This document shows positions 1-64,000 of a stretch of 64,000 nucleotides of DNA, one piece after another. Each line of letters opens with the position of its first letter. Positions within the stretch are counted from its first letter, which is position 1. The DNA comes from an uncultured delta proteobacterium (GTDB lineage Bacteria > Desulfobacterota > Binatia > UBA9968): assembly GCA_963745835.1 (NCBI GenBank), contig CAVUZH010000019.1, forward strand, positions 160,001 through 224,000, read 5' to 3'. The translations under genes and the position numbers were made by a program. The notes below the pieces were generated by a model. It was not told the origin of the DNA, made no database searches, and was given only the letters and a program-made list of their open reading frames with translations.

Positions 1-438
1 TCACCGGGGCATGAGCGTAGTTAGTGCCAAAGGCTTCCGCTTATCAATCGCGCGCGCCGCGTTGACGATTTCCACACCGCGAATTGCATACGAGAGTCCA
101 AGCTGGCACCTGCCAGAAAGAGCGAGAAACAAGGAAAAACCAGTAACACAAGGCATGAAATAGAAACGCTGAGGAACAGAGAGAGACAAAACAGGACAGC
201 ATTACAGCCAATCACGCTGGGTTAACCATGGTCGTGGCGGACATCGTAAAAATTGACGGGGACGCACTCCGATTTCATTGTTGTCCGTTTATGTTCCGCT
301 TGCGGCAGTTTCGTTCAGTCCTGAAGTTGAATGTCTGCTCGTGCGTCGCTTTGCCTCCCATTTCCTTAGACATTTTGAACTTCCCGGCTGGCTTATTAAT
401 TGCTCAGCCCATGGTGCTTTTCGAGAGAGGGACCAACA

Positions 439-630
439 ATGCGAACCTTTGCTGACACCGAAGTACAGGCTAGACTTATACGTGAGATGCGGGAGTTGTA
501 TGAGAAACGGGGAAAGCTAGAGGCCGGTATTCGGGCGGTGGATACAGCCCGAAGTCTCCGGATTGAAAAGGACGCATTGATTGACATTGCGGCGTATCGA
601 GCTTCGCTTTCACGTCCACAAACCATGTAG
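439..630 (+). CDS. Small hypothetical helical/coiled-coil protein (63 aa)
   Basis: GAGAGGGA RBS-like sequence before ATG 439; charged helical sequence RLIREMRELYEKRGKLEAGIRAVD; no family recognised. Confidence 0.4.
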   Translation: MRTFADTEVQARLIREMRELYEKRGKLEAGIRAVDTARSLRIEKDALIDIAAYRASLSRPQTM

Positions 631-900
631 GTCGATGGGGCAGAGGAGTCAAACTGGCGATGGATGTGACACCCGGGGAGAACCTACACTCACGCGCGCT
701 GATTACAAATTACTCCTACGATCAGTATCCAAGCGATAGCCGGAATTGCCGACGGCCTCAGTTGGACCCACCTTCCACATAGATTTGAGTCCGGCCGTTA
801 AGAACTCTCTCACTTCTTTTTAGAAACTCAAAAGCCGCTCGTGGACGATCGCCACCTCGGGTCCCCTCTGTTTAGGTACAACGAAGAACTAGGAAACGAA

Positions 901-1041
901 ATGCAGACGTCGAAGGATACACGTTCAGTGGAAGCAAAACGCCTAGACGAATTAGCCCTGCAATATCGTACGAGTCGTGATCCAGAAGTCCTAACCGAAA
1001 TGCGAGCGTTAGCCCGGCGCCTCTCCCAAGCTAATCAATGA
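901..1041 (+). CDS. Small hypothetical protein (46 aa)
   Basis: AGGA upstream of ATG 901; helical sequence KRLDELALQYRTSRDPEVLTEMRALARRL; no family recognised. Confidence 0.35.
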   Translation: MQTSKDTRSVEAKRLDELALQYRTSRDPEVLTEMRALARRLSQANQ

Positions 1042-1510
1042 TCCTATCGTCGGCGCCGACGCCCCCCGTTCCCAGTCCTTCCTTATCAAATCCCGTTCAA
1101 TCCCTTGCGAGTTCATCTCACAACGATAAGGCGCCTCTAGCTTTCGGAGTGACGTTATCGCAGTGGCGAGACAACTATTTAAGCGCTTATCCTAAAACTG
1201 CAACTAATCCTGCCGGCGACACTAGCCTTTAAGCAGTAACAGTCTGGCCCGAACATTGCTCAGGAGCCGCCGTATATCCGATGGATTGTTCCCAGCGGCA
1301 ATGAGCAGCGCTCGTGATTATTGACAATGTCTTTACGAACCTGCGTTAGGAACTCACAAGCGGCTTTCGAAGATCTTCAGAACTCCAGTCAACTTTTAGG
1401 GGGCGTGCTCGTGTGTCAGTTGGATCTAGCTCTTGAGCTATGATCCATTGGTTATGGTGCGATACCTGTGGCCGTCACTTAAAACTGACGCATCAGGCGA
1501 AGAGGTTTCA

Positions 1511-1804
1511 ATGGAAGTCACCGAGGTAAAAGTCTTTCCTGTAGACGAAGATAAGCTTCGGGCTTACGTAACTATTACTCTCGATCACTGTTTTGTTATC
1601 AGGGATCTAAAGGTCATCAAAGGGACCACGGGTTACTTCGTATCGATGCCTAGTAAGAAACGCAAAGACGGCACCTATAAAGACATTGCGCATCCGATCA
1701 ATAGTGAAACCCGTCGGCTGTTAGAGGAGAGAGTAATCCAGGAATACGAGCAAACCACGCAGAACGCCGGAATCGGTGACTCTCCCCACGTGTCAACGAC
1801 ATGA
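1511..1804 (+). CDS. spoVG: SpoVG family nucleic-acid-binding regulator
   Basis: MEVTEVKV..KLRAYVTITLD.CFVIRDLKVI.G..GYFVSMPSKKRKDGTYKDIAHPIN.ETR signature; AGAGG RBS at 1501. Confidence 0.95.
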   Translation: MEVTEVKVFPVDEDKLRAYVTITLDHCFVIRDLKVIKGTTGYFVSMPSKKRKDGTYKDIAHPINSETRRLLEERVIQEYEQTTQNAGIGDSPHVSTT

Positions 1805-2114
1805 CGGTGCCGCCCACAACTTAGATTCTCACCCAGTGAACGGCTAGGTCGCAAGTATCCGAAGCCAGGCGACGAGTATGGGCGCCTACCCAGTCCGTGA
1901 CCTCGCGCGGAAATCCGGCGACGGCATTGTGCTGCGCCAGGCGCGACACATACGGGTGAATGAGAATGCTGGCGTTTATGATCTTAGTATTTCAAAACGT
2001 AGATAAGTAAATAACCGCCGTTTCGGTGGTGAACCCTGAGTAGAGCGTAGACACTTGAAGCCATTAGCATTGGCAAGGCAGTGCGCTTGCTCTCTGGCAG
2101 CCTACGATAGCGGT

Positions 2115-3071
2115 TTACTTAAGTCTTCCGACTTGCTCTTCGACAAAGTCGATCACGTTGCTTTCCAATCGAACGTTGTCTAGCGCGTTGATCTCTTGAA
2201 TGCCGGTGGGACTGGTCACGTTAACTTCGGTCAAAAAATTACCAATCACGTCCAAGCCGACGAAATACAAGCCATCGGCAATCAGCAGGCTAGCAAGAGC
2301 TTCGCAGATTTCCCGATCTCTCGCGGTTAACTCAGTCCTGACGCACTGACCGCCGACATGAATATTGCCCCTGGTTTCAGATTCCAGCGGCACTCTCAGC
2401 ACCGCGCCCAGCGGTTTACCGTTCAGCACTATGATTCGTTTGTCGCCTTGACGAATCTCTGGCAGATAGCGTTGGCCTATAATCATTCGTCGGCCATTAT
2501 CGGTGGCGGCCTCGAGAATCGAATTGGTATTGCGATCCTGTTGATGGAGATAGAATACTCCGCTGCCGCCGCTACCATCGAGCGGCTTGACAATCATTTC
2601 GCCGCCTAACTCGTCCATAAAAGCTTTAAGCCTTCCAATGTTGCTGCTCACTAGTGTCTGTGGGATCTGTTCAGGAAAGCGCAAGGCATAAAGCTTTTCA
2701 TTGGCATCGCGCAATCCTCTCGGATTGTTCATGACGAAACACTTCTTCTCATCGATCAAACTCAAAAGATGAGTCGCAAAGAAAAATTTCATATCAAACG
2801 GCGGATCTTTGCGCATCAGCACCACGTCTAATTCTTCAAGCGCTCCAATATCGAACTGAGCTAGATGATAATGAGGCACGGCCCGGGCCAGATGAATGCG
2901 TCGATGCCGCGCAAAAGTCGTTCCCCCGCGGGTGAAAAGATCATCGATCTCCATGAAAAAAATCTCATGGCCCCGCTGTTGCGCTTCCAGCATCAAGACA
3001 AAGGTCGTGTCTTTCTCGATGTCTATCGTGTCAATTGGGTCCATGACGACCCCGATCTTCAAAGGCTGCAT
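2115..3071 (-). CDS. gshB: Glutathione synthetase (prokaryotic ATP-grasp)
   Basis: VVMDPI..I...KDTT, MRKDPPFD, ANEKLY, KPLDGSGG, GDKRI, RGNIHVGG, EVNVTSPTGIQEI motifs; start moved to MQPLKIG at 3071. Confidence 0.95.
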   Translation of the reverse strand: MQPLKIGVVMDPIDTIDIEKDTTFVLMLEAQQRGHEIFFMEIDDLFTRGGTTFARHRRIHLARAVPHYHLAQFDIGALEELDVVLMRKDPPFDMKFFFATHLLSLIDEKKCFVMNNPRGLRDANEKLYALRFPEQIPQTLVSSNIGRLKAFMDELGGEMIVKPLDGSGGSGVFYLHQQDRNTNSILEAATDNGRRMIIGQRYLPEIRQGDKRIIVLNGKPLGAVLRVPLESETRGNIHVGGQCVRTELTARDREICEALASLLIADGLYFVGLDVIGNFLTEVNVTSPTGIQEINALDNVRLESNVIDFVEEQVGRLK

Positions 3072-3103
3072 AGATTTTGCCCAACCAATAGCCGGTACCG
3101 CGA

Positions 3104-3805
3104 CTACTCCCTGATCACCCATGTCTGCGCGATGATGTCGTGCCAGGCCCTTTTCTCGCGGCTCCAAATCACCCACAAGAAACCTAAAAGAATCGGCGCG
3201 AAACCAACAGCGGCGAGCCAACGCAAAAGAGCTTGCCTTGAGGTGACGTCGCCGTTCTCGGCGCCGACGACCCGCAAGCCGAATATCCATTTACCAATGG
3301 TTCTTCCGTCCAAGCTATGAAAGATAACAAAGTAGGCCGCAGATAAGGCAACCGAGGCACATGTCAAAATAAAATATAATCCACTGGAGTTTTCCATAGT
3401 GATGGATCGGCCGTGCGCCGAGAGTCCGACTTTATAACCGATGTGTGACATCGCAAACATGACGAAGCCCAGCAGCAAGATCATCGCCCAGTCGACGACA
3501 AACGCGCAGCCTCGACGAATAAAGCCACCCCATAACCGGCTGTCAGGATCAGGATGATTTATACTCCGAAGGAGAGGATTAGTTTCCTCACTTGACGGAA
3601 GGTACGGATCGATCTGATTGGACCTCTCATCAGATAAATCGATTTTCTCCTCGGCCGATTTCAGATGAACGTCTTCATCGGTTGAATTGAGCCGAGCCCC
3701 CGTTGGATCCAACGGCGTTTCGCAGCGGCTGCATATTCCCGTGTTATGCGTGATCACGGAGTCACATGTGGGACAACGCATATCAATGGTTTTAAACGGT
3801 TGCAC
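3104..3805 (-). CDS. RDD family membrane protein with N-terminal zinc ribbon
   Basis: CPTC..CSRC ribbon; RRGCAFVVD, G.TIGK..FGLRVV and KRAWHDIIAQT RDD motifs. Confidence 0.85.
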   Translation of the reverse strand: MQPFKTIDMRCPTCDSVITHNTGICSRCETPLDPTGARLNSTDEDVHLKSAEEKIDLSDERSNQIDPYLPSSEETNPLLRSINHPDPDSRLWGGFIRRGCAFVVDWAMILLLGFVMFAMSHIGYKVGLSAHGRSITMENSSGLYFILTCASVALSAAYFVIFHSLDGRTIGKWIFGLRVVGAENGDVTSRQALLRWLAAVGFAPILLGFLWVIWSREKRAWHDIIAQTWVIRE

Positions 3806-3841
3806 CTTGCCGCGATAGCGCGTTGACTGGCCAACACTAAC

Positions 3842-4583
3842 CTACGCTAGATCCCCCCACAAGAGTTGGACGGCCGAGAGCGCGGCCACCGCAGCGGTTT
3901 CAGCACGAAGTATACGCGGGCCAAGCCGCACCGCTTTGAAGTCCTGGCCAAGCGCGAGTGCTGCTTCGTGCGCGCTAAAACCACCTTCGGGCCCGATCAT
4001 CACGAAAACCTCGCTAATTGTCGCTCGGGCCTCCTTTAAATCAGACAACCGTTGCTCGCGCTCCTTCTCCCAAAATAACAGCCGCAGCGCATCGAGCGAA
4101 ACCGTTTCGAGGAGATCGCAAAATTCAGACAAAGCCAAGATCTCCGGAATGCGAACGCGGCCGCACTGTTTTGCGGCGCTCAGTGCGATCTTCTGCCAGC
4201 GCTCGGAACGCTGCGCCACTTTTCTTTCATTCAGCTTTGGTATCGTGTAATCGGAAAGGAAGGGAACTACGGTGTGAACGCCTAATTCGGTCGCCTTTTC
4301 CACCACCCAATCCATTTTCTCGCCCTTGGTGAGACCTAACGCAAGGGTGGTTTTAAGCGGCGATTCATTGTTGACCTGATAAGAGCGGATTATTTCAATC
4401 TCGCCGCGATCTTCGCTAAGGGAGCTGAATGATCCCTTCATGCTCGCAGCCGGCATCATCGAACACGACAACACGGTCTTGCGGTCGCAAGCGCAACACT
4501 CGCCGTAGGTGATTTAATTCGACACCCGTGATCGTAGCCCGATGACCCTCTATCTGTCCCGTCGGCAGGAAAAAGCGAGCCAT
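3842..4583 (-). CDS. rsmE: 16S rRNA m3U1498 methyltransferase RsmE (one +1 frameshift near 4420)
   Basis: N-terminus MARFF..HLRRVLRLR in another frame from ATG 4583; KATELGV, AAKQCGR, IGPEGGFS, LGPRILRAETAA motifs. Confidence 0.93.
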
Positions 4584-4586
4584 CGG

Positions 4587-5453
4587 CTACTTCCGCCTGA
4601 GAAGTAAGGTTGCCCATTCTTTCTCTTCCTTGAGCTTGACCAGCCTGAAGCCGTTTGAGACAAAGTAGCGCGCCAGCTGCTCTGACTTGGGCCTTAAGAC
4701 ACCGGACAGAATCAAATAACCGGAAACAGCAACACGTTTACTTAGCGACTCCGCCAGCATCATAATCGTTTCGGCGGTAAGGTTGGCGACGACCACCGGA
4801 AAGGTTCTTAGACGATTGAGCGGCCCCGCGGAACAAAAGACATTCTTTTCTACCCGGTTGAACGCGATGTTTTCTCGCGCGACTTTCAACGCGACCGGAT
4901 CATTGTCTATTGCCCAGACCTTGCTCGCGCCTAATTTGGCAAGGGCAATAGCTAGAATTCCGGAACCGGTGCCGACATCGAGAGCTGTAAACGGATTTGT
5001 GCCCAGAGAACGGGCGATCCGCTCGATAAATTCCATGCAGCCTCTCGTGGTGGCGTGAGTACCCGTCCCGAAAGCCATGCCTGGTTCGATGACGATCAGA
5101 TGCCGGTGGCCAAGCGGCGGCAACTTAGCCCATGGCGGGGCGACCAAGAATGCCTGGCCGACTTTCTGCGGTGAAAAAAATCGCCGCCACGAGTAATTCC
5201 AATTCCGGTCTTTGAGAACCCGCCAGCGCAGCTGATCCTCGCCCATCTCCGGATACATGCCGCGGATGCCGCGAAGGAACCGCTGCACATCCCGGCGAAT
5301 AGTTGTCGAATCTTCGGGACATGCAAAGTATGCCTGCACCTGGTTCTTGTTGATCACGACCCCGGGAGATCCACGTTCTATGAGAAAGTTGGATACCGCG
5401 TCTAACGCCGATGGATCGGTGCGCAGGGAGAGCTGCAACCAGGAAGAAGTCAC
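4587..5453 (-). CDS. prmA: Ribosomal protein L11 methyltransferase
   Basis: IEPGMAFGTGTHATT, LDVGTGSGILAI, VVANL, LILSG; directly upstream of rsmE. Confidence 0.95.
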   Translation of the reverse strand: MTSSWLQLSLRTDPSALDAVSNFLIERGSPGVVINKNQVQAYFACPEDSTTIRRDVQRFLRGIRGMYPEMGEDQLRWRVLKDRNWNYSWRRFFSPQKVGQAFLVAPPWAKLPPLGHRHLIVIEPGMAFGTGTHATTRGCMEFIERIARSLGTNPFTALDVGTGSGILAIALAKLGASKVWAIDNDPVALKVARENIAFNRVEKNVFCSAGPLNRLRTFPVVVANLTAETIMMLAESLSKRVAVSGYLILSGVLRPKSEQLARYFVSNGFRLVKLKEEKEWATLLLRRK

Positions 5454-5696
5454 AGTTTTTTATGCCATAGAGTTCGGAGAGGGGCAAATCAGGTAAACGC
5501 TTGAGGTGATCGCGCTGCATGATCTGCTTTCCTGAAACAAAGCCAGCATTATCGACGATTGCGCCGCGCAAAATCCAACCTCGATCATCCAAGTTTCGCA
5601 GTGTTAGTTACTTTACATGGCTTGAACGGTTTCGGTCTGCTTGAACTGTTCCGCAGAGCGATATATGGACAAAGCTACAATGAAAGGAGCCACTAG

Positions 5697-6587
5697 ATGA
5701 AGTTGGCCAGCATCAAGCAAAATGACATTGCTCTTGTAAAAAACGATTCAGTGATTCTGCTGGGCGAAGCGTTAGCTCGTGAAAGCGCCTTGCCTAAGGG
5801 CTTTTCTATGCTCGAGGTGATCGCTGAATTCGCTAATGTCAAAGGTCTACTGGAGAATTATGCGGCCAAGGGGACGGCCACCAAACTCGACCCAAAAATG
5901 TTGAAAGCGCCGATCGAGAAGCCCTCTAAAATTTGGGCGGCTGCGACCAACTACAAACGGGGTACCGGTGGCCTGGATGATGCGCGGGGCAGGGGCGCCG
6001 CCGGCACAGCTACCGCAGAACAGCTCCTCGAACGGATTTTTCTAAAGCCTCCCTCATGCGTCTGCGGGCCGGAGGATAATATTATTATTCCTAACGGAGC
6101 GGAAACCATTTTTCCCGAGCTGGAACTCTGTGTCGTCATCGGCAAGGAGACACGGAACATCTCAAAAGAACGCGCCTATGAGGCTATTTTCGGATATATG
6201 ATTTTGCTCGATGTTACCGCGCGCGGGTACGGCTCCGGCAAGGACCTGTCAGGCAGCCGTTGTGTGCGCAAAGGTTTCGAAACCTTCGCGCCGATCGGAC
6301 CTTGGATTACGACCAAGGACGAAATTGCCGATCCGCATCAACTCTCAATGAAGCTATGGATCAACGGAGAGCTCAAGCAATCTGCCAGAACTGATTCGAT
6401 GGTCAACGATATACCAACTCTGGTCAGCTATTTGTCACAGGTAACGACACTCTTCCCGGGCGATCTGATCAGCACGGGAAATCCCGATGCGCCGGAATTC
6501 CAGGAGAAGCTTAAGCCCGGCGATATCGTCAAATCCGAAATCGAAGGTATCGGCGCGATGAACCTTGGTGTTGCGAAACAGAGTTGA
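5697..6587 (+). CDS. Fumarylacetoacetate hydrolase family protein
   Basis: FLKPPS, ELELCVVIGK, DVTAR, KGFETFAPIGPWI, PGDLISTG motifs. Confidence 0.9.
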   Translation: MKLASIKQNDIALVKNDSVILLGEALARESALPKGFSMLEVIAEFANVKGLLENYAAKGTATKLDPKMLKAPIEKPSKIWAAATNYKRGTGGLDDARGRGAAGTATAEQLLERIFLKPPSCVCGPEDNIIIPNGAETIFPELELCVVIGKETRNISKERAYEAIFGYMILLDVTARGYGSGKDLSGSRCVRKGFETFAPIGPWITTKDEIADPHQLSMKLWINGELKQSARTDSMVNDIPTLVSYLSQVTTLFPGDLISTGNPDAPEFQEKLKPGDIVKSEIEGIGAMNLGVAKQS

Positions 6588-6662
6588 GCCCACCGCGAGA
6601 AATCCAACTAGCCTCGATCGAGCCCGAGTTTAAGATTTAAAGACTAAGAAATAGCAGGGAAT

Positions 6663-7994
6663 ATGGTTCGAATTGCACCGTTTCGCGGAGTTTTCTACAA
6701 CCCAAAAAAAATCCGCGACCTTGCGCGGGTTGTCACTCCTCCCTATGACGTGATTTCTCCAGAAGAGCAAGAAAAGCTCTATCGCAAATCGCCCTACAAC
6801 TTCGTCCGATTGGACTTTAGCCAGGAGTCGGATCCATACGCCGCGGTCGCCGAACTATTGGCCAACTGGCAGGCGGAAGGGATTTTTGAACGCGATCAAG
6901 AACCGGCGATTTATTTTGCCGTCCACAAGTTCGCGTTGAAGGACGGAAAGATTAAAGAGCGTCAAGGTTTCTACGCCCTGACTCAGTTGCAAGACTTCTC
7001 TAATGGCGAGATCCGCCCGCACGAAAAGACCTTGGAAGCTCCCAAGCATGACAGACTCCAGCTCATGCTTGCATCTCATGCCCAGCTGAGCTCGATCTTC
7101 GCGCTCTACTCTCAACCGAAAGGCAGCATCAATCGCATTTTGTCCGAACAGACAGAAGGCAAGGCGCCTTTTATCGAGGTTAAGCTGGATGGAGGCGATG
7201 AGTGTCGCCTCTGGCGCATCACGGATCCAGCGTTGATTCGCGAGATCCACCGCGAGATGAGGGAGCAACGGTTGGTGATCGCCGATGGTCATCACCGTTA
7301 TGAGGCAACGCTCAGATATCGGGATCGGATGCGCAGCGATCGATCATCGACTGGCCGGGAATCCTTCAACTACATCATGACCCATTTCGCCAACATGAAT
7401 GACGAGAACGTGCTTATTCTTCCGACTCATCGGTTGGTGCGTGGATACGAGGCCAAACCATTTTTACAACTGGAAGAGGCTTTGCAGACATATTTTTACG
7501 TCGAGCAGTATCCTAAGACTCCGGAAGGAAAGAGCTCGTTCCTGAAAGCTCTAAAGAACTCCGGCAAGAAACATCGGGTTCTCGGAGCCAGCTTCAAACG
7601 CGATCCGCGCTACCTGATATTACGGCTCAAGAACAAGCGCATCATGCAACGACTGGCAAAAGACCTCAGCGCGCCTTTGCGCGATCTGGAAGTTTCCACA
7701 CTGCACCACTTGGTACTGGAGCATATTTTGGGCCTTTCACCTGAACAGCAAACAAACGGCGAAACCATTCGCTACTCGCAGGATGAAGAGTCGGTTTTGC
7801 AAGCGCTGGAAAAAGAAGACTACCAGGCTGCGTTCATCCTGAATGCCACGAAGAGCGCCGATATTCTAGCGATCGTTGATAGCGGCGAGACGATGCCGCA
7901 AAAATCGACCTATTTCTATCCCAAGCTGATTTCCGGGCTAGTGGTTAACAAGATCGACCCTGCCGAAGAGATCCAAGAACCTGCGGATGCATAA
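6663..7994 (+). CDS. DUF1015 family protein
   Basis: PPYDVIS, PHEKT, IADGHHRYE, MPQKSTYFYPKL motifs. Confidence 0.9.
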   Translation: MVRIAPFRGVFYNPKKIRDLARVVTPPYDVISPEEQEKLYRKSPYNFVRLDFSQESDPYAAVAELLANWQAEGIFERDQEPAIYFAVHKFALKDGKIKERQGFYALTQLQDFSNGEIRPHEKTLEAPKHDRLQLMLASHAQLSSIFALYSQPKGSINRILSEQTEGKAPFIEVKLDGGDECRLWRITDPALIREIHREMREQRLVIADGHHRYEATLRYRDRMRSDRSSTGRESFNYIMTHFANMNDENVLILPTHRLVRGYEAKPFLQLEEALQTYFYVEQYPKTPEGKSSFLKALKNSGKKHRVLGASFKRDPRYLILRLKNKRIMQRLAKDLSAPLRDLEVSTLHHLVLEHILGLSPEQQTNGETIRYSQDEESVLQALEKEDYQAAFILNATKSADILAIVDSGETMPQKSTYFYPKLISGLVVNKIDPAEEIQEPADA

Positions 7995-8058
7995 TAAATA
8001 AATCGGCCTGCATGTTGTGATCTGAAGTCTTCCAGACCTATTCGGCTATTCGCCGGCT

Positions 8059-9441
8059 TTATTTCACTGGCGACACCAGTTGGCCATCGCCGGGCTTGCC
8101 GGTGATCTTGCCGTCTTCCATTACGGTTTTGCCTCGGAGTATGGTGCGAATCGGCGCGCCTTTGATCTTCTTCCCATCATAAGGCGTCCAACCGACTTTC
8201 GTGTAAGTGGTCTCGTTGCTGATCACTTCCTCTTTGTTCATATCGATAATAACCATATCCGCATCCGAACCCGGTTGGATAACTCCCTTGCGGGGATAAA
8301 CGTTGAACAGTTTTGCCGCGTTATATGAAGAGATCCGCACCAGCCGATCAAGGGTCATTTTCCCTTCGTTCACGGCAGTTAGAAAAAGCCGGAGATAATC
8401 CTGGATTTGCGGCTCGCCACCAGGGCAACTCCACATGTCGTGCCAGCCCTTTTCCTTCTCCTCCTTAGTGTGCGGCGCATGGTCGGTGCCGATCACGTCG
8501 ATGGTGCCGTCGTTGATCGCTTCCCAGAGCGCGTCGACATGCGCCGGCGGCACCCAGAAGCCCAAACAGTAGGGACCGAGTTTCTCGACATTTTCCCAGG
8601 TGCCTAGAAACATCGCCCAAGGATTGACCTCACAGCTACAGGGACGGCCCTCGTCTTTGGCGCGGCGCAGCATTGCCAATCCTTCAGGCGTGCTCATGTG
8701 CAGGATGTGAAGCTTGCTGCCGATCGCTTTCTGCATTCGAAACAAAGTCGCCATGGCGGTATCCCAGATGATGCCGTCGTGCTCGCGATAAGCTTTGGCA
8801 TAGGCCTGAGGACTGCGATTCTCGTCTTTCCAGTAGCGCCCTTCGATTTCGTCCATCAAATCTTGATCATGCGGATGCACCATCAGCGGCAATCCCGTGG
8901 CGCCGACAGTTTCAAAGCATTTAAAGAGTTCGCCATTATTATTGATGCCGATGCCGGGCATATGCGGATAATCCCGACCCGTGTCTTTCACCATGAAAAT
9001 TTTAAAAGCAATGGGCCCCTCCTTGGCGAGTCCAGGAACCTCGCGCGGCACTGTGCCGGAAGGATTGTGGTTGAAATCAACAATCGCATTTTTACTGTGA
9101 TGCGCCACCAGAGCGCGGTAATGCTCCACGGAGGTGGTCGGTGGGTTGACGTTGGGCATGCCGACGCTAAAAGTGACGCCGCCCGCCGCCGCTGCCATTG
9201 TCGCGGTGGTTATGTCTTCTTTATGCGTGAAGCCGGGGTCCCGGTGGTGAGTATGGGTGTCGATCAAACCTGGAATAACTTTTTTACCCTTAGCGTCGAC
9301 TACATTACCGGCTGTTTCCGGTAAAACCGGCGGCTTACCGAGTGCAACGATTTTTCCACCGCTTACCGCTACATCAGCCTCGACGAAACCGCCCGGGGTC
9401 CAAACCTCGCCATTCTTTATCAGTAGATCGAGCTTATCCAT
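8059..9441 (-). CDS. Cyclic amidohydrolase (dihydroorotase/allantoinase family)
   Basis: PGLIDTHTHHRDPG..HKE, AAAAGG.T...MPN, FKIFM, HILHMST, GTDHAPH; start 9441 supported by an RBS and an upstream promoter. Confidence 0.88.
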   Translation of the reverse strand: MDKLDLLIKNGEVWTPGGFVEADVAVSGGKIVALGKPPVLPETAGNVVDAKGKKVIPGLIDTHTHHRDPGFTHKEDITTATMAAAAGGVTFSVGMPNVNPPTTSVEHYRALVAHHSKNAIVDFNHNPSGTVPREVPGLAKEGPIAFKIFMVKDTGRDYPHMPGIGINNNGELFKCFETVGATGLPLMVHPHDQDLMDEIEGRYWKDENRSPQAYAKAYREHDGIIWDTAMATLFRMQKAIGSKLHILHMSTPEGLAMLRRAKDEGRPCSCEVNPWAMFLGTWENVEKLGPYCLGFWVPPAHVDALWEAINDGTIDVIGTDHAPHTKEEKEKGWHDMWSCPGGEPQIQDYLRLFLTAVNEGKMTLDRLVRISSYNAAKLFNVYPRKGVIQPGSDADMVIIDMNKEEVISNETTYTKVGWTPYDGKKIKGAPIRTILRGKTVMEDGKITGKPGDGQLVSPVK

Positions 9442-9487
9442 CCATCGAACTCCCTTCGCGTAGTGAGAAATTTCCTTAAGAAATTTC

Positions 9488-9516
9488 GTTATATGACCGC
9501 CGCTTCGGACTGTCAA
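9488..9516 (-). promoter_or_regulatory. Sigma70-type promoter for the amidohydrolase gene
   Basis: Minus strand reads TTGACA-17 nt-TATAAC, ending about 47 nt upstream of ATG 9441. Confidence 0.7.
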
Positions 9517-9635
9517 ATTACCTGGATAGTCCATTCTGCTGATGCCGGTAATCGGCTTGACTCAGAAATTGAAATCTGGAAGGATGCGTTCCGCCTTCGA
9601 TACCATTGTCTGTGGAAGATAAGGAGAAAGAGCTC

Positions 9636-10646
9636 ATGCTGAGAAAAATTACGTTAGCGCTAGTTCTGTTAGCGAGCTTTCTTTTCGTTCCCAGTTCAGT
9701 CTTTGCGCAAAACGCCAAATTGATCGAAGCCGCCAAGAAAGAAGGCAAGGCGATCGCCTACGGGTCTCTCGAATCAGATACCATGGAAGCGATCGTGAAC
9801 GCGTTCAAGAAGAAGACGGGTCTCGAGGTCGAGTACTGGCGCGCTTCCGCAACCAAAGTGATGGATCGAGCGTTAAGCGAAGCGCGCGCCGGGAGGCCGA
9901 CGGCGGATCTGATCATCACCAACGACAATCCGCTGCGATTGATGCAGAAGGAAAATCTTTTCCAGAAGTATGAGTCGCCCGTCGCTAAGGATTTTCCTAA
10001 AGACGCCGTCGATCCGGTTCTCGGGCCCAGATACCGTAACGTGATCATCGGCGTGGTTTTTAACAAGTCCGGCATCAAACCCGAAGACGCACCCAAATCG
10101 CTGGAGGACTTGGTAAATCCCAAATACAAAGGCAAGCTGGTCATGCCGGATCCGACGCAGCACACTACCACCACACAATGGGTAGCGAGCCTTCACAAGG
10201 TGATGGGAAAAGAGAAAGCCGACAAGTTTATCCGCGATCTCGGCGGCATGAAGCCGATCCTGGTGGAATCACTTCTTCCCTCGGCGGAACGCGTGATGAC
10301 CGGCGAAACTCCCCTCTCCATCACCTATGTCAAATACGCTTACGTCTTTGGCAAACGGGGCGCTCCACTGGATTATGTCCGGTTGCCCAAAATGATGGGG
10401 GACGGCCATTACATCGCGCTGGCCGCCAAGGCGCCGCATCCAAGTACCGGCAAGGCGTTCATCGACTATTTCCTTGACAATGAAAGCATGAACACGATGG
10501 CCAAACTCGGCGAATTCGTAAATCGCAAAGGCGTGCTGCCGCCGTTACCTGACGCGGACAAGATCGGTTTTGTCGAGATGGAAGATCTCAGCGAGAAGGA
10601 ATTCGCCGAGAAGAAAAAGGAGTACCAGCAGATTTTTCTGCGGTAA
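9636..10646 (+). CDS. ABC transporter substrate-binding protein (Fe3+/thiamine-like cluster)
   Basis: Signal peptide ending VFA; AAKKEG..YGS, PKSLEDL.NPKYKGK, APHP..GKAFIDY. Confidence 0.88.
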   Translation: MLRKITLALVLLASFLFVPSSVFAQNAKLIEAAKKEGKAIAYGSLESDTMEAIVNAFKKKTGLEVEYWRASATKVMDRALSEARAGRPTADLIITNDNPLRLMQKENLFQKYESPVAKDFPKDAVDPVLGPRYRNVIIGVVFNKSGIKPEDAPKSLEDLVNPKYKGKLVMPDPTQHTTTTQWVASLHKVMGKEKADKFIRDLGGMKPILVESLLPSAERVMTGETPLSITYVKYAYVFGKRGAPLDYVRLPKMMGDGHYIALAAKAPHPSTGKAFIDYFLDNESMNTMAKLGEFVNRKGVLPPLPDADKIGFVEMEDLSEKEFAEKKKEYQQIFLR

Positions 10647-10654
10647 ACTCCTAA

Positions 10655-12406
10655 GTGTCATTGGATCGGTCCATCGCGGTTGGCCAACAGATCCCGAGCG
10701 CGTGGAGCCGCTCGCGGGTAGGTGTGTTTCTATCTCAGCCGGTCAGCTGGGTATTTATTGTTGTCGGCGCAATCATCGCCTTTCTCAGCCTCTATCCGAC
10801 GCTTTTTCTTTTTTACGGTAGCCTGACTGATGCGCCGTTGGGCGTGCCCGGCCAATTCACGTTACAAAATTATGTCCGCGCCTACAGCGACCCCGAAGCC
10901 TATCCCCTTCTGCTCAACTCATTTATTTTCGGCGTCGGCTCGGCCGGACTCTCAGTCGTTTTCGCTTTGACCCTAGCCTGGATCACCATTCGAACCAATG
11001 CGCCGCTGCGAAGATTGTTCGAACTGACCGCGATCATTCCAAACATATTGCCGCCAATTCTGGTTTCGATCTCCTGGGTCATGCTGTTAAACCCGAGTAA
11101 CGGTCTCATCAACGGACTGTTCGTCCAGCTTTTCGGCGTCGAGCGAGGACCTTTCAACATTTATTCCCTCACCGGGCTGATTTTCGTTGAGGGTTTGATT
11201 CTGACGCCGTTGGCCTTCTTGATCATCGCCGCCGCATTAAAGAGCATGGACCCATCCTTGGAGGAATCGGCGAAGACTCTGGGTTCGGGTGAGTTTGGCA
11301 TCATGCGCCGGATCACGTTTCCACTAATCCGCCCGGCCATATTAGCGGCAGGGACTTTGAACTTCGTGCGCGCGGTGGAGAGTTTCGACACGCCGGCCAT
11401 AATCGCTCTGCCTGCTCGCATCGAAGTGTTCACGACCAAGATCTGGCGCGAAGCTTTGGGCTCTTTTCCGACCAATCACAATTTAGCTGCGACGTATGGT
11501 GTCGGCATTCTCGTGATCGCGCTGATGTTTGTTTATCTTTACCGCCGTTTCACTTCCCAGGTTGAGAGCTTCTCGACGGTTACCGGCAAAGGGTTTAGAC
11601 CGCATCAAATAGATTTAGGAAAGTATCGGTACTTGGCCACGGCAGTGGCATTTCTACTGTTGATACTGCTGGTGGTGTTGCCGATCTTGGTGCTCCTGCT
11701 CGTTGCCATTTTACCTTATTATCACGTGCCCACGTGGCAGACGTGGCAAAATCTCACGTTCGATCACTTTCGCTACATCTGGGCAACGCCGAGAGTCCAC
11801 CGTGCCTTCGTTAACAGTTTGTTCCTGGCGCTGGTAGGCGCCACCGTTTGTATGCTTCTCGCCTCCTTGGCCTCCTACATTTCGGTTCGGACCAAAATCG
11901 CCGGACGCGGATTGCTGGAAGGTTTGGTTTTCATACCCTGGGCCTTTCCCGGAACTGCCATGGCTCTGGGGCTGCTCTGGGCGTATGTCGATTTTCCCAT
12001 TCCTGTCTATGGCACCATCTGGATCATCTTGATCGCCTATGTGACGCGCTTCCTTCCCTATGGCCTACGCGCCGTCAGCAGCACAATCATCCAAGTTCAT
12101 AAGGAGCTCGAAGAGGCTTCGGTGGTCTGCGGCGCCGGCTTTCTAGCGACATTTCGCCGGGTGCTGATTCCGATGATGCGGCCCGGAGTGATGGCAGGCT
12201 GGATTATTCTCGTAACGATCTTCTTGCGTGAATTCAGCGCCACACTCTTTCTCTATAGTCCTGGCGCCGAACCTCTCGGACCACTGCTTTACTTCCTGTA
12301 TCTCGACGGCATGCGCGGCCGGGTGGCCGCCATCGGTCTGGTGATCTCGGTCATCTCCGTGATTCTGATCGCGATTGCCCAGCGCTATTCGCGTTGGGAA
12401 AACTAA
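10655..12406 (+). CDS. ABC transporter permease, FbpB-type with two permease domains
   Basis: Two EAA loops (MDPSLEESAKTLG, ELEEASVVCGA); TVTGKGFRP linker; many TM helices. Confidence 0.92.
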   Translation: MSLDRSIAVGQQIPSAWSRSRVGVFLSQPVSWVFIVVGAIIAFLSLYPTLFLFYGSLTDAPLGVPGQFTLQNYVRAYSDPEAYPLLLNSFIFGVGSAGLSVVFALTLAWITIRTNAPLRRLFELTAIIPNILPPILVSISWVMLLNPSNGLINGLFVQLFGVERGPFNIYSLTGLIFVEGLILTPLAFLIIAAALKSMDPSLEESAKTLGSGEFGIMRRITFPLIRPAILAAGTLNFVRAVESFDTPAIIALPARIEVFTTKIWREALGSFPTNHNLAATYGVGILVIALMFVYLYRRFTSQVESFSTVTGKGFRPHQIDLGKYRYLATAVAFLLLILLVVLPILVLLLVAILPYYHVPTWQTWQNLTFDHFRYIWATPRVHRAFVNSLFLALVGATVCMLLASLASYISVRTKIAGRGLLEGLVFIPWAFPGTAMALGLLWAYVDFPIPVYGTIWIILIAYVTRFLPYGLRAVSSTIIQVHKELEEASVVCGAGFLATFRRVLIPMMRPGVMAGWIILVTIFLREFSATLFLYSPGAEPLGPLLYFLYLDGMRGRVAAIGLVISVISVILIAIAQRYSRWEN

Positions 12407-12445
12407 TTAGAACATTCGTCTGTTAAATCTCCAGGAGGCTTGTTA

Positions 12446-13438
12446 ATGGAAAAATTATTTCTCACCGTCGCCTGCGGCAATTACGACCGCACTTTCGCGC
12501 TGCAAACCGGCGCCGTGCAAGCCGAAGGCATACGGATCAACTATGTTCCTCTCGAGGCGGAAGAAATTTTCTGGCGCATGGGGCATCACCAGGAATTCGA
12601 CGTTTCCGAGATGTCACTTTCCAATCACGTGACCATGATCAGCCGCGGCAACTCGCCGTTCGTCGCCATTCCGGTGTTTCCTTCGAGATTCTTCCGCCAC
12701 TCTTGCGTGTTCATCAATACAGATTCCGGCATCAAGAGCCCGGCGGATTTCACGGGCAAAAAAATTGGCGCTCCAGAATACTCGATTACCGCCGCAGTCT
12801 GGATTCGCGGGTTTTTGAACGACGACTACGGCGTCAAAACCTCCGATATGCAGTGGTTCACCGGCGGGCAAGAAGAAGCCGGCAGAAAAGAGCGTGTCAA
12901 GCTCACATTGCCGCCGCAGATTAAACTCGAGCCGATTGCGGACGACAAAACCTTGAACGGCATGCTCGAGAGCGGCGAGATCGATGCCTTGATTTCGGCT
13001 CGCAGTCCTTCAAGTTTCGTCAAGGGCTCGCCGAGGGTGAAACGGTTATTTCCCAAATATAAAGATGTCGAAGTCGACTACTACAAACGCACCAAGATTT
13101 TCCCGATTATGCATGTGCTGGTAATCAGCAGAGAAGTTTACGAAAAAAACCCCTGGGTGGCGCGCAGTCTCTACAAGGCATTTTGCGAAGCGAAAGACGT
13201 TGCGATCAAAAACATGCACATTTCGAACACCATGGCCTGCACGCTTCCCTGGCTGCCCTGGGAGCGCGAACAGTTAAGGGAAATATTCGGCCCGGATTGG
13301 TGGCCCTATGGAGTCGAAGCCAACCGTCATGTGCTTGAGCATCTAATTCGGTACATGGATGAGCAGGGATTGCTCGCGCGAAAGCTCACGGTCGATGAGA
13401 TCTTCGCGCCGAATGTGGCGGGAGAGTTCAAAATATAG
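12446..13438 (+). CDS. SBP-fold protein of the 4,5-dihydroxyphthalate decarboxylase-like family, no signal peptide
   Basis: LTVACGNYDRT, FDVSEMSLS, AIPVFPSRFFRHS, TAAVWIRG, IFPIMH, WWPYGVEAN. Confidence 0.8.
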   Translation: MEKLFLTVACGNYDRTFALQTGAVQAEGIRINYVPLEAEEIFWRMGHHQEFDVSEMSLSNHVTMISRGNSPFVAIPVFPSRFFRHSCVFINTDSGIKSPADFTGKKIGAPEYSITAAVWIRGFLNDDYGVKTSDMQWFTGGQEEAGRKERVKLTLPPQIKLEPIADDKTLNGMLESGEIDALISARSPSSFVKGSPRVKRLFPKYKDVEVDYYKRTKIFPIMHVLVISREVYEKNPWVARSLYKAFCEAKDVAIKNMHISNTMACTLPWLPWEREQLREIFGPDWWPYGVEANRHVLEHLIRYMDEQGLLARKLTVDEIFAPNVAGEFKI

Positions 13439-13590
13439 CAGCCTGCTGAAAAAGCCCATAAGCTTCGTTGCGCTCGCCCGATTCGCTTCAACGTACTGAA
13501 GCGTACGCCTCAGCTCATCGGACTTCGCGCGCCTTGCTTCTGAGGTCTTTTTGAGCAGCCTGCATTCAGAGTTTTTTGGCAAACTTCTAG
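13436..13590 (+). mobile_element. MITE-like non-autonomous repeat, copy 1
   Basis: TAGCAGCCTGCTGAAAAAG...CTTTTTGAGCAGCCTGCA...TTTTTTGGCAAACTTCTAG; closely matches the reverse complement of 35100-35253; central CGTAC-N6-GTACG hairpin. Confidence 0.8.
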
Positions 13591-13697
13591 ATCAGTAGGC
13601 AAGAGGCAGTCGACAATAGTTGGCCGGCGACATACGCTCGGCTCCTGATACGTCCTGCGTCTCCCCCTTGCCTGTTCCCAACTACCTAATGCCTTCT

Positions 13698-14123
13698 ATG
13701 TCACGCCTGTCACCTTCGGTACTGCGGTTTATTCGTGTCGCGCGGGTTGCCCATCTCGCTACTGCTAGCCGTAACAGTCAGCCTCACGTCATACCCATCT
13801 GCTTTGTTTTTGATGGAAAACATTTCTACTCCCCGATTGACGAGAAGCCGAAGCGAACGAGCCCGGCGAAGCTCAAGCGATTGATCAACATTCAAGCGAA
13901 TCCACAGGCCGCGCTGGTGATCGATCGCTACAGCGAGGTTTGGCAGCACCTCGCCTATGTTTTAATCGTCGGCAAGGCAAAAATCCTTTATCGAGGCGCC
14001 GCTCATGCTGAAGCCGTGCGCCGCCTGCGCAGGAAGTATCCTCAATATCGGCAAATGGCGATCCAGACTCGACCCATGATTCGGATCACGCCAACCCGCT
14101 GGACGTTCTGGGGTAAACCATAG
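13698..14123 (+). CDS. PPOX class (pyridoxamine 5'-phosphate oxidase-like) oxidoreductase, probably F420-dependent TIGR03668-like
   Basis: ARVAHLATA...PHVIPICF, IDEKPK...LKRL.NI.ANP, DRYSE.W..L.YV, LRRKYPQY. Confidence 0.85.
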   Translation: MSRLSPSVLRFIRVARVAHLATASRNSQPHVIPICFVFDGKHFYSPIDEKPKRTSPAKLKRLINIQANPQAALVIDRYSEVWQHLAYVLIVGKAKILYRGAAHAEAVRRLRRKYPQYRQMAIQTRPMIRITPTRWTFWGKP

Positions 14124-14476
14124 TAGGAAAAGGAATCGGCAAGCACCTGGTAAGTTACTCGCTACAAACCTGCAATAGTTTCGAGCGTCTAAATCCAACT
14201 TAGGCGCCGCCCCGACTATCGTCGAGTTGCGCCACATCTCCGCTTCGCTTATTTACTTTGACATCTATGCTCTACTGCGCGAAATACTTGAAAGGTTAAG
14301 GATAGAGACAGGTTCAGCTTGCGTTTACTGGCGTCGCGTCGGTCTATGGTTTCAGGCCCGGTTAGACTCGTCCGTCGTAAGTAGTTCTAATTGTCTCATG
14401 AAAACAGACTTGCAGCTCTCCCGCATCCGCACCACATGACAAGCGCCATCGGAACAGCTGAGATGGATTGTTACTT

Positions 14477-15524
14477 CTAATTCGTGAACAACTTCTTCAT
14501 CCGTTCGACAACTTCAGGCGGTTGCACCACAACCTCTTTCGCTAGGGCCTCTAGTTCTTCCGCCGGGAGCCCGTTCGCTTCCCATTCTCGTTTCTTCACC
14601 TCGGCCAAGAGTTCTGGATCGCTCATGGTTCTTGCAAATGCATCGCGCAGGACCTTGGTCCGCTCGGGCGCCATGCCTGGAGGAGCGATGATCGGTCGAC
14701 CGAAATCGCCCGGTGAGAGTAAGACAACCGCCAAGCGCCTGATTGTGTCGGGTGTTTGATACTTGTCCATCAGTTCATAGATCGTCGGAACATCAGGCGC
14801 TCTCCCATCGCGCTTTTTCCCGCCTTGGACAAGTAGCCGGACAAATCCGGTTTTCATCCACGTGCGCCCGGGCTCTCGGCCAAAAAAGGACGACAACGTG
14901 CCCGCGCGGCAATGCATCTCGCCTTTCTCAACTGCCAGGTCGATGTCGGCGGCTCCCTGGTAGCCCAAGACAACATTGAATTTGACTCCTACGAGCATCT
15001 TCCAAAAGTTTTGGGAAATAATAGTCGGTGCTGCCGATCCCTACGGAACCGCACTTCGGGGCATCAGACGCTTTGCGAAGATCGTCTATGGTTTTGAAAG
15101 GGGAGTCGGAACGAATGTAGAGCATTTCGCTGGTCCGCTCAGGAGTCCCGATCCAAGTAAACTTGCTCCAATCAAAATTGACTTCTTTCCGGCCGATCAG
15201 CTGATCAAAATACAGTGCCGATGAAATCAGCCCGATCGTCAGTCCGTCGGGCTTGGCAACGGTTGTCAGGTAATTGGCCGCCCCGATCGACCCGCCGCCC
15301 GGCATGTTTTGCACAACCAAGGTTGGGCTTCCTGGAAGATATTTATCCAGATGCTTCGTGATCATGCGCGCCCATGTGTCGTAGGCGCCTCCCGGTGTGA
15401 ACGCCACGATTACTCTGAGCGTTTTACCTTTGTAGAAGGGTTCAACTTGCGCGCTTGCCTTGTCACCGGCGAAAAGGCTGCAGCCCACAAGACACAGCAA
15501 AAACAGATTGCTTGGTTTTACCAT
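14477..15524 (-). CDS. Bug/TctC tripartite tricarboxylate transporter substrate-binding protein (+1 frameshift near 14993)
   Basis: FYKGKT.R.IV...PGGAYD, VQNMPGGGS, KPDGLTIG; C-terminal half GYQG...LAVEKGE..RPIIAPPG in the adjacent frame. Confidence 0.88.
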
Positions 15525-15555
15525 GGTCACACCCTCCTTTAAGTCGCCAGCGGAC

Positions 15556-16689
15556 TCAGACTCTGAGCCCATAGAGCCGAGCCGGATTGCTTTCGAGAAT
15601 CTTTAACTTCGCCGTATCGCCGATATCCTGTCGCTCTTTAACTTTTCGCACGACAAAAGGCTCACGGTCGCCGTGTGGCATGTCCGAGCCGAACACCATG
15701 TTGTCCTCTCCAACCAGCTCGATAACTTGGGGCAATAAAACATCGTCGGCCTCCGTGCTGAAAAAGAGATTGCCCTTTCGCACGTATTCCATCGGCGGTA
15801 AGTCATGTTGCGGCGCCGTTTGCGAATGGAAGGTGGAAAGCTGGTTACGCGTACGCCTAAAACGGTGATCCATTCTCTCGAGCACAAAATGAACCCACTG
15901 GCAACCTGCCTCCAAGAAGGCAACTCTCAAGTCAGGAAAGCGATCCAATACTCCGCCGCTTATCAACGCTACAAGTCCCATCATGACGGGCACAAGAAAG
16001 GCGATCACCCCCGACGGATAAATATGGCTATAGAGATTGTTGAGAGCCGGGCAGCTCCAGCCCACATGAACGGCTAACGCTAGCTTCTCTTCAGCGAGTG
16101 ACTCAAAGAATGGTAAAAGCGTCGGGTGATCGAATGTAAGATCACCGGCGGTGCCGAGAACCATCACCGCAGAGGCGCCCAGAGACTTGGCTTCTCGGAC
16201 TTGGCCAACAGCCGCTTGAACCTCGTCGAGGTTGACGATTGCGGCCCATTTGATCCGCTCGTGGTGTGCCAGTCGATCGCCCAACCAGCGATTGTAAGAA
16301 GAATAAAGCGCGGTCGCAAAAGCGATGTTCGATGTCAACGGGTAGGCAAGAAACAAGCTTGGGTACACGACCTGGATCGCGATATCCTCCGCATCCATCG
16401 AACGCAACCGTGCATGAACATCGGTGAGCTCCATGCTTTCAATACTGTCGGGCTTCAAAGCCGTATGTCTTGTCGGTATGCCGTCGTAACTTGCAGGCGT
16501 GCCAAGATTGTTGCACCCTCGCCCCACTCGTCGGGGAAACATTTGCTCGTCAATGATCCAATACGCTAGACCATCCCGGCCGATTACCGAAGGACGTTGA
16601 GACCGAAAGGCCGGCTCGAGATACTGATCACTGAACGTTGTCGGGCACTCTTCAACGTGACCGTCTGCATCGATGTACTTCATCACCAT
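15556..16689 (-). CDS. Amidohydrolase family 2 protein (metal-dependent decarboxylase/hydratase-like)
   Basis: IDADGHVEE, VVYPS, YNRWL, AVHVG, FLEAGC.W, FGSDMPHGD, NPARLYGL. Confidence 0.88.
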   Translation of the reverse strand: MVMKYIDADGHVEECPTTFSDQYLEPAFRSQRPSVIGRDGLAYWIIDEQMFPRRVGRGCNNLGTPASYDGIPTRHTALKPDSIESMELTDVHARLRSMDAEDIAIQVVYPSLFLAYPLTSNIAFATALYSSYNRWLGDRLAHHERIKWAAIVNLDEVQAAVGQVREAKSLGASAVMVLGTAGDLTFDHPTLLPFFESLAEEKLALAVHVGWSCPALNNLYSHIYPSGVIAFLVPVMMGLVALISGGVLDRFPDLRVAFLEAGCQWVHFVLERMDHRFRRTRNQLSTFHSQTAPQHDLPPMEYVRKGNLFFSTEADDVLLPQVIELVGEDNMVFGSDMPHGDREPFVVRKVKERQDIGDTAKLKILESNPARLYGLRV

Positions 16690-16701
16690 ACCTCCTGAAC
16701 T

Positions 16702-16887
16702 TAGTATGCTGCTGAAAAAGACCGATATGTTTCGTTGCGCTTAATCGCCTCGCTAGAATTCGTGTTCGTGTTAGCGTGTTCGTGCTCGTTCGGAATTCTC
16801 GATCACGTTTTCACGGACACGATCACGAGGATTCCGCCTTGTATCTTTTTGAGCAGCCTGCAAACAGGGTTTTCAAAAACCTGCTAG
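16702..16887 (+). mobile_element. MITE-like repeat, copy 2, with a different internal segment
   Basis: Same ends as copy 1 (TGCTGAAAAAG..TTCGTTGCGC; GCCTTG..CTTTTTGAGCAGCCTGCA..GGTTTTCAAAAACCTGCTAG) around a CGTGTT/CACG repeat hairpin. Confidence 0.72.
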
Positions 16888-18068
16888 TGCCACACCTCGC
16901 CCGCCGTGTCGACGATCCGATCGAATTTGCGCCACATCTCTTCTTCGCTCATCACTTTGGAATCAATGCCGCCGAAGCCGCACTGCGGGCTAAGCGCGAG
17001 CTGATCCAGCGGCAGATACCTGCTTGCCTGATCGATGCGCCGTTTGAGCTCATCAAGAGGCTCGAGATCCGAACTCTTGGTCGTGACCAGGCCTAGAACG
17101 ACGATCTTGTCTTTGGGAACCAGTCTCAAGGGTTCGAAACCGCCGGCGCGTTCACTGTCGTACTCGAGCAGCAGCCGATGATGTTTGAGGCTATTGAAGA
17201 GCCGCTCGGCAATGGCGTCATAGGATCCCTCTCGATGCCACTGCGGTACCAGCTTGCCGGTAACTGGATCGATCGTGCGGGCGTTGCCGCGGCAAATGTG
17301 GATACCAAAGGTCACGCCGGGGAAGCCTTCGATCAGCGCATTGTCGGCTTCGATTGAGCGCTGCAGATTCCGTTCAGGATCTTCGCCGCGCGAGCGCATG
17401 CGCTCCAGTGAAATATTGTCGACATAAGCAGTGTACCCGGGAGCATCGATTTGAATGTATTTGCAACCGGCATTTACCAGTTCGGCGATCATTCGCCTTT
17501 CGATCTCCACGACGTGGTCGACGAAATCGTCGAGATCCTTATACACGTTTTTAGATCCTTCCCACTTGAAGCGCTGGGCAATCCGGTCGGGGCCAAGCAC
17601 CGTCACCTTCACCGGAACCTGCGCGACGCTTCGGGCGTAACCAAATTCTTCCAAAGGCAAATTGCGCATCAGCTTTAAGCGTTCCACCGCGGCGCGCCGG
17701 GTAATAATCGCCGGACCGGCTTCATCAAAGTTCTGCTCTGCCCTTTCGAGCGGAGTTAAATTTAATTCTCGCCGCTCATAATAAAGAGACACGTTTTTTG
17801 GCACCTCGAAGCCTGAAACGCATTCGGAGAAACTTTCTTGAAAGTTGTGACGGCGGAATTCACCGTCGGTAACCACCGGGAGACCATGCGCCTCCTGCCT
17901 GGCGATTACCTCTTGGATGGCCTGGTCCTGGGCCTGGATTAATTCTTTTCGGGAGGCTGCGCCGCGGTCGAAGCGCGCGAAGACGTCTTTCAACATGGCC
18001 GGGCGCACCAGGCTGCCAATGTGGTCGACACGAAGTTGATTTAGATTCGTGAATGATGCCAATGACAT
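16884..18068 (-). CDS. Cobalamin-independent methionine synthase II family protein (MetE C-terminal domain only)
   Basis: HIGSLVRP, TDGEFRR, IQIDAP; Zn ligands in HICRGN, LLEYD and LSPQCGF. Confidence 0.88.
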   Translation of the reverse strand: MSLASFTNLNQLRVDHIGSLVRPAMLKDVFARFDRGAASRKELIQAQDQAIQEVIARQEAHGLPVVTDGEFRRHNFQESFSECVSGFEVPKNVSLYYERRELNLTPLERAEQNFDEAGPAIITRRAAVERLKLMRNLPLEEFGYARSVAQVPVKVTVLGPDRIAQRFKWEGSKNVYKDLDDFVDHVVEIERRMIAELVNAGCKYIQIDAPGYTAYVDNISLERMRSRGEDPERNLQRSIEADNALIEGFPGVTFGIHICRGNARTIDPVTGKLVPQWHREGSYDAIAERLFNSLKHHRLLLEYDSERAGGFEPLRLVPKDKIVVLGLVTTKSSDLEPLDELKRRIDQASRYLPLDQLALSPQCGFGGIDSKVMSEEEMWRKFDRIVDTAGEVWH

Positions 18069-18224
18069 AGATTGCCTCCTCGATTCAACGATCCTCCTCG
18101 ATATGCAACCTCCGGCTTCATGACAGCAAAGTCTGTTCTGGGAGGATCCTTGGGTGTTTCAATTTTTACAACTCGTTTGTATGACGGTACTACCGGATGC
18201 GCGGCTGCAGCAATTTAAATTGCC

Positions 18225-19384
18225 TCAGACAAATTCAACAAAAATGGAATTCGCGAGCAACAATCCTTGAGCGGTAAGCCTGAGATTACCGTTTTTCTCG
18301 GTGATGAGCCCGGCTTCTCTCCACGTTTCTATCTTCGGATAGAACTCGACCGGAGACCTGCCAAAAGCTGAACGAAATGCTTCTAACGAAACTCCCGATG
18401 TCATTCTTAAACCTAAAAAAAGAAACTCACCTGCAGCTTTGTCTCGATCGATATTTTCCCGCTCAGTGATCGCAATACTGCTTTGATTGATGCGTGCCAT
18501 ATAGCGTCCGGGATTCTTCTCGTTGCTCCAACGCTCTCTCGCTATCGGGTCCACACCTATTTGTAAGTAACTATGGGCGCCGGCGCCGAGGCCGAGATAA
18601 TCGCCCAGTCGCCAGTAGTTTACGTTATGCCGCGAATAACAGTTCGACAAAGCGTAATTTGATATTTCATAACGCTTTAATCCGGCTGCGCCAAGTTTCG
18701 CTTCGATGAGTTCCGCCATGGCGATCTCTTCGTCCTCGGTTAATGCGCTCAGTCTGCCGCAGCGATACTCGTGGTGAAAAGGCGTGCCTTCTTCAAACGT
18801 CAGGTTGTACGCCGATAGGTGCGGCGATCGATATTCCAGCGCGGCATCTAGATCGTCTTCCAACTCCTTCAAAGTCTGGCCTGGGATTAGCGAAAATCAA
18901 GATCGAGACTGAAGTTATCGAACCCAGCTCTAACGACCACTTCGAGCGCTTTGCGCCCCTCCTCCGCTGTATGAACCCGGCCGAGAAATTTGAGCAGCCG
19001 AGGTTGAAAGGATTGGATGCCAACACTGATGCGATTGATTCCGGCATCGCGATAGCCGGAAAAATTGCCATAGTCGACAGTGCCGGGATTGGCCTCGAGG
19101 GTAATCTCGCAATTTGGATCGATAGGAAACGACGAAAAGGCGCGCTCCAAGATGACGCCGATGCTTGAAGGCGCGAAGGTGGACGGAGTGCCGCCGCCAA
19201 AAAAAATGGTTTGAACCGTTCGTCCCTGCCAATTCGGTGCGCTGGCGTAATGATCCAGCTCGCGGATCAAAGCATCCGTGTAGTCATGTTCAGGAATTTG
19301 CGCAACCACGTGAGAATTGAAGTCGCAGTAGGGGCATTTGCTGATGCAGTACGGGATATGAATGTAAAGCGAAAAGGGCTTCAT
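18225..19384 (-). CDS. hemW: Radical SAM heme chaperone HemW (two +1 indels near 18880-18900)
   Basis: YIHIPYCISKCPYCDF, FFGGGTPS, EITLEANP, RISVGIQSF, YEISNY, HNVNYW (HNxxYW), YLGLGAGAH. Confidence 0.92.
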
Positions 19385-19788
19385 GTTGACCGGCATGTTC
19401 CTAACATAAGATCGAAAACCGCAACCTACAACAGCGTCGATTGACAACAACCGCGGCAGATTTCGTGCTGGAAGTCCACGAGTTCACGATACAGCCATTC
19501 AGTGAGAGTCGCTTAAGCGAGTCAAAGCAGCTACGCCATCCGGTTCCCAAGGTGATCAGATCCATGACGTTTTGCAGGACCGAAGAAACCGGCACGCAGG
19601 TAGTTATATCAGTAACAGAGCCTCCCATGATCGACGGCCATGGGCAAATTGCATCCGGAACGAAGCAAAAGCGGCCATGAGTAAAACTCTTATTCTTTTC
19701 GACTTCTCTGAAATAACAATAACGTCACTAGGTTCCGCGCCGCTGCAGGGCATCTCCTTTGCTACTCACTGTGTCGAATGGGCGAAAC

Positions 19789-20665
19789 ATGGAAGTAAAT
19801 AACACCGAATTAAAGAAATCGAGCTGGCAAGCAAGCTACATTCTTGTAGCGCTTGTTCTGGTCCTTTTCAGTTATGGCTGCGCGATTTTTCGCGGCCTTT
19901 CCGAGTCTGAAGTTCAAAGTGAGCAGAGCCCGCCGGTTGTTTTTTATCAAAAACCGACTGATCCGGTCGTTTCGGATTCTCCCACACTGGTAAAAAATGA
20001 AAACAGCCGACCGGTCTTTTCGTCAAAGAAAGCTCTCAGTAAAGAGGAGATTCGTCAAATCCAAGCGCGGCTGAAGGCCGCCGGCTTTGACCCAGGACCA
20101 ATCGATGGCATTTTGGGATCTAAAACAAGGTCACTGATTTTGCGAGTTGAAGCGGGGTGTACGATACTCAATGAACTGGCAACCGCGAATGGGGAGCTCT
20201 TCGCGCCAGCGGCCGAGACACAAGCGCGCTGCCCTGACTGCTTCCGCAAACACTCTCAGCAAAACAGATATCCAGCTACTCCAGAAACGGCTGAAGGCCG
20301 CTGGGTTCTATGCCGGCCCTATCGATGGAATGCTAGGCGCTAGAACCAGATCGGCGCTTTCCCGATGCAAATCGGGATGCAGTGCGCTTAACGACCTTTC
20401 GGGAACTTCAGATAAACCGGTCTTCGAACAGGCTACAGAGATACAATCGTCACGCGCTCCCGCCTTTGCCCAACCAACCTCTTCGGTCGATAACGTCTCT
20501 GGGAATCAGGAAATCCGGCGAGTGCAGGAGCGGCTGAAAGCCGCCGGTTTTGATCCAGGCCCTATAGATGGGATTCTGGGCCCTCAAACCAAGTCGGCAC
20601 TCGAGAAGTACCGCTCTTCCCACAAGTTGACCCATTCAGGAATCGACGCCTTGCCTCACTACTGA
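19789..20665 (+). CDS. Putative lipoprotein with three peptidoglycan-binding domains (frameshift near 20230)
   Basis: Hydrophobic stretch ending SYGC; three IQ.RLKAAGF.PGPIDG.LG..T repeats, also visible as DNA repeats near 20068, 20288 and 20531. Confidence 0.8.
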
Positions 20666-20731
20666 TCGAAAAAGCTTTCACGAAACTTTCCAGAAGGCGG
20701 CACGAACTTCTCTCGAAGCTTTCTGATCAGT
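20661..20731. repeat. Imperfect inverted repeat overlapping the stop codon of the PG-binding gene
   Basis: ACTGATCGAAAAAGCTTTC...GAAGCTTTCTGATCAGT. Confidence 0.4.
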
Positions 20732-20894
20732 TATCGGCCGGGCCAGCCGCGCGGCCGCATCCTAGATGACAAGCCCAAATTGCTCTGAGGCGTTTCGCTC
20801 CGCCTAACGGTATACCGTGACGAGATGTTCGTTTTCTTCCACTACAAAGGGCGTCCGCCGCCGTTTCTCTTTTTTGAGACCTGCCCTCAATTTC

Positions 20895-21425
20895 TCAATT
20901 TAACGTTATGCTACCCCATATCCGCGGAGGAATAAGCCCGTGAGCATCGTCAAGGCACCCTTCGATTTCACCCGCAGCGACTGGTTTTGGGCCCAGTGAA
21001 ATATCCGCAGCGAATCTGGCAATGCCGTTACCACAACCAATGCTTACATTGAGAGCTGAAGGCCACACAACTTCGCCATTAAGCACGCGACCGCTGTGCG
21101 TTGTGCCGTCCGCCGCTTGCCAAGACCATCTGCCACCGAGGACCGCAACGGAACCGCCGATTCCTGTAGATCCCTGATAATCAATTCTTGCACTGCAGAG
21201 ACCGCCATCAGTCTGTGCTGGGCTCAGCCAGTTCTCACTTAATTCGTGCGTCCAGCAGACAAAGATCACACCTCTAGTGACATTGCCGTGCGTGACGCCC
21301 AGAAAAATCTCCCAACCGGAAAAATCGGTCTGGTGATCTCCATGGGCGAGCGCAGATTGACTGCCGATAAACGTCCAGACGGTAAGAATCAAAATCCACA
21401 TCCAGCTACGCATTTTTAGTCGCAT
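20895..21425 (-). CDS. Secreted hypothetical beta-rich protein with 4 Cys
   Basis: AAGGA RBS; signal peptide ending SALA; Gly/Trp-rich beta pattern; no family recognised. Confidence 0.7.
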   Translation of the reverse strand: MRLKMRSWMWILILTVWTFIGSQSALAHGDHQTDFSGWEIFLGVTHGNVTRGVIFVCWTHELSENWLSPAQTDGGLCSARIDYQGSTGIGGSVAVLGGRWSWQAADGTTHSGRVLNGEVVWPSALNVSIGCGNGIARFAADISLGPKPVAAGEIEGCLDDAHGLIPPRIWGSITLN

Positions 21426-21512
21426 GTTTTTCGTCCTTATCAAACCGAACATTTTGCCTTGCGACCCAAAAGAAAAAAAGGTTCCTGACACCTTCCTGTT
21501 TCTCTGCTGACC

Positions 21513-22107
21513 TCATTGAGGTGGTGCGCAGGTGAAAACTGCGTTGTGCGGAGCTTTACCCGTGATCGGATCTCGTTGATTTAGCGGATTCGTCATGTCC
21601 AGGGCGCATGTCACGGGACTCGAGTCCAAGAGTTCCTTTCTCTGTGCAGGGTCCAGCATTTTCGACCAGACACCAAAGCACGGTGCCGGAAAAATCAAGC
21701 GCCATAGCCGAGTCCACGATCGGAATCCAGCGACGATTCGGACAATTAGTAGAAACTTCAAATTGGTTTAACGGCAACAAGACTGTTGTAGTCGTCTCAC
21801 CATTATTCGTAATATCGCCTGAACCCAATGGAATGGAATCAGTCAACGGACGATGAAATGCAACGCCGTTAAAGAGCCCGTTATTAGCTGGATTAATGCA
21901 GGCTATCTGAATAGTAGCGGTGACGGTAACTGTTATTTGCGAAGGCTGGCCTTGTGGGTTGGGAGTTTTGATCGTGCGGATCTGCCCCTCAATTTCACTA
22001 AAACCGAACCATCCCCACCCGTCAAAGGATTGCGCATTCGCATGCGTGCCCAACATTGCGACCATGCTTATAACCAACGCGCCGATCAGAATTAGTCTCT
22101 TAAACAT
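21513..22107 (-). CDS. Secreted hypothetical protein with 6 Cys (+1 frameshift near 21630)
   Basis: AGGAGG RBS; signal peptide ending HANA; CINPANNG and CPNRRW motifs; C-terminus continues as LDSSPVTC...VFTCAPPQ in the adjacent frame. Confidence 0.72.
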
Positions 22108-22251
22108 TTTTCTCTCCTCCTTGTTGTTGAATCCGTTGTTGAATCTCGTTGTGTTCTCGCCTGAGCTTTTTCGCTTTTAAAAAGTTTCTGATCTTCATTT
22201 ATTTACATAAATACCTCCGTTTGAATAGGCACGGCTTGCCGTTTCTCTACG

Positions 22252-25200
22252 CTACGGCAGCGCTAATGTGATTCTTGTGAAAATGGTTCTGTCAGGTCGT
22301 ATGCTGGCGTTGTTAATGTCTGGATCAAAATACTTGAACTTTTTGTCAAAAAGATTGCTCGCGCCAACGGCAATGAAACCATATCGCTTCGGCAGGCGAT
22401 AGCTGATTGCCGCATCGACGGTCCAAAAGTCATCGCTGCCGTGTCGAATAGTATTCCCGGTAAATAATCCGCCAAAGTTACCGTCTTGATTGTAGTATGT
22501 CCCGGTGACTGAGGCGCCGAATCCTGAGGGATGAAAAAAATTGATCCCTAAAGGAACACGGTGCGTATCCGCCTCGGTCACTCCCGCCGGGAATTGCCTG
22601 TCCCTTTCGAATCGCTCGAATATATATTGCGCTCTCAATGCCCACCATGGGTGGGGAGTCCAGAAAAGATAGGTACGGGCTAGTTTTTCTTCCCAGTCGG
22701 CTTCTTGGGTCGGAGGGTTGAGTAGGATTAGCTGCAAAATTCAAGAACGGAACTTTCAGATCCCGCTTGGAAAATTCTACGCCTCCGAATAGGTCCTTTG
22801 TAAACTTCTGATCGATAGCACCTCCATAGCGCCATGCCTCTGTTAGATTAAGATCGTCGAAGAATTGATTAAAACCGGCAACCTGTGTGGGCTCCAGGGT
22901 CTGTTGGGTGATCAGCGTTCTCTTCAAGGTCCGGAACGCAGCCGCACGAACGGTCGTGCCTGCAAATGGATTCCAGGTAATCCCGGTTTTCGGGTTGACC
23001 TGGTGCTTATCCTCACCCGGAAAATCGCCGGTCAGGGCGTCAAAGCTGACCCCAAGCGTAAAGGTCACATTCTTTATCAGGTTGATCTGGGAGTAGGAGT
23101 AAACATTGGCGTGATGGGTCACGAGGGGTGTGGTTGCTAGCCGGGTTAGTGTCGGAGGTGTAAGAGGAGGACCCGGTATGAGAGGAGGACCAACGGTTGT
23201 CAGACTATCCTGTTCTGCATTGACGTCGAAATATCCTCCGCCGCTCGTGAGATTAAAGTACCGCGAACGAAATAGGTGTTGGAGCTCGCCTCCGGCAGAA
23301 CGTTGATGAGGAATTTCAAACTCGACTAAACGAACTCCAGGTTGAGGAAACTGGTCATCTCTCTGCTTCGGATCGGTCACTTGATAGGTAAAATTGCCGA
23401 GAATGATCGAATTCGGCGAAAAGGAGTGCCGTGCACCCACGCGGATGGAGTTTCTCTCATCCTCGTTTCTTCGTCCGGGAAAGAAGTCTTGCGGGAAGAA
23501 TCTGAGTAGCAGATCGCCTGTATCGAGGTGTCTGTAGCGATATTCAGCCTGAACGCTTGTGTCAGGCGTAAGTTCCAGTTGTAAGAAAGCATTGGCGATA
23601 GTGTCTTTTTGATCACTATTTGTTCGGAACCCATCTGTTCGATAGTGGAATCCACCAAGGCTAAAGCCGGCATTTTTATAGATTCCGGAGAGAACTCCTT
23701 CTCCACTGTATGTGCTATTCTCGCCCGCCAGACCGCTTGTCTGAAACGTAACTCCGTCACGGTTGAAAATCGGATTAAACTCGTTAAAAGACAGCGCCCC
23801 CGGACCTCCGGCACTAATCAGAAACAAATTACTCTCTGCGAGCCGCGGTTGAATCGGCGTCATATTGAGTGGCTGAAGCAGTTGAGACTGGAGGAGCTCG
23901 CTGACGCGGGCGATCTCGTGACGCGGCAAAACGGAATACGAATCGGCAAGAAATCGGTGCGCGGAAAAGTTGCTTGGATCGGTATTGACGGACTTCCAAC
24001 CTTCCACCAGCGCAAGCTGCTGAAATCCTAAATCAGTGTAAATCCGCGCAAGGCTTGCGCTGCGCGCCGCCAGGTCGGCGTCGAGCTGCAGGCGAGAACG
24101 GTACACCGCGCGGTTCTCATTCAACTCGATCGCTTTCTCCATGTCTTGTAGAGCCTCGACAGGACGGTTTGTAGTTTGCTTTTGGATCGCATCGTAGAAG
24201 TAAGGCGTAGGATCCTTTGGGTCGAGTTCTTTAGCGGTGGTATACTCGCGTTCAGCTAACTCCGAGCGTTTTTCTTCGTAGTAGGCTTTGCCAAGATAGC
24301 TTCGAACAATCGAATTGTTCGGATCCAAGCTTTCGGCGATCTCGAGATCGCGTCTCCCATCTTCAAAATTACTTTCCCGGATCTTTGCTAAGCCCAGACC
24401 TAGTCTTGAGAGAGAGTCGGCCTGATCGAGCACAATAGCTTGTTCGAAGGCCGCCTTTGCCTCCTCCGTATTCACCCGCAGCAAATGGGCGAATCCCAGA
24501 ACCATCTGTGTTCTTGAAAGATTCGGATTGAGCGAGACCGCCTTTTGCGCCGCCGCCAGCGCTTCATCCAGTTCAGCGAAAGACATATGGAGCTCAGCTA
24601 GCCTGGCCCAAGCTAGAGCGTCATTCGGGTTTGCTCGCACGGCTTGTTGTAGGCTAGCTGCGGGCGCCTTCGAGATCGAAATTTGCCTGCTGGGCATAGG
24701 ATAGGGCGATCAGCGCTGAGGCTGACTTCGGATCGGCGGCAACGGCTTTTCTCGCGACACTGAGCGCTCTTTCCTTATCGTTTTGTACAACCGCAATAAT
24801 GGATTGCAGCGCCAGCGCATCGCCATAGTTCGGATTCAAGCTCAGCGCGCGCTCGATGTCTTTACTCGCCTCATCAACCCGGCCGACACCGAGCAGCAGT
24901 TGCGCACGGTAGGCGAAAAATCGCGGCTCCGTAACGTCGGCCGGCACATCCCTAATCGCCTCGAACGCCGCTTGGTAATCACCTTTCATGTAAGCGTCCA
25001 AAGATTTCTGAACCATGCCTCGCCACGGCTCCGGGCCTTGAAAGTCTTCAGCTCGAAAATATGTCACGGGCGGATAGTACAATGCCCATTGCACGGCATC
25101 GCGCGGACGGACAACGGTGCGCAGTACTGGGGCTCTTCCTTGCACGGCTTCTGCCGACTGACCATCTGTCAGCGACAGGCTGCCTGCGGCGTTGGCGGCC

Positions 25201-25689
25201 AGCACCTTGCCTTCGAATATCGTGACGAATGTCCGATCAGCAGCGACTTCTACTAGCCCCTCCGTTCCTTCCACACCTGCGTTTACGAACGCCGTATTGA
25301 TTTCGAGATTGCGTGGTAGACGGCTAAAAAAATGTAAGGCGCCCCGCGCCAACTCGATCAGCGAGGTTTGTTCTTCTCGTAGGCCCCCCAGAGTCACCGT
25401 GGTGTTCTGATCGAGACGAAGAAGCGGTTGGTTGACGAGCGCGAGGTCTGCCCTGCTTCTCTCGGCAACTTGGATCCTATCCCCCGCACAATAGCCGTCG
25501 TTCAGACGAGCCTGTTGCGACTGAGCCTGTCCAGCTCTCCGGACTTCTACATTTCCTTGGACCGAGACCATTCTGGCCACGACTGGATCACAGGGGGTCG
25601 CGCGCAGGAGAACTGGATGAGTGTGACAATACCGCAAGAACACTCGTCAGGAAAAAAGGAGAGAATAAGGACCGAGGTATGTTTTTCAT
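22252..25689 (-). CDS. Large FecR-domain + TPR + TonB-receptor-like beta-barrel outer membrane protein (about three frameshifts)
   Basis: FecR-like VSVQGNVEV..GDRIQV..INTAFVNAGVEGT; multiple TPRs (ALSLNPNY, AVSLNPNL, LDPNNS, LDPKDP); barrel with NPKTGITW..TTVRAAAF and DAAISYRLPKRYG..GASNLFDK; pieces at 24654-25643, 22478-24697 and 22252-22737. Confidence 0.85.
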
Positions 25690-25745
25690 GGCTGGTACTC
25701 TCCGCACGACTGCATCGACGTAAAGAAGGTAGAACTGCTACATTA

Positions 25746-27995
25746 TTATTTATCCTCCAGAGGAATGATTCCTTCCCAGTCTTCCTCGGGCGGGTTCTGC
25801 TTATATTGCTCACACAGCTTTATGTAAAAATGCGCGGAACCACCGATGCTGCCGTTATCGATGGCATGATGAAATTTTTCCTCGGCTTCGTCCCAAGACT
25901 TTCGTCTGAAGGCACTGAGAGCATCAGCAAATATTTCGCGAGATTTTTTCTGTTGTTCGTCGAATTCCTCGACCCGACACAACAACTCATGAATGGTTAG
26001 AGGTTGGCTTTTTCCTTTGAGCAAAAATTTCCCAAGCTCTGTAGTCAGTACACCATCTGTTTGCTCCAGAACCTCTTGCGATACCAAAATCTTAGTACCG
26101 AGATACTTATTCAGGCCGTCCATCCTCGATGCCGTATTGACGGTGTCGCCTCTGAGCCCATACTGGTAATACTCACCCGCGCCGATATTCCCATGGAAAA
26201 TTTCTCCGAAGTGGACCGCGACTCGCGTCGGCAAATTCACGTCTTTAAGCGAACCGTTAAAAAGATCTACGGCTTTGGCCAAATCCAAAGCAGCTAGGCA
26301 AGCTTGGTGTTTTAGTGCCGGCGAGGGTTGTGCGGCTTTCCATATGGCTAGAATCGAATCGCCCTTGAGCTCAACGATCAGGCCGCCGTTTCGCCGAATC
26401 GGCGTCAATGTCGCTTCGAAATATCGATGCATCAATTCAGTGAGCTGTTGGGGGTTCATCTTTTCCGACAACGTCGTATAACCTGCCACATCGGCAAACA
26501 GGCAGGCGCCGTATACCATTTGCCCGCTGTTTTTAATGTCGACGATGTTCTTGGCCAGCTGGTCGACGACCTCGTCCGGGACATAGTAGGCAAGAGCCTT
26601 TCGAATATGCTGGCGCTCTCGATTGGTCTCAACATAATTCCAGGCGACACCCGAGATGAATGCCAGTGGACTCTGTATAAACAACGGCACAAAAATCGGA
26701 TACCAGGTACCGTCGGCTGCGAACTGAAATTCCGCAGCCCAGAGGTAAACAAGACTCAACGCCAGCGTGCCGAAGATCGCGACCGTGAGCGAAGCGAGAC
26801 GACAGAGAATGCCGGTAACGATCCCCCACAAAAAAATGACGATTAGATAGCTGTATGGCCCGATGGGCTTCAAGGCGGTATCATGGAGCAGGTTGGAGAA
26901 CGCCGTAGCGGCAATTTCCACTCCGCCGATGAAAACCCCGTTGGCTTGCGAAAACACGGTGTAAAAACTGTCCTTTCTTTCCGCTAATATTCTTTCCGAC
27001 AGACCTACAAAGATTGCCTTACCTTTAAAATCTGGTGTTGCGCCGGCTATCCCTTCGCCGAGTTGGAGTGCTCGATGATAAGGGAGAGTCGTAATTGTTC
27101 CGGGCGGTCCATAGTAGTTTACGTATTGTCGACTTGAACCCCCGTAAAGTTTTACAAGAGACTTGAGCCATGAATTTGGTTCGCAGCAACTTGGGAGTCC
27201 GAGCGCTCCAGCTCTTCAATCATCCTGCGCTCGAAGGGATGGGTCGCTATCGAAGATATCTTTAATGTCCCTAACTACTTTTGACACGGCTTTCGCACTG
27301 ATCACTGTCTCCGAGTCGCCGGCAATTTCGCTGCTTCTGGCGGGCCTAGTTTTTTTAGCAGACGGATGAAGTCTTCGTATACTTTGATTGTGAATAGTTG
27401 GAACGCGACTACGGGAAAGGTGGGCGAGTCTCCGGTTCCTGCCTGAAACGTCCAGTACTGGTTTACCTTGAAAGGTATTCTGGGTAGTACAAACGGAGCT
27501 GTCGCGGCGGCCGATTGCGAGAAGGGAGCAAACGGCTTCATGATCTTTACGATGCGGTGCTCGCTGGCGTAGGCTCCCCCGGTGGCGCCCGGTATTTCTT
27601 TGGCCGTCAGCGCGTCAGCGAGCACAACGTTGCGCGCTTTCTGCATTGCCGCAGCAAATAACTTGTCATCATCGCTGTTCCGAGACTCGAGAAAGTGAAC
27701 ATCAAAAGTAATGACTGCCGCGCCTTGTTTTGACAGCTTGTCCACCAAGCGAGCATGTAGTGAACGAGGCCACTTATCAGGGTTGTCCGGGACGTTGAGT
27801 TGCTCCGATGACTCCCTGTCAATACTGATTACAACGGCATCTGAGGGCGCCTGCCTGACGCCTCTCAGTTTGAACAACAAGCCCAAACCAACGTCTTCCT
27901 CGAACTCGTGAGAGAATTGAAAAAAACTCAGAGATGAGGCCGATCAGACCTAAAAGTAAGCCTAAAGGTAGGGCCTTTAAAATCCGGGACATCAT
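25746..27995 (-). CDS. CHASE2-domain membrane-bound class III nucleotide cyclase with C-terminal TPR-like tail (frameshifted in the N-terminal half)
   Basis: CHASE2 motifs VVISIDRES, WPRS.HARL, ITFDVHF, GVEIAATA.SNLL; three TM helices; catalytic LFADVAGYTTLSE, ELKGD, GDTVNTASRM, LKGK. Confidence 0.9.
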
Positions 27996-28385
27996 TAATT
28001 TGCAGCCAGCCACCGAGCAAAAGGAATCGTCGACCCAGTTAAACGCGGTGTGGGATGAGGCTCTCCCATATCGCTAGCAGGGTACCGATGTCAAGTGGAT
28101 TAATTGTTACAAATTACAGTCGAAATACTTCCTGATAGGTCGAATTTCAGCGGACCGAATTCCGGCCCAAATCGAGTAAGACAAAAGTCGGAGGCGTAAC
28201 TCAGGCAGTCTCTTCGAGGCTCTCGCCGCAGACCCTTTGACAATGGTCAGCACCGCGGGTAAGTCGACGGACAAAATCCTAAAAGGGCATCGCTAAAATC
28301 ATCCATCAGATTTCAATCTGATCTTACCTTACATGTGATAATGATATAGTCCGCTGTGCCATTCAGTGATGGGCAGGAGAAAATC

Positions 28386-29369
28386 ATGACTAAGATCGCC
28401 TATGCATTGTTGTTTTCCATAACGGTTCTTCTTTTTGGATTACCGAGATTAGAAGCGCAACCCACGCGAGTCGCTCGGATCGGTATTCTGTTACCCGAAT
28501 CCGGGCTCGACGAATCACAAACGGTAAAAGGATTTAGAGACGGTCTCAAGGAAGCCGGCTACAAAGAAGGCGAAAATATCATTGTGGAAGTGGAGGATGT
28601 CAAAGGCGCGCGATCGCACTTGCAAGGCGCACTCGAGGAGCTGGTGAGCAAGAGAGTAGACGTAATCTTTACGACAGGCACCCGAGCGACACGAGCGGCG
28701 ATGGCGACGACCAAAGAAATACCTATTGTCTTCCGCCATCCGGCTGATCCCGTGACCCTGGGACTTGTCAAGGACATAAACCGCCCCGGCGGAAACGTGA
28801 CTGGCGTCGCGGCATTTTCGTTGGAAGCGAACCAAAAACGTTTGGAGGTTCTGAAGCAGATTATTCCAAACCTCCGTCGTATACATATATTTTACGATGC
28901 CAACAACAGGTTCTCGCCGGATAACTTTGCTGCGGCGGAAAAATCGGCGCGCCAGCTGAAACTTGACGTGCTTGAGTACCCGGTGAAAACGGCGAGCGAA
29001 TTCAAGAGCTCCCTGGCTCAAATGGAAGTAACTCCGGGTGATGCCATATTCCAAATCGCCGATGATCTGGTAGAAAGCCAGGGATCGGTGCTTTTAGAGG
29101 AGGCGAAAAAGCGACGAATGGCTACTATGTTTCACTCGGAAGTATGGGCCAGTAGAGGAAGCTTGGCGGCTTATGGGCCCAACTATTATGAAATGGGCCG
29201 GCAGGCCGCCGATCTAGTTCAGAAAATCCTCAAAGGCGCGCACCCTAAAGATATAGCCGTGGCGCATGCAAATAAATTTGATCTGGCAATCAACCTGAGA
29301 ACCGCCAGCAGTATCGGTTTGAAAGTAGCGCCGGAGCTGTTGAAGAAGGCCGACAAGGTTATTCGATAG
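28386..29369 (+). CDS. ABC transporter substrate-binding protein (ABC_sub_bind type)
   Basis: RIGIL, GLKEAGY.EGENI, ATTKEIPIVF, DPV.LGLV....RPGGNVTG, AYGPNY..MGRQAA..V.KILKG. Confidence 0.9.
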   Translation: MTKIAYALLFSITVLLFGLPRLEAQPTRVARIGILLPESGLDESQTVKGFRDGLKEAGYKEGENIIVEVEDVKGARSHLQGALEELVSKRVDVIFTTGTRATRAAMATTKEIPIVFRHPADPVTLGLVKDINRPGGNVTGVAAFSLEANQKRLEVLKQIIPNLRRIHIFYDANNRFSPDNFAAAEKSARQLKLDVLEYPVKTASEFKSSLAQMEVTPGDAIFQIADDLVESQGSVLLEEAKKRRMATMFHSEVWASRGSLAAYGPNYYEMGRQAADLVQKILKGAHPKDIAVAHANKFDLAINLRTASSIGLKVAPELLKKADKVIR

Positions 29370-29438
29370 CGTAATTGAATACGCAGCAGAGGGTGTTATA
29401 CGGTCTGATAAGCGACTCTAAACGCTCCAGAGGTGAAC

Positions 29439-29945
29439 ATGTCAGTTGCTGAACATAAGGCAAAGGGTAAGAAGAGCATCCGCTGTTTCGTCATCACGGT
29501 CAGCGATACGCGTTCAGAGGCGAATGATACCAGCGGCCAGACCATCAAATCGATGTTGGGCGCGGAAGAGCACCAAATTGCCGGCTATCGCATCGTCAAG
29601 GACGAACCGGCTCAAATCGAAGCACTTCTCAACGAGGCGCTTGCCGCCGTTGAAGTCGATGCAGTGATCGTTAATGGCGGCACCGGTATTGCGCCGCGGG
29701 ACGGCACTTACGAGGTGGTCTCGCGTTTACTGGAAAAAAAACTCGATGGCTTTGGCGAGATTTTCCGCTACCTGAGCTACCTGGATATCGGCTCTGCCGC
29801 GATTATGAGTCGCTCGGCAGCCGGATCTGCTCGCGGCAAAGTGCTGATTTCACTGCCCGGCTCCAAGGGCGCCGTGACATTAGCTATGGAAAAGCTGATT
29901 CTCCCAGAGATCCGCCACATGGTTTCTCAACTGCAAGGAACATGA
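29439..29945 (+). CDS. moaB: Molybdenum cofactor biosynthesis protein MoaB/MogA
   Basis: ITVSDTR...NDTSG, GGTGIAPRDGT, GFGEIFR, AIMSRS, SLPGS. Confidence 0.9.
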   Translation: MSVAEHKAKGKKSIRCFVITVSDTRSEANDTSGQTIKSMLGAEEHQIAGYRIVKDEPAQIEALLNEALAAVEVDAVIVNGGTGIAPRDGTYEVVSRLLEKKLDGFGEIFRYLSYLDIGSAAIMSRSAAGSARGKVLISLPGSKGAVTLAMEKLILPEIRHMVSQLQGT

Positions 29946-30187
29946 AAATCAAAGTTAAATTCTTTGCCATCTTGCGCGAGCGCGCCGGAACGGCGGAAGT
30001 CACCAAAGATATCCGAGATGGAAGCACGGTAACGGATCTTTGGCAGGCACTGCAGCAAGACTTTCCCAAATTGAATGTCGCCGGGATTCGCTTGTTGTAT
30101 GCGGTCAATCAGAACTACGTCAGCCCGGATTTCAAGCTGAGCGATCAAGACGAAGTGGTTTTTATTCCGCCAGTAAGCGGAGGATGA
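29942..30187 (+). CDS. moaD: Molybdopterin synthase sulfur carrier subunit
   Basis: VKFFAILRE, AVNQNY, C-terminal PPVSGG. Confidence 0.93.
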   Translation: MKIKVKFFAILRERAGTAEVTKDIRDGSTVTDLWQALQQDFPKLNVAGIRLLYAVNQNYVSPDFKLSDQDEVVFIPPVSGG

Positions 30188-30193
30188 GGATCG

Positions 30194-30634
30194 ATGTTTC
30201 GAGTTACCAACCAACCCATTGATCTACAAGAACTCGTGCGATTTGTCACCGATCCGGAAACGGGCGCCATCGCGACGTTCATTGGCACGACCCGCAATCA
30301 TAACGACGGCCGGAAGGTGATCGCGCTCGATTATGATGGATACCCGGAAATGGCGGAGAAAGAATTGGCGCGTATTGGCGCGGCCGCGCGCAAACAGTGG
30401 CAGATTTGCCGGATGGCTATCGTTCATCGCCTGGGTCCGGTGCAGATCACTGAAGCGAGCGTGATGATCGCCGTTTCCTCGGGTCATCGAGAGGCGGCGT
30501 TTGCCGCGTGCCGATTTGCCATCGAGGAGATTAAGAGAACCGTGCCGATCTGGAAAAAAGAAGTTTTTGAAGGTGGTGAAGTTTGGATCGGAACGCAAAC
30601 TGGAGAACCGCTGGCGCAAAAAGATGAAGGATGA
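30194..30634 (+). CDS. moaE: Molybdopterin synthase catalytic subunit
   Basis: GAIATFIGTTR, HRLG, SSGHREAAF, IKRTVPIWKKE. Confidence 0.95.
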   Translation: MFRVTNQPIDLQELVRFVTDPETGAIATFIGTTRNHNDGRKVIALDYDGYPEMAEKELARIGAAARKQWQICRMAIVHRLGPVQITEASVMIAVSSGHREAAFAACRFAIEEIKRTVPIWKKEVFEGGEVWIGTQTGEPLAQKDEG

Positions 30635-30686
30635 TGGAACGGATGCGGCAAGACTTGCGCCAGGCTCTTTGCTCACAGCCGCTTGC

Positions 30687-31337
30687 TCAGTTTTTCTCGA
30701 GCATTTTTCCACGCACTCGAGCGCGCAGCCAAACAATCGCGCCAATAATGCTCAGGATCAAGATTGCTGAGACAATACCCTCGGCTCTATCAAGGCCTTT
30801 AGCAAAACCCTGGTACGTCTCGCCTAGTCCCCAGCCAAGATAGCCCAGTAAAAGACAGCGTGGGATAGCTCCGTAGAACGTCCAGAGGCTGAATTGCTTG
30901 AGCGGCAAACGAAGCAATCCGGCCGCTGCGGAAATGACCGAGAGCGGAAATATCGGCAGCGCCCGTAAAAAGAAAATGGTGGTGTTCACCCGTCCACCCT
31001 GAAAACGCCGTTCCAGCGCCTCGACATCGCTCCAGTTAAATCCAAGAAATCCCTTCCATCGATCGACCACAGTTTTGCCGCCGAAGTAGCCGATGCCATA
31101 GCCGATATAGGCGCCAAGCGTTGAGGCGACGGATCCCGGTAGAACGATCTGTAGAAGTATCGGCACGAGCGCTTCGAAGAAGCTGAGCTGCGGGCTGATC
31201 AACACGAACCCGGCGCCCATGATGATTAGCGGTGATGGAATCGGCACGATTACCGATTCGATGATGACGCCGATGAAGACGCTCCACGCTCCGTAAGAGC
31301 GAATCGACTCCATGATCCAATTTAGAATTGCGGCCAC
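30687..31337 (-). CDS. DedA family membrane protein
   Basis: IIESVIVPIPS, IGYFGG, FFLRALP..SVISAAAG, LGYLGW.LG. Confidence 0.88.
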   Translation of the reverse strand: MAAILNWIMESIRSYGAWSVFIGVIIESVIVPIPSPLIIMGAGFVLISPQLSFFEALVPILLQIVLPGSVASTLGAYIGYGIGYFGGKTVVDRWKGFLGFNWSDVEALERRFQGGRVNTTIFFLRALPIFPLSVISAAAGLLRLPLKQFSLWTFYGAIPRCLLLGYLGWGLGETYQGFAKGLDRAEGIVSAILILSIIGAIVWLRARVRGKMLEKN

Positions 31338-31529
31338 GGTTTATGTCTCCCAATCGAATTTGTGCCAGGGTAACAGCTTCAATGATTTAAGTTAAGGGAA
31401 ACGTTCCGGCGATATTCCGACAGGCCTGCCACAGAGGTCCCCGCGATGTCGGCGCTGGAAAAACACCCGGCCACGGAATGATTGAGCGGCGGAAAGCGGT
31501 GCCGTTTGGGGGGCGGGCGAAACCTAAAG

Positions 31530-32258
31530 TCAATCGATACGATGAACCGCGTCTTGCGGAAGAGAAGCGAGCAAGGTCTTGAGCGCCCCATCAAGGTAGT
31601 CCGAGTCTTTGGATTCCAACGTGACTTTTACCTTGTAGTCCGGCAGATCTAGAACGGGGTAGGAGCCAAGAAGCAGATGGGGGAACTTCGCCAGTAAATC
31701 GTTGAGTGCGGAGGCGATGACACCTTCGCCGTATCTGACAAAAACATTTTTAAGAAAATAAGGCGCACCGCGAAAGCGTTCTTTGATGGCATCAAAGCGC
31801 TCCTGAAGAATCCGCGGGATGCCGGGAAAAATATAAACATTGTGGATATTGATGACCGGGGCAAAGAGCGCTTCGGTGGCCAAAAGCACGGCGCCTTCTG
31901 GAACATTGGCCATTCTCAAGCGCGCCTCGTTAACGTCCCCGCCCAGGCGTTGGCGCATCCGGTTCTCTATTTCCGGATGCCGGACGACCGGCACAGAGAA
32001 CCCTCGGGCTATCCCTTCGATGGTGACATCGTCATGGGTCGGGCCTATGCCGCCGGTGGTGAAAACGAAATCGAATCGTTTTGAAAAATACGCCGCTTCC
32101 TCACCGATGAGATCGATCTCGTCCTGAATCGTGGAAATTTTTTGAACCTCGACGCCAAGCCGTCGGAGCTCAACGCACAAAAAATGAGAATTTGTGTCGT
32201 GGGTCTTGCCCGAAAGAACCTCATTGCCGATGATGATGATGCCGGCGGTTTTCGACAT
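31530..32258 (-). CDS. CinA-like molybdopterin-binding domain protein (competence/damage-inducible protein A family)
   Basis: IIIGNEVLSG...DTNS, TTGGIGPTHDDVT, IFPGIP, LGSYP. Confidence 0.88.
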   Translation of the reverse strand: MSKTAGIIIIGNEVLSGKTHDTNSHFLCVELRRLGVEVQKISTIQDEIDLIGEEAAYFSKRFDFVFTTGGIGPTHDDVTIEGIARGFSVPVVRHPEIENRMRQRLGGDVNEARLRMANVPEGAVLLATEALFAPVINIHNVYIFPGIPRILQERFDAIKERFRGAPYFLKNVFVRYGEGVIASALNDLLAKFPHLLLGSYPVLDLPDYKVKVTLESKDSDYLDGALKTLLASLPQDAVHRID

Positions 32259-32300
32259 GACTAATCTTCTTTCTTAAGCGCGCCTGACGGGCAAGATCGA

Positions 32301-32474
32301 TCAAAGATCGAATTCGCTGCAGCTCATGAAAAAATGACAATGGGAATTCGAGCAAAGGTAACGGCACTTTTGATTGAACATCCTCGAACCACAAATCGGA
32401 CAACATTCCCACCAGCTTTGCGGCGTCTTGTCATCATCGTGAGCTGATTCTAATCGATGGGTAGAAGGTTCCAT
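32301..32474 (-). CDS. Small CPxCG-type zinc-finger protein (57 aa, absent from the ORF track)
   Basis: Manual translation MEPSTHRLESAHDDDKTPQSWWECCPICGSRMFNQKCRYLCSNSHCHFFMSCSEFDL. Confidence 0.7.
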   Translation of the reverse strand: MEPSTHRLESAHDDDKTPQSWWECCPICGSRMFNQKCRYLCSNSHCHFFMSCSEFDL

Positions 32475-32723
32475 GACGACAATATAGCAACAAACGAGTA
32501 GTGGAGAAAAGCTTTATCGTGGACACTCATCTGTCTGCATCCGCATATTGTTGCTCGATCGAAGATCGGCTGCCGAGTTTGCTAACTGGATGTTGATTCT
32601 AACCGGCACAATCACGATCGCCGCCACTTACCGACGTTGGACATTGCCGCGACCGCATAATATATTTTCTACGCTCCTCTGATCGGAAGAGAACCGCAAG
32701 CTGCGCGATGCCTTGAAGTCAAT

Positions 32724-33029
32724 ATGAATCAGGGTCCCCCCCAAACTCTTGAAGACTATAAGGCCGAGCGACGTCGTCAGCGCTGGGCTTATTTTCTGAT
32801 GCCGTTCTTTACCGTTGGTTCGATCGTTATCTCGGTGGCAATGCTGATGTTCTTTGGAAAGGCTTGCCAGGATCGAATACCCGCCGACGCTCCCCTGCGC
32901 ACCTCACCCCTGTTCAAGCAGTACCATCAGCCGCAAAAGCAACAGGGCGGCCTTGACGATCCCAGCAGGGCGCCTGACTCATTTCCAGCGGAGAACCGCC
33001 TACCCGCTCCCGCAGAAAAGAGCCAATAG
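32724..33029 (+). CDS. Small hypothetical single-pass membrane protein
   Basis: One hydrophobic helix (WAYFLMPFFTVGSIVISVAMLMFFG) after a basic N-terminus. Confidence 0.6.
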   Translation: MNQGPPQTLEDYKAERRRQRWAYFLMPFFTVGSIVISVAMLMFFGKACQDRIPADAPLRTSPLFKQYHQPQKQQGGLDDPSRAPDSFPAENRLPAPAEKSQ

Positions 33030-33138
33030 ATCTCTGGCATCAATGACTGTTAAGTGGAGATGTCCGGAGCGCCGCATGTGGGAGCCTGGCTCACAGCGCC
33101 ATCGTTCCTGATATTGCCGGCTGTCTGCGCGTTCGGCC

Positions 33139-34917
33139 TCAATCCTGCTGAACTCCGAACCGGCGAGCAAACAGATAATAGCTCACCGCGACGCTCACCA
33201 AGATCGCCGTCCAGATCACACTGAATGCCGCCAGCTCGCCTACCTGACCATTTTCCCACAGCTCGTAAATAGCGACTGACACCACCGGTGTCTGCGGGCT
33301 TACCAAAAGAATCGACATGGAGAGTTCTTTGGCTGAAAGCAAGAAGACGAATACCCATCCGCCGAGAAACGACGGCATAATCAGCGGCAAGGTGATCCGG
33401 CGCATGCAGTTAAGCCATGAGGCGCCGGAAACATACGAGGCTTCTTCCAGTTCCTTGTGCAACTGCAGCAAACCTGAATGCGTATAGCGGATGCCGTAAG
33501 GGATGTACCTGGTAACGAACGCGAGCAATAGGATCCATAGAGTACCATAGATAGGTATCGGCACATTCAGATAAAACCGCATGATCGCCAACCCCATGAC
33601 GATCCCGGGAAAAAGTAGCGGCAGTGTCGTTAACAGGTCCAACAGCCAACGCCCGCGCAGCTTGCTCCGAACCAGTATCCACGATGCCAATGTCGTCAGC
33701 ACCATCACTACAGTCGCGCTCGCCAAGCCTAACAAAATGCTGTTCTTGATCGAGGCGGTGATTTTCGGGAAGTGAAGCGCCAGAATGTAATTCTTCAGGG
33801 TAAATTTTGAGATCGCCTCAAGTGATGGCTGGATATAGAACGGCAGCAGAGAAGCCCAGAGAATAATCAGAAATGGCAGCACCAGCAGGACGAACGCATA
33901 GAACAGCAACCCGGCAGCGCTAAGATAGCGCCAGCGGCCGAGCCGGATTAGCGCCGGTCGATAACCCTTTCCCGTTACCGTGTGGAATCGATCACCGTCC
34001 CGGGTAACTCGAAAATAAACATACAAAGTCGCCGCGACCACCACCATGAGCAGAACGGCGAAAGCACCGGCATTACCGTACTGCGGCGGCAGTCGTTGCG
34101 CATCCTGATAGATCGAAGTTGTGAGCACACGAATATCACCGGGAAGTCCGACCAAAGCCGGAATTTCAAACGATTCGAACGCGCGAATAAAGATCAGCAG
34201 GAGCACCGAAAAAAACGCCGGCAGCATCAAGCGCAGTGAGATTCGCCGCAAAGTCTGCCAAACCCTGGCGCCACAGGCAGCCGAGGCCTCCTCCAGCGAT
34301 GGGTCCATTGACCGAAAAGAAGCCGCCAGCATGAGGAATACGAACGGCGACCAAAGCAATGCTTCAATGAAGATCATCCCTGCCATCGAGTAAACGTTGA
34401 TCACCGGCGTGTTCTGATTGAACAGAATCTTCAACCAGTGATTGACCGGACCGGCTTTGCCGAGCAGCAAGATCCAGCCAATCGTGTACAGGATGAACGG
34501 CGTTCCAAAGGAGGCGAACGCGGTAAAGTAGCCGAGCCCGCGCAGCGGCGTGTCGGTGCGGGTAACCACCCACGCAACCATGCCGCCGATCAGCGTCGCC
34601 AATAACGCGCTGCCAATAGAAAAATAAATCGTATTAAGGAACGGCCCCAGCACCCGCAACTCGCGCAGCAGCTCTTCATAGTAGCGCAAAGTGAACTGAT
34701 CCAGTTCGCCGGTAAAAGTGGTTGTAAACAGGCTGGTCTGGATAACCGAGTAAAGCGGCGGCAGTACCAGATAGGCGGTGATCAACGTGACGACGATCAT
34801 CACCCAAGACTCGATCCCGAAGCGCGAGCCCATGCTCAATGGGAAAACCCGGCGGCGCGCCGGCACGGTTGCGGATTGCGCAGACAGATTAATGTCGGTT
34901 GATTGTTGCCGGTTCAT
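33139..34917 (-). CDS. ABC transporter permease, FbpB-type
   Basis: MDPSLEEASAACGA, TVTGKGYRP, ELEEASYVSGA; paralogue of 10655-12406. Confidence 0.92.
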   Translation of the reverse strand: MNRQQSTDINLSAQSATVPARRRVFPLSMGSRFGIESWVMIVVTLITAYLVLPPLYSVIQTSLFTTTFTGELDQFTLRYYEELLRELRVLGPFLNTIYFSIGSALLATLIGGMVAWVVTRTDTPLRGLGYFTAFASFGTPFILYTIGWILLLGKAGPVNHWLKILFNQNTPVINVYSMAGMIFIEALLWSPFVFLMLAASFRSMDPSLEEASAACGARVWQTLRRISLRLMLPAFFSVLLLIFIRAFESFEIPALVGLPGDIRVLTTSIYQDAQRLPPQYGNAGAFAVLLMVVVAATLYVYFRVTRDGDRFHTVTGKGYRPALIRLGRWRYLSAAGLLFYAFVLLVLPFLIILWASLLPFYIQPSLEAISKFTLKNYILALHFPKITASIKNSILLGLASATVVMVLTTLASWILVRSKLRGRWLLDLLTTLPLLFPGIVMGLAIMRFYLNVPIPIYGTLWILLLAFVTRYIPYGIRYTHSGLLQLHKELEEASYVSGASWLNCMRRITLPLIMPSFLGGWVFVFLLSAKELSMSILLVSPQTPVVSVAIYELWENGQVGELAAFSVIWTAILVSVAVSYYLFARRFGVQQD

Positions 34918-35099
34918 GCGCGACAAAATACCTCGCTTCGAAGCTAGTCTCCGCCACAATCGAAAGTCAAGATGAATCGACGCAGATTACCCGGTTCCGG
35001 TGTTTTGACAATGTGTATTGATTAAGGGAACCTGGACGAGCTAAGGCACAGAACGAACAAGGTCATCATATCAGCCTACCAGCGAACCGAGGCAGCATA

Positions 35100-35253
35100 C
35101 TAACAGTTTACTAAAAACTCTGTATGCAGGGTGCTCAAAAGATATCAGAGGGAAAACGCGTGAAGCTCGATGAGCTGAGGCGTACGCTTCAGTACGTTGA
35201 AGCGAGTCGGGCGAGCGCAACGAACCCTATGAGTCTTTTCAGCAGCCTGTTAA
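35100..35253 (-). mobile_element. MITE-like repeat, copy 3 (inverted relative to copy 1)
   Basis: Reverse complement TAACAGGCTGCTGAAAAGACTCATAGGGTTCGTTGCGCTCGCCCGACTCGCTTCAACGTACTGAAGCGTACGCCTCAGCTCATCG... aligns with 13436-13590. Confidence 0.82.
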
Positions 35254-36347
35254 TTCATGAATTGCTTCTGAAAATAATCCACCCAGTCATTGCCTTTCTC
35301 GAACTGAGCTTCCGGGGTGATGTAGAGCGCTTTGTTGAAACGGCCGCCGCCCGGCTTTAGGTCCGGTTGTTTTGCCGGAACCTTGGGGTGGGACGGCAAA
35401 TAGTTGACCTGTTGAAATACCTTTTGTCCTCGTTCGGACAGGATAAAATCCAGGAAAAGCATCGATGCATGCGGGTGCGGCGCTCGTGAGGCGAGGGCAA
35501 TGGTATTGAGGGTTGCGGTGGCAGGCTCTAACGCCTGCCAATCCACCGGCGCTCCGGCGGTTTTGCTGATGTGAGCATGATGATTGAAAATATGCAGCGC
35601 GATCGGATACTCGCCAGCGATCACCAGGTCCAGTAGCTGTCGATTGCTGGCCGTGCTCTTGGCTATATTCTGCGCCTTTAATTTTTGCAGGTACGCCTTG
35701 CCGCCGCTATCTCCCATAGATTGCAGAACGTTGCCGATAAACATCGGCGCGCCGGAACCGCGGCTGGTAGACCACATCATCTGGCCTTTCCAACGCGGGT
35801 TGAGAAGATCTTCATAGGTTTTCGGCACCTCATTGGGCTTGACCAAACGGGTGTTGTAGCCGAGTGCAAAAAAGTAAACGTTGGTCGATGCCCAATTGCC
35901 TTGCGGGTCTCTTGTTTCCGCCGAATGCTCGGCCAGATAAGGTGAATGGAAACGCTGTAAGAAGTTGGCTCGCCGTATCATCGCTGCCGTCACCGTTCCA
36001 TCAAGCAAATCTACGTCGTAACGCTTGGCCTGGTACTCGCTAAACATCCTTTGGACGATCCGTTCGGAATTGGCGCGGAAGAACTCGACCTGAATGAAAG
36101 GGTACTCTTTCTCGAATGCTGCTGTAACCGGACGCACCACCTGATCGACGATCAGCGAAGTATACCAGGAAATTTTTCCTTCTTTCTTCGCTCCTTCGAC
36201 AAGAATCTTCTGCCGATCGGGCTTGTTGAGCAGGGCAATCTCTTCCACCGACGCGGCGCGCGCGCTCGGTAGTGTAACGGCTGCGAACGTAATCCCCAGA
36301 AAAAGGGTCGACACCAACAACTTGCTTGAGAGACGCGGATCGATCAT
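35250..36347 (-). CDS. ABC transporter substrate-binding protein (Fe3+-like cluster)
   Basis: Signal peptide; GAKKEG.ISWYTS, YNTRLV....VPKTYEDLLNPRWKG, APHPHA.MLF.DF. Confidence 0.88.
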   Translation of the reverse strand: MIDPRLSSKLLVSTLFLGITFAAVTLPSARAASVEEIALLNKPDRQKILVEGAKKEGKISWYTSLIVDQVVRPVTAAFEKEYPFIQVEFFRANSERIVQRMFSEYQAKRYDVDLLDGTVTAAMIRRANFLQRFHSPYLAEHSAETRDPQGNWASTNVYFFALGYNTRLVKPNEVPKTYEDLLNPRWKGQMMWSTSRGSGAPMFIGNVLQSMGDSGGKAYLQKLKAQNIAKSTASNRQLLDLVIAGEYPIALHIFNHHAHISKTAGAPVDWQALEPATATLNTIALASRAPHPHASMLFLDFILSERGQKVFQQVNYLPSHPKVPAKQPDLKPGGGRFNKALYITPEAQFEKGNDWVDYFQKQFMN

Positions 36348-36380
36348 CTTTACACCTCCTGCGAATGAGAGCGACGCGTT

Positions 36381-37397
36381 TTACTTGAGAATGTCTTTTA
36401 GCTTGGCCACCACGTCCGGTTCGGCTCCATAGATTTCCAGCACTGTCTTCTCGAGATCTTCCCCGCTGAGCGGGCTTAAGTCGAGCTTTGACTTGGTGGC
36501 GTCGGCGATGAATTCCGGATCCTTCATCGTATCCATAAATGCCCTGCGCAGAAGAGCGATCCGATCCTTGGGAGTGTCAGGCGGGAGGACGTAGGGCCGG
36601 GCCACGGGATTATAGTTGTGCATGCCCAGGTGAATCACCTTTCGGTCGAGCTCCGTTTTGGCATAGTCGATCACCCGGCGCACGTTGGGAAGTTCCGGAT
36701 GCGGCTTTGCAATCGCTTGAAGAATCATGAGCACTTCGCCGGCGTCTACTTCCTTGCGCCAGGTTGATTTAAACGACTCCCAGGCGCTCGTGAGGCCGTC
36801 AATCTCGCCGCTGTTGAACGCCAAACGAACCTCCGCCGTGCCTTTGTAGCCGGAGACTACCTGAATCGGAGCGTTGATCGTCGCTATGGCGATTTTCGTG
36901 AGATCGTCGGTGGCAGAGCCGGCGCCGACGCCGCCGAACTTCACCATGGTTCTCGACGCCAGCCACTTGTCGGCATTTGTGATGCCTGATCTCTTTGACA
37001 CCGCGAGCATCTGACTGTCCTGTGCCGGCGCTCCGATATAGCCGAATTTTTTGCCGTCAAATTCGACGCCCGGCTTGCCTAAAACCTGTTGCAGGAACAA
37101 ACCGCCGAGAAAATGACCGATGGTGAGACCGTCAGGCTTGGCAACTTTGTATACGTGATTGGCTGCGATAAGACTTCCCGCTCCGACCATGTTTTCCACT
37201 ACAACGGCAGGGTTTCCAGGAATATGCTTGCCGTAGTGGCGCGCCACCGTGCGCGTATAGACGTCATAGCCACCGCCGGCTGAAAGACCTACGATGATAC
37301 GGATGGTTTTGCCCTTGTAGAACTGTTCTTGAGCCGACGCCTGCCCGGTCGACCACAAGCAAGCGAGCAAGCACAGAAGAAGACGTGTTCCAGGCAT
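36381..37397 (-). CDS. Bug/TctC family substrate-binding protein
   Basis: FYKGKTIRIIVG.SAGGGYD, ENMVGAGS, KPDGLTIG, GYKGT, RPYVLPP. Confidence 0.9.
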   Translation of the reverse strand: MPGTRLLLCLLACLWSTGQASAQEQFYKGKTIRIIVGLSAGGGYDVYTRTVARHYGKHIPGNPAVVVENMVGAGSLIAANHVYKVAKPDGLTIGHFLGGLFLQQVLGKPGVEFDGKKFGYIGAPAQDSQMLAVSKRSGITNADKWLASRTMVKFGGVGAGSATDDLTKIAIATINAPIQVVSGYKGTAEVRLAFNSGEIDGLTSAWESFKSTWRKEVDAGEVLMILQAIAKPHPELPNVRRVIDYAKTELDRKVIHLGMHNYNPVARPYVLPPDTPKDRIALLRRAFMDTMKDPEFIADATKSKLDLSPLSGEDLEKTVLEIYGAEPDVVAKLKDILK

Positions 37398-37502
37398 TGC
37401 CCAGTCCTCCTCATTCCTCAGGTTAGATTCTCAACATACTTGCCAATTCGTTACCTGATTGTCTTGCGGCATCGATGATTTGCCGGTACCACGATCTCAC
37501 CC

Positions 37503-37607
37503 GGTTCAATCGCTTCGCTATTCAGCCGTTCAATCGTTCTACGTCAGATCTCCGGAGCTCTGTCTTTGAATAGCGCGAACGCGGTTGAATTTTTGAACCG
37601 TTGAACG
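37503..37607. repeat. Short-period palindromic (REP-like) repeat built from GTTCAA/TTGAAC units
   Basis: GGTTCAATCGCTTCGCTATTCAGCCGTTCAATCGTTC...TTTGAATAGCGCGAACGCGGTTGAATTTTTGAACCGTTGAACG; the arms are complementary. Confidence 0.6.
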
Positions 37608-37640
37608 ATGCCCTCATCTAGCGACAGAAATCCTTGGAGA

Positions 37641-37669
37641 GCTGTAGTTGAAACCAAAAAAGCTGTCAA
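37641..37669 (-). promoter_or_regulatory. Possible sigma70 promoter for the TctC/SBP genes
   Basis: Minus strand TTGACA-17 nt-TACAGC. Confidence 0.45.
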
Positions 37670-37992
37670 GCTATGAGCACAGCGCCGAAATCGGAAAAAT
37701 GATTGGCTCGATTCGAGTCACTGGATAGGGGGATCATCTCTGAGAGGTGCAGCATCGTTGAGCATCGAACGATGAGCTGCTCTGCCAGTAGGTATCGCCG
37801 GGCGCGCTCACTATTAGTTTAGACGTTGTTACCCGGTTTTAGGCCGATGAAGTTATCCGCGAAGCAGACAATACAATCTTTGGCGGGAATCGTCAGGAAA
37901 TGGTTTGTCGACCGAGCCGCAACTATCTTGGTCGATCGTTTATACCAAGGACAGTCGCTCGGTCGAGTCTTTCACTGTCGTATGCCGACCGG

Positions 37993-39003
37993 TCACTTCT
38001 GCGCATAGAGTTTCTTTATGAAACCGCTCTTGTCCAGCTCGGCCATGAGGCTCGGGTCCATGAACTCCTCCGGTTTGCGACTGCGAATCTCCGGCCTGGT
38101 TTGCGCGACATAGTCGTAGGTGGCTTCGAGCCCGTTCATGATCGGATAAGGCACGGATATGAAATCCTGCCGAAATATTTCGTAGGAGCCTTCTAGAAGT
38201 TCCTGATCGTTGGTGCGCAGATATTTACCAAGAACTTTCATGCTGAAGTCCTTGTGTGTTTTAAAGTAGGCTATCGCTTCGACATGGGACCTGAGCATGC
38301 GCATCACTGTATCACGGTCGTCTTGTAGAGTTTTCCGCCGGGTGACGACTGACATCGACGGGTAGACCACCTCTTTTCTGGCGTCCCAAAGGACGTGATA
38401 GCCCAGCCGCAGCGCCTGGGCATCAATCGGATACGACAGGTCTGCGGCATCTGCCCGGCCCGACGACAGCGCCTGAAGCCGCTCCTGCGGCGTGCCGATG
38501 GACAGCCAGATGACGTCGCGCATCGGATCCATACCGTTCTTCCGGATGATGTACTTAAAAAGAAAATCGCCGAGGGATCCTATGCTTGAGGTCCCGATCC
38601 TTTTTCCTTTGATATCCTCGGGCCGTTTGATTTCCTGCTTCACGAGCAGTTTGCTCTGGACTCCCGGGACGGTATGAGCGATGTTCACCAGATCAGCACC
38701 TGCGAGATTGGCCAGCATCACTTGCGGAACGGCAACCGGCGCGGCAAAGAGGCTGCCGCCGAGAATCGCGCTCGACGTCTGGCCTGACCCTTTGACTAGA
38801 ACCAACTCGACATCGAGTCCATGCTTCTCATAAATCTTCGCGTCTTTGGCGATCCACGGAATCCAATTGGATGCGGACAAGGACGTGACTCCCCAGCTGA
38901 TCTTTTTCAGTTGCTTATCTTGCGCCTCGAGCGAACCTATCCCGCCAAGCGCGATTGTCAGGAGCGCGATTGAAAATATTTTTCCTGCCGATATCTTCGC
39001 CAT
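37993..39003 (-). CDS. NMT1/SsuA/TauA-type substrate-binding protein
   Basis: Signal peptide; WIAKD..IYEKHGLDVELV, IKRPEDIKGKRIG, ERLQAL.SG..DAA. Confidence 0.87.
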   Translation of the reverse strand: MAKISAGKIFSIALLTIALGGIGSLEAQDKQLKKISWGVTSLSASNWIPWIAKDAKIYEKHGLDVELVLVKGSGQTSSAILGGSLFAAPVAVPQVMLANLAGADLVNIAHTVPGVQSKLLVKQEIKRPEDIKGKRIGTSSIGSLGDFLFKYIIRKNGMDPMRDVIWLSIGTPQERLQALSSGRADAADLSYPIDAQALRLGYHVLWDARKEVVYPSMSVVTRRKTLQDDRDTVMRMLRSHVEAIAYFKTHKDFSMKVLGKYLRTNDQELLEGSYEIFRQDFISVPYPIMNGLEATYDYVAQTRPEIRSRKPEEFMDPSLMAELDKSGFIKKLYAQK

Positions 39004-39044
39004 GCTTCACAACCTCCGAATTTAGCGCTCCAGTTCGCCTTTAT

Positions 39045-40115
39045 TTAGCGCCGCGCCGCAAACTGTTTGCTAAAACCGCTTTCTTCTATCTTTTTGAGGA
39101 AACTATGATCGTAGAACTCCTCAGGATTCGCGTTCAGCGCCTTGGGATTGCGCGTTGCTAAAAACTGCAGGACCGCCTTAATCCCGGCATTACTCGCATA
39201 GGGCATCACCGGCATCATATCGACATAGTAATCGTAGCCTTCTTCGGCCCGGGATCGATCGCTGATGCGCATGTACTTCATGATTCCCGCGACCGTTTTT
39301 TCTTTTTGCGTGCGAAAAAAATGCAACGATTCGATGTAGCCTTTTAGAAATCCTTCCAGCGCGGCTGGATGAGCCTTGATGTAGGATCCAATGCCGGCGA
39401 TGGAGGTTCCCGAATACTCGATATCGGTTTTGCGCAGGTCGGACAGTTCACGGAAGCCTTGCTGCTTGGCGACAGTGCTGTATGGCGGCGGCAAAACCGT
39501 TCCCGCCACAACGCTGCGCACCAAAGCATTGAAACGCCCCTGCTGGCTATCCGCGACCGAAATGAAAACGACATCTTTATCGGGCACCAGTCCGTGGCTT
39601 TGCAGGTACAAACGCAACGCCGTATCCGCCGATGCGCCGGTTCGAGTCCCGGTGACGATCTTGCCCTTGAGGTCCTGCGGAGTCTTGACGTCAGGAGCGA
39701 CCATAACCGAGTAGTCCAGTTTATTCGATTGGACGGCAAACATGGTGATATCGATGCCGCCGATGCGCGCGCCAATCGTCGCGGTGGAACCCGCCGCCAG
39801 AAGCTGCACCGAATTCGATGTAAGCGCGGCAATCGAATTCATGCCGCCGCCAAAGTAAATTGGTTCCAGATCGATGCCGTATTTTCCAAACAACCCGTGC
39901 TGAGCGCCGATCGGTATCACGCTCGAGTTTACCGAGATCGAACCCAGAGCGACGCGCACTTTCTCCCGCTGCTGGGCATCGACGAGATTGGGAAACCACC
40001 ATAGTGAGAGCACTATCGAGATAATAAAATGGCGCCGCAGAGCGATAATGGCTCTCCTTCGGACAAGAGAATTTGAAATTATGTTGCTATGGAGTCTCAA
40101 CCGCATGACCTTCAT
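39045..40115 (-). CDS. NMT1/SsuA/TauA-type substrate-binding protein
   Basis: GLFGKYGID.E, VKTPQDLKGK, GL.PDKDV, FLKGYIE; start chosen after the GAGGAG at the end of acs. Confidence 0.85.
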   Translation of the reverse strand: MKVMRLRLHSNIISNSLVRRRAIIALRRHFIISIVLSLWWFPNLVDAQQREKVRVALGSISVNSSVIPIGAQHGLFGKYGIDLEPIYFGGGMNSIAALTSNSVQLLAAGSTATIGARIGGIDITMFAVQSNKLDYSVMVAPDVKTPQDLKGKIVTGTRTGASADTALRLYLQSHGLVPDKDVVFISVADSQQGRFNALVRSVVAGTVLPPPYSTVAKQQGFRELSDLRKTDIEYSGTSIAGIGSYIKAHPAALEGFLKGYIESLHFFRTQKEKTVAGIMKYMRISDRSRAEEGYDYYVDMMPVMPYASNAGIKAVLQFLATRNPKALNANPEEFYDHSFLKKIEESGFSKQFAARR

Positions 40116-40119
40116 TAAC

Positions 40120-42066
40120 TCACTCCTCGGCATATTGCTCTTTCAATTTTGCTACGACGTTGGCGTCCGCCAAGGTGGTGGTATCTCCCAACGCGCGGCC
40201 GTCGGCAATGTCACGAAGCAAACGGCGCATGATCTTACCGCTACGAGTCTTTGGCAGTTCCGCGGCAAAAAGAATCTCATCGGGCCTGGCAATGGCTCCG
40301 ATCTTCTTTGCAACATGGCTCTTTAATTCATCCATAAGCGAGTTGCCTCCGTTGACACCGGCTTTCAAAGAAACAAAAGCGCAGATCGCCTGGCCTTTGA
40401 TATCATGTTCTTTGCCAATCACCGCGGCTTCAGCGACTTTTTGATGATCCACCAGGGCGCTTTCCACCTCCATAGTGCTGATCCGATGGCCTGCGATATT
40501 CATGACATCATCGACGCGGCCCAGTAACCAAAAGTAACCGTCCTTGTCGCGCTTGCAGCCATCGCCGGCGAAGTATTTTCCGGGAAAGCGGCTCCAATAA
40601 TTCTCAACATAACGATCCGGATCGCCATAGATGGTGCGCATCATCGCCGGCCAAGGTTTAGTCAGGACGAGATAGCCGCCTCCTCCTTTGGGAACTGATT
40701 TTCCATTTTCGTCGACGACATCGGCCTCGATTCCGGGAAACGGCAGGGTCGCAGAACCGGGCTTCAACTTCGTAATACCCGGCAAGGGTGTAATCAAAGG
40801 ATGACCGGTTTCAGTTTGCCACCAGGTATCGACGACCGGGCAGCGATCACCGCCGATATACTTATGGTACCAAACCCAGGCTTCGGGATTGATCGGCTCT
40901 CCCACGGTGCCGAGCAGTCGTAAGCTTTGAAGATTGTGTTTTGCCGGAAACTCCGTTCCCCAGCGCATGAACGTGCGAATAGCAGTTGGCGCCGTATGGA
41001 AAATTGTCACGCCATACTTTGCGACAAGACGCCACAGACGATCCTTGTCCGGCCAGTCGGGAGTGCCCTCGTACATGACTTGGGTCGCGCCATTGGCCAT
41101 GGGTCCGTAGACTATATGGGTGTGTCCGGTAACCCAGCCGATATCGGCGGCACACCAGAAAACGTCATCCTCTTTCAGGTCGAAGACCCAGTTGTTGATC
41201 AAGTTCACCCCGGTAAGGTAGCCGCCGGTGGTATGAACGATTCCTTTCGGCTTGCCGGTGGTGCCGCTGGTGTAGAGGATATAAAGTATGTCCTCGCTAT
41301 CCACCTGTTCGGGTTCGCACCAAAGCGGCGCATCCGCCATCAGCTCATGCCACCATTGGTCACGGCCGCTTTTCATCTGTGCGCCGGACTCGCGTCCAAC
41401 TCGTTCCAAGACCACGACATGCTCGATGGAAGGCGTATCGGTCAGCGCCTCATCGACATTTTTTTTGAGCGGCACAATGCTGCCACGACGATAACCGCCA
41501 TCGGCTGTAATCAGGACCTTTGCTTGGGCATCATTGATGCGACCGCGCAAGGCTTCAGCGCTGAAGCCGCCGAAAACGACGCTGTGCGGCGCGCCGATGC
41601 GGTTACAGGCGTGCATGGCGATGACGAGTTCGGGAACCATTCCCATATAGAGACAAACTCGATCGCCCTTGCCCACGCCGAGTTGTTTCAGGACGTTGGC
41701 GAATTTATTCACTTCGCGCCATACGTCGCGATAAGTCAGAACCCGTTCGTCACCGGGTTCACCCTCCCAGATAATTGCAGCTTTGTTTTTTCGTCCGCTC
41801 TTGAGGTGCCGATCCAAACAATTGTAGGAGGCGTTAAGCTTGCCGCCAATAAACCACTTGGCCCACGGCGTGTTCCATTCCAGCACCTTCTTCCATGGCT
41901 TGAACCAGTCGAGCTCTTTGGCCGCCTTGGCCCAGAACGCCTGAGGATTCTTGCGCGCAGAATTAAAGACGCTCGCGTTCCTGAAGTTAGCTGTTTTCCT
42001 AAATGTTGGCGGCGGCGGGAAGTTCCGTTTTTCATTTAACAGAACCTCGATGGCTTTGTCTGCCAT
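40120..42066 (-). CDS. acs: Acetyl-CoA synthetase (AMP-forming)
   Basis: [60 protein letters not shown]. Confidence 0.97.
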
Positions 42067-42343
42067 GTATGCACCCTCCTGAACGATATTTCACCGGGAG
42101 TGAAAAACGAACGGATTCTATTTGAGGTTCAGCGGCTGCGCAAGAGGCCAATCGAAGCAGATCCCCACTCAGGTTTTCGATCGAGAGCGTGGAAGAACGC
42201 CAAGCAGTACGGTTGGTTCAATCCGTCGGGCGGCATCTGAGAAGCGATGACACGCGACAAAATAATTGCACAGCGATGCGAGTGCCGATGAGCTTCTACC
42301 CATCGTGTGAGCCAGCAACTGCTCGTCCCTAATCTCTACGTTT

Positions 42344-43969
42344 TTAATCGCCGGTGCCGAACCCATTGCGACCGAGAAGCGTATAGAAGATTCCAACCGT
42401 TCCTCTATCCTGAATCCTGTTGCCTACATCGCGGAAATCGAAGTCACGCCGGGACAATTGATATCTTATAGAGACCGCATGCTGGCGATGAATGCGCCAT
42501 GTGAGCGAGGCGTCTGTGCGTATGACATTGTCGTGACGGACGCCGCTCCCGGATAAGTCAGCGACAAAAAATTCGCGAGCGGTCAGGTCGATCGACGCGC
42601 GTTCGCCGAGAATCAACCGCAACGATAGAAGTGCCTGGGGCGCGATGCCGTATTGATTCGCCCGCTCGTCGGAGATTCCGCCGATGGTGCTGACGGTGGC
42701 GTAACCGACCCCCAACAGACCGGTTCCCTGCACCGCCAGAGAATCGGTAATCCGCCACTGGCCAGTGGTACCGAGGGAGAGCGCTGTGCTCGCCAGCCGA
42801 AAAATTTGCGGCGCCATGTAATTATAACCGCCGTACAGACCCCATATGCCGCGATAAGAGTTGCCAAGATCATAACCCTTTCCCAGCAAAAGCCCATGAG
42901 TCGAAAGGCTCTCAAAGCCGATCGCGGTCGATGCCGCTGCCTGAAAACTAAAATAGTCAAACGGACGGTTGTATGTATAGCCCGGCTTGCCAGGCAAGCC
43001 ATAGTCGAGCGCCACATCAACGATGCCTTCGTGGCGGTCGATTTCTCCCGACCCTCCGCTGCGGTCTTGCGTCGCCGAGACGACTCCGAGGTGCATCCGG
43101 CTGTAGTATTCCGGGTCTTTGCTCGGGAATATACCATCGAATCGTTGACCGAAGACGAGCCGATTAAAGCCCACAGGCGGAGAGATGGCGGCCGCGACGA
43201 CCTCGCGCCAGAAAGGCGATCCTATCTCCCGCTCGAGCCATAGGTTGGAGATGCGGAACAACGCCTCACCAAGGAAACTGCCGCCGATTCCGGTGCTGAT
43301 CTGGTCGTTTTTCGAGGGCCGCGTAGTTTCCCCAGCTATCTCCCAGAATATGCTCCCCACGAAGGTGTAGGCCAGACCTTGCCAATAATTCAAACCGGAG
43401 GCGCGGGCGAAGCCGTGGTAGATCGATCCTTGGTAGGGGTGCCCGAGCTGGTTGACCGTGAACTCGTCAGTGTCCTCGTCCCAGCTGCGGTGCAAATTGC
43501 GTTTGATAGACGAGAGATCGACGTCGTAATCGCAGCAGCCAAAGTAGGCGCGATTGAACAGATTAAGCAAAACATCGAAGCCGACGATCTCCAGCGCCGG
43601 GATTAGATAGCTTTTTTCCGTTCCCCATTGCGGCACTGGCGTGGTGAGATTGACGTTCGCCGCGGGCGAAGGCGCGTTGACGGTTTGAACCAGTAAAGAT
43701 TTGCTGCCGCCCAGGAGAGGCGCGCCCGAGAGTTTGAGCTCCGGAGAAAGAGTGAAGGGTGCTCGGTCCAAGCTAACTTTCGGTGCAGAACGTTGTGACA
43801 GAGTGAATCTGATCGGAGAATTGAGACTGCCAAATTCCTGAGGGAAAGCTGTGCAGGGCAACATGATCAAAAGGAGAACGACGGTAAATGATAATCTGCC
43901 GCGCTGTTTTGCCGACCTTGCGTGGCGCGCGCTTTGCCCGTTTGCATCGGCTGTATTTATCTGTGCCAT
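42344..43969 (-). CDS. DUF3943-like outer membrane protein
   Basis: D.D.F.VNQLGHPYQGS.Y...AR..G, WEIAGETT.PS.ND..STG.GGS.LGE motif followed by amphipathic beta strands. Confidence 0.75.
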   Translation of the reverse strand: MAQINTADANGQSARHARSAKQRGRLSFTVVLLLIMLPCTAFPQEFGSLNSPIRFTLSQRSAPKVSLDRAPFTLSPELKLSGAPLLGGSKSLLVQTVNAPSPAANVNLTTPVPQWGTEKSYLIPALEIVGFDVLLNLFNRAYFGCCDYDVDLSSIKRNLHRSWDEDTDEFTVNQLGHPYQGSIYHGFARASGLNYWQGLAYTFVGSIFWEIAGETTRPSKNDQISTGIGGSFLGEALFRISNLWLEREIGSPFWREVVAAAISPPVGFNRLVFGQRFDGIFPSKDPEYYSRMHLGVVSATQDRSGGSGEIDRHEGIVDVALDYGLPGKPGYTYNRPFDYFSFQAAASTAIGFESLSTHGLLLGKGYDLGNSYRGIWGLYGGYNYMAPQIFRLASTALSLGTTGQWRITDSLAVQGTGLLGVGYATVSTIGGISDERANQYGIAPQALLSLRLILGERASIDLTAREFFVADLSGSGVRHDNVIRTDASLTWRIHRQHAVSIRYQLSRRDFDFRDVGNRIQDRGTVGIFYTLLGRNGFGTGD

Positions 43970-44747
43970 CAGGCTCGATCTTTAGGTTTCTGTAAAAGGG
44001 TCCTTGCGGTTGAAGCGCGATCAGAAACTCGCTGTCCTGGTACATCACTCGTTCAAGTTTATTGACCGAGCAAATAACCGAGCCTCGAAATCCTAGACCA
44101 GCTTCGATGGTTATCTGAATACAGGTTATTTCTCCAACAAAATACGATCGTGCAACTCCGCACTGCGCGCTTTCGTGCGGCTGTCACGCTATGCACGCTT
44201 ACTCGACCCTAAATAGATCTAAGGTGGTGTGCCGGTAGAAGTCTAGTATGTACGCAGCGGCGATAGACTCTCATTGCAGTAGTGATCTCAAACGATACGC
44301 AGTCACGGCAATTTCAAATGGAAGCACAATCGCACAAACGCGCTGGACTAGAGAGAGTTCCTATTCTCCAGTGCCGAATAGAATCGCAGCATGCCTCGTC
44401 GAGCTCATCGCTTTAACGCCAGATTTCGAGCTAACAAATGGCGTTGTATCTCGGTATAGGCGACTGCAGGCCGGAACAGGGTACTGGCGGAGAAGGACTG
44501 ATGTATAGAGAAATAGCGCGCTACGCGCCGGTTTCAGACGCCCTCTATCGCTGAACTAGGCCAAGCGTCGGATCCGATCGCCGGCATTGCACTTAGTCTC
44601 AGGTCGGGAGCCAGCCGAGACCACCGTTGGACCCACAAACGTAAAGCCTCCTGTAGCCTCTCACCTCCCTGATGCTCGGGAACTCGGAAGTATTCTCGTT
44701 CTGAGCGATCGCGAGCTTCTTCGCTGGCCTTGGAACGAGCATCGAAA

Positions 44748-45226
44748 CACTTTGAGGTCGGACGCGAAGGACCTGCGAGCAGCCGCCTCGGCAGGGTCTG
44801 GCTGTTTGTCATTGCGATTACACTGCGCAACTTTCCTGAAGGGATGACGTCGGTGTCGGCTTTGCCGGCGAGGATGTCGCCAATCGTCTGGCGCTCGGGT
44901 TAGGCATCGGCGCGCAGAACATTCCGGGAGAACTGGCGGTGGCAGTCTCTCTGCTCGCGGGCGGCTACCGCAAGTGGCGCGCCTTCTGGATTGGCAGTCT
45001 GACCGGCCTCGTCGAACCTGTGGGCGGAATTATCGGCGCTGCGGCCATATGGCTCGCCGAACCTGCCATCTCGATCATCCCCGGCATTGCCGCCGGTGCG
45101 ATGCTCTTCATCATCAGCAATGAAGTAATCCCGGAGACTCATCGCGCGGCAGACAAACATCTCGCGACGTTCTCGTTGCTCACTGGCGTTGCGCTGATGC
45201 TCCTGCTGAGTGTTTTGCTCAAGTAA
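44748..45226 (+). pseudogene. ZIP (GufA/ZupT) family metal transporter remnant
   Basis: VWLFVIAITLRNFPEG (His of HNxPEG replaced by Arg), frameshift, QNIPGELAV, AAGAML...EVIPE; N-terminal half missing. Confidence 0.75.
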
Positions 45227-45826
45227 TATTGCGGTGGCAACTAAAAGACTTGGTCCTTAATCTGGTCAGCGAGTTGCTGTAGCTATTCTAGCGAATAGCG
45301 TTGCGAGCCTCGTGCGTGACGGGCGTCCATGAATGTCACTAAAACGCCCGTCGTCTCGCTCGCATCGTATCCTCACAGGAATTGCGAAAGTACAAACACA
45401 AGTATGAACCCGCTTGCTAATGCAAGCGCCGATGATTGTTGGCAATCGCGATCTTCGGCGTCAGGCAGCAGGTCACTGATCGTCAGGTATAAGATTCCGC
45501 CGGATTGCAGCCGTTTAGTTTGAAAAATTTAAAAGCACAATCACATTTGTCGCGCCCCAGCGACAGCAATTTGCCGACATGATCCAGTAGCGGAACAGAA
45601 ACTGCGCAGGATCTTGCGCACATTGGAAAAAGTTCCATCCGTGATCCGGACGTAAAGTATTCTTAACTCAACGATTCATGCATGAACGGCTGCGATCTTG
45701 CTTGGGGCTGGAAGCTGAGTCACCGCCGTGTTCTACTGGCTTAGCGAACGAATCTGCGCTCGTAGTGAGCCCACCCGGCGATTGGAGGAAGGAGCGCGCT
45801 AAAATCGCGCACATATTTAACGGACC

Positions 45827-46918
45827 ATGGAATCTCCACATTCAACAAACTTGCCCGGGCTCGAAGACAAAGTCTTTATATTGCTGGTTATTGCGGTATC
45901 GCTGGCATTCGCATGGATCCTCGGGCCGTATTACGGGTCGGTTTTCTGGGCCGCCGTCCTGGCGATTGTGTTCGCGCCGGCATATCGGCGGCTGTTGAGA
46001 TCGATGCGGCAAAAACGCACACTTGCTGCGCTAACCGCAGTGCTGATCATCCTCATGATGGTGATCCTACCGTTAACTCTGATCGGTGCGATGTTGGTGC
46101 AGGAAGGGTTCAGCGTCTACGAGAGGATCCAGTCGGGAGAACTGAATCCTGCGCAGTACTTTCAGCAGGTCTTTGGCGCACTGCCTCGATGGCTGATCGA
46201 TCTGCTGGACCGTTTTGGACTGACCAACCTCGGATTGATGCAAGAGCGACTGTCTAGCGGCCTGATGAAGGGCAGCCAATTCCTTGCCGCCCAAGCTCTT
46301 AGCATTGGCCAGAACACGTTCCAGTTCATCGTCAACCTCTTTATCATGCTGTACCTGCTGTTTTTCTTTCTGCGTGACGGTGACTACCTGTCCAGGCGAA
46401 TAAGAAATGCAATTCCGCTGCGCCGAGAGCAACAGCACGATCTCTTCACCAAGTTCACCACCGTTATCCGCGCCACGGTTAAAGGCAACGTCGTCGTGGC
46501 CCTGGTGCAAGGAGCACTCGGCGGCCTGATCTTTTGGTTTTTGGGTGTCCACGCTCCGGTCTTATGGGCGGTGTTGATGGCGTTTTTATCCTTGCTGCCC
46601 GCGGTAGGCGCCGGCCTGGTGTGGTTGCCGGTTGCGATTTATTTTCTGGTCACCGGTGCGGTGTGGCAGGGCGTGGTATTAATCGTCTTCGGCGTGCTCG
46701 TCATCGGCTTGGTAGACAACGTCCTGCGTCCCGTTCTGGTGGGTAAGGACACCAAGATGCCGGACTATGTTGTGCTGATTGCCACGTTGGGCGGCATGGC
46801 CATCTTCGGGCTCAACGGTTTTGTCATCGGACCGGTGATCGCGGCGATGTTCATGGCAGTGTGGGACCTTTTTTCGACATCGCGCTCGCAGATCCAGATT
46901 GAGCCGCCCAGTCCCTGA
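45827..46918 (+). CDS. AI-2E (PerM/UPF0118) family transporter
   Basis: LFFFLRDG, VQGALGG, SLLPAVG..LVW.P, DNVLRP.LVG, GFVIGPVI. Confidence 0.92.
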   Translation: MESPHSTNLPGLEDKVFILLVIAVSLAFAWILGPYYGSVFWAAVLAIVFAPAYRRLLRSMRQKRTLAALTAVLIILMMVILPLTLIGAMLVQEGFSVYERIQSGELNPAQYFQQVFGALPRWLIDLLDRFGLTNLGLMQERLSSGLMKGSQFLAAQALSIGQNTFQFIVNLFIMLYLLFFFLRDGDYLSRRIRNAIPLRREQQHDLFTKFTTVIRATVKGNVVVALVQGALGGLIFWFLGVHAPVLWAVLMAFLSLLPAVGAGLVWLPVAIYFLVTGAVWQGVVLIVFGVLVIGLVDNVLRPVLVGKDTKMPDYVVLIATLGGMAIFGLNGFVIGPVIAAMFMAVWDLFSTSRSQIQIEPPSP

Positions 46919-47129
46919 AATTAAATAAAGTGCCGGTTAGGTTGATGGTCATGCCTAGAGAAACTCAGTAGTAATTTACGCTAAAGGTTTGTTTCTCTTC
47001 TGCCCTCATCAACCGGACTTGCTCTGAGTGCAGATTTACGGCACCTATAAACATGGAGCCACCGGCAGTGGGATTGGAAACTGATTAGCAATACTTAATT
47101 TGGATTTGTTTTGGAGAAAGGAAGTTTGT

Positions 47130-47378
47130 ATGCATTTAAGGAGATTTGCCCGATCGAGCGTTTGTCTTTTGATGTTGTTATTTGCAGCCGGCTGCACGAC
47201 GTATTATCGCGTCACCGATCAATCAACCCGCCGAGCTTACTATACAACCGATATCGATAGAACTGATAGCGGCGCGGTGCGGTTTTACGATGAGAAGGGC
47301 CGCGCAAGCGTCACGTTACAATCTTCCGAGATCGTCGAGATCTCTAAAGACGATTTCAACTCAGGCATCAGAGAGTAA
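47130..47378 (+). CDS. Small lipoprotein (possibly YgdI/YgdR-like)
   Basis: Lipobox FAAGC followed by a short beta-rich domain. Confidence 0.6.
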   Translation: MHLRRFARSSVCLLMLLFAAGCTTYYRVTDQSTRRAYYTTDIDRTDSGAVRFYDEKGRASVTLQSSEIVEISKDDFNSGIRE

Positions 47379-47545
47379 GCTTCAACCTTCGCAAAGTATC
47401 GGCAGGGATCTGCCGAAAATGCGATCGCCATGAGCGGCTAAAACAGCAGAGCCAAGTTGGCGCCATTTCGTGCGCGTCCAACTCACCATGCGTAATCTTA
47501 GTCTATGATATACCGCGATAGACCGCGCTCGCGTCAGCCTTCGCC

Positions 47546-48862
47546 TTATCCGTTACGCATACCGCCGGAAACTTTAGTTACCTCTCGCGCTCGATCGATC
47601 TGAAATTCCGCCCGCTGATACTCGGTAATGAGCGGACTCGCTCCTGCTCGCGTGAGATAAGCCCATATCCATTGCCCCATGACGGTAACGCGGCTGCGGA
47701 AACCGATGAGAAGAAAAACGTGAACCAGCGACCAGAGGAGCCATGCGATCACTCCGGAAAATCTCTTATCGCCGAATTCCGCCACCGCCCGGTGATGTCC
47801 GATGGTCGCCATCGTTCCCCGGTCTTCGTACTTGAACGGCAGACGTTTCTCGCCGCGAAGATCGCGCAAAATATTCTGCGCCGCTGCTTTGCCTTGTTGG
47901 ATTGCGGCCGCGGCGAGACCCGGCACCGGCGTGCCGTTCACATCGGTGAGCGCTGACATGTCGCCGATCAAAAAAACTTCGCCGTGTCCCGGGAGACTCA
48001 AGTCCGCCTCGATAGGCACACGGCCGGCGCGGTCGACTTTTGCGCCCAGCTCTTTACCCAGTGGCGAAGCGGCGACTCCGGTGGCCCAGAGAGTAACGTC
48101 GCTGGTGACCCATTCCTCGCCGACTTTGATCCGTCCCGGCTCCACCGCCGTGACCATGCTTTGGGTGAACACTTCGACTCCCAGTTCCTGCAGTTGCCGT
48201 TGGGCGCTCCGGGACGACTCTTCCGAAAACGTTCCCAGGACGCGCGGGGAACCTTCATAGAGCCGGACACGCGCTTTCCTGGTATCGATGGCTTTGAAAT
48301 CTTTAGCCAGCACCAGTCGCGCCAGGTCGGCGATAGCTCCGGCCAATTCTACACCTGTCGGACCGCCGCCGATGACGACAAAGGTCGGCGCTTCTTGTTT
48401 TCCAGATAACAGCGCGGCGCGCTCTGCCTTCTCAAATGCGAGCAGCAACCGCCGGCGAATCTCGACGGCGTCTTCAAGCGTTTTTAGACCCGGCGCCTCT
48501 TCGGCCCATTCGTCGTGACCAAAGTAGGCGTGACGCGCGCCGGCCGCGACGATCAGATAATCGTAAGCGAATTCCCCACCGCCGGTTAGCCTTACCCGCC
48601 GCGCATTGGTTTCGAATCCGGCAACCTCGCCGAGAATGGTTCGCACGTTGCGCGATTTGTGCAGGATATGACGTAGAGGCGAGGCGATCTCGGCCGGTGA
48701 GAGCACTGCCAGCGCCACTTGATAAAGTAGCGGCTGAAACGTGTGATGATTCTTGCGGTCGATCAGAATGACTTCGAGCGCTTCGTTGGACAATGTTTTC
48801 GCTGCATAGAGACCGCCGAAGCCGCCGCCGACAATGACTACTCGTTTAAGTGTTTCTTTCAT
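47546..48862 (-). CDS. ndh: Type II NADH:quinone oxidoreductase
   Basis: GGGFGG, HTFQPLLYQVA, APGLKT.EDA, GGGPTGVELAG, FLIGD, YEDRGTMATIG, W...H...LIGFR. Confidence 0.93.
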   Translation of the reverse strand: MKETLKRVVIVGGGFGGLYAAKTLSNEALEVILIDRKNHHTFQPLLYQVALAVLSPAEIASPLRHILHKSRNVRTILGEVAGFETNARRVRLTGGGEFAYDYLIVAAGARHAYFGHDEWAEEAPGLKTLEDAVEIRRRLLLAFEKAERAALLSGKQEAPTFVVIGGGPTGVELAGAIADLARLVLAKDFKAIDTRKARVRLYEGSPRVLGTFSEESSRSAQRQLQELGVEVFTQSMVTAVEPGRIKVGEEWVTSDVTLWATGVAASPLGKELGAKVDRAGRVPIEADLSLPGHGEVFLIGDMSALTDVNGTPVPGLAAAAIQQGKAAAQNILRDLRGEKRLPFKYEDRGTMATIGHHRAVAEFGDKRFSGVIAWLLWSLVHVFLLIGFRSRVTVMGQWIWAYLTRAGASPLITEYQRAEFQIDRAREVTKVSGGMRNG

Positions 48863-49041
48863 GGAGTATTTCCCGTATCCATCGTTAAGACTAATTGACC
48901 CGGCTATTTGACCGCCTTAATGTGGAGTATGTCTCCAGTCGCGAAAAGCCCTGAAGTCACGAAGAAAGCAGAGACAATTTTCAGGCTATAACTATAAGCC
49001 GCTCAATCAAGTACGCCTCATGCGAATTGTCCACCACGTCG

Positions 49042-50619
49042 ATGAAACTAACCGTCAAGCAGTGCGCGCGTAGCGGCCTCGGGCTCTACATTTTATTTTT
49101 TTGCCTGAGCGCGGGGCCAGCAGGCGGATGCAGCACTTTGCCCTCGCTCGTCAATCGCGCGGATTCGACGGCGATTTTCAACACCGGAGATACCAAACTC
49201 GGCAGAACAATTTCGCCGCTGGTCGAATCTCATCCGGGAAAGTCCGGCATATATCCGCTGCCGGGTGCTCGCGATGCGTTTGCCGCGCGAGCGCTATTGG
49301 CTCAGGCGGCGGAACGGACTCTCGATCTTCAGTATTATATCTGGCACGGCGACATGTCCGGGACCTTGCTATTCAACGCCGTCCGCGATGCCGCCGATCG
49401 CGGCGTCCGAGTTCGCCTTTTGTTGGATGATCACGGCACGTCCGGAATCGACACGACTCTCACCGCGCTCGATTCTCACCCGAACATCGAAGTTCGGCTG
49501 TTCAATCCGTTTTTGATTCGTAAACCGCGCTCGATTAATTACCTTTTCGACTTCTTCCGGTTGAACCGGCGCATGCACAACAAGTCGTTTACCGCCGACA
49601 ATCAGGCCACGATCATCGGCGGCCGCAACATTGGCGATGAGTACTTCGGCGCCACCGACGGACTGCTCTACGTCGATCTCGACGTCATGGCTGTGGGTCC
49701 GGTGGTCAGTGAAATGTCAAAGGACTTTGACCGTTACTGGGCCAGCGAATCGTCATACCCCGTCGCTGGATTATTGCCGGCCGTCAATCCGGCTAAGATT
49801 GCAGAGCTGGCGTCGGCTGCGTCGCTGATTAAAGACGATCCCGCAGCCATTGCTTACATCGACGCCGTGCGAAATTCTTCTTTCGTCCGTGAATTGGTAG
49901 AGCGTAGATTGCCCCTGCAATGGGCGGCAACCCGCATGATCAGCGATGACCCTGCCAAGGGACTTGGTTTGGCTCCGCCTGAAGATCTGTTGATCCAGAA
50001 GCTCGAACAAACGCTTGGCGAGCCCAAGATTCAAGTGGATCTTGTCGCGCCGTATTTTGTGCCCGGCGCTGAGGGTGCTGATGCGTTCGTCGATTTGGCC
50101 AAACAGGGCATCAAACTCAGGATTTTGAGCAACTCGTGGGAGGCCACTGATGCGGTTGCACCGGTTCATGCATTCTATGCAAAGAGGCGCAAGCGGCTGC
50201 TCGAGGCCGGCATCAAGCTTTATGAGCTGCGGCGTTTGGCGCCGGTGGTCGAAGCGAGAAGAAACAGTGATCTCAAAAGCGGCAGCTCCAGCTCGAGCTT
50301 GCACGCAAAAACGTTTTCGGTGGATCGCGCGCGAGTTTTCATCGGCTCATTCCATTTCGATCCACGCTCGGTGGAGCTGAACACCGAATTAGGATTTGTG
50401 ATCGACAGCCCGGCATTGGCGCAGGAAATCGAAAACGCGTTCGATAGCAGGATTTCCGCCAATACTTACGAAGTACGGCTGTCGGATGACGGGCAGCTTT
50501 ATTGGATCGAGCAACGGCAAGGAGAAGTCGTGCGCTACGATACTGAGCCTGGCACTAACTTTTGGCAGCGTGCCGGCCTGCGCTTCGTGTCGGTGTTACC
50601 AATCGAGTGGCTGTTGTGA
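49042..50619 (+). CDS. Phospholipase D family lipoprotein (ClsC/YmdC-like cardiolipin synthase)
   Basis: Lipobox AGGC; LDLQYYIW; two HKD motifs RRMHNKSFTAD and SLHAKTFSVD; C-terminal LPIEWLL. Confidence 0.9.
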   Translation: MKLTVKQCARSGLGLYILFFCLSAGPAGGCSTLPSLVNRADSTAIFNTGDTKLGRTISPLVESHPGKSGIYPLPGARDAFAARALLAQAAERTLDLQYYIWHGDMSGTLLFNAVRDAADRGVRVRLLLDDHGTSGIDTTLTALDSHPNIEVRLFNPFLIRKPRSINYLFDFFRLNRRMHNKSFTADNQATIIGGRNIGDEYFGATDGLLYVDLDVMAVGPVVSEMSKDFDRYWASESSYPVAGLLPAVNPAKIAELASAASLIKDDPAAIAYIDAVRNSSFVRELVERRLPLQWAATRMISDDPAKGLGLAPPEDLLIQKLEQTLGEPKIQVDLVAPYFVPGAEGADAFVDLAKQGIKLRILSNSWEATDAVAPVHAFYAKRRKRLLEAGIKLYELRRLAPVVEARRNSDLKSGSSSSSLHAKTFSVDRARVFIGSFHFDPRSVELNTELGFVIDSPALAQEIENAFDSRISANTYEVRLSDDGQLYWIEQRQGEVVRYDTEPGTNFWQRAGLRFVSVLPIEWLL

Positions 50620-50839
50620 CCGTCGGGTAAGGCCGGAGACAATCAGAAATCATTATCGGCAAATGGTTAAACGCCGAACCACCGCGACGATCCAGAATCA
50701 TGATCAAGGTTAGGACATCGGAGCGACACAGAGGATTGCGCAGTTCGGATCTCGAGCCCGACACCGAGATTCCCTGCGGCATTTCCCAACCAGCCACATC
50801 TACCTGTACTTTCGTCGACCAGCAGTTGGGAGAGGGCTA

Positions 50840-53143
50840 ATGTTATTCGCTGTATTGTCGGGCTTCGCGGCGGCGATCGTCGCGCCATGGGTTTATCGGA
50901 TTAACGGCCGCGTCGCAGGATGGTTGTTCGCCGCGGTGCCTTTTGCATTGGCCATATACTTTGTCGCTTCAATCACCGCTACAGCTTCCGGTACCGTTTT
51001 TAGTCTTTCACATGACTGGGCGCCAAGTTTAGGGATCAAGCTTTCTTTTCTTCTCGACGGGCTAAGCCTGCTTTTCGCGATCCTGATTAGCGGTGTCGGC
51101 GTGTTGGTGGTCATTTACAGTGGTGTCTACTTGGCCGGGCATCCTCATCTAGGTCGATTTTACGCCTACATCCTGATGTTCATGGGATCGATGCTCGGTC
51201 TCGTTCTGGCGGATAACCTGATCACGCTCTTTGTCTTTTGGGAGCTCACCAGCCTCAGTTCATATCTGCTCATCGGCTTCGATCACGAGCGGGAAACGGC
51301 GCGCGCCGCGGCGTTACAGGCGCTGCTGGTGACAGGCGGCGGCGGCTTGGCGCTGCTCGCCGGGTTTCTGCTGGTTGGCCACATCGCCGGCACCATGGAG
51401 CTTTCATCATTGTTGCGAAGCGGTGACGTGATCCGTTCTCATCCGCTGTACGCATGGGTAGTGCTACTCGTGTTGGCCGGGGCGTTTACGAAATCGGCAC
51501 AGGTGCCATTTCATTTCTGGCTTCCCAACGCCATGGTCGCTCCCACTCCGGTGAGCGCCTATCTTCACTCGGCAACGATGGTGAAGGCCGGAGTCTATCT
51601 GCTCGCGCGCTTAACGCCGATTCTTGGCGGCACAGAAACTTGGATGATGGCGCTGACGACGGCCGGCGCGACGACCATGATCCTGGGCGCATTTCTCGCG
51701 CTCAGGCAAACCGATCTGAAATTGATCCTCGCCTACCTGACCGTCAGCGCGCTCGGGATTCTGGTTCTTTTTATCGGGCTGGGAACGTCCGAATCGATCA
51801 TTGCGGCTGTCGTTTTCCTGCTCGGGCACGCCCTCTATAAGGGCGCTTTGTTTCTGGTCGTCGGCATCGTCGATCACGAGACCGGCACGAGAGATGCGCG
51901 GGAGTTAAGTGGTTTGCGCTCCGCGATGCCGCTCACCGCAACCATAGCAGCATTGGCGGCGTTGTCACTGGCCGCGTTGCCTCCCGCTTTCGGATTTATC
52001 GGCAAGGAGTCCTTGCTGGAAGCCTCGCTCAGCGCGGAAGCAGGAGCAGGGCTACTCACCCTGGCGCTCTTGCTCGCGAGCATCGTCTTTGTCGCTGCCG
52101 CGGGAATCACCGCCATCCGGCCATTTTTCGGTAAGAAGACCGAAACGTCGAAGCGCGCCCACGAAGCTCCTCCGCGTCTGTGGCTGCCGCCCATGCTGCT
52201 GGCCTGTTTAGGGATTCTCTTCGGCATCATACCGTCGTTAGTGGAAGGTCCGCTCTTGCGCTCGGCGGTTCAGGCGGTTGTGGGGAAATCCGTAAATTTT
52301 GATCTTGCGCTCTGGCACGGCTTCAACCTGCCGCTTGCGCTCAGCGCTGTTTCGGTGGCATGCGGCGCAGCACTCTATGCCGCGCGGCGGCACGCGCGTG
52401 ACGCTGCCGCGCGTCTGCAAATCACTTTCGCTTGGGGCCCGCAGCACTGGTACGACCACCTGCTGGCCGGCATGAATCATGTGGCGCGACGCCAAACGCA
52501 GCTCCTGCAAAACGGTTATCTGCGCTTTTATCTGTTGATCATCGTTGCCGCCACTGTCGCGCTAGCGGTTGCCAAACTATTCAGCGCCGTCGGTACCATC
52601 GATGTTACGAGGAAGCTCGAGGTGCGCTTTTACGAGTGGATCGTCGCCGGTTTGATTCCGATGGGCGCTCTGACGGCGATCATGTCGCGTTCCAGGTTGG
52701 GCGCAGTCGCCGCGCTTGGCGTCGTCGGTTACAGCGTTGGCTTCATTTTTGTTCTTTTCAGCGCCCCCGACCTCGCGATGACACAGTTCATGGTCGAGAC
52801 GCTCACGGTGATTCTGTTCGTTTTGGTGTTTTACCACTTGCCGCGCTTCACCGCCTTCTCCACGCGTATGGAGCTGGGTCGCGACGCCGTGACGGCTTTG
52901 GCTTTCGGCGCACTCATCACGATCATCGTGTCGACCGGCGCGGGGATCCAGCTCTACCCCAAAATCTCCGGCTATTTCATCGAGAATAGCCTGCCGCTTG
53001 CCCACGGCCTAAATGTCGTGAACGCCATTCTGGTCGATTTCCGCGGGTTTGACACATTCGGAGAGATCACGGTCCTGGCGGTCGCAGCCGTCGGAGTTTA
53101 TGCGCTACTCAAGCAGAGGCCGCGCAAGAAGAACAGATCATGA
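50840..53143 (+). CDS. mrpA: Mrp Na+/H+ antiporter subunit A
   Basis: [59 protein letters not shown]. Confidence 0.96.
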
Positions 53144-53553
53144 CATCGCTGATCCTTTCCACTGCGGCCCGTTATCTGTTGCCGCTGCTCTTGCTCTTTT
53201 CATTCTTCATCCTGATACGTGGCCACAACGAGCCGGGTGGCGGGTTTATCGGCGGCCTCGTCGCTGCCGCAGCCTTCGCACTAAATGCCATCGCGTTCGA
53301 TGCCCGCAGCACCCGGCGCACATTGCGCATCGATCCCCGGATGTTGATCCCAGCAGGACTCTCGATCGCGCTGGTGAGTGGGATCATCCCCCTTTTTTCT
53401 GGAGACAGCTTCATGACCGGCAAATGGTTCAGCATTTTTGTTCCCGGGCTCGAACAACTAGATATCGGTACGCCGCTGCTTTTCGACTGCGGCGTGTATT
53501 TGTTGGTGCTCGGGGTGGCACTGACGATGATTCTCACTCTGACGGAGGAATAG
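53140..53553 (+). CDS. mrpB: Mrp antiporter subunit B
   Basis: [23 protein letters not shown]. Confidence 0.95.
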
Positions 53554-53555
53554 CG

Positions 53556-53900
53556 ATGGAGATCGTACTGGCGTTCGTCATCGGCGGGCTTTACGCTGCC
53601 GGGTTGTTCATGATGCTCCGTCCCAGCGCGGTGAAGCTTATTATCGGCATCAGCCTGCTCGGGCATGCCGCCAATCTGCTGATCTTTACCATCGCCGGAT
53701 TGACCCGGGGGAAGCCGCCGCTCATTACCGGGGGTCTCACCACCGCGGCAGCCGTTGCCGATCCGATGCCGCAAGCCTTGATCTTGACCGCCATCGTCAT
53801 CGGCTTTGCCGTTCAAGCCTTCGCAGTGGTGCTGATCCAACGGGTGATTCAAATCGTTGGCACCGACGATCTGGATCAGATGAAGGCGACAGACTCGTGA
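53556..53900 (+). CDS. mrpC: Mrp antiporter subunit C
   Basis: GGAGG RBS; [29 protein letters not shown]. Confidence 0.95.
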
Positions 53901-55411
53901 ACATCCTGCTGATTCTGCCGATCCTGATCCCGTTTTCAGCGGCGACGCTCTCACTGCTGGCCTGGCGCTCGCGGCGAAGCCAGCGGGTGCTGGGCGTGCT
54001 GGGAACGGCTCTGTTACTGGTTTCCGTGCTGATGTTGCTGCGATCGGTCTCGAGCGGCGGCATTCAAGTTGGTCAAATCGGCGCCTGGCCGGCGCCTTTC
54101 GGCATTACCATCGTCGCCGACCTTTTTAGCGCAATCATGCTGGTGCTTACCGGGCTCACCGGTTTGTCGGTGGCGGTCTATTCGACCGTGACCATGGATC
54201 GAGCGCGCGAGCGATTTGGTTATTATCCGCTCCTTCACGTCCTGTTGATGGGAGTCTGCGGCGCTTTCCTTGCGGGAGATCTCTTCAATCTTTACGTTTG
54301 GTTCGAAGTCATGCTGATGGCTTCTTTTGTGTTGATGGCATTGGGAGGGGAGCGCGCGCAAATGGAAGGCGCGATAAAATATGTGACCATCAATCTCATA
54401 GCGTCGGCTCTGTTTCTCGCCGCAGTCGGAATGCTTTACGGCGTGCTCGGAACGCTCAACATGGCCGATCTCGCGCAGAAGTTGAGAGATGCTCCGCGGC
54501 TCGATCTGCTGACCGCGATCGCCATGCTCTTTCTGGTTGCGTTCGGCATCAAGGCCGCGGTGTTTCCGTTTTTTTTCTGGCTTCCGGCCTCATACCATAC
54601 TCCACCCGTTGCGGTATCGGCGATCTTTGCCGGCCTGCTCACCAAAGTCGGCGTTTATGCGCTTATCCGCGTTTTCACTCTCTTGTTCGTTCAAGACCTG
54701 GGCTATACGCACACGATCATCCTGGTGCTGTCGGGGCTGACGATGGTCACCGGGGTTCTCGGCGCAGTGGCGCAGAACGAATTTCGCCGCGTCCTGTCGT
54801 TTCACATTATTAGTCAGATCGGTTACATGACTCTGGGTCTGGGGTTGTTTACGACGGCGGGCATCGCCGGATCGATCTTTTACATCGTTCACCACATCAT
54901 CGTTAAGACAAACCTCTTTCTTGTGAGCGGTGTCGTGTATCTCTTGCGCGGGACCTATGAGCTTAAAAATTTGGGCGGACTTTACTCTTCCAACCCCGCT
55001 CTTGGGATCCTATTCCTGATCCCGGCGCTTTCACTGGCCGGATTGCCTCCGCTCTCCGGTTTCTTTGCAAAGCTGACGATCGTGCAGGCAGGGCTGCAGT
55101 CCGAACAGTACGTCCTTGTTGCCACGGCTCTCGCGGTCGGCCTGCTTACGCTATTTTCCATGACAAAGATCTGGGCAGAGGTATTTTGGAAAGAAGCGCC
55201 CGATACGCCCGGCGCGGAGCAAGCGGCCGGAGCGATGGCGAAACGCGGGGGTTCAGGCTGGCTCCTCATAGGCCCGATCATTTCCATGGCGGCGATTACG
55301 ATTACCATCGGACTCGCCGTCGAGCCCGTCTATGTCTTGGCAACTCGCGCCGCCGAACAACTCATCGATCCGACCGAGTACATCGAGCGCGTTATGGAGA
55401 GGAGCTTTTGA
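53897..55411 (+). CDS. mrpD: Mrp antiporter subunit D
   Basis: [47 protein letters not shown]. Confidence 0.96.
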
Positions 55412-55412
55412 A

Positions 55413-55881
55413 ATGTTTCTATGGAATATCTCGCTGGCCTTCATCTGGGCGGCGGTCACGGGGCATTTTACCTTGAGCAATGTGGCCGTTGGTATGATCC
55501 TGGGCTACGCGGTGCTTTTCGTCGCACACCCGCTCATGGGACCTTCCAACTATTTCACGCGCATCCACCATGCGCTTGGTTTTGCGGCTTTTTACATGTG
55601 GCAGATGATCATCTCCAACTTTCGCGTCGCTTATGATGTGTTGACGCCGCGGGCACGCGCCCGCACCCGGCGTTCTAGCGATACCATTGGAGGCGAAAAG
55701 CGATCTAGAGATTACCATGCTGGCCAACTTGATTACACTGACGCCCGGCAGCGTGAGTCTCGATGTGTCGAGCGACCGGCGGTTTCTATATTTGCACGCG
55801 ATGTACATCGACGACGTTGATAAGTACCGCGAAAACATCAAAAAAAGCTTTGAGCGAAGGGTCCTGGAGGTTTTGCGATGA
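55413..55881 (+). CDS. mrpE: Mrp antiporter subunit E (+1 frameshift near 55665)
   Basis: [22 protein letters not shown], then [19 protein letters not shown] in the next frame. Confidence 0.9.
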
Positions 55882-56159
55882 CACTGTCGGATTTCGTTTC
55901 CAACGCCTCGTACATTGCGCTGTGCATGATGGGCGTCGCCATCCTGCTTGCGGCGGTTCGCCTCATACGAGGGCCGAGCCTGCCGGATCGAGTGGTCGCT
56001 CTCGACCTCATCTCGATCTTGGTGGCCGGCGCTACCGCCATCTATGCGATTGCGAGCGGGCAAGCGGTGTTTCTCGACGTGGCGACGATTCTCGCATTGA
56101 TCTCATTCCTGGGAACTGTGGCGTTTGCGCGTTACATCGAAAAGCAGGTGTCGCAATGA
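55878..56159 (+). CDS. mrpF: Mrp antiporter subunit F
   Basis: [26 protein letters not shown]. Confidence 0.95.
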
Positions 56160-56981
56160 ACGAAGCGGTCAGCGCGGCGCTTGATGATCTTCGGCGCCGC
56201 CTTCGCTCTTTTGGCAGGCGCCGGGGTCGTGCGCATGCCCGACTTGTTCATGCGCATGCAGGCGGCGACAAAGGCTTCTACTTTGGGCATTGGCTGTATC
56301 GTGCTTGCGGTGGCCGTTCACTTCGGCGAGCTCGGCGTCGCGACCCGCGCCCTGGCGACCATCGTCTTTGTTTTTTTGACGGCGCCGGTCTCCGCGCACA
56401 TGATCGCGCGGGCCTCTTACTTCGTCGGCGTCCCTTTATGGGAGGGAACCATCATCGACGAGTTGCGCGGCCATTATGACCGCCGTACCCATCGTTTGGC
56501 GCGCCCGGATGATCCGTATGCCGTGTTGCCCGCGACCGTCGATGCTAATCGCCTGGCCGGGCACGTGGTAGTCGTCGGTTACGGCCGTGTCGGCGGGCGC
56601 ATCGGCTCCGCGTTGGCCGCGAACGGCATCTCGTTCGTCGTCATCGAGGACACTCGTGAAATCGTCGAGAAGCTGCGCGAGAGTGATATCTCGGCGGTGT
56701 TCGGCAATGCCTCCGAGCCCTCCGTCCTGGTTCAAGCGCATTTGCATCAGGCGCGCATGTTGGTGGTCGCCGTGCCCGATACCGCGGACGTGCGCCGTAT
56801 GGTCGAGACCGCACGCACCGTGAATCCGCGCATCGAGGTGGTTGTGCGCACCCACCGTGATGAAGAGTTGGCATCTTTTGAAAAGGACATTGCCGGGAAG
56901 GTGTTCTTGGGCGAGCACGAGCTTGCCGTTACGATGACTCGGTATGTACTGGAGCGTTATGCGGCGCGGGCCGATGATTAG
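56156..56981 (+). CDS. mrpG: Mrp antiporter subunit G fused to a C-terminal TrkA_N/RCK domain (+1 frameshift near 56180 in the N-terminus)
   Basis: RMPD.F.RMQAATK..TLG and LTAPVSAH MrpG motifs continue in frame into [22 protein letters not shown]....L..A....ARMLVVA. Confidence 0.9.
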
Positions 56982-57152
56982 CTATGATCGAGAAATCTAA
57001 TCGGCTTGAATTAACCTTTGCGAAGGGACGGGCATTGCGCCGGTAGTCCGATGCTGACGGAAGGGGAGTCCGGAAATGAAATATCCTTGCCGCTGCAAGA
57101 CAACCTTTTTTGAATCCTGCACTGCGACTACGAACCGTAACGGAGGACGACT

Positions 57153-58049
57153 GTGACCGCGGCGCAGAATGTGCCGAATCTAAGTAGAATTCTCGTCGCG
57201 ACCGATTTGTCGCCGCGCGCGCAGAAGGCTATAGCGCGCGCAATTATGTTGGCGGCTGAACAGGGAGCAGCACTGACGATCCTTCATGTCCTGACGGCCG
57301 AAACAGGAAATAAGGTCCGTCAGCGGCAGGTCGCTCTACAAGTGGAGAAAGATTTGCGCCGCGATATCGCAACGTTATCTTCCGCGCAGGACGGAAGGGC
57401 AACTATTCGGGTTGTTACCGGCACGCCGTTTGTGGAAATTATCCGCCGCGCCAGACAAGAAGCAGCCGATCTCATTTTAGTAGGGGCGCATGGAGCGCAA
57501 TTCATTAAGGACTTGTTGGTCGGTACCACCATGGAAAAAATAGTGCGCAAAGGAGATCGTCCGGTGCTGGCCGTCAAACGGCCGGTTCGTGCGCCATACC
57601 ACCGTGTCCTGGTGGCAACGGATTTCTCCGACCCATCGCGACAAGCGCTGAGGCTCGGCCTGAGGCTTGCGCCCGGGGCTAAAATCTATCTCCTGCACGC
57701 CTATCAGGGACTTGAGGGACAGCTGTGGAGGGCCGATATGACAAAGTCCCAGATCCTGCGTTATCGTCATCGGGTGGCGCAACAGAGCCGAGAACAAATG
57801 AAAGATTTCATTCGGCGTATGGATCTGAACGGCAGGTCAATCGTGCGGCTGCTGCGATACGGGCGAGCGCCCCACGTTATCACCGCCGCCGCGCAACGTT
57901 TGCGCCCCGAGCTGGTATGTGTCGGCAGTGTAGGTCGAACGGGACTGCCGCAAATTTTGCTCGGCAGTGTGGCCGAACATGTGCTCCGGGAAGTCTCTTG
58001 CGATATACTGGTGGCGCGGTCCGGCTCGTTAAGTTTTGAACTGCCCTAG
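57153..58049 (+). CDS. Tandem-domain universal stress protein
   Basis: Two USP domains: ILVATDLS..DLILVGAHG...LVGT and VLVATDFS..VGSVGR.....LLGSVAEHV. Confidence 0.92.
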   Translation: MTAAQNVPNLSRILVATDLSPRAQKAIARAIMLAAEQGAALTILHVLTAETGNKVRQRQVALQVEKDLRRDIATLSSAQDGRATIRVVTGTPFVEIIRRARQEAADLILVGAHGAQFIKDLLVGTTMEKIVRKGDRPVLAVKRPVRAPYHRVLVATDFSDPSRQALRLGLRLAPGAKIYLLHAYQGLEGQLWRADMTKSQILRYRHRVAQQSREQMKDFIRRMDLNGRSIVRLLRYGRAPHVITAAAQRLRPELVCVGSVGRTGLPQILLGSVAEHVLREVSCDILVARSGSLSFELP

Positions 58050-58327
58050 CCTAATAGCGCATTCCACCCGCTTCCCGAGGTCGCCACAAGCGCAATCGCG
58101 CTTGGCATGCGAGCACCACCGGAATCATCACTAAAGTTCGAACTAGTCATGGAGTATCCGCGGCTCAAATCGCCCCCTGGATGGGCACCGCTTCGGCAAT
58201 ACCGGACTTGAAGAGCGATTGTTCCCGGTCCGTGGAGCCGTCTAGAAAACCACTCTTAGCGTGCTAACTCATCTATGAGCTTCAGGTTCGCTTCTATGCA
58301 GCCTAGAAACTGGCATATGATGCGACA

Positions 58328-59443
58328 CTAAAAATCCAGGTGCAGCCCCGGTCCGAAATATTCAACCTTTCTGTTAAAGAACTGGCCGTTGGGAGAATGT
58401 CCCTTGTAATATTCAACCAGTAGACTGATCTTCCGGCCAAGCCTCTGAGCTCTTTCAAATTGAAGGCCGCCGCGGACCGAGACTTCCGTGCTCCAATTGT
58501 TCTCTTCCCTGTTTTGCAGGTCCAAGGCCGTAACGAATCGCGCTGAGTCCGCCCAAAATCTCCACGGCGTTTGCAGTTCGATACCGCCCTGTGTTGACCA
58601 GGGTTTAAGATCTGAGGGATCTCGGTGAACCAGGTAAGCGCCGCCACCGTAAAGGCGCAGCCAATCGAAAAGTGTGTAAGACAACTTCAGGTCCAGGCCT
58701 TCGAAGCTGAGATTGATGCGATCGATTCGGTTGCGCAGAAGGAACTCGTCGCCTAGATGCGAGCTCTGATGAAAGACGCGAAAAAACGTCGACAGATCAC
58801 CTATCCGGTACGTCGCGTACAGCCCGGCGAAAAAGTCGCTGTTGACCAGATCAAACGATGACGAGTCCAGGTCAAAGATCGAAAATACACCGGCCTGAAA
58901 GCCGACCTCCCACAGTCCGTTGTAAGGGCCGCGCTCACGGTAAAGGGCAATGGTTTCACCAAAGTTCGCCGAGGCCACATTTGTCGCTTCATCGGTAAAA
59001 TACCGATAACCGATCGAGAAGCGCGGCCAGCGTGGATCAGCAATCAGCGGCTCAAAAAGATTGCCGCCTGGCAGAAAGGCTAGCTCGTATTCAGGTTTGA
59101 CGGACTGCTGTAATGAAGCAGACTGTGTTGCCGATGGTTGCGGGATCGATGTGGCCACTTCAACTCCACGGGAATCGAGGATCGCAACCCGCTTAACTCC
59201 ATCGATCGAGGATAGAGCAGCGATGACCTTGCCGTGATCCGCTTCGGTCAGATCTCCGGATGTCACCGTAACGGTTTCGCCGGCAACGTTCACGAAGAAA
59301 CTCTTTAGGCGAAATTCTCTCGCCAAGAGGGCGGACGCATAGCCACGAATGAAATCATCGCTGGTAGCCGCCGGCACGACAAACGGAAAACACAGGAGCA
59401 AGATCACCAGAGCCTGAAAAAGTTTTGCCGGTTTCTGCGTCAT
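58328..59443 (-). CDS. DUF1207-like outer membrane protein with small N-terminal alpha/beta domain
   Basis: Signal peptide; F.PLIADPRWP, FDL......LVNSDF, FHQSSHLGDEF, YY.G.SP.GQF; terminal Phe. Confidence 0.72.
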   Translation of the reverse strand: MTQKPAKLFQALVILLLCFPFVVPAATSDDFIRGYASALLAREFRLKSFFVNVAGETVTVTSGDLTEADHGKVIAALSSIDGVKRVAILDSRGVEVATSIPQPSATQSASLQQSVKPEYELAFLPGGNLFEPLIADPRWPRFSIGYRYFTDEATNVASANFGETIALYRERGPYNGLWEVGFQAGVFSIFDLDSSSFDLVNSDFFAGLYATYRIGDLSTFFRVFHQSSHLGDEFLLRNRIDRINLSFEGLDLKLSYTLFDWLRLYGGGAYLVHRDPSDLKPWSTQGGIELQTPWRFWADSARFVTALDLQNREENNWSTEVSVRGGLQFERAQRLGRKISLLVEYYKGHSPNGQFFNRKVEYFGPGLHLDF

Positions 59444-59608
59444 TGCGTTCTCCTTGCTACAGGGGCGACGGTTGGTTTTTCTGCGATCCTTTCACTGGGT
59501 TCGATCATAGCGGCGCCGCGTCATGATCAAGCGCGCTTTTTTGAACTGTTCCGTAAAATCGCTGATCGATCGCGTCCTGCCAGCAACCGCAGAATCCTGC
59601 GGAGCACA

Positions 59609-59932
59609 TCACGACGACGCTTCGATCTCGCGAATTCGCTGCACCTTATCCAAGTCGAGGACGGTGATAATGCCGTCACCGCGATTTCCCGTACGCGCCG
59701 CGCGATCAATCTGATGATTTCGTCACAGCGCTCCTCCGGGCAAACTACTTCGAGCTTCAATGCCGCCGGCAAATGATGAATTTCGAATGGACGGTCGAAT
59801 AAAGAAACGTCGGCCGTTCACTGCGTATTCCATGCACCCGATAACAGGTAATTCCCCCGATGCCGGCGCTGTACAGATCGCGCATGACGTCGGCGGAGAT
59901 TCGGTGCGGATGTATGCGATGATCATTTTCAT
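59609..59932 (-). CDS. P-II family signal-transduction protein (three frameshifts; possibly a pseudogene)
   Basis: Reconstructed MKMIIAYIR...LYSAGIGGIT...V.G...KLEVVC......II..I...ARTGNRGDGII.V.......RIR. Confidence 0.75.
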
Positions 59933-60051
59933 GATTCACCCCTTCTCTCATCGAAAGACAGCGTCATGCTCATGGCTGTTTATCCGGAGCTTTAACTGCA
60001 GGAACAACCCCCCGGACAAACCGTGCTTTGTTTTACGGCCGGCGCAGATCA

Positions 60052-62490
60052 TCAATTTCGAACAGGCGCTTCGACGCCTGTGTCGATGTTGTCGCCTTCG
60101 GTTGAATCCAGATGAGCAGAGCGCTGTTTGTTCCCCCACGTCCAGCCGCTGATCTCGGGCGCGTCCTCGCCGTGCTCGTAGATGTATTCCTTATGATCGA
60201 TAAGCGCGTCGCGCAGCGCTTGTTTCGCGTAGGCCGCGCATGCGCCTAGCTGCGGCAGCCGATCGATCACGTCTTGCACCAGATGATAACGGTCCAGATC
60301 ATTGAGCACGCACATATCGAACGGCGTGGTCGTGGTCCCTTCTTCTTTGTAGCCACGCACGTGCAAATTGTCGTGATTGGTGCGCCGGTAGGTCAGGCGA
60401 TGAATCAGCCATGGGTAGCCGTGAAAAGCAAAAATGATCGGCTTGTTCTTCGTGAACAGCGCATCGAAGTCCTTGTCGCTCAAACCGTGTGGGTGCTCAT
60501 GCGACGATTGCAACGTCATCAGATCGACCACGTTGATGACTCTGACCTTGAGCTCGGGAATGTGACGGCGCAGCAGCTCTACCGCTGCAAGCGTTTCGAG
60601 GGTCGGCACGTCGCCGCAGCAGGCCATCACCACGTCCGGCTCCTCGCCGCGGTCGTTGCTCGCCCATTCCCAGATGCCGATGCCGGCGGTGCAGTGTTTT
60701 ACCGCCTGGTCCATATTGAGCCACTGTGGAGCCGGTTGTTTCCCGGCAACAATAACGTTGACGTAGTTGCGGCTACGCAGGCAGTGATCCGTTACCGAAA
60801 GCAGGCAGTTGGCGTCCGGCGGCAGATAGACCCGCACGACCTCGGCTTTTTTATTGACCACGTGATCGATGAACCCCGGATCCTGATGACTAAAGCCATT
60901 GTGATCCTGTCGCCATACATGAGAGGACAGTAAATAGTTGAGCGATGCGATGGGCCTACGCCAGGGGATGTCGTTACACACCTTTAACCATTTAGCGTGC
61001 TGGTTGAACATCGAGTCGACGATATGAATGAAAGCCTCGTAACAGGAGAAAAAGCCGTGCCGGCCCGTCAGGAGATAGCCTTCGAGCCAACCCTGGCACT
61101 GGTGCTCGCTCAGCATTTCCATCAGCCGTCCATCCGGAGCCAGTTTATCGTCATAGTCGAAGCGCTCCGCCATCCAAGCGCGGTTGGTTACTTCGAGCAC
61201 GTCTTGCCAGCGGTTCGAGTTATTTTCGTCCGGACTGAACAGGCGAAAATTCTTGCTATCGAGATTGAGCTTCATCACGTCGCGCAGGTATCGGCCTTGA
61301 ACCCGGGTGGCCTCAGCTGTTTCCGATCCCGGTTCTGATACTTCTACTTCGTAAGTTCGAAAGTCCGGAAGTCGCAGCCCTCTAAGCAGTATGCCGCCGT
61401 TGGTGTGCGGGTTCGCGCTCATGCGCCGCTCGCCTTTTGGCGCCAGCGCGGCGATTTCGCTCTTCAATCGTCCACCTTCTTCGAACAGCTCTTCGGGCTT
61501 GTAACTCTTCATCCATTGTTCGAGAATCTTTACGTGAGCGGGATTGCTGTGCATTTCGCCCATGGGAACCTGATGGGAGCGCCAGTAATCTTCCGTGCGC
61601 TTGCCGTCGATCTCCTTTGGACACGTCCAGCCTTTCGGGCTACGCAACACGATCATGGGCCAGCGCGGCCGATTTCCACTCCCCTTATCGCCTCTTGCTT
61701 CACTCTGGATCTGTTTAATCTCATCAACGACCCGGTCCAGGGTAGCGGCCATCAGTTGATGCATCTTTTCCGGTTCATGCCCTTCGACGAAATAGGGCGT
61801 GTAGCCATAGCCGCGAAACAATTGCTCCAGCTCCTCGTGACTGATCCGCGCCAGCATCGTGGGACTGGCGATCTTATAACCGTTTAGGTGCAAGATCGGC
61901 AGCACCGCACCGTCGTTGACCGGGTTCAAGAATTTGTTCGAATGCCAGCTCGTCGCCAATGCGCCGGTTTCCGCTTCTCCATCACCAATGACGCAAGCGA
62001 CGATCAGATCAGGATTGTCGAAGGCAGCGCCATAAGCATGCGCAAGGGAATAGCCCAATTCGCCACCCTCATTGATCGATCCGGGAGTTTCGGGGGCCAC
62101 GTGGCTGGGTATACCGCCTGGAAACGAGAATTGCTTGAAAAGCTTCTTCATTCCTTCCGCATCGGTTGAAATGTGAGGATAAACTTCGCTGTAGGTTCCC
62201 TCTAGATAGGCGTTGGCGACCAAAGCAGGTCCGCCATGTCCCGGGCCCGTGATGTAAATCATGTCCAGGTCGCGCGCCTTGATCACCCGATTGAGATGAG
62301 CATAGATAAAATTCAGGCCCGGCGTGGTTCCCCAATGACCCAACAGACGGGGCTTGATGTGCTTTTTGCTGAGCGCTTGTCTCAACAGCGGATTGTCATA
62401 AAGATAAATCTGGCCAACCGATAAATAATTCGCTGCGCGCCAGTAGGCATCCAGCAGCTTCAACTGTTCCTTGGATAATGTATCGGGCAT
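60052..62490 (-). CDS. xfp: Xylulose-5-phosphate/fructose-6-phosphate phosphoketolase
   Basis: [73 protein letters not shown]. Confidence 0.96.
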
Positions 62491-62791
62491 AGCGTCCTCC
62501 TCTCAGGTTCAATCTATCCGACACAGCCGCCAGAGCAACGGAGTTTCCAATCAATTGCCAAAAACTAGGATGCGTGAGCTCCACGGAACGAGTCGACATT
62601 CCATGCTTTCACCGCCATCGCGGGCCAGTAGCCGGCCGCCGCAACGCACAATGCCCGAGCAAGGATGGATCAACATTGGTTGGACAATTGACTATGATGA
62701 GGAGATGCCGGGGACGTTGTCACAACAATCTGTGGTGCGATTGCGCCGAAGTCGCTTCGATGGATTTCAATGTGACTTTTTTCTTTACGAC

Positions 62792-63742
62792 TTAATACCC
62801 CGGCAAGGCCGCCGCTGCGGGATGAAATAGCGTCGTATAATCGATCCGCGTCGGCGACAAACCTTGCTCATGCCCATATTGGGTCATCGCCTCCAGCACG
62901 GTTCTGTTATTCTCGATGTTGTACGCCCAATAGTTTTCGCCCATCAGATCACGCTGCTCGGCCACGGCAGCAGCCATCCACGAATAGATGATGATTTGCG
63001 GATCCGCGCCTTCGAGACGTTCAAAGGCGATGTCGCGCGACCGTCGAAACGCATTTAACAGCGCGACCGGCGCGCTTGGATTGCGATCGACGAATTCCTG
63101 CTTCAGTGTAACGATGTGGCTGGTGGGAAAAATCCCGGTCTTTCTAAAGTAATTTTGTTCCTCGCTGGGATAGTCACGAAATAGCCGGCGGGTGCGCGGA
63201 TCGCGCACCGAAATTGACCGAAGAATATTGGGGCCGATGACCGCGTCGATCTTTCCTTCGACGAGCAGGTTGTCCAGGATGGTATCGGCATCGCCGGCGC
63301 CGTCGAGCTTCTGGATGCGAATGCCCTCGGCCACGCCTTCTCTCGTCACGCGCGGCGCCAGCCAGTCGATATTTTTTAAGTCCACGCCGTAATAATGCTG
63401 CAGCGCGCCGCGCGCCCACACCCCCGCCGTGTTGTCCCACTGCATGATGCCGACCCGTCGTCCTTGCAAATCTTTCGCCGTCTCGATGCCGGCTTTGCTG
63501 TTGACGAAAATATAAGCCAGGCGAAATTTTCGATTGGGAAATGCCGGGATGGAGATATGCGGCACTGCCTGGGCGTAGTCACGCACTCGCGCCGCGAAGC
63601 CGCAGTCCCAGGCGTCAGCCGCCCCTTCATTCGGCACGAACTCCCAGTCGAAGCCTTCGATTTTCACTGTGCCGTCGGTGATCGGAATGTTGGTGTCGAT
63701 GGTCGGCTCACGAAAATAAAATTTCAGTTTCGGATTGGCCAT
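62792..63742 (-). CDS. SBP-fold protein of the 4,5-dihydroxyphthalate decarboxylase-like family, no signal peptide
   Basis: IPAFPNRKFR, DLQGRRVG, TAGVWARG, LF.DY..EE..YF.KTGIFP.SH, YWAYNIENN; distant paralogue of 12446-13438. Confidence 0.78.
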   Translation of the reverse strand: MANPKLKFYFREPTIDTNIPITDGTVKIEGFDWEFVPNEGAADAWDCGFAARVRDYAQAVPHISIPAFPNRKFRLAYIFVNSKAGIETAKDLQGRRVGIMQWDNTAGVWARGALQHYYGVDLKNIDWLAPRVTREGVAEGIRIQKLDGAGDADTILDNLLVEGKIDAVIGPNILRSISVRDPRTRRLFRDYPSEEQNYFRKTGIFPTSHIVTLKQEFVDRNPSAPVALLNAFRRSRDIAFERLEGADPQIIIYSWMAAAVAEQRDLMGENYWAYNIENNRTVLEAMTQYGHEQGLSPTRIDYTTLFHPAAAALPGY

Positions 63743-64000
63743 GGTCTTGTTCTCCTTCCGTCGATCATCGCAAAGGTGCTGCGGCAACGGTCAGCTTTTA
63801 TCATCTAACTTTTCCGGCGCAAAGCCGGTCTGGAAAATTGTTTTCTTTTCGGATAGCTGTTAGCCGAGCATGAGACAGATTGATCCGATCGGACGCCATA
63901 CCAGATCGATCTTCAAGTCGGATACTGGAGGATTTGGTTTGTTCCGGTAATCTGCGGCATAAACTCAGCGATTGGCACGTCAACAAAACGGAGAAGCTCA

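Follow-up and report, generated by a model that had tools for sequence, protein, structure and literature searches.

Which purine nucleotide does a CHASE2-linked cyclase of an uncultured Binatia bacterium use? The window analysed here, a stretch of 64 000 nucleotides of contig CAVUZH010000019.1 (assembly GCA_963745835.1), carries on its minus strand, at 25746-28013, a single gene for a CHASE2-linked class III nucleotidyl cyclase. A sequence-only reading of this DNA had proposed that the enzyme may prefer GTP and make cGMP because its two base-specifying residues are Glu and Gly, as in the cyclase Cya2 of Synechocystis sp. PCC 6803 (sll0646; PDB entry 2w01). The cyclase gene and its downstream neighbour are laid out as follows.

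25746..26957, minus strand: intact open reading frame of 403 amino acids, the membrane and catalytic half of the CHASE2 cyclase gene, comprising the tail end of CHASE2, three hydrophobic membrane helices, a cyclase-transducer linker, the class III catalytic domain and a C-terminal extension of about 75 amino acids
26001..26504, minus strand: class III nucleotidyl cyclase catalytic domain (Pfam PF00211, amino acids 152-319)
26958..28013, minus strand: N-terminal half of the cyclase gene, with a signal-anchor helix and a periplasmic CHASE2 domain, read in alternating frames
22255..25646, minus strand: downstream gene of the module, about 1130 amino acids, with a FecR domain, TPR repeats and a C-terminal part matching the NsrA barrel region

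The window cyclase is a class III enzyme by its profile, its metal-binding Asp and Asn/Arg residues and its fold. In the 403-residue frame, the Guanylate_cyc profile PF00211 matches with an E-value of 3e-18 and 66.5 bits (Pfam, curated cut-off 21.9), and upstream of this frame the CHASE2 profile PF05226 matches the piece at 27302-27886 with an E-value of 8e-16. Both profiles are present in the intact homologue P0001, which is 95% identical to the 403-residue query, and both domains are found in 120 of the 120 best full-length homologues listed (precomputed Pfam), most of which are about 750 amino acids long. The CHASE2 domain of the window cyclase is flanked by an N-terminal helix on one side and by further membrane helices on the other, the helices being read off the translation. 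With HMMER, 50 cyclase sequences of the PDB match the catalytic domain at E ≤ 0.001. The AlphaFold2 model of this domain has a mean pLDDT of 88.8, and the Foldseek matches listed for it are all class III cyclases (target-normalised TM-scores of 0.84 to CyaB, PDB entry 3r5g, and 0.81 to Cya2). The catalytic half had been described as free of frameshifts, and it is indeed collinear, with no gap, with residues 371-773 of the 773-residue P0001. No Rfam family reaches its gathering threshold in the window.

The catalytic machinery is complete, with all six catalytic positions canonical. Their places, and those of the base-specifying pair, are the following.

26490..26492, minus strand: metal-binding Asp156 (LFADV), 0 changes on the 279-sequence tree described below
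26370..26372, minus strand: first base-specifying position, Glu196, codon GAG (ELKGD), aligned with Cya2 Glu488
26358..26360, minus strand: metal-binding Asp200 (ELKGD), 0 changes on the same tree
26157..26159, minus strand: second base-specifying position, Gly267, codon GGG (YGLRGD), aligned with Cya2 Gly562
26124..26138, minus strand: transition-state Asn274 (codon 26136-26138) and Arg278 (codon 26124-26126) (VNTASR), 2 changes each on the same tree

The Asp pair, the NxxxR pair and the Glu and Gly codons are thus where the sequence-only reading had put them, the catalytic residues lying in the matching Cya2 columns. When the domain is aligned with Cya2 (HMMER against PDB entry 2w01), the Glu of ‘idEfmGD’ lies opposite Glu196 and the Gly of ‘kyGvvG’ opposite Gly267; in the engineered E488K variant (PDB entry 6fht) the same alignment places Lys in the Glu196 column. 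Adenylate cyclases carry Lys at the first position and Asp, Thr or Ser at the second. The residue mapping returns Lys...Ser for CyaK of Sinorhizobium meliloti, and, as a further control, for 80 cyclase loci collected by a generic motif it returns Lys/Thr in 64, Lys/Ser in three, Asp/Arg in seven and other pairs in six.

The two codons were also looked for in independent DNA. Parts of the window stretch occur in 20 public runs belonging to ten studies; most are metagenomes of soil or rhizosphere. Contigs at the locus were compared from four of these runs, each of a different study. Run X8 has contigs that match the window without a difference over 25700-26234, 26254-26376 and 26347-26411, stretches that include both codons as they stand in the assembly. 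A contig of run X5, about 95% identical, differs by a C>G substitution at 26157, a synonymous change of the Gly267 codon from GGG to GGC.

The sensor half of the gene is less regular. Compared with the orthologue in a sister genome (93% nucleotide identity), which together with P0001 (95% identical over the 403-residue query) served as the frame reference, it contains one-base indels near 27930 (+1), 27317 (−1), 27233 (+1) and 27181 (−1), with a net shift of zero. All five contigs that cross 27174-27318, from four studies, keep the frame intact and cover three of the four indel sites. No contig from the four runs is identical to the window across these three sites, the site at 27930 being uncovered. 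The FecR-TPR-barrel gene switches frame near 25603, 24656 and 22740, and three other genes in the window, encoding TctC, a radical SAM/HemN protein and a PG_binding protein, are split as well.

We may wonder at this stage whether the cyclase gene and its FecR-TPR-barrel partner are real pseudogenes in the source strain, so that the full-length sensor would not be made. The density of the breaks speaks for decay: the 2.3-kb cyclase gene switches frame four times and its partner three times, where the genome as a whole averages 0.28 switches per kb; only two of 140 other ORFs reach four switches, rpoB and rpoC together run for 8 kb with no frame break, and the window's indels occur in none of the contigs compared. 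The genome-wide rate was taken from 20 sister-genome contigs compared with this assembly, as positions 30000-49999 of the window share only 3.6 kb of orthologous DNA with the sister genome, too little for an error baseline. The same comparison speaks against decay: 26 of 140 ORFs of at least 200 amino acids contain a persistent frame switch, far above the real decay expected in a free-living 7.3-Mb genome, and a looser count of gaps inside long ORFs gives 145 that are not multiples of three and about 13 that are, which is the pattern of error and not of evolution. Moreover, the cyclase indels alternate (+1, −1, +1, −1) and sum to zero, each piece, translated in its own frame, remains close to the sister protein (identity at 222 of 286 residues, out-of-frame parts included) and the catalytic half is intact. 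The long-ORF coverage per contig (0.58-0.85; 0.67 for the window) does not separate good from bad regions. We consider real pseudogenes unlikely. Since roughly every fifth ORF of the genome is broken and all other strains compared keep the frame, the four indels in the CHASE2 half are probably assembly errors, a reading that we place well ahead of real decay.

The comparison with Cya2 is the obvious starting point for the substrate. The properties that the sequence-only reading had ascribed to this enzyme, a CHASE2 domain, Glu plus Gly and a preference for GTP, agree with the literature as far as it describes them (PMC5995499, PMC4215837, PMC6005667). Cya2 is under CHASE2 regulation and is turned into an adenylate cyclase by the E488K substitution (PMC5995499), and its Glu-Gly pair, Glu488 and Gly562, goes with a strong preference for GTP (PMC6005667, PMC4215837). 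In Ma1120 of Mycobacterium avium, the double mutant with Lys changed to Glu and Asp changed to Gly had the best guanylate cyclase activity among the mutants made, while a triple mutant was equally specific for ATP and GTP and thus not GTP-specific (PMC4215837). The window cyclase has the architecture of Cya2 (CHASE2, membrane helices, class III cyclase and C-terminal extension), the same base-specifying pair and the same metal-binding Asp and Asn/Arg residues. Given this residue pair and this architecture, ‘candidate cGMP producer’ is a fair hypothesis.

The likeness is narrower beyond the pair. According to papers citing the Cya2 work, the Glu is assisted by a Lys and the Gly acts with a Tyr, and Arg450 is listed as the structural equivalent of an Arg of the animal enzymes (PMC4215837, PMC6005667). 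We placed these columns from the citing papers, taking the supporting Lys as the residue two before Gly562 and the Tyr as that before the catalytic Arg. In the columns equated with Arg450, the supporting Lys and the Tyr, the window cyclase has Ala, Gln and Ser, respectively; as the columns are placed here, it would therefore lack the helper residues of Cya2. Its catalytic domain is about 25% identical to that of Cya2 and, in sequence and fold, is no nearer to Cya2 than to adenylate cyclases. Foldseek gives no sign of a special structural closeness to Cya2, which ranks 19th, below several adenylate cyclases.

We then turned to the family. The sequence-only reading depended on the absence of Lys from close homologues, and Lys is found at position 1 in none of the 120 closest full-length homologues. 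Among these best 120 homologues listed (61-95% identity), counted in a trimmed alignment, position 1 is Asn in 83, Asp in 20, His in 11, Glu in three, Ser in two and Gln in one, and position 2 is Gly in 119 and Ala in one. The wider family was sampled by one HMMER pass through 1.84 billion proteins in 50%-identity clusters, from which we took the best 150 of 710 representatives with E ≤ 1e-30. Here position 1 is Asp in 104, Asn in 26, Gln in seven, Glu, Lys and Gly in three each, Ser in two and Arg and His in one each; position 2 is Arg in 110, Thr in 13, Ala in 11, Gly, Gln and Ser in three each, and another residue or unread in seven. The wider CHASE2 cyclase family thus mostly has Asp and Arg at its base-specifying positions; among cultured bacteria, Methylobacter luteus (L062) has an enzyme with this pair. 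A limited literature search on CHASE2, cGMP and cyclase returned no CHASE2 cyclase with an Asp/Arg or Asn/Gly pair. The other cyclases of the same genome with readable motifs have Gln/Thr, Arg/Gly and an Asp, with Lys at position 1 in none. Among genome contigs, a single-protein search gave only one close relative of the window cyclase, in a Deltaproteobacteria MAG. Other homologues bear names such as Methylomirabilota and Binatia.

A FastTree tree of 279 catalytic domains (the window, 264 of 270 domain-spanning proteins and 14 loci, a sample biased to close relatives) places the pair within this family. The window belongs to a five-member Glu/Gly clade with support 1.0, and all five members keep the Glu at identities down to 80%. 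This clade is nested in an Asn/Gly clade of 87 to 107 tips, itself within a 131-member clade with Gly at position 2 (support 1.0; inferred ancestor Asp/Gly), which in turn lies within the Asp/Arg family. Tree row L012, from the unpublished genome G012, is at once an Asn/Gly orthologue and one of the seven loci with an adjacent FecR gene described below. The strand beside position 2 reads ‘YYQYGLRGD’ in the Glu clade versus ‘HYEYGPTGD’ in its Asn/Gly sisters. Since the pair is nested in Asn/Gly, Asp/Gly and Asp/Arg clades, it arose inside the window family and not by common descent with Cya2; on this phylogeny, the Glu/Gly of the window clade is young, derived and convergent with that of Cya2, which is absent from the tree and which its identity of about 25% puts outside the five-member clade.

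The tree also bears on how much position 1 decides. At least 34 changes fall on position 1 and at least 22 on position 2; the median column has 54 and the catalytic residues have 0 to 2, and both positions are among the more conserved third of columns. Because their change counts are below the column median, the two positions are constrained within clades but switch between clades. Glu arises at position 1 in about six separate lineages.

This pattern can be read in two ways. Position 1 may not be base-deciding at all, Glu being one tolerated polar residue, and the window enzyme would then be an adenylate cyclase or have a relaxed purine specificity. The many changes at position 1, with Glu in several lineages, would fit this, as would the variety of its residues (Asn, Asp, His, Glu, Ser or Gln) in 120 close homologues whose active sites are otherwise very alike, the missing Cya2 helper residues as placed here, and the evenly balanced Ma1120 triple mutant; the other cyclases of the genome, all non-Lys, indicate that non-canonical residues are common in this organism. 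Two enzymes of Mycobacterium tuberculosis, Rv1900c (Asn/Asp) and Rv0386 (Gln/Asn), resemble the window cyclase in having a residue other than Lys at position 1 and are adenylate cyclases with guanylate cyclase side activity; neither has a CHASE2 domain or a Glu at position 1. On the other hand, the adenine-specifying Lys is missing from every one of the 120 close homologues, position 1 is kept within clades, and Glu at this position goes with GTP preference in Cya2 and in animal cyclases, as far as the cited accounts describe them. We regard an adenylate or relaxed enzyme as a lesser possibility. That the intact window enzyme would prefer GTP seems to us, from its residues and their history, slightly better than an even bet. 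If one allows for the possibility that the gene is really a pseudogene, a GTP-preferring window enzyme that makes cGMP falls a little short of even. The proposal that it may make cGMP therefore stands in part: the Glu/Gly pair and the architecture are those of Cya2, but the family context, the helper residues and the distance from Cya2 weaken it. A preference of the window cyclase for GTP is plausible.

Class III homologues that make cCMP or cUMP are known from Pycsar systems (PMC10249747), and the residue pairs of the window cyclase family match no assayed enzyme, so one could imagine another product, a pyrimidine cyclic or a linear nucleotide, or a catalytically silent sensor. With six canonical catalytic positions and the architecture of a signalling receptor, this is very improbable.

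It may be asked, more broadly, whether the whole Lys-poor CHASE2 family, mostly Asp/Arg, makes cGMP. An Asp and an Arg together are complementary to guanine: Asp can act as acceptor for N1-H and N2-H2, the part it plays in the NKxD motif of GTPases, while O6 can be bound by Arg as donor. If the whole family did make cGMP, the Asp/Arg, Asp/Gly, Asn/Gly and Glu/Gly pairs would be clade-wise tunings of one guanylate cyclase scaffold. We find this unlikely.

How a signal might reach the cyclase is suggested by its neighbour. A FecR gene lies directly downstream of the cyclase in seven of eight orthologous loci, the eighth ending at the end of its contig, and the window cyclase and the FecR-TPR-barrel gene form a conserved two-gene module. 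The arrangement resembles CyaK-NsrA of S. meliloti, in which a CHASE2 cyclase adjoins a long protein that combines a FecR domain, TPR repeats and a C-terminal barrel: on pSymB, a 1197-residue FecR-domain gene, taken to be nsrA, abuts cyaK. The match of the window gene to NsrA is collinear but weak (three segments, 24-32% identity, E-values from 5e-9 to 9e-4). Unlike CyaK, which is of the adenylate cyclase type (Lys...Ser), the window cyclase has Glu/Gly; the two catalytic domains are 29% identical and the gene order is reversed. In S. meliloti, NsrA and CyaK are both needed for signal perception (PMC7529298, PMC13001267).

By analogy with this pair, a signal would be received at the outer membrane by the FecR-TPR-barrel protein, which would pass it to the periplasmic CHASE2 domain of the window cyclase. 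From there it would travel through the three membrane helices to the cytoplasmic class III catalytic domain, presumably a homodimer, as is usual for such domains. The cyclase, if its Glu/Gly pair acts as in Cya2, would use GTP and make cGMP, which could be read by one of the seven cNMP-binding proteins of the genome. The window itself contains no cNMP-binding gene. The search for an effector of the CRP family that the sequence-only reading had suggested finds two CRP-type regulators among these seven proteins, all of them outside the window; the other five are a hybrid histidine kinase, a patatin fusion, a TPR fusion, a Popeye-like protein and a single-domain protein.

The window cyclase can also be set beside other bacterial guanylate cyclases. 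Like XC_0250 of Xanthomonas campestris and the enzyme of Rhodospirillum centenum, it is a bacterial class III domain that does not have the Glu/Cys pair of animals. Those two enzymes make cGMP and are described as soluble, with no CHASE2 domain, with Leu/Ala in place of the Asn/Arg pair and with Ala at a specifying position (PMC3770947), whereas the window cyclase keeps all canonical catalytic residues. From Cya2 it differs, beyond the low identity and the presumed helper columns, in that its pair arose inside an Asp/Arg family and in having an NsrA-like gene as its partner. No one residue rule holds for the known bacterial guanylate cyclases.

Proven bacterial makers of cGMP are few in the literature (Cya2, XC_0250 and the R. 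centenum enzyme), and the window cyclase, from an uncultured soil lineage, adds a candidate to them. The family as a whole is more informative than this one gene. The residue pair of Cya2 has evolved more than once, and close relatives with Asn, Asp, His or Glu on a near-identical scaffold offer a natural series on the purine choice of class III cyclases. The conserved NsrA-like pairing extends the outer-membrane-to-cyclase signalling scheme of S. meliloti far beyond the rhizobia. Finally, if the whole family were to make cGMP, cGMP signalling coupled to NsrA-like receptors in the outer membrane would be widespread among bacteria of soils and sediments and among methanotrophs.

Three unrelated genes of the window are each broken into overlapping ORFs, which in each case carry consecutive stretches of a single protein or Pfam profile:

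14477-15572, TctC receptor
18225-19450, radical SAM/HemN_C protein
19759-20665, PG_binding protein

On the scale of the genome, a comparison of 140 ORFs with a related genome (the sister genome) shows 26 of them to be frame-broken. Indel errors are numerous in the assembly, and caution is due with the gene calls made on it.

An ORF and a dispersed intergenic repeat of the window also have matches in the sister genome:

36381-37397, (-), ORF with matches in the sister genome
35113-35252, full copy of the intergenic repeat
13436-13576, second full copy of the repeat, inverted
16693-16754, partial copy of the repeat

The ORF has 66-73% nucleotide identity to many contigs of the sister genome and is therefore a member of a large multi-copy gene family. 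The dispersed repeat, which is about 140 nt long, is present in the window as two full copies (86% identical to each other) and one partial copy, and in the sister genome no fewer than 20 contigs carry copies, at 73-90% identity. An Rfam search of the window matched no family, either at this repeat or elsewhere. The sister genome also carries, at the place that corresponds to window position ~45893, where ORFs 45678-45998 and 45827-46918 lie, a 19-base tandem duplication that is absent from the window itself.

Among the other class III cyclases of the genome that the window comes from, none with motifs that could be read by eye has the adenine-specifying Lys at the first base-specifying position. 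The residues at positions 1/2 are as follows:

L001, L004 and L007, Gln/Thr
L002 and L005, receiver-domain fusions, Arg/Gly
L009, Asp at position 1

In L006 a frame break falls at the motif, and from L008 the first half of the domain is missing. In other genomes, the wider family of CHASE2 cyclases includes Asp/Arg-type members from the cultured methanotroph Methylobacter luteus IMV-B-3098 (L062) and from MAGs labelled Chromatiaceae, Gammaproteobacteria, Syntrophobacter and Betaproteobacteria (L054-L059). A more distant cyclase (31% identity; L028 of the related genome G013) has the Glu/Gly pair, and its residues in the columns that we equate with the helper residues of Cya2, the CHASE2 guanylate cyclase of Synechocystis, are Lys and Arg. 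The active site of Cya2 is matched more closely by L028 than by the window enzyme.
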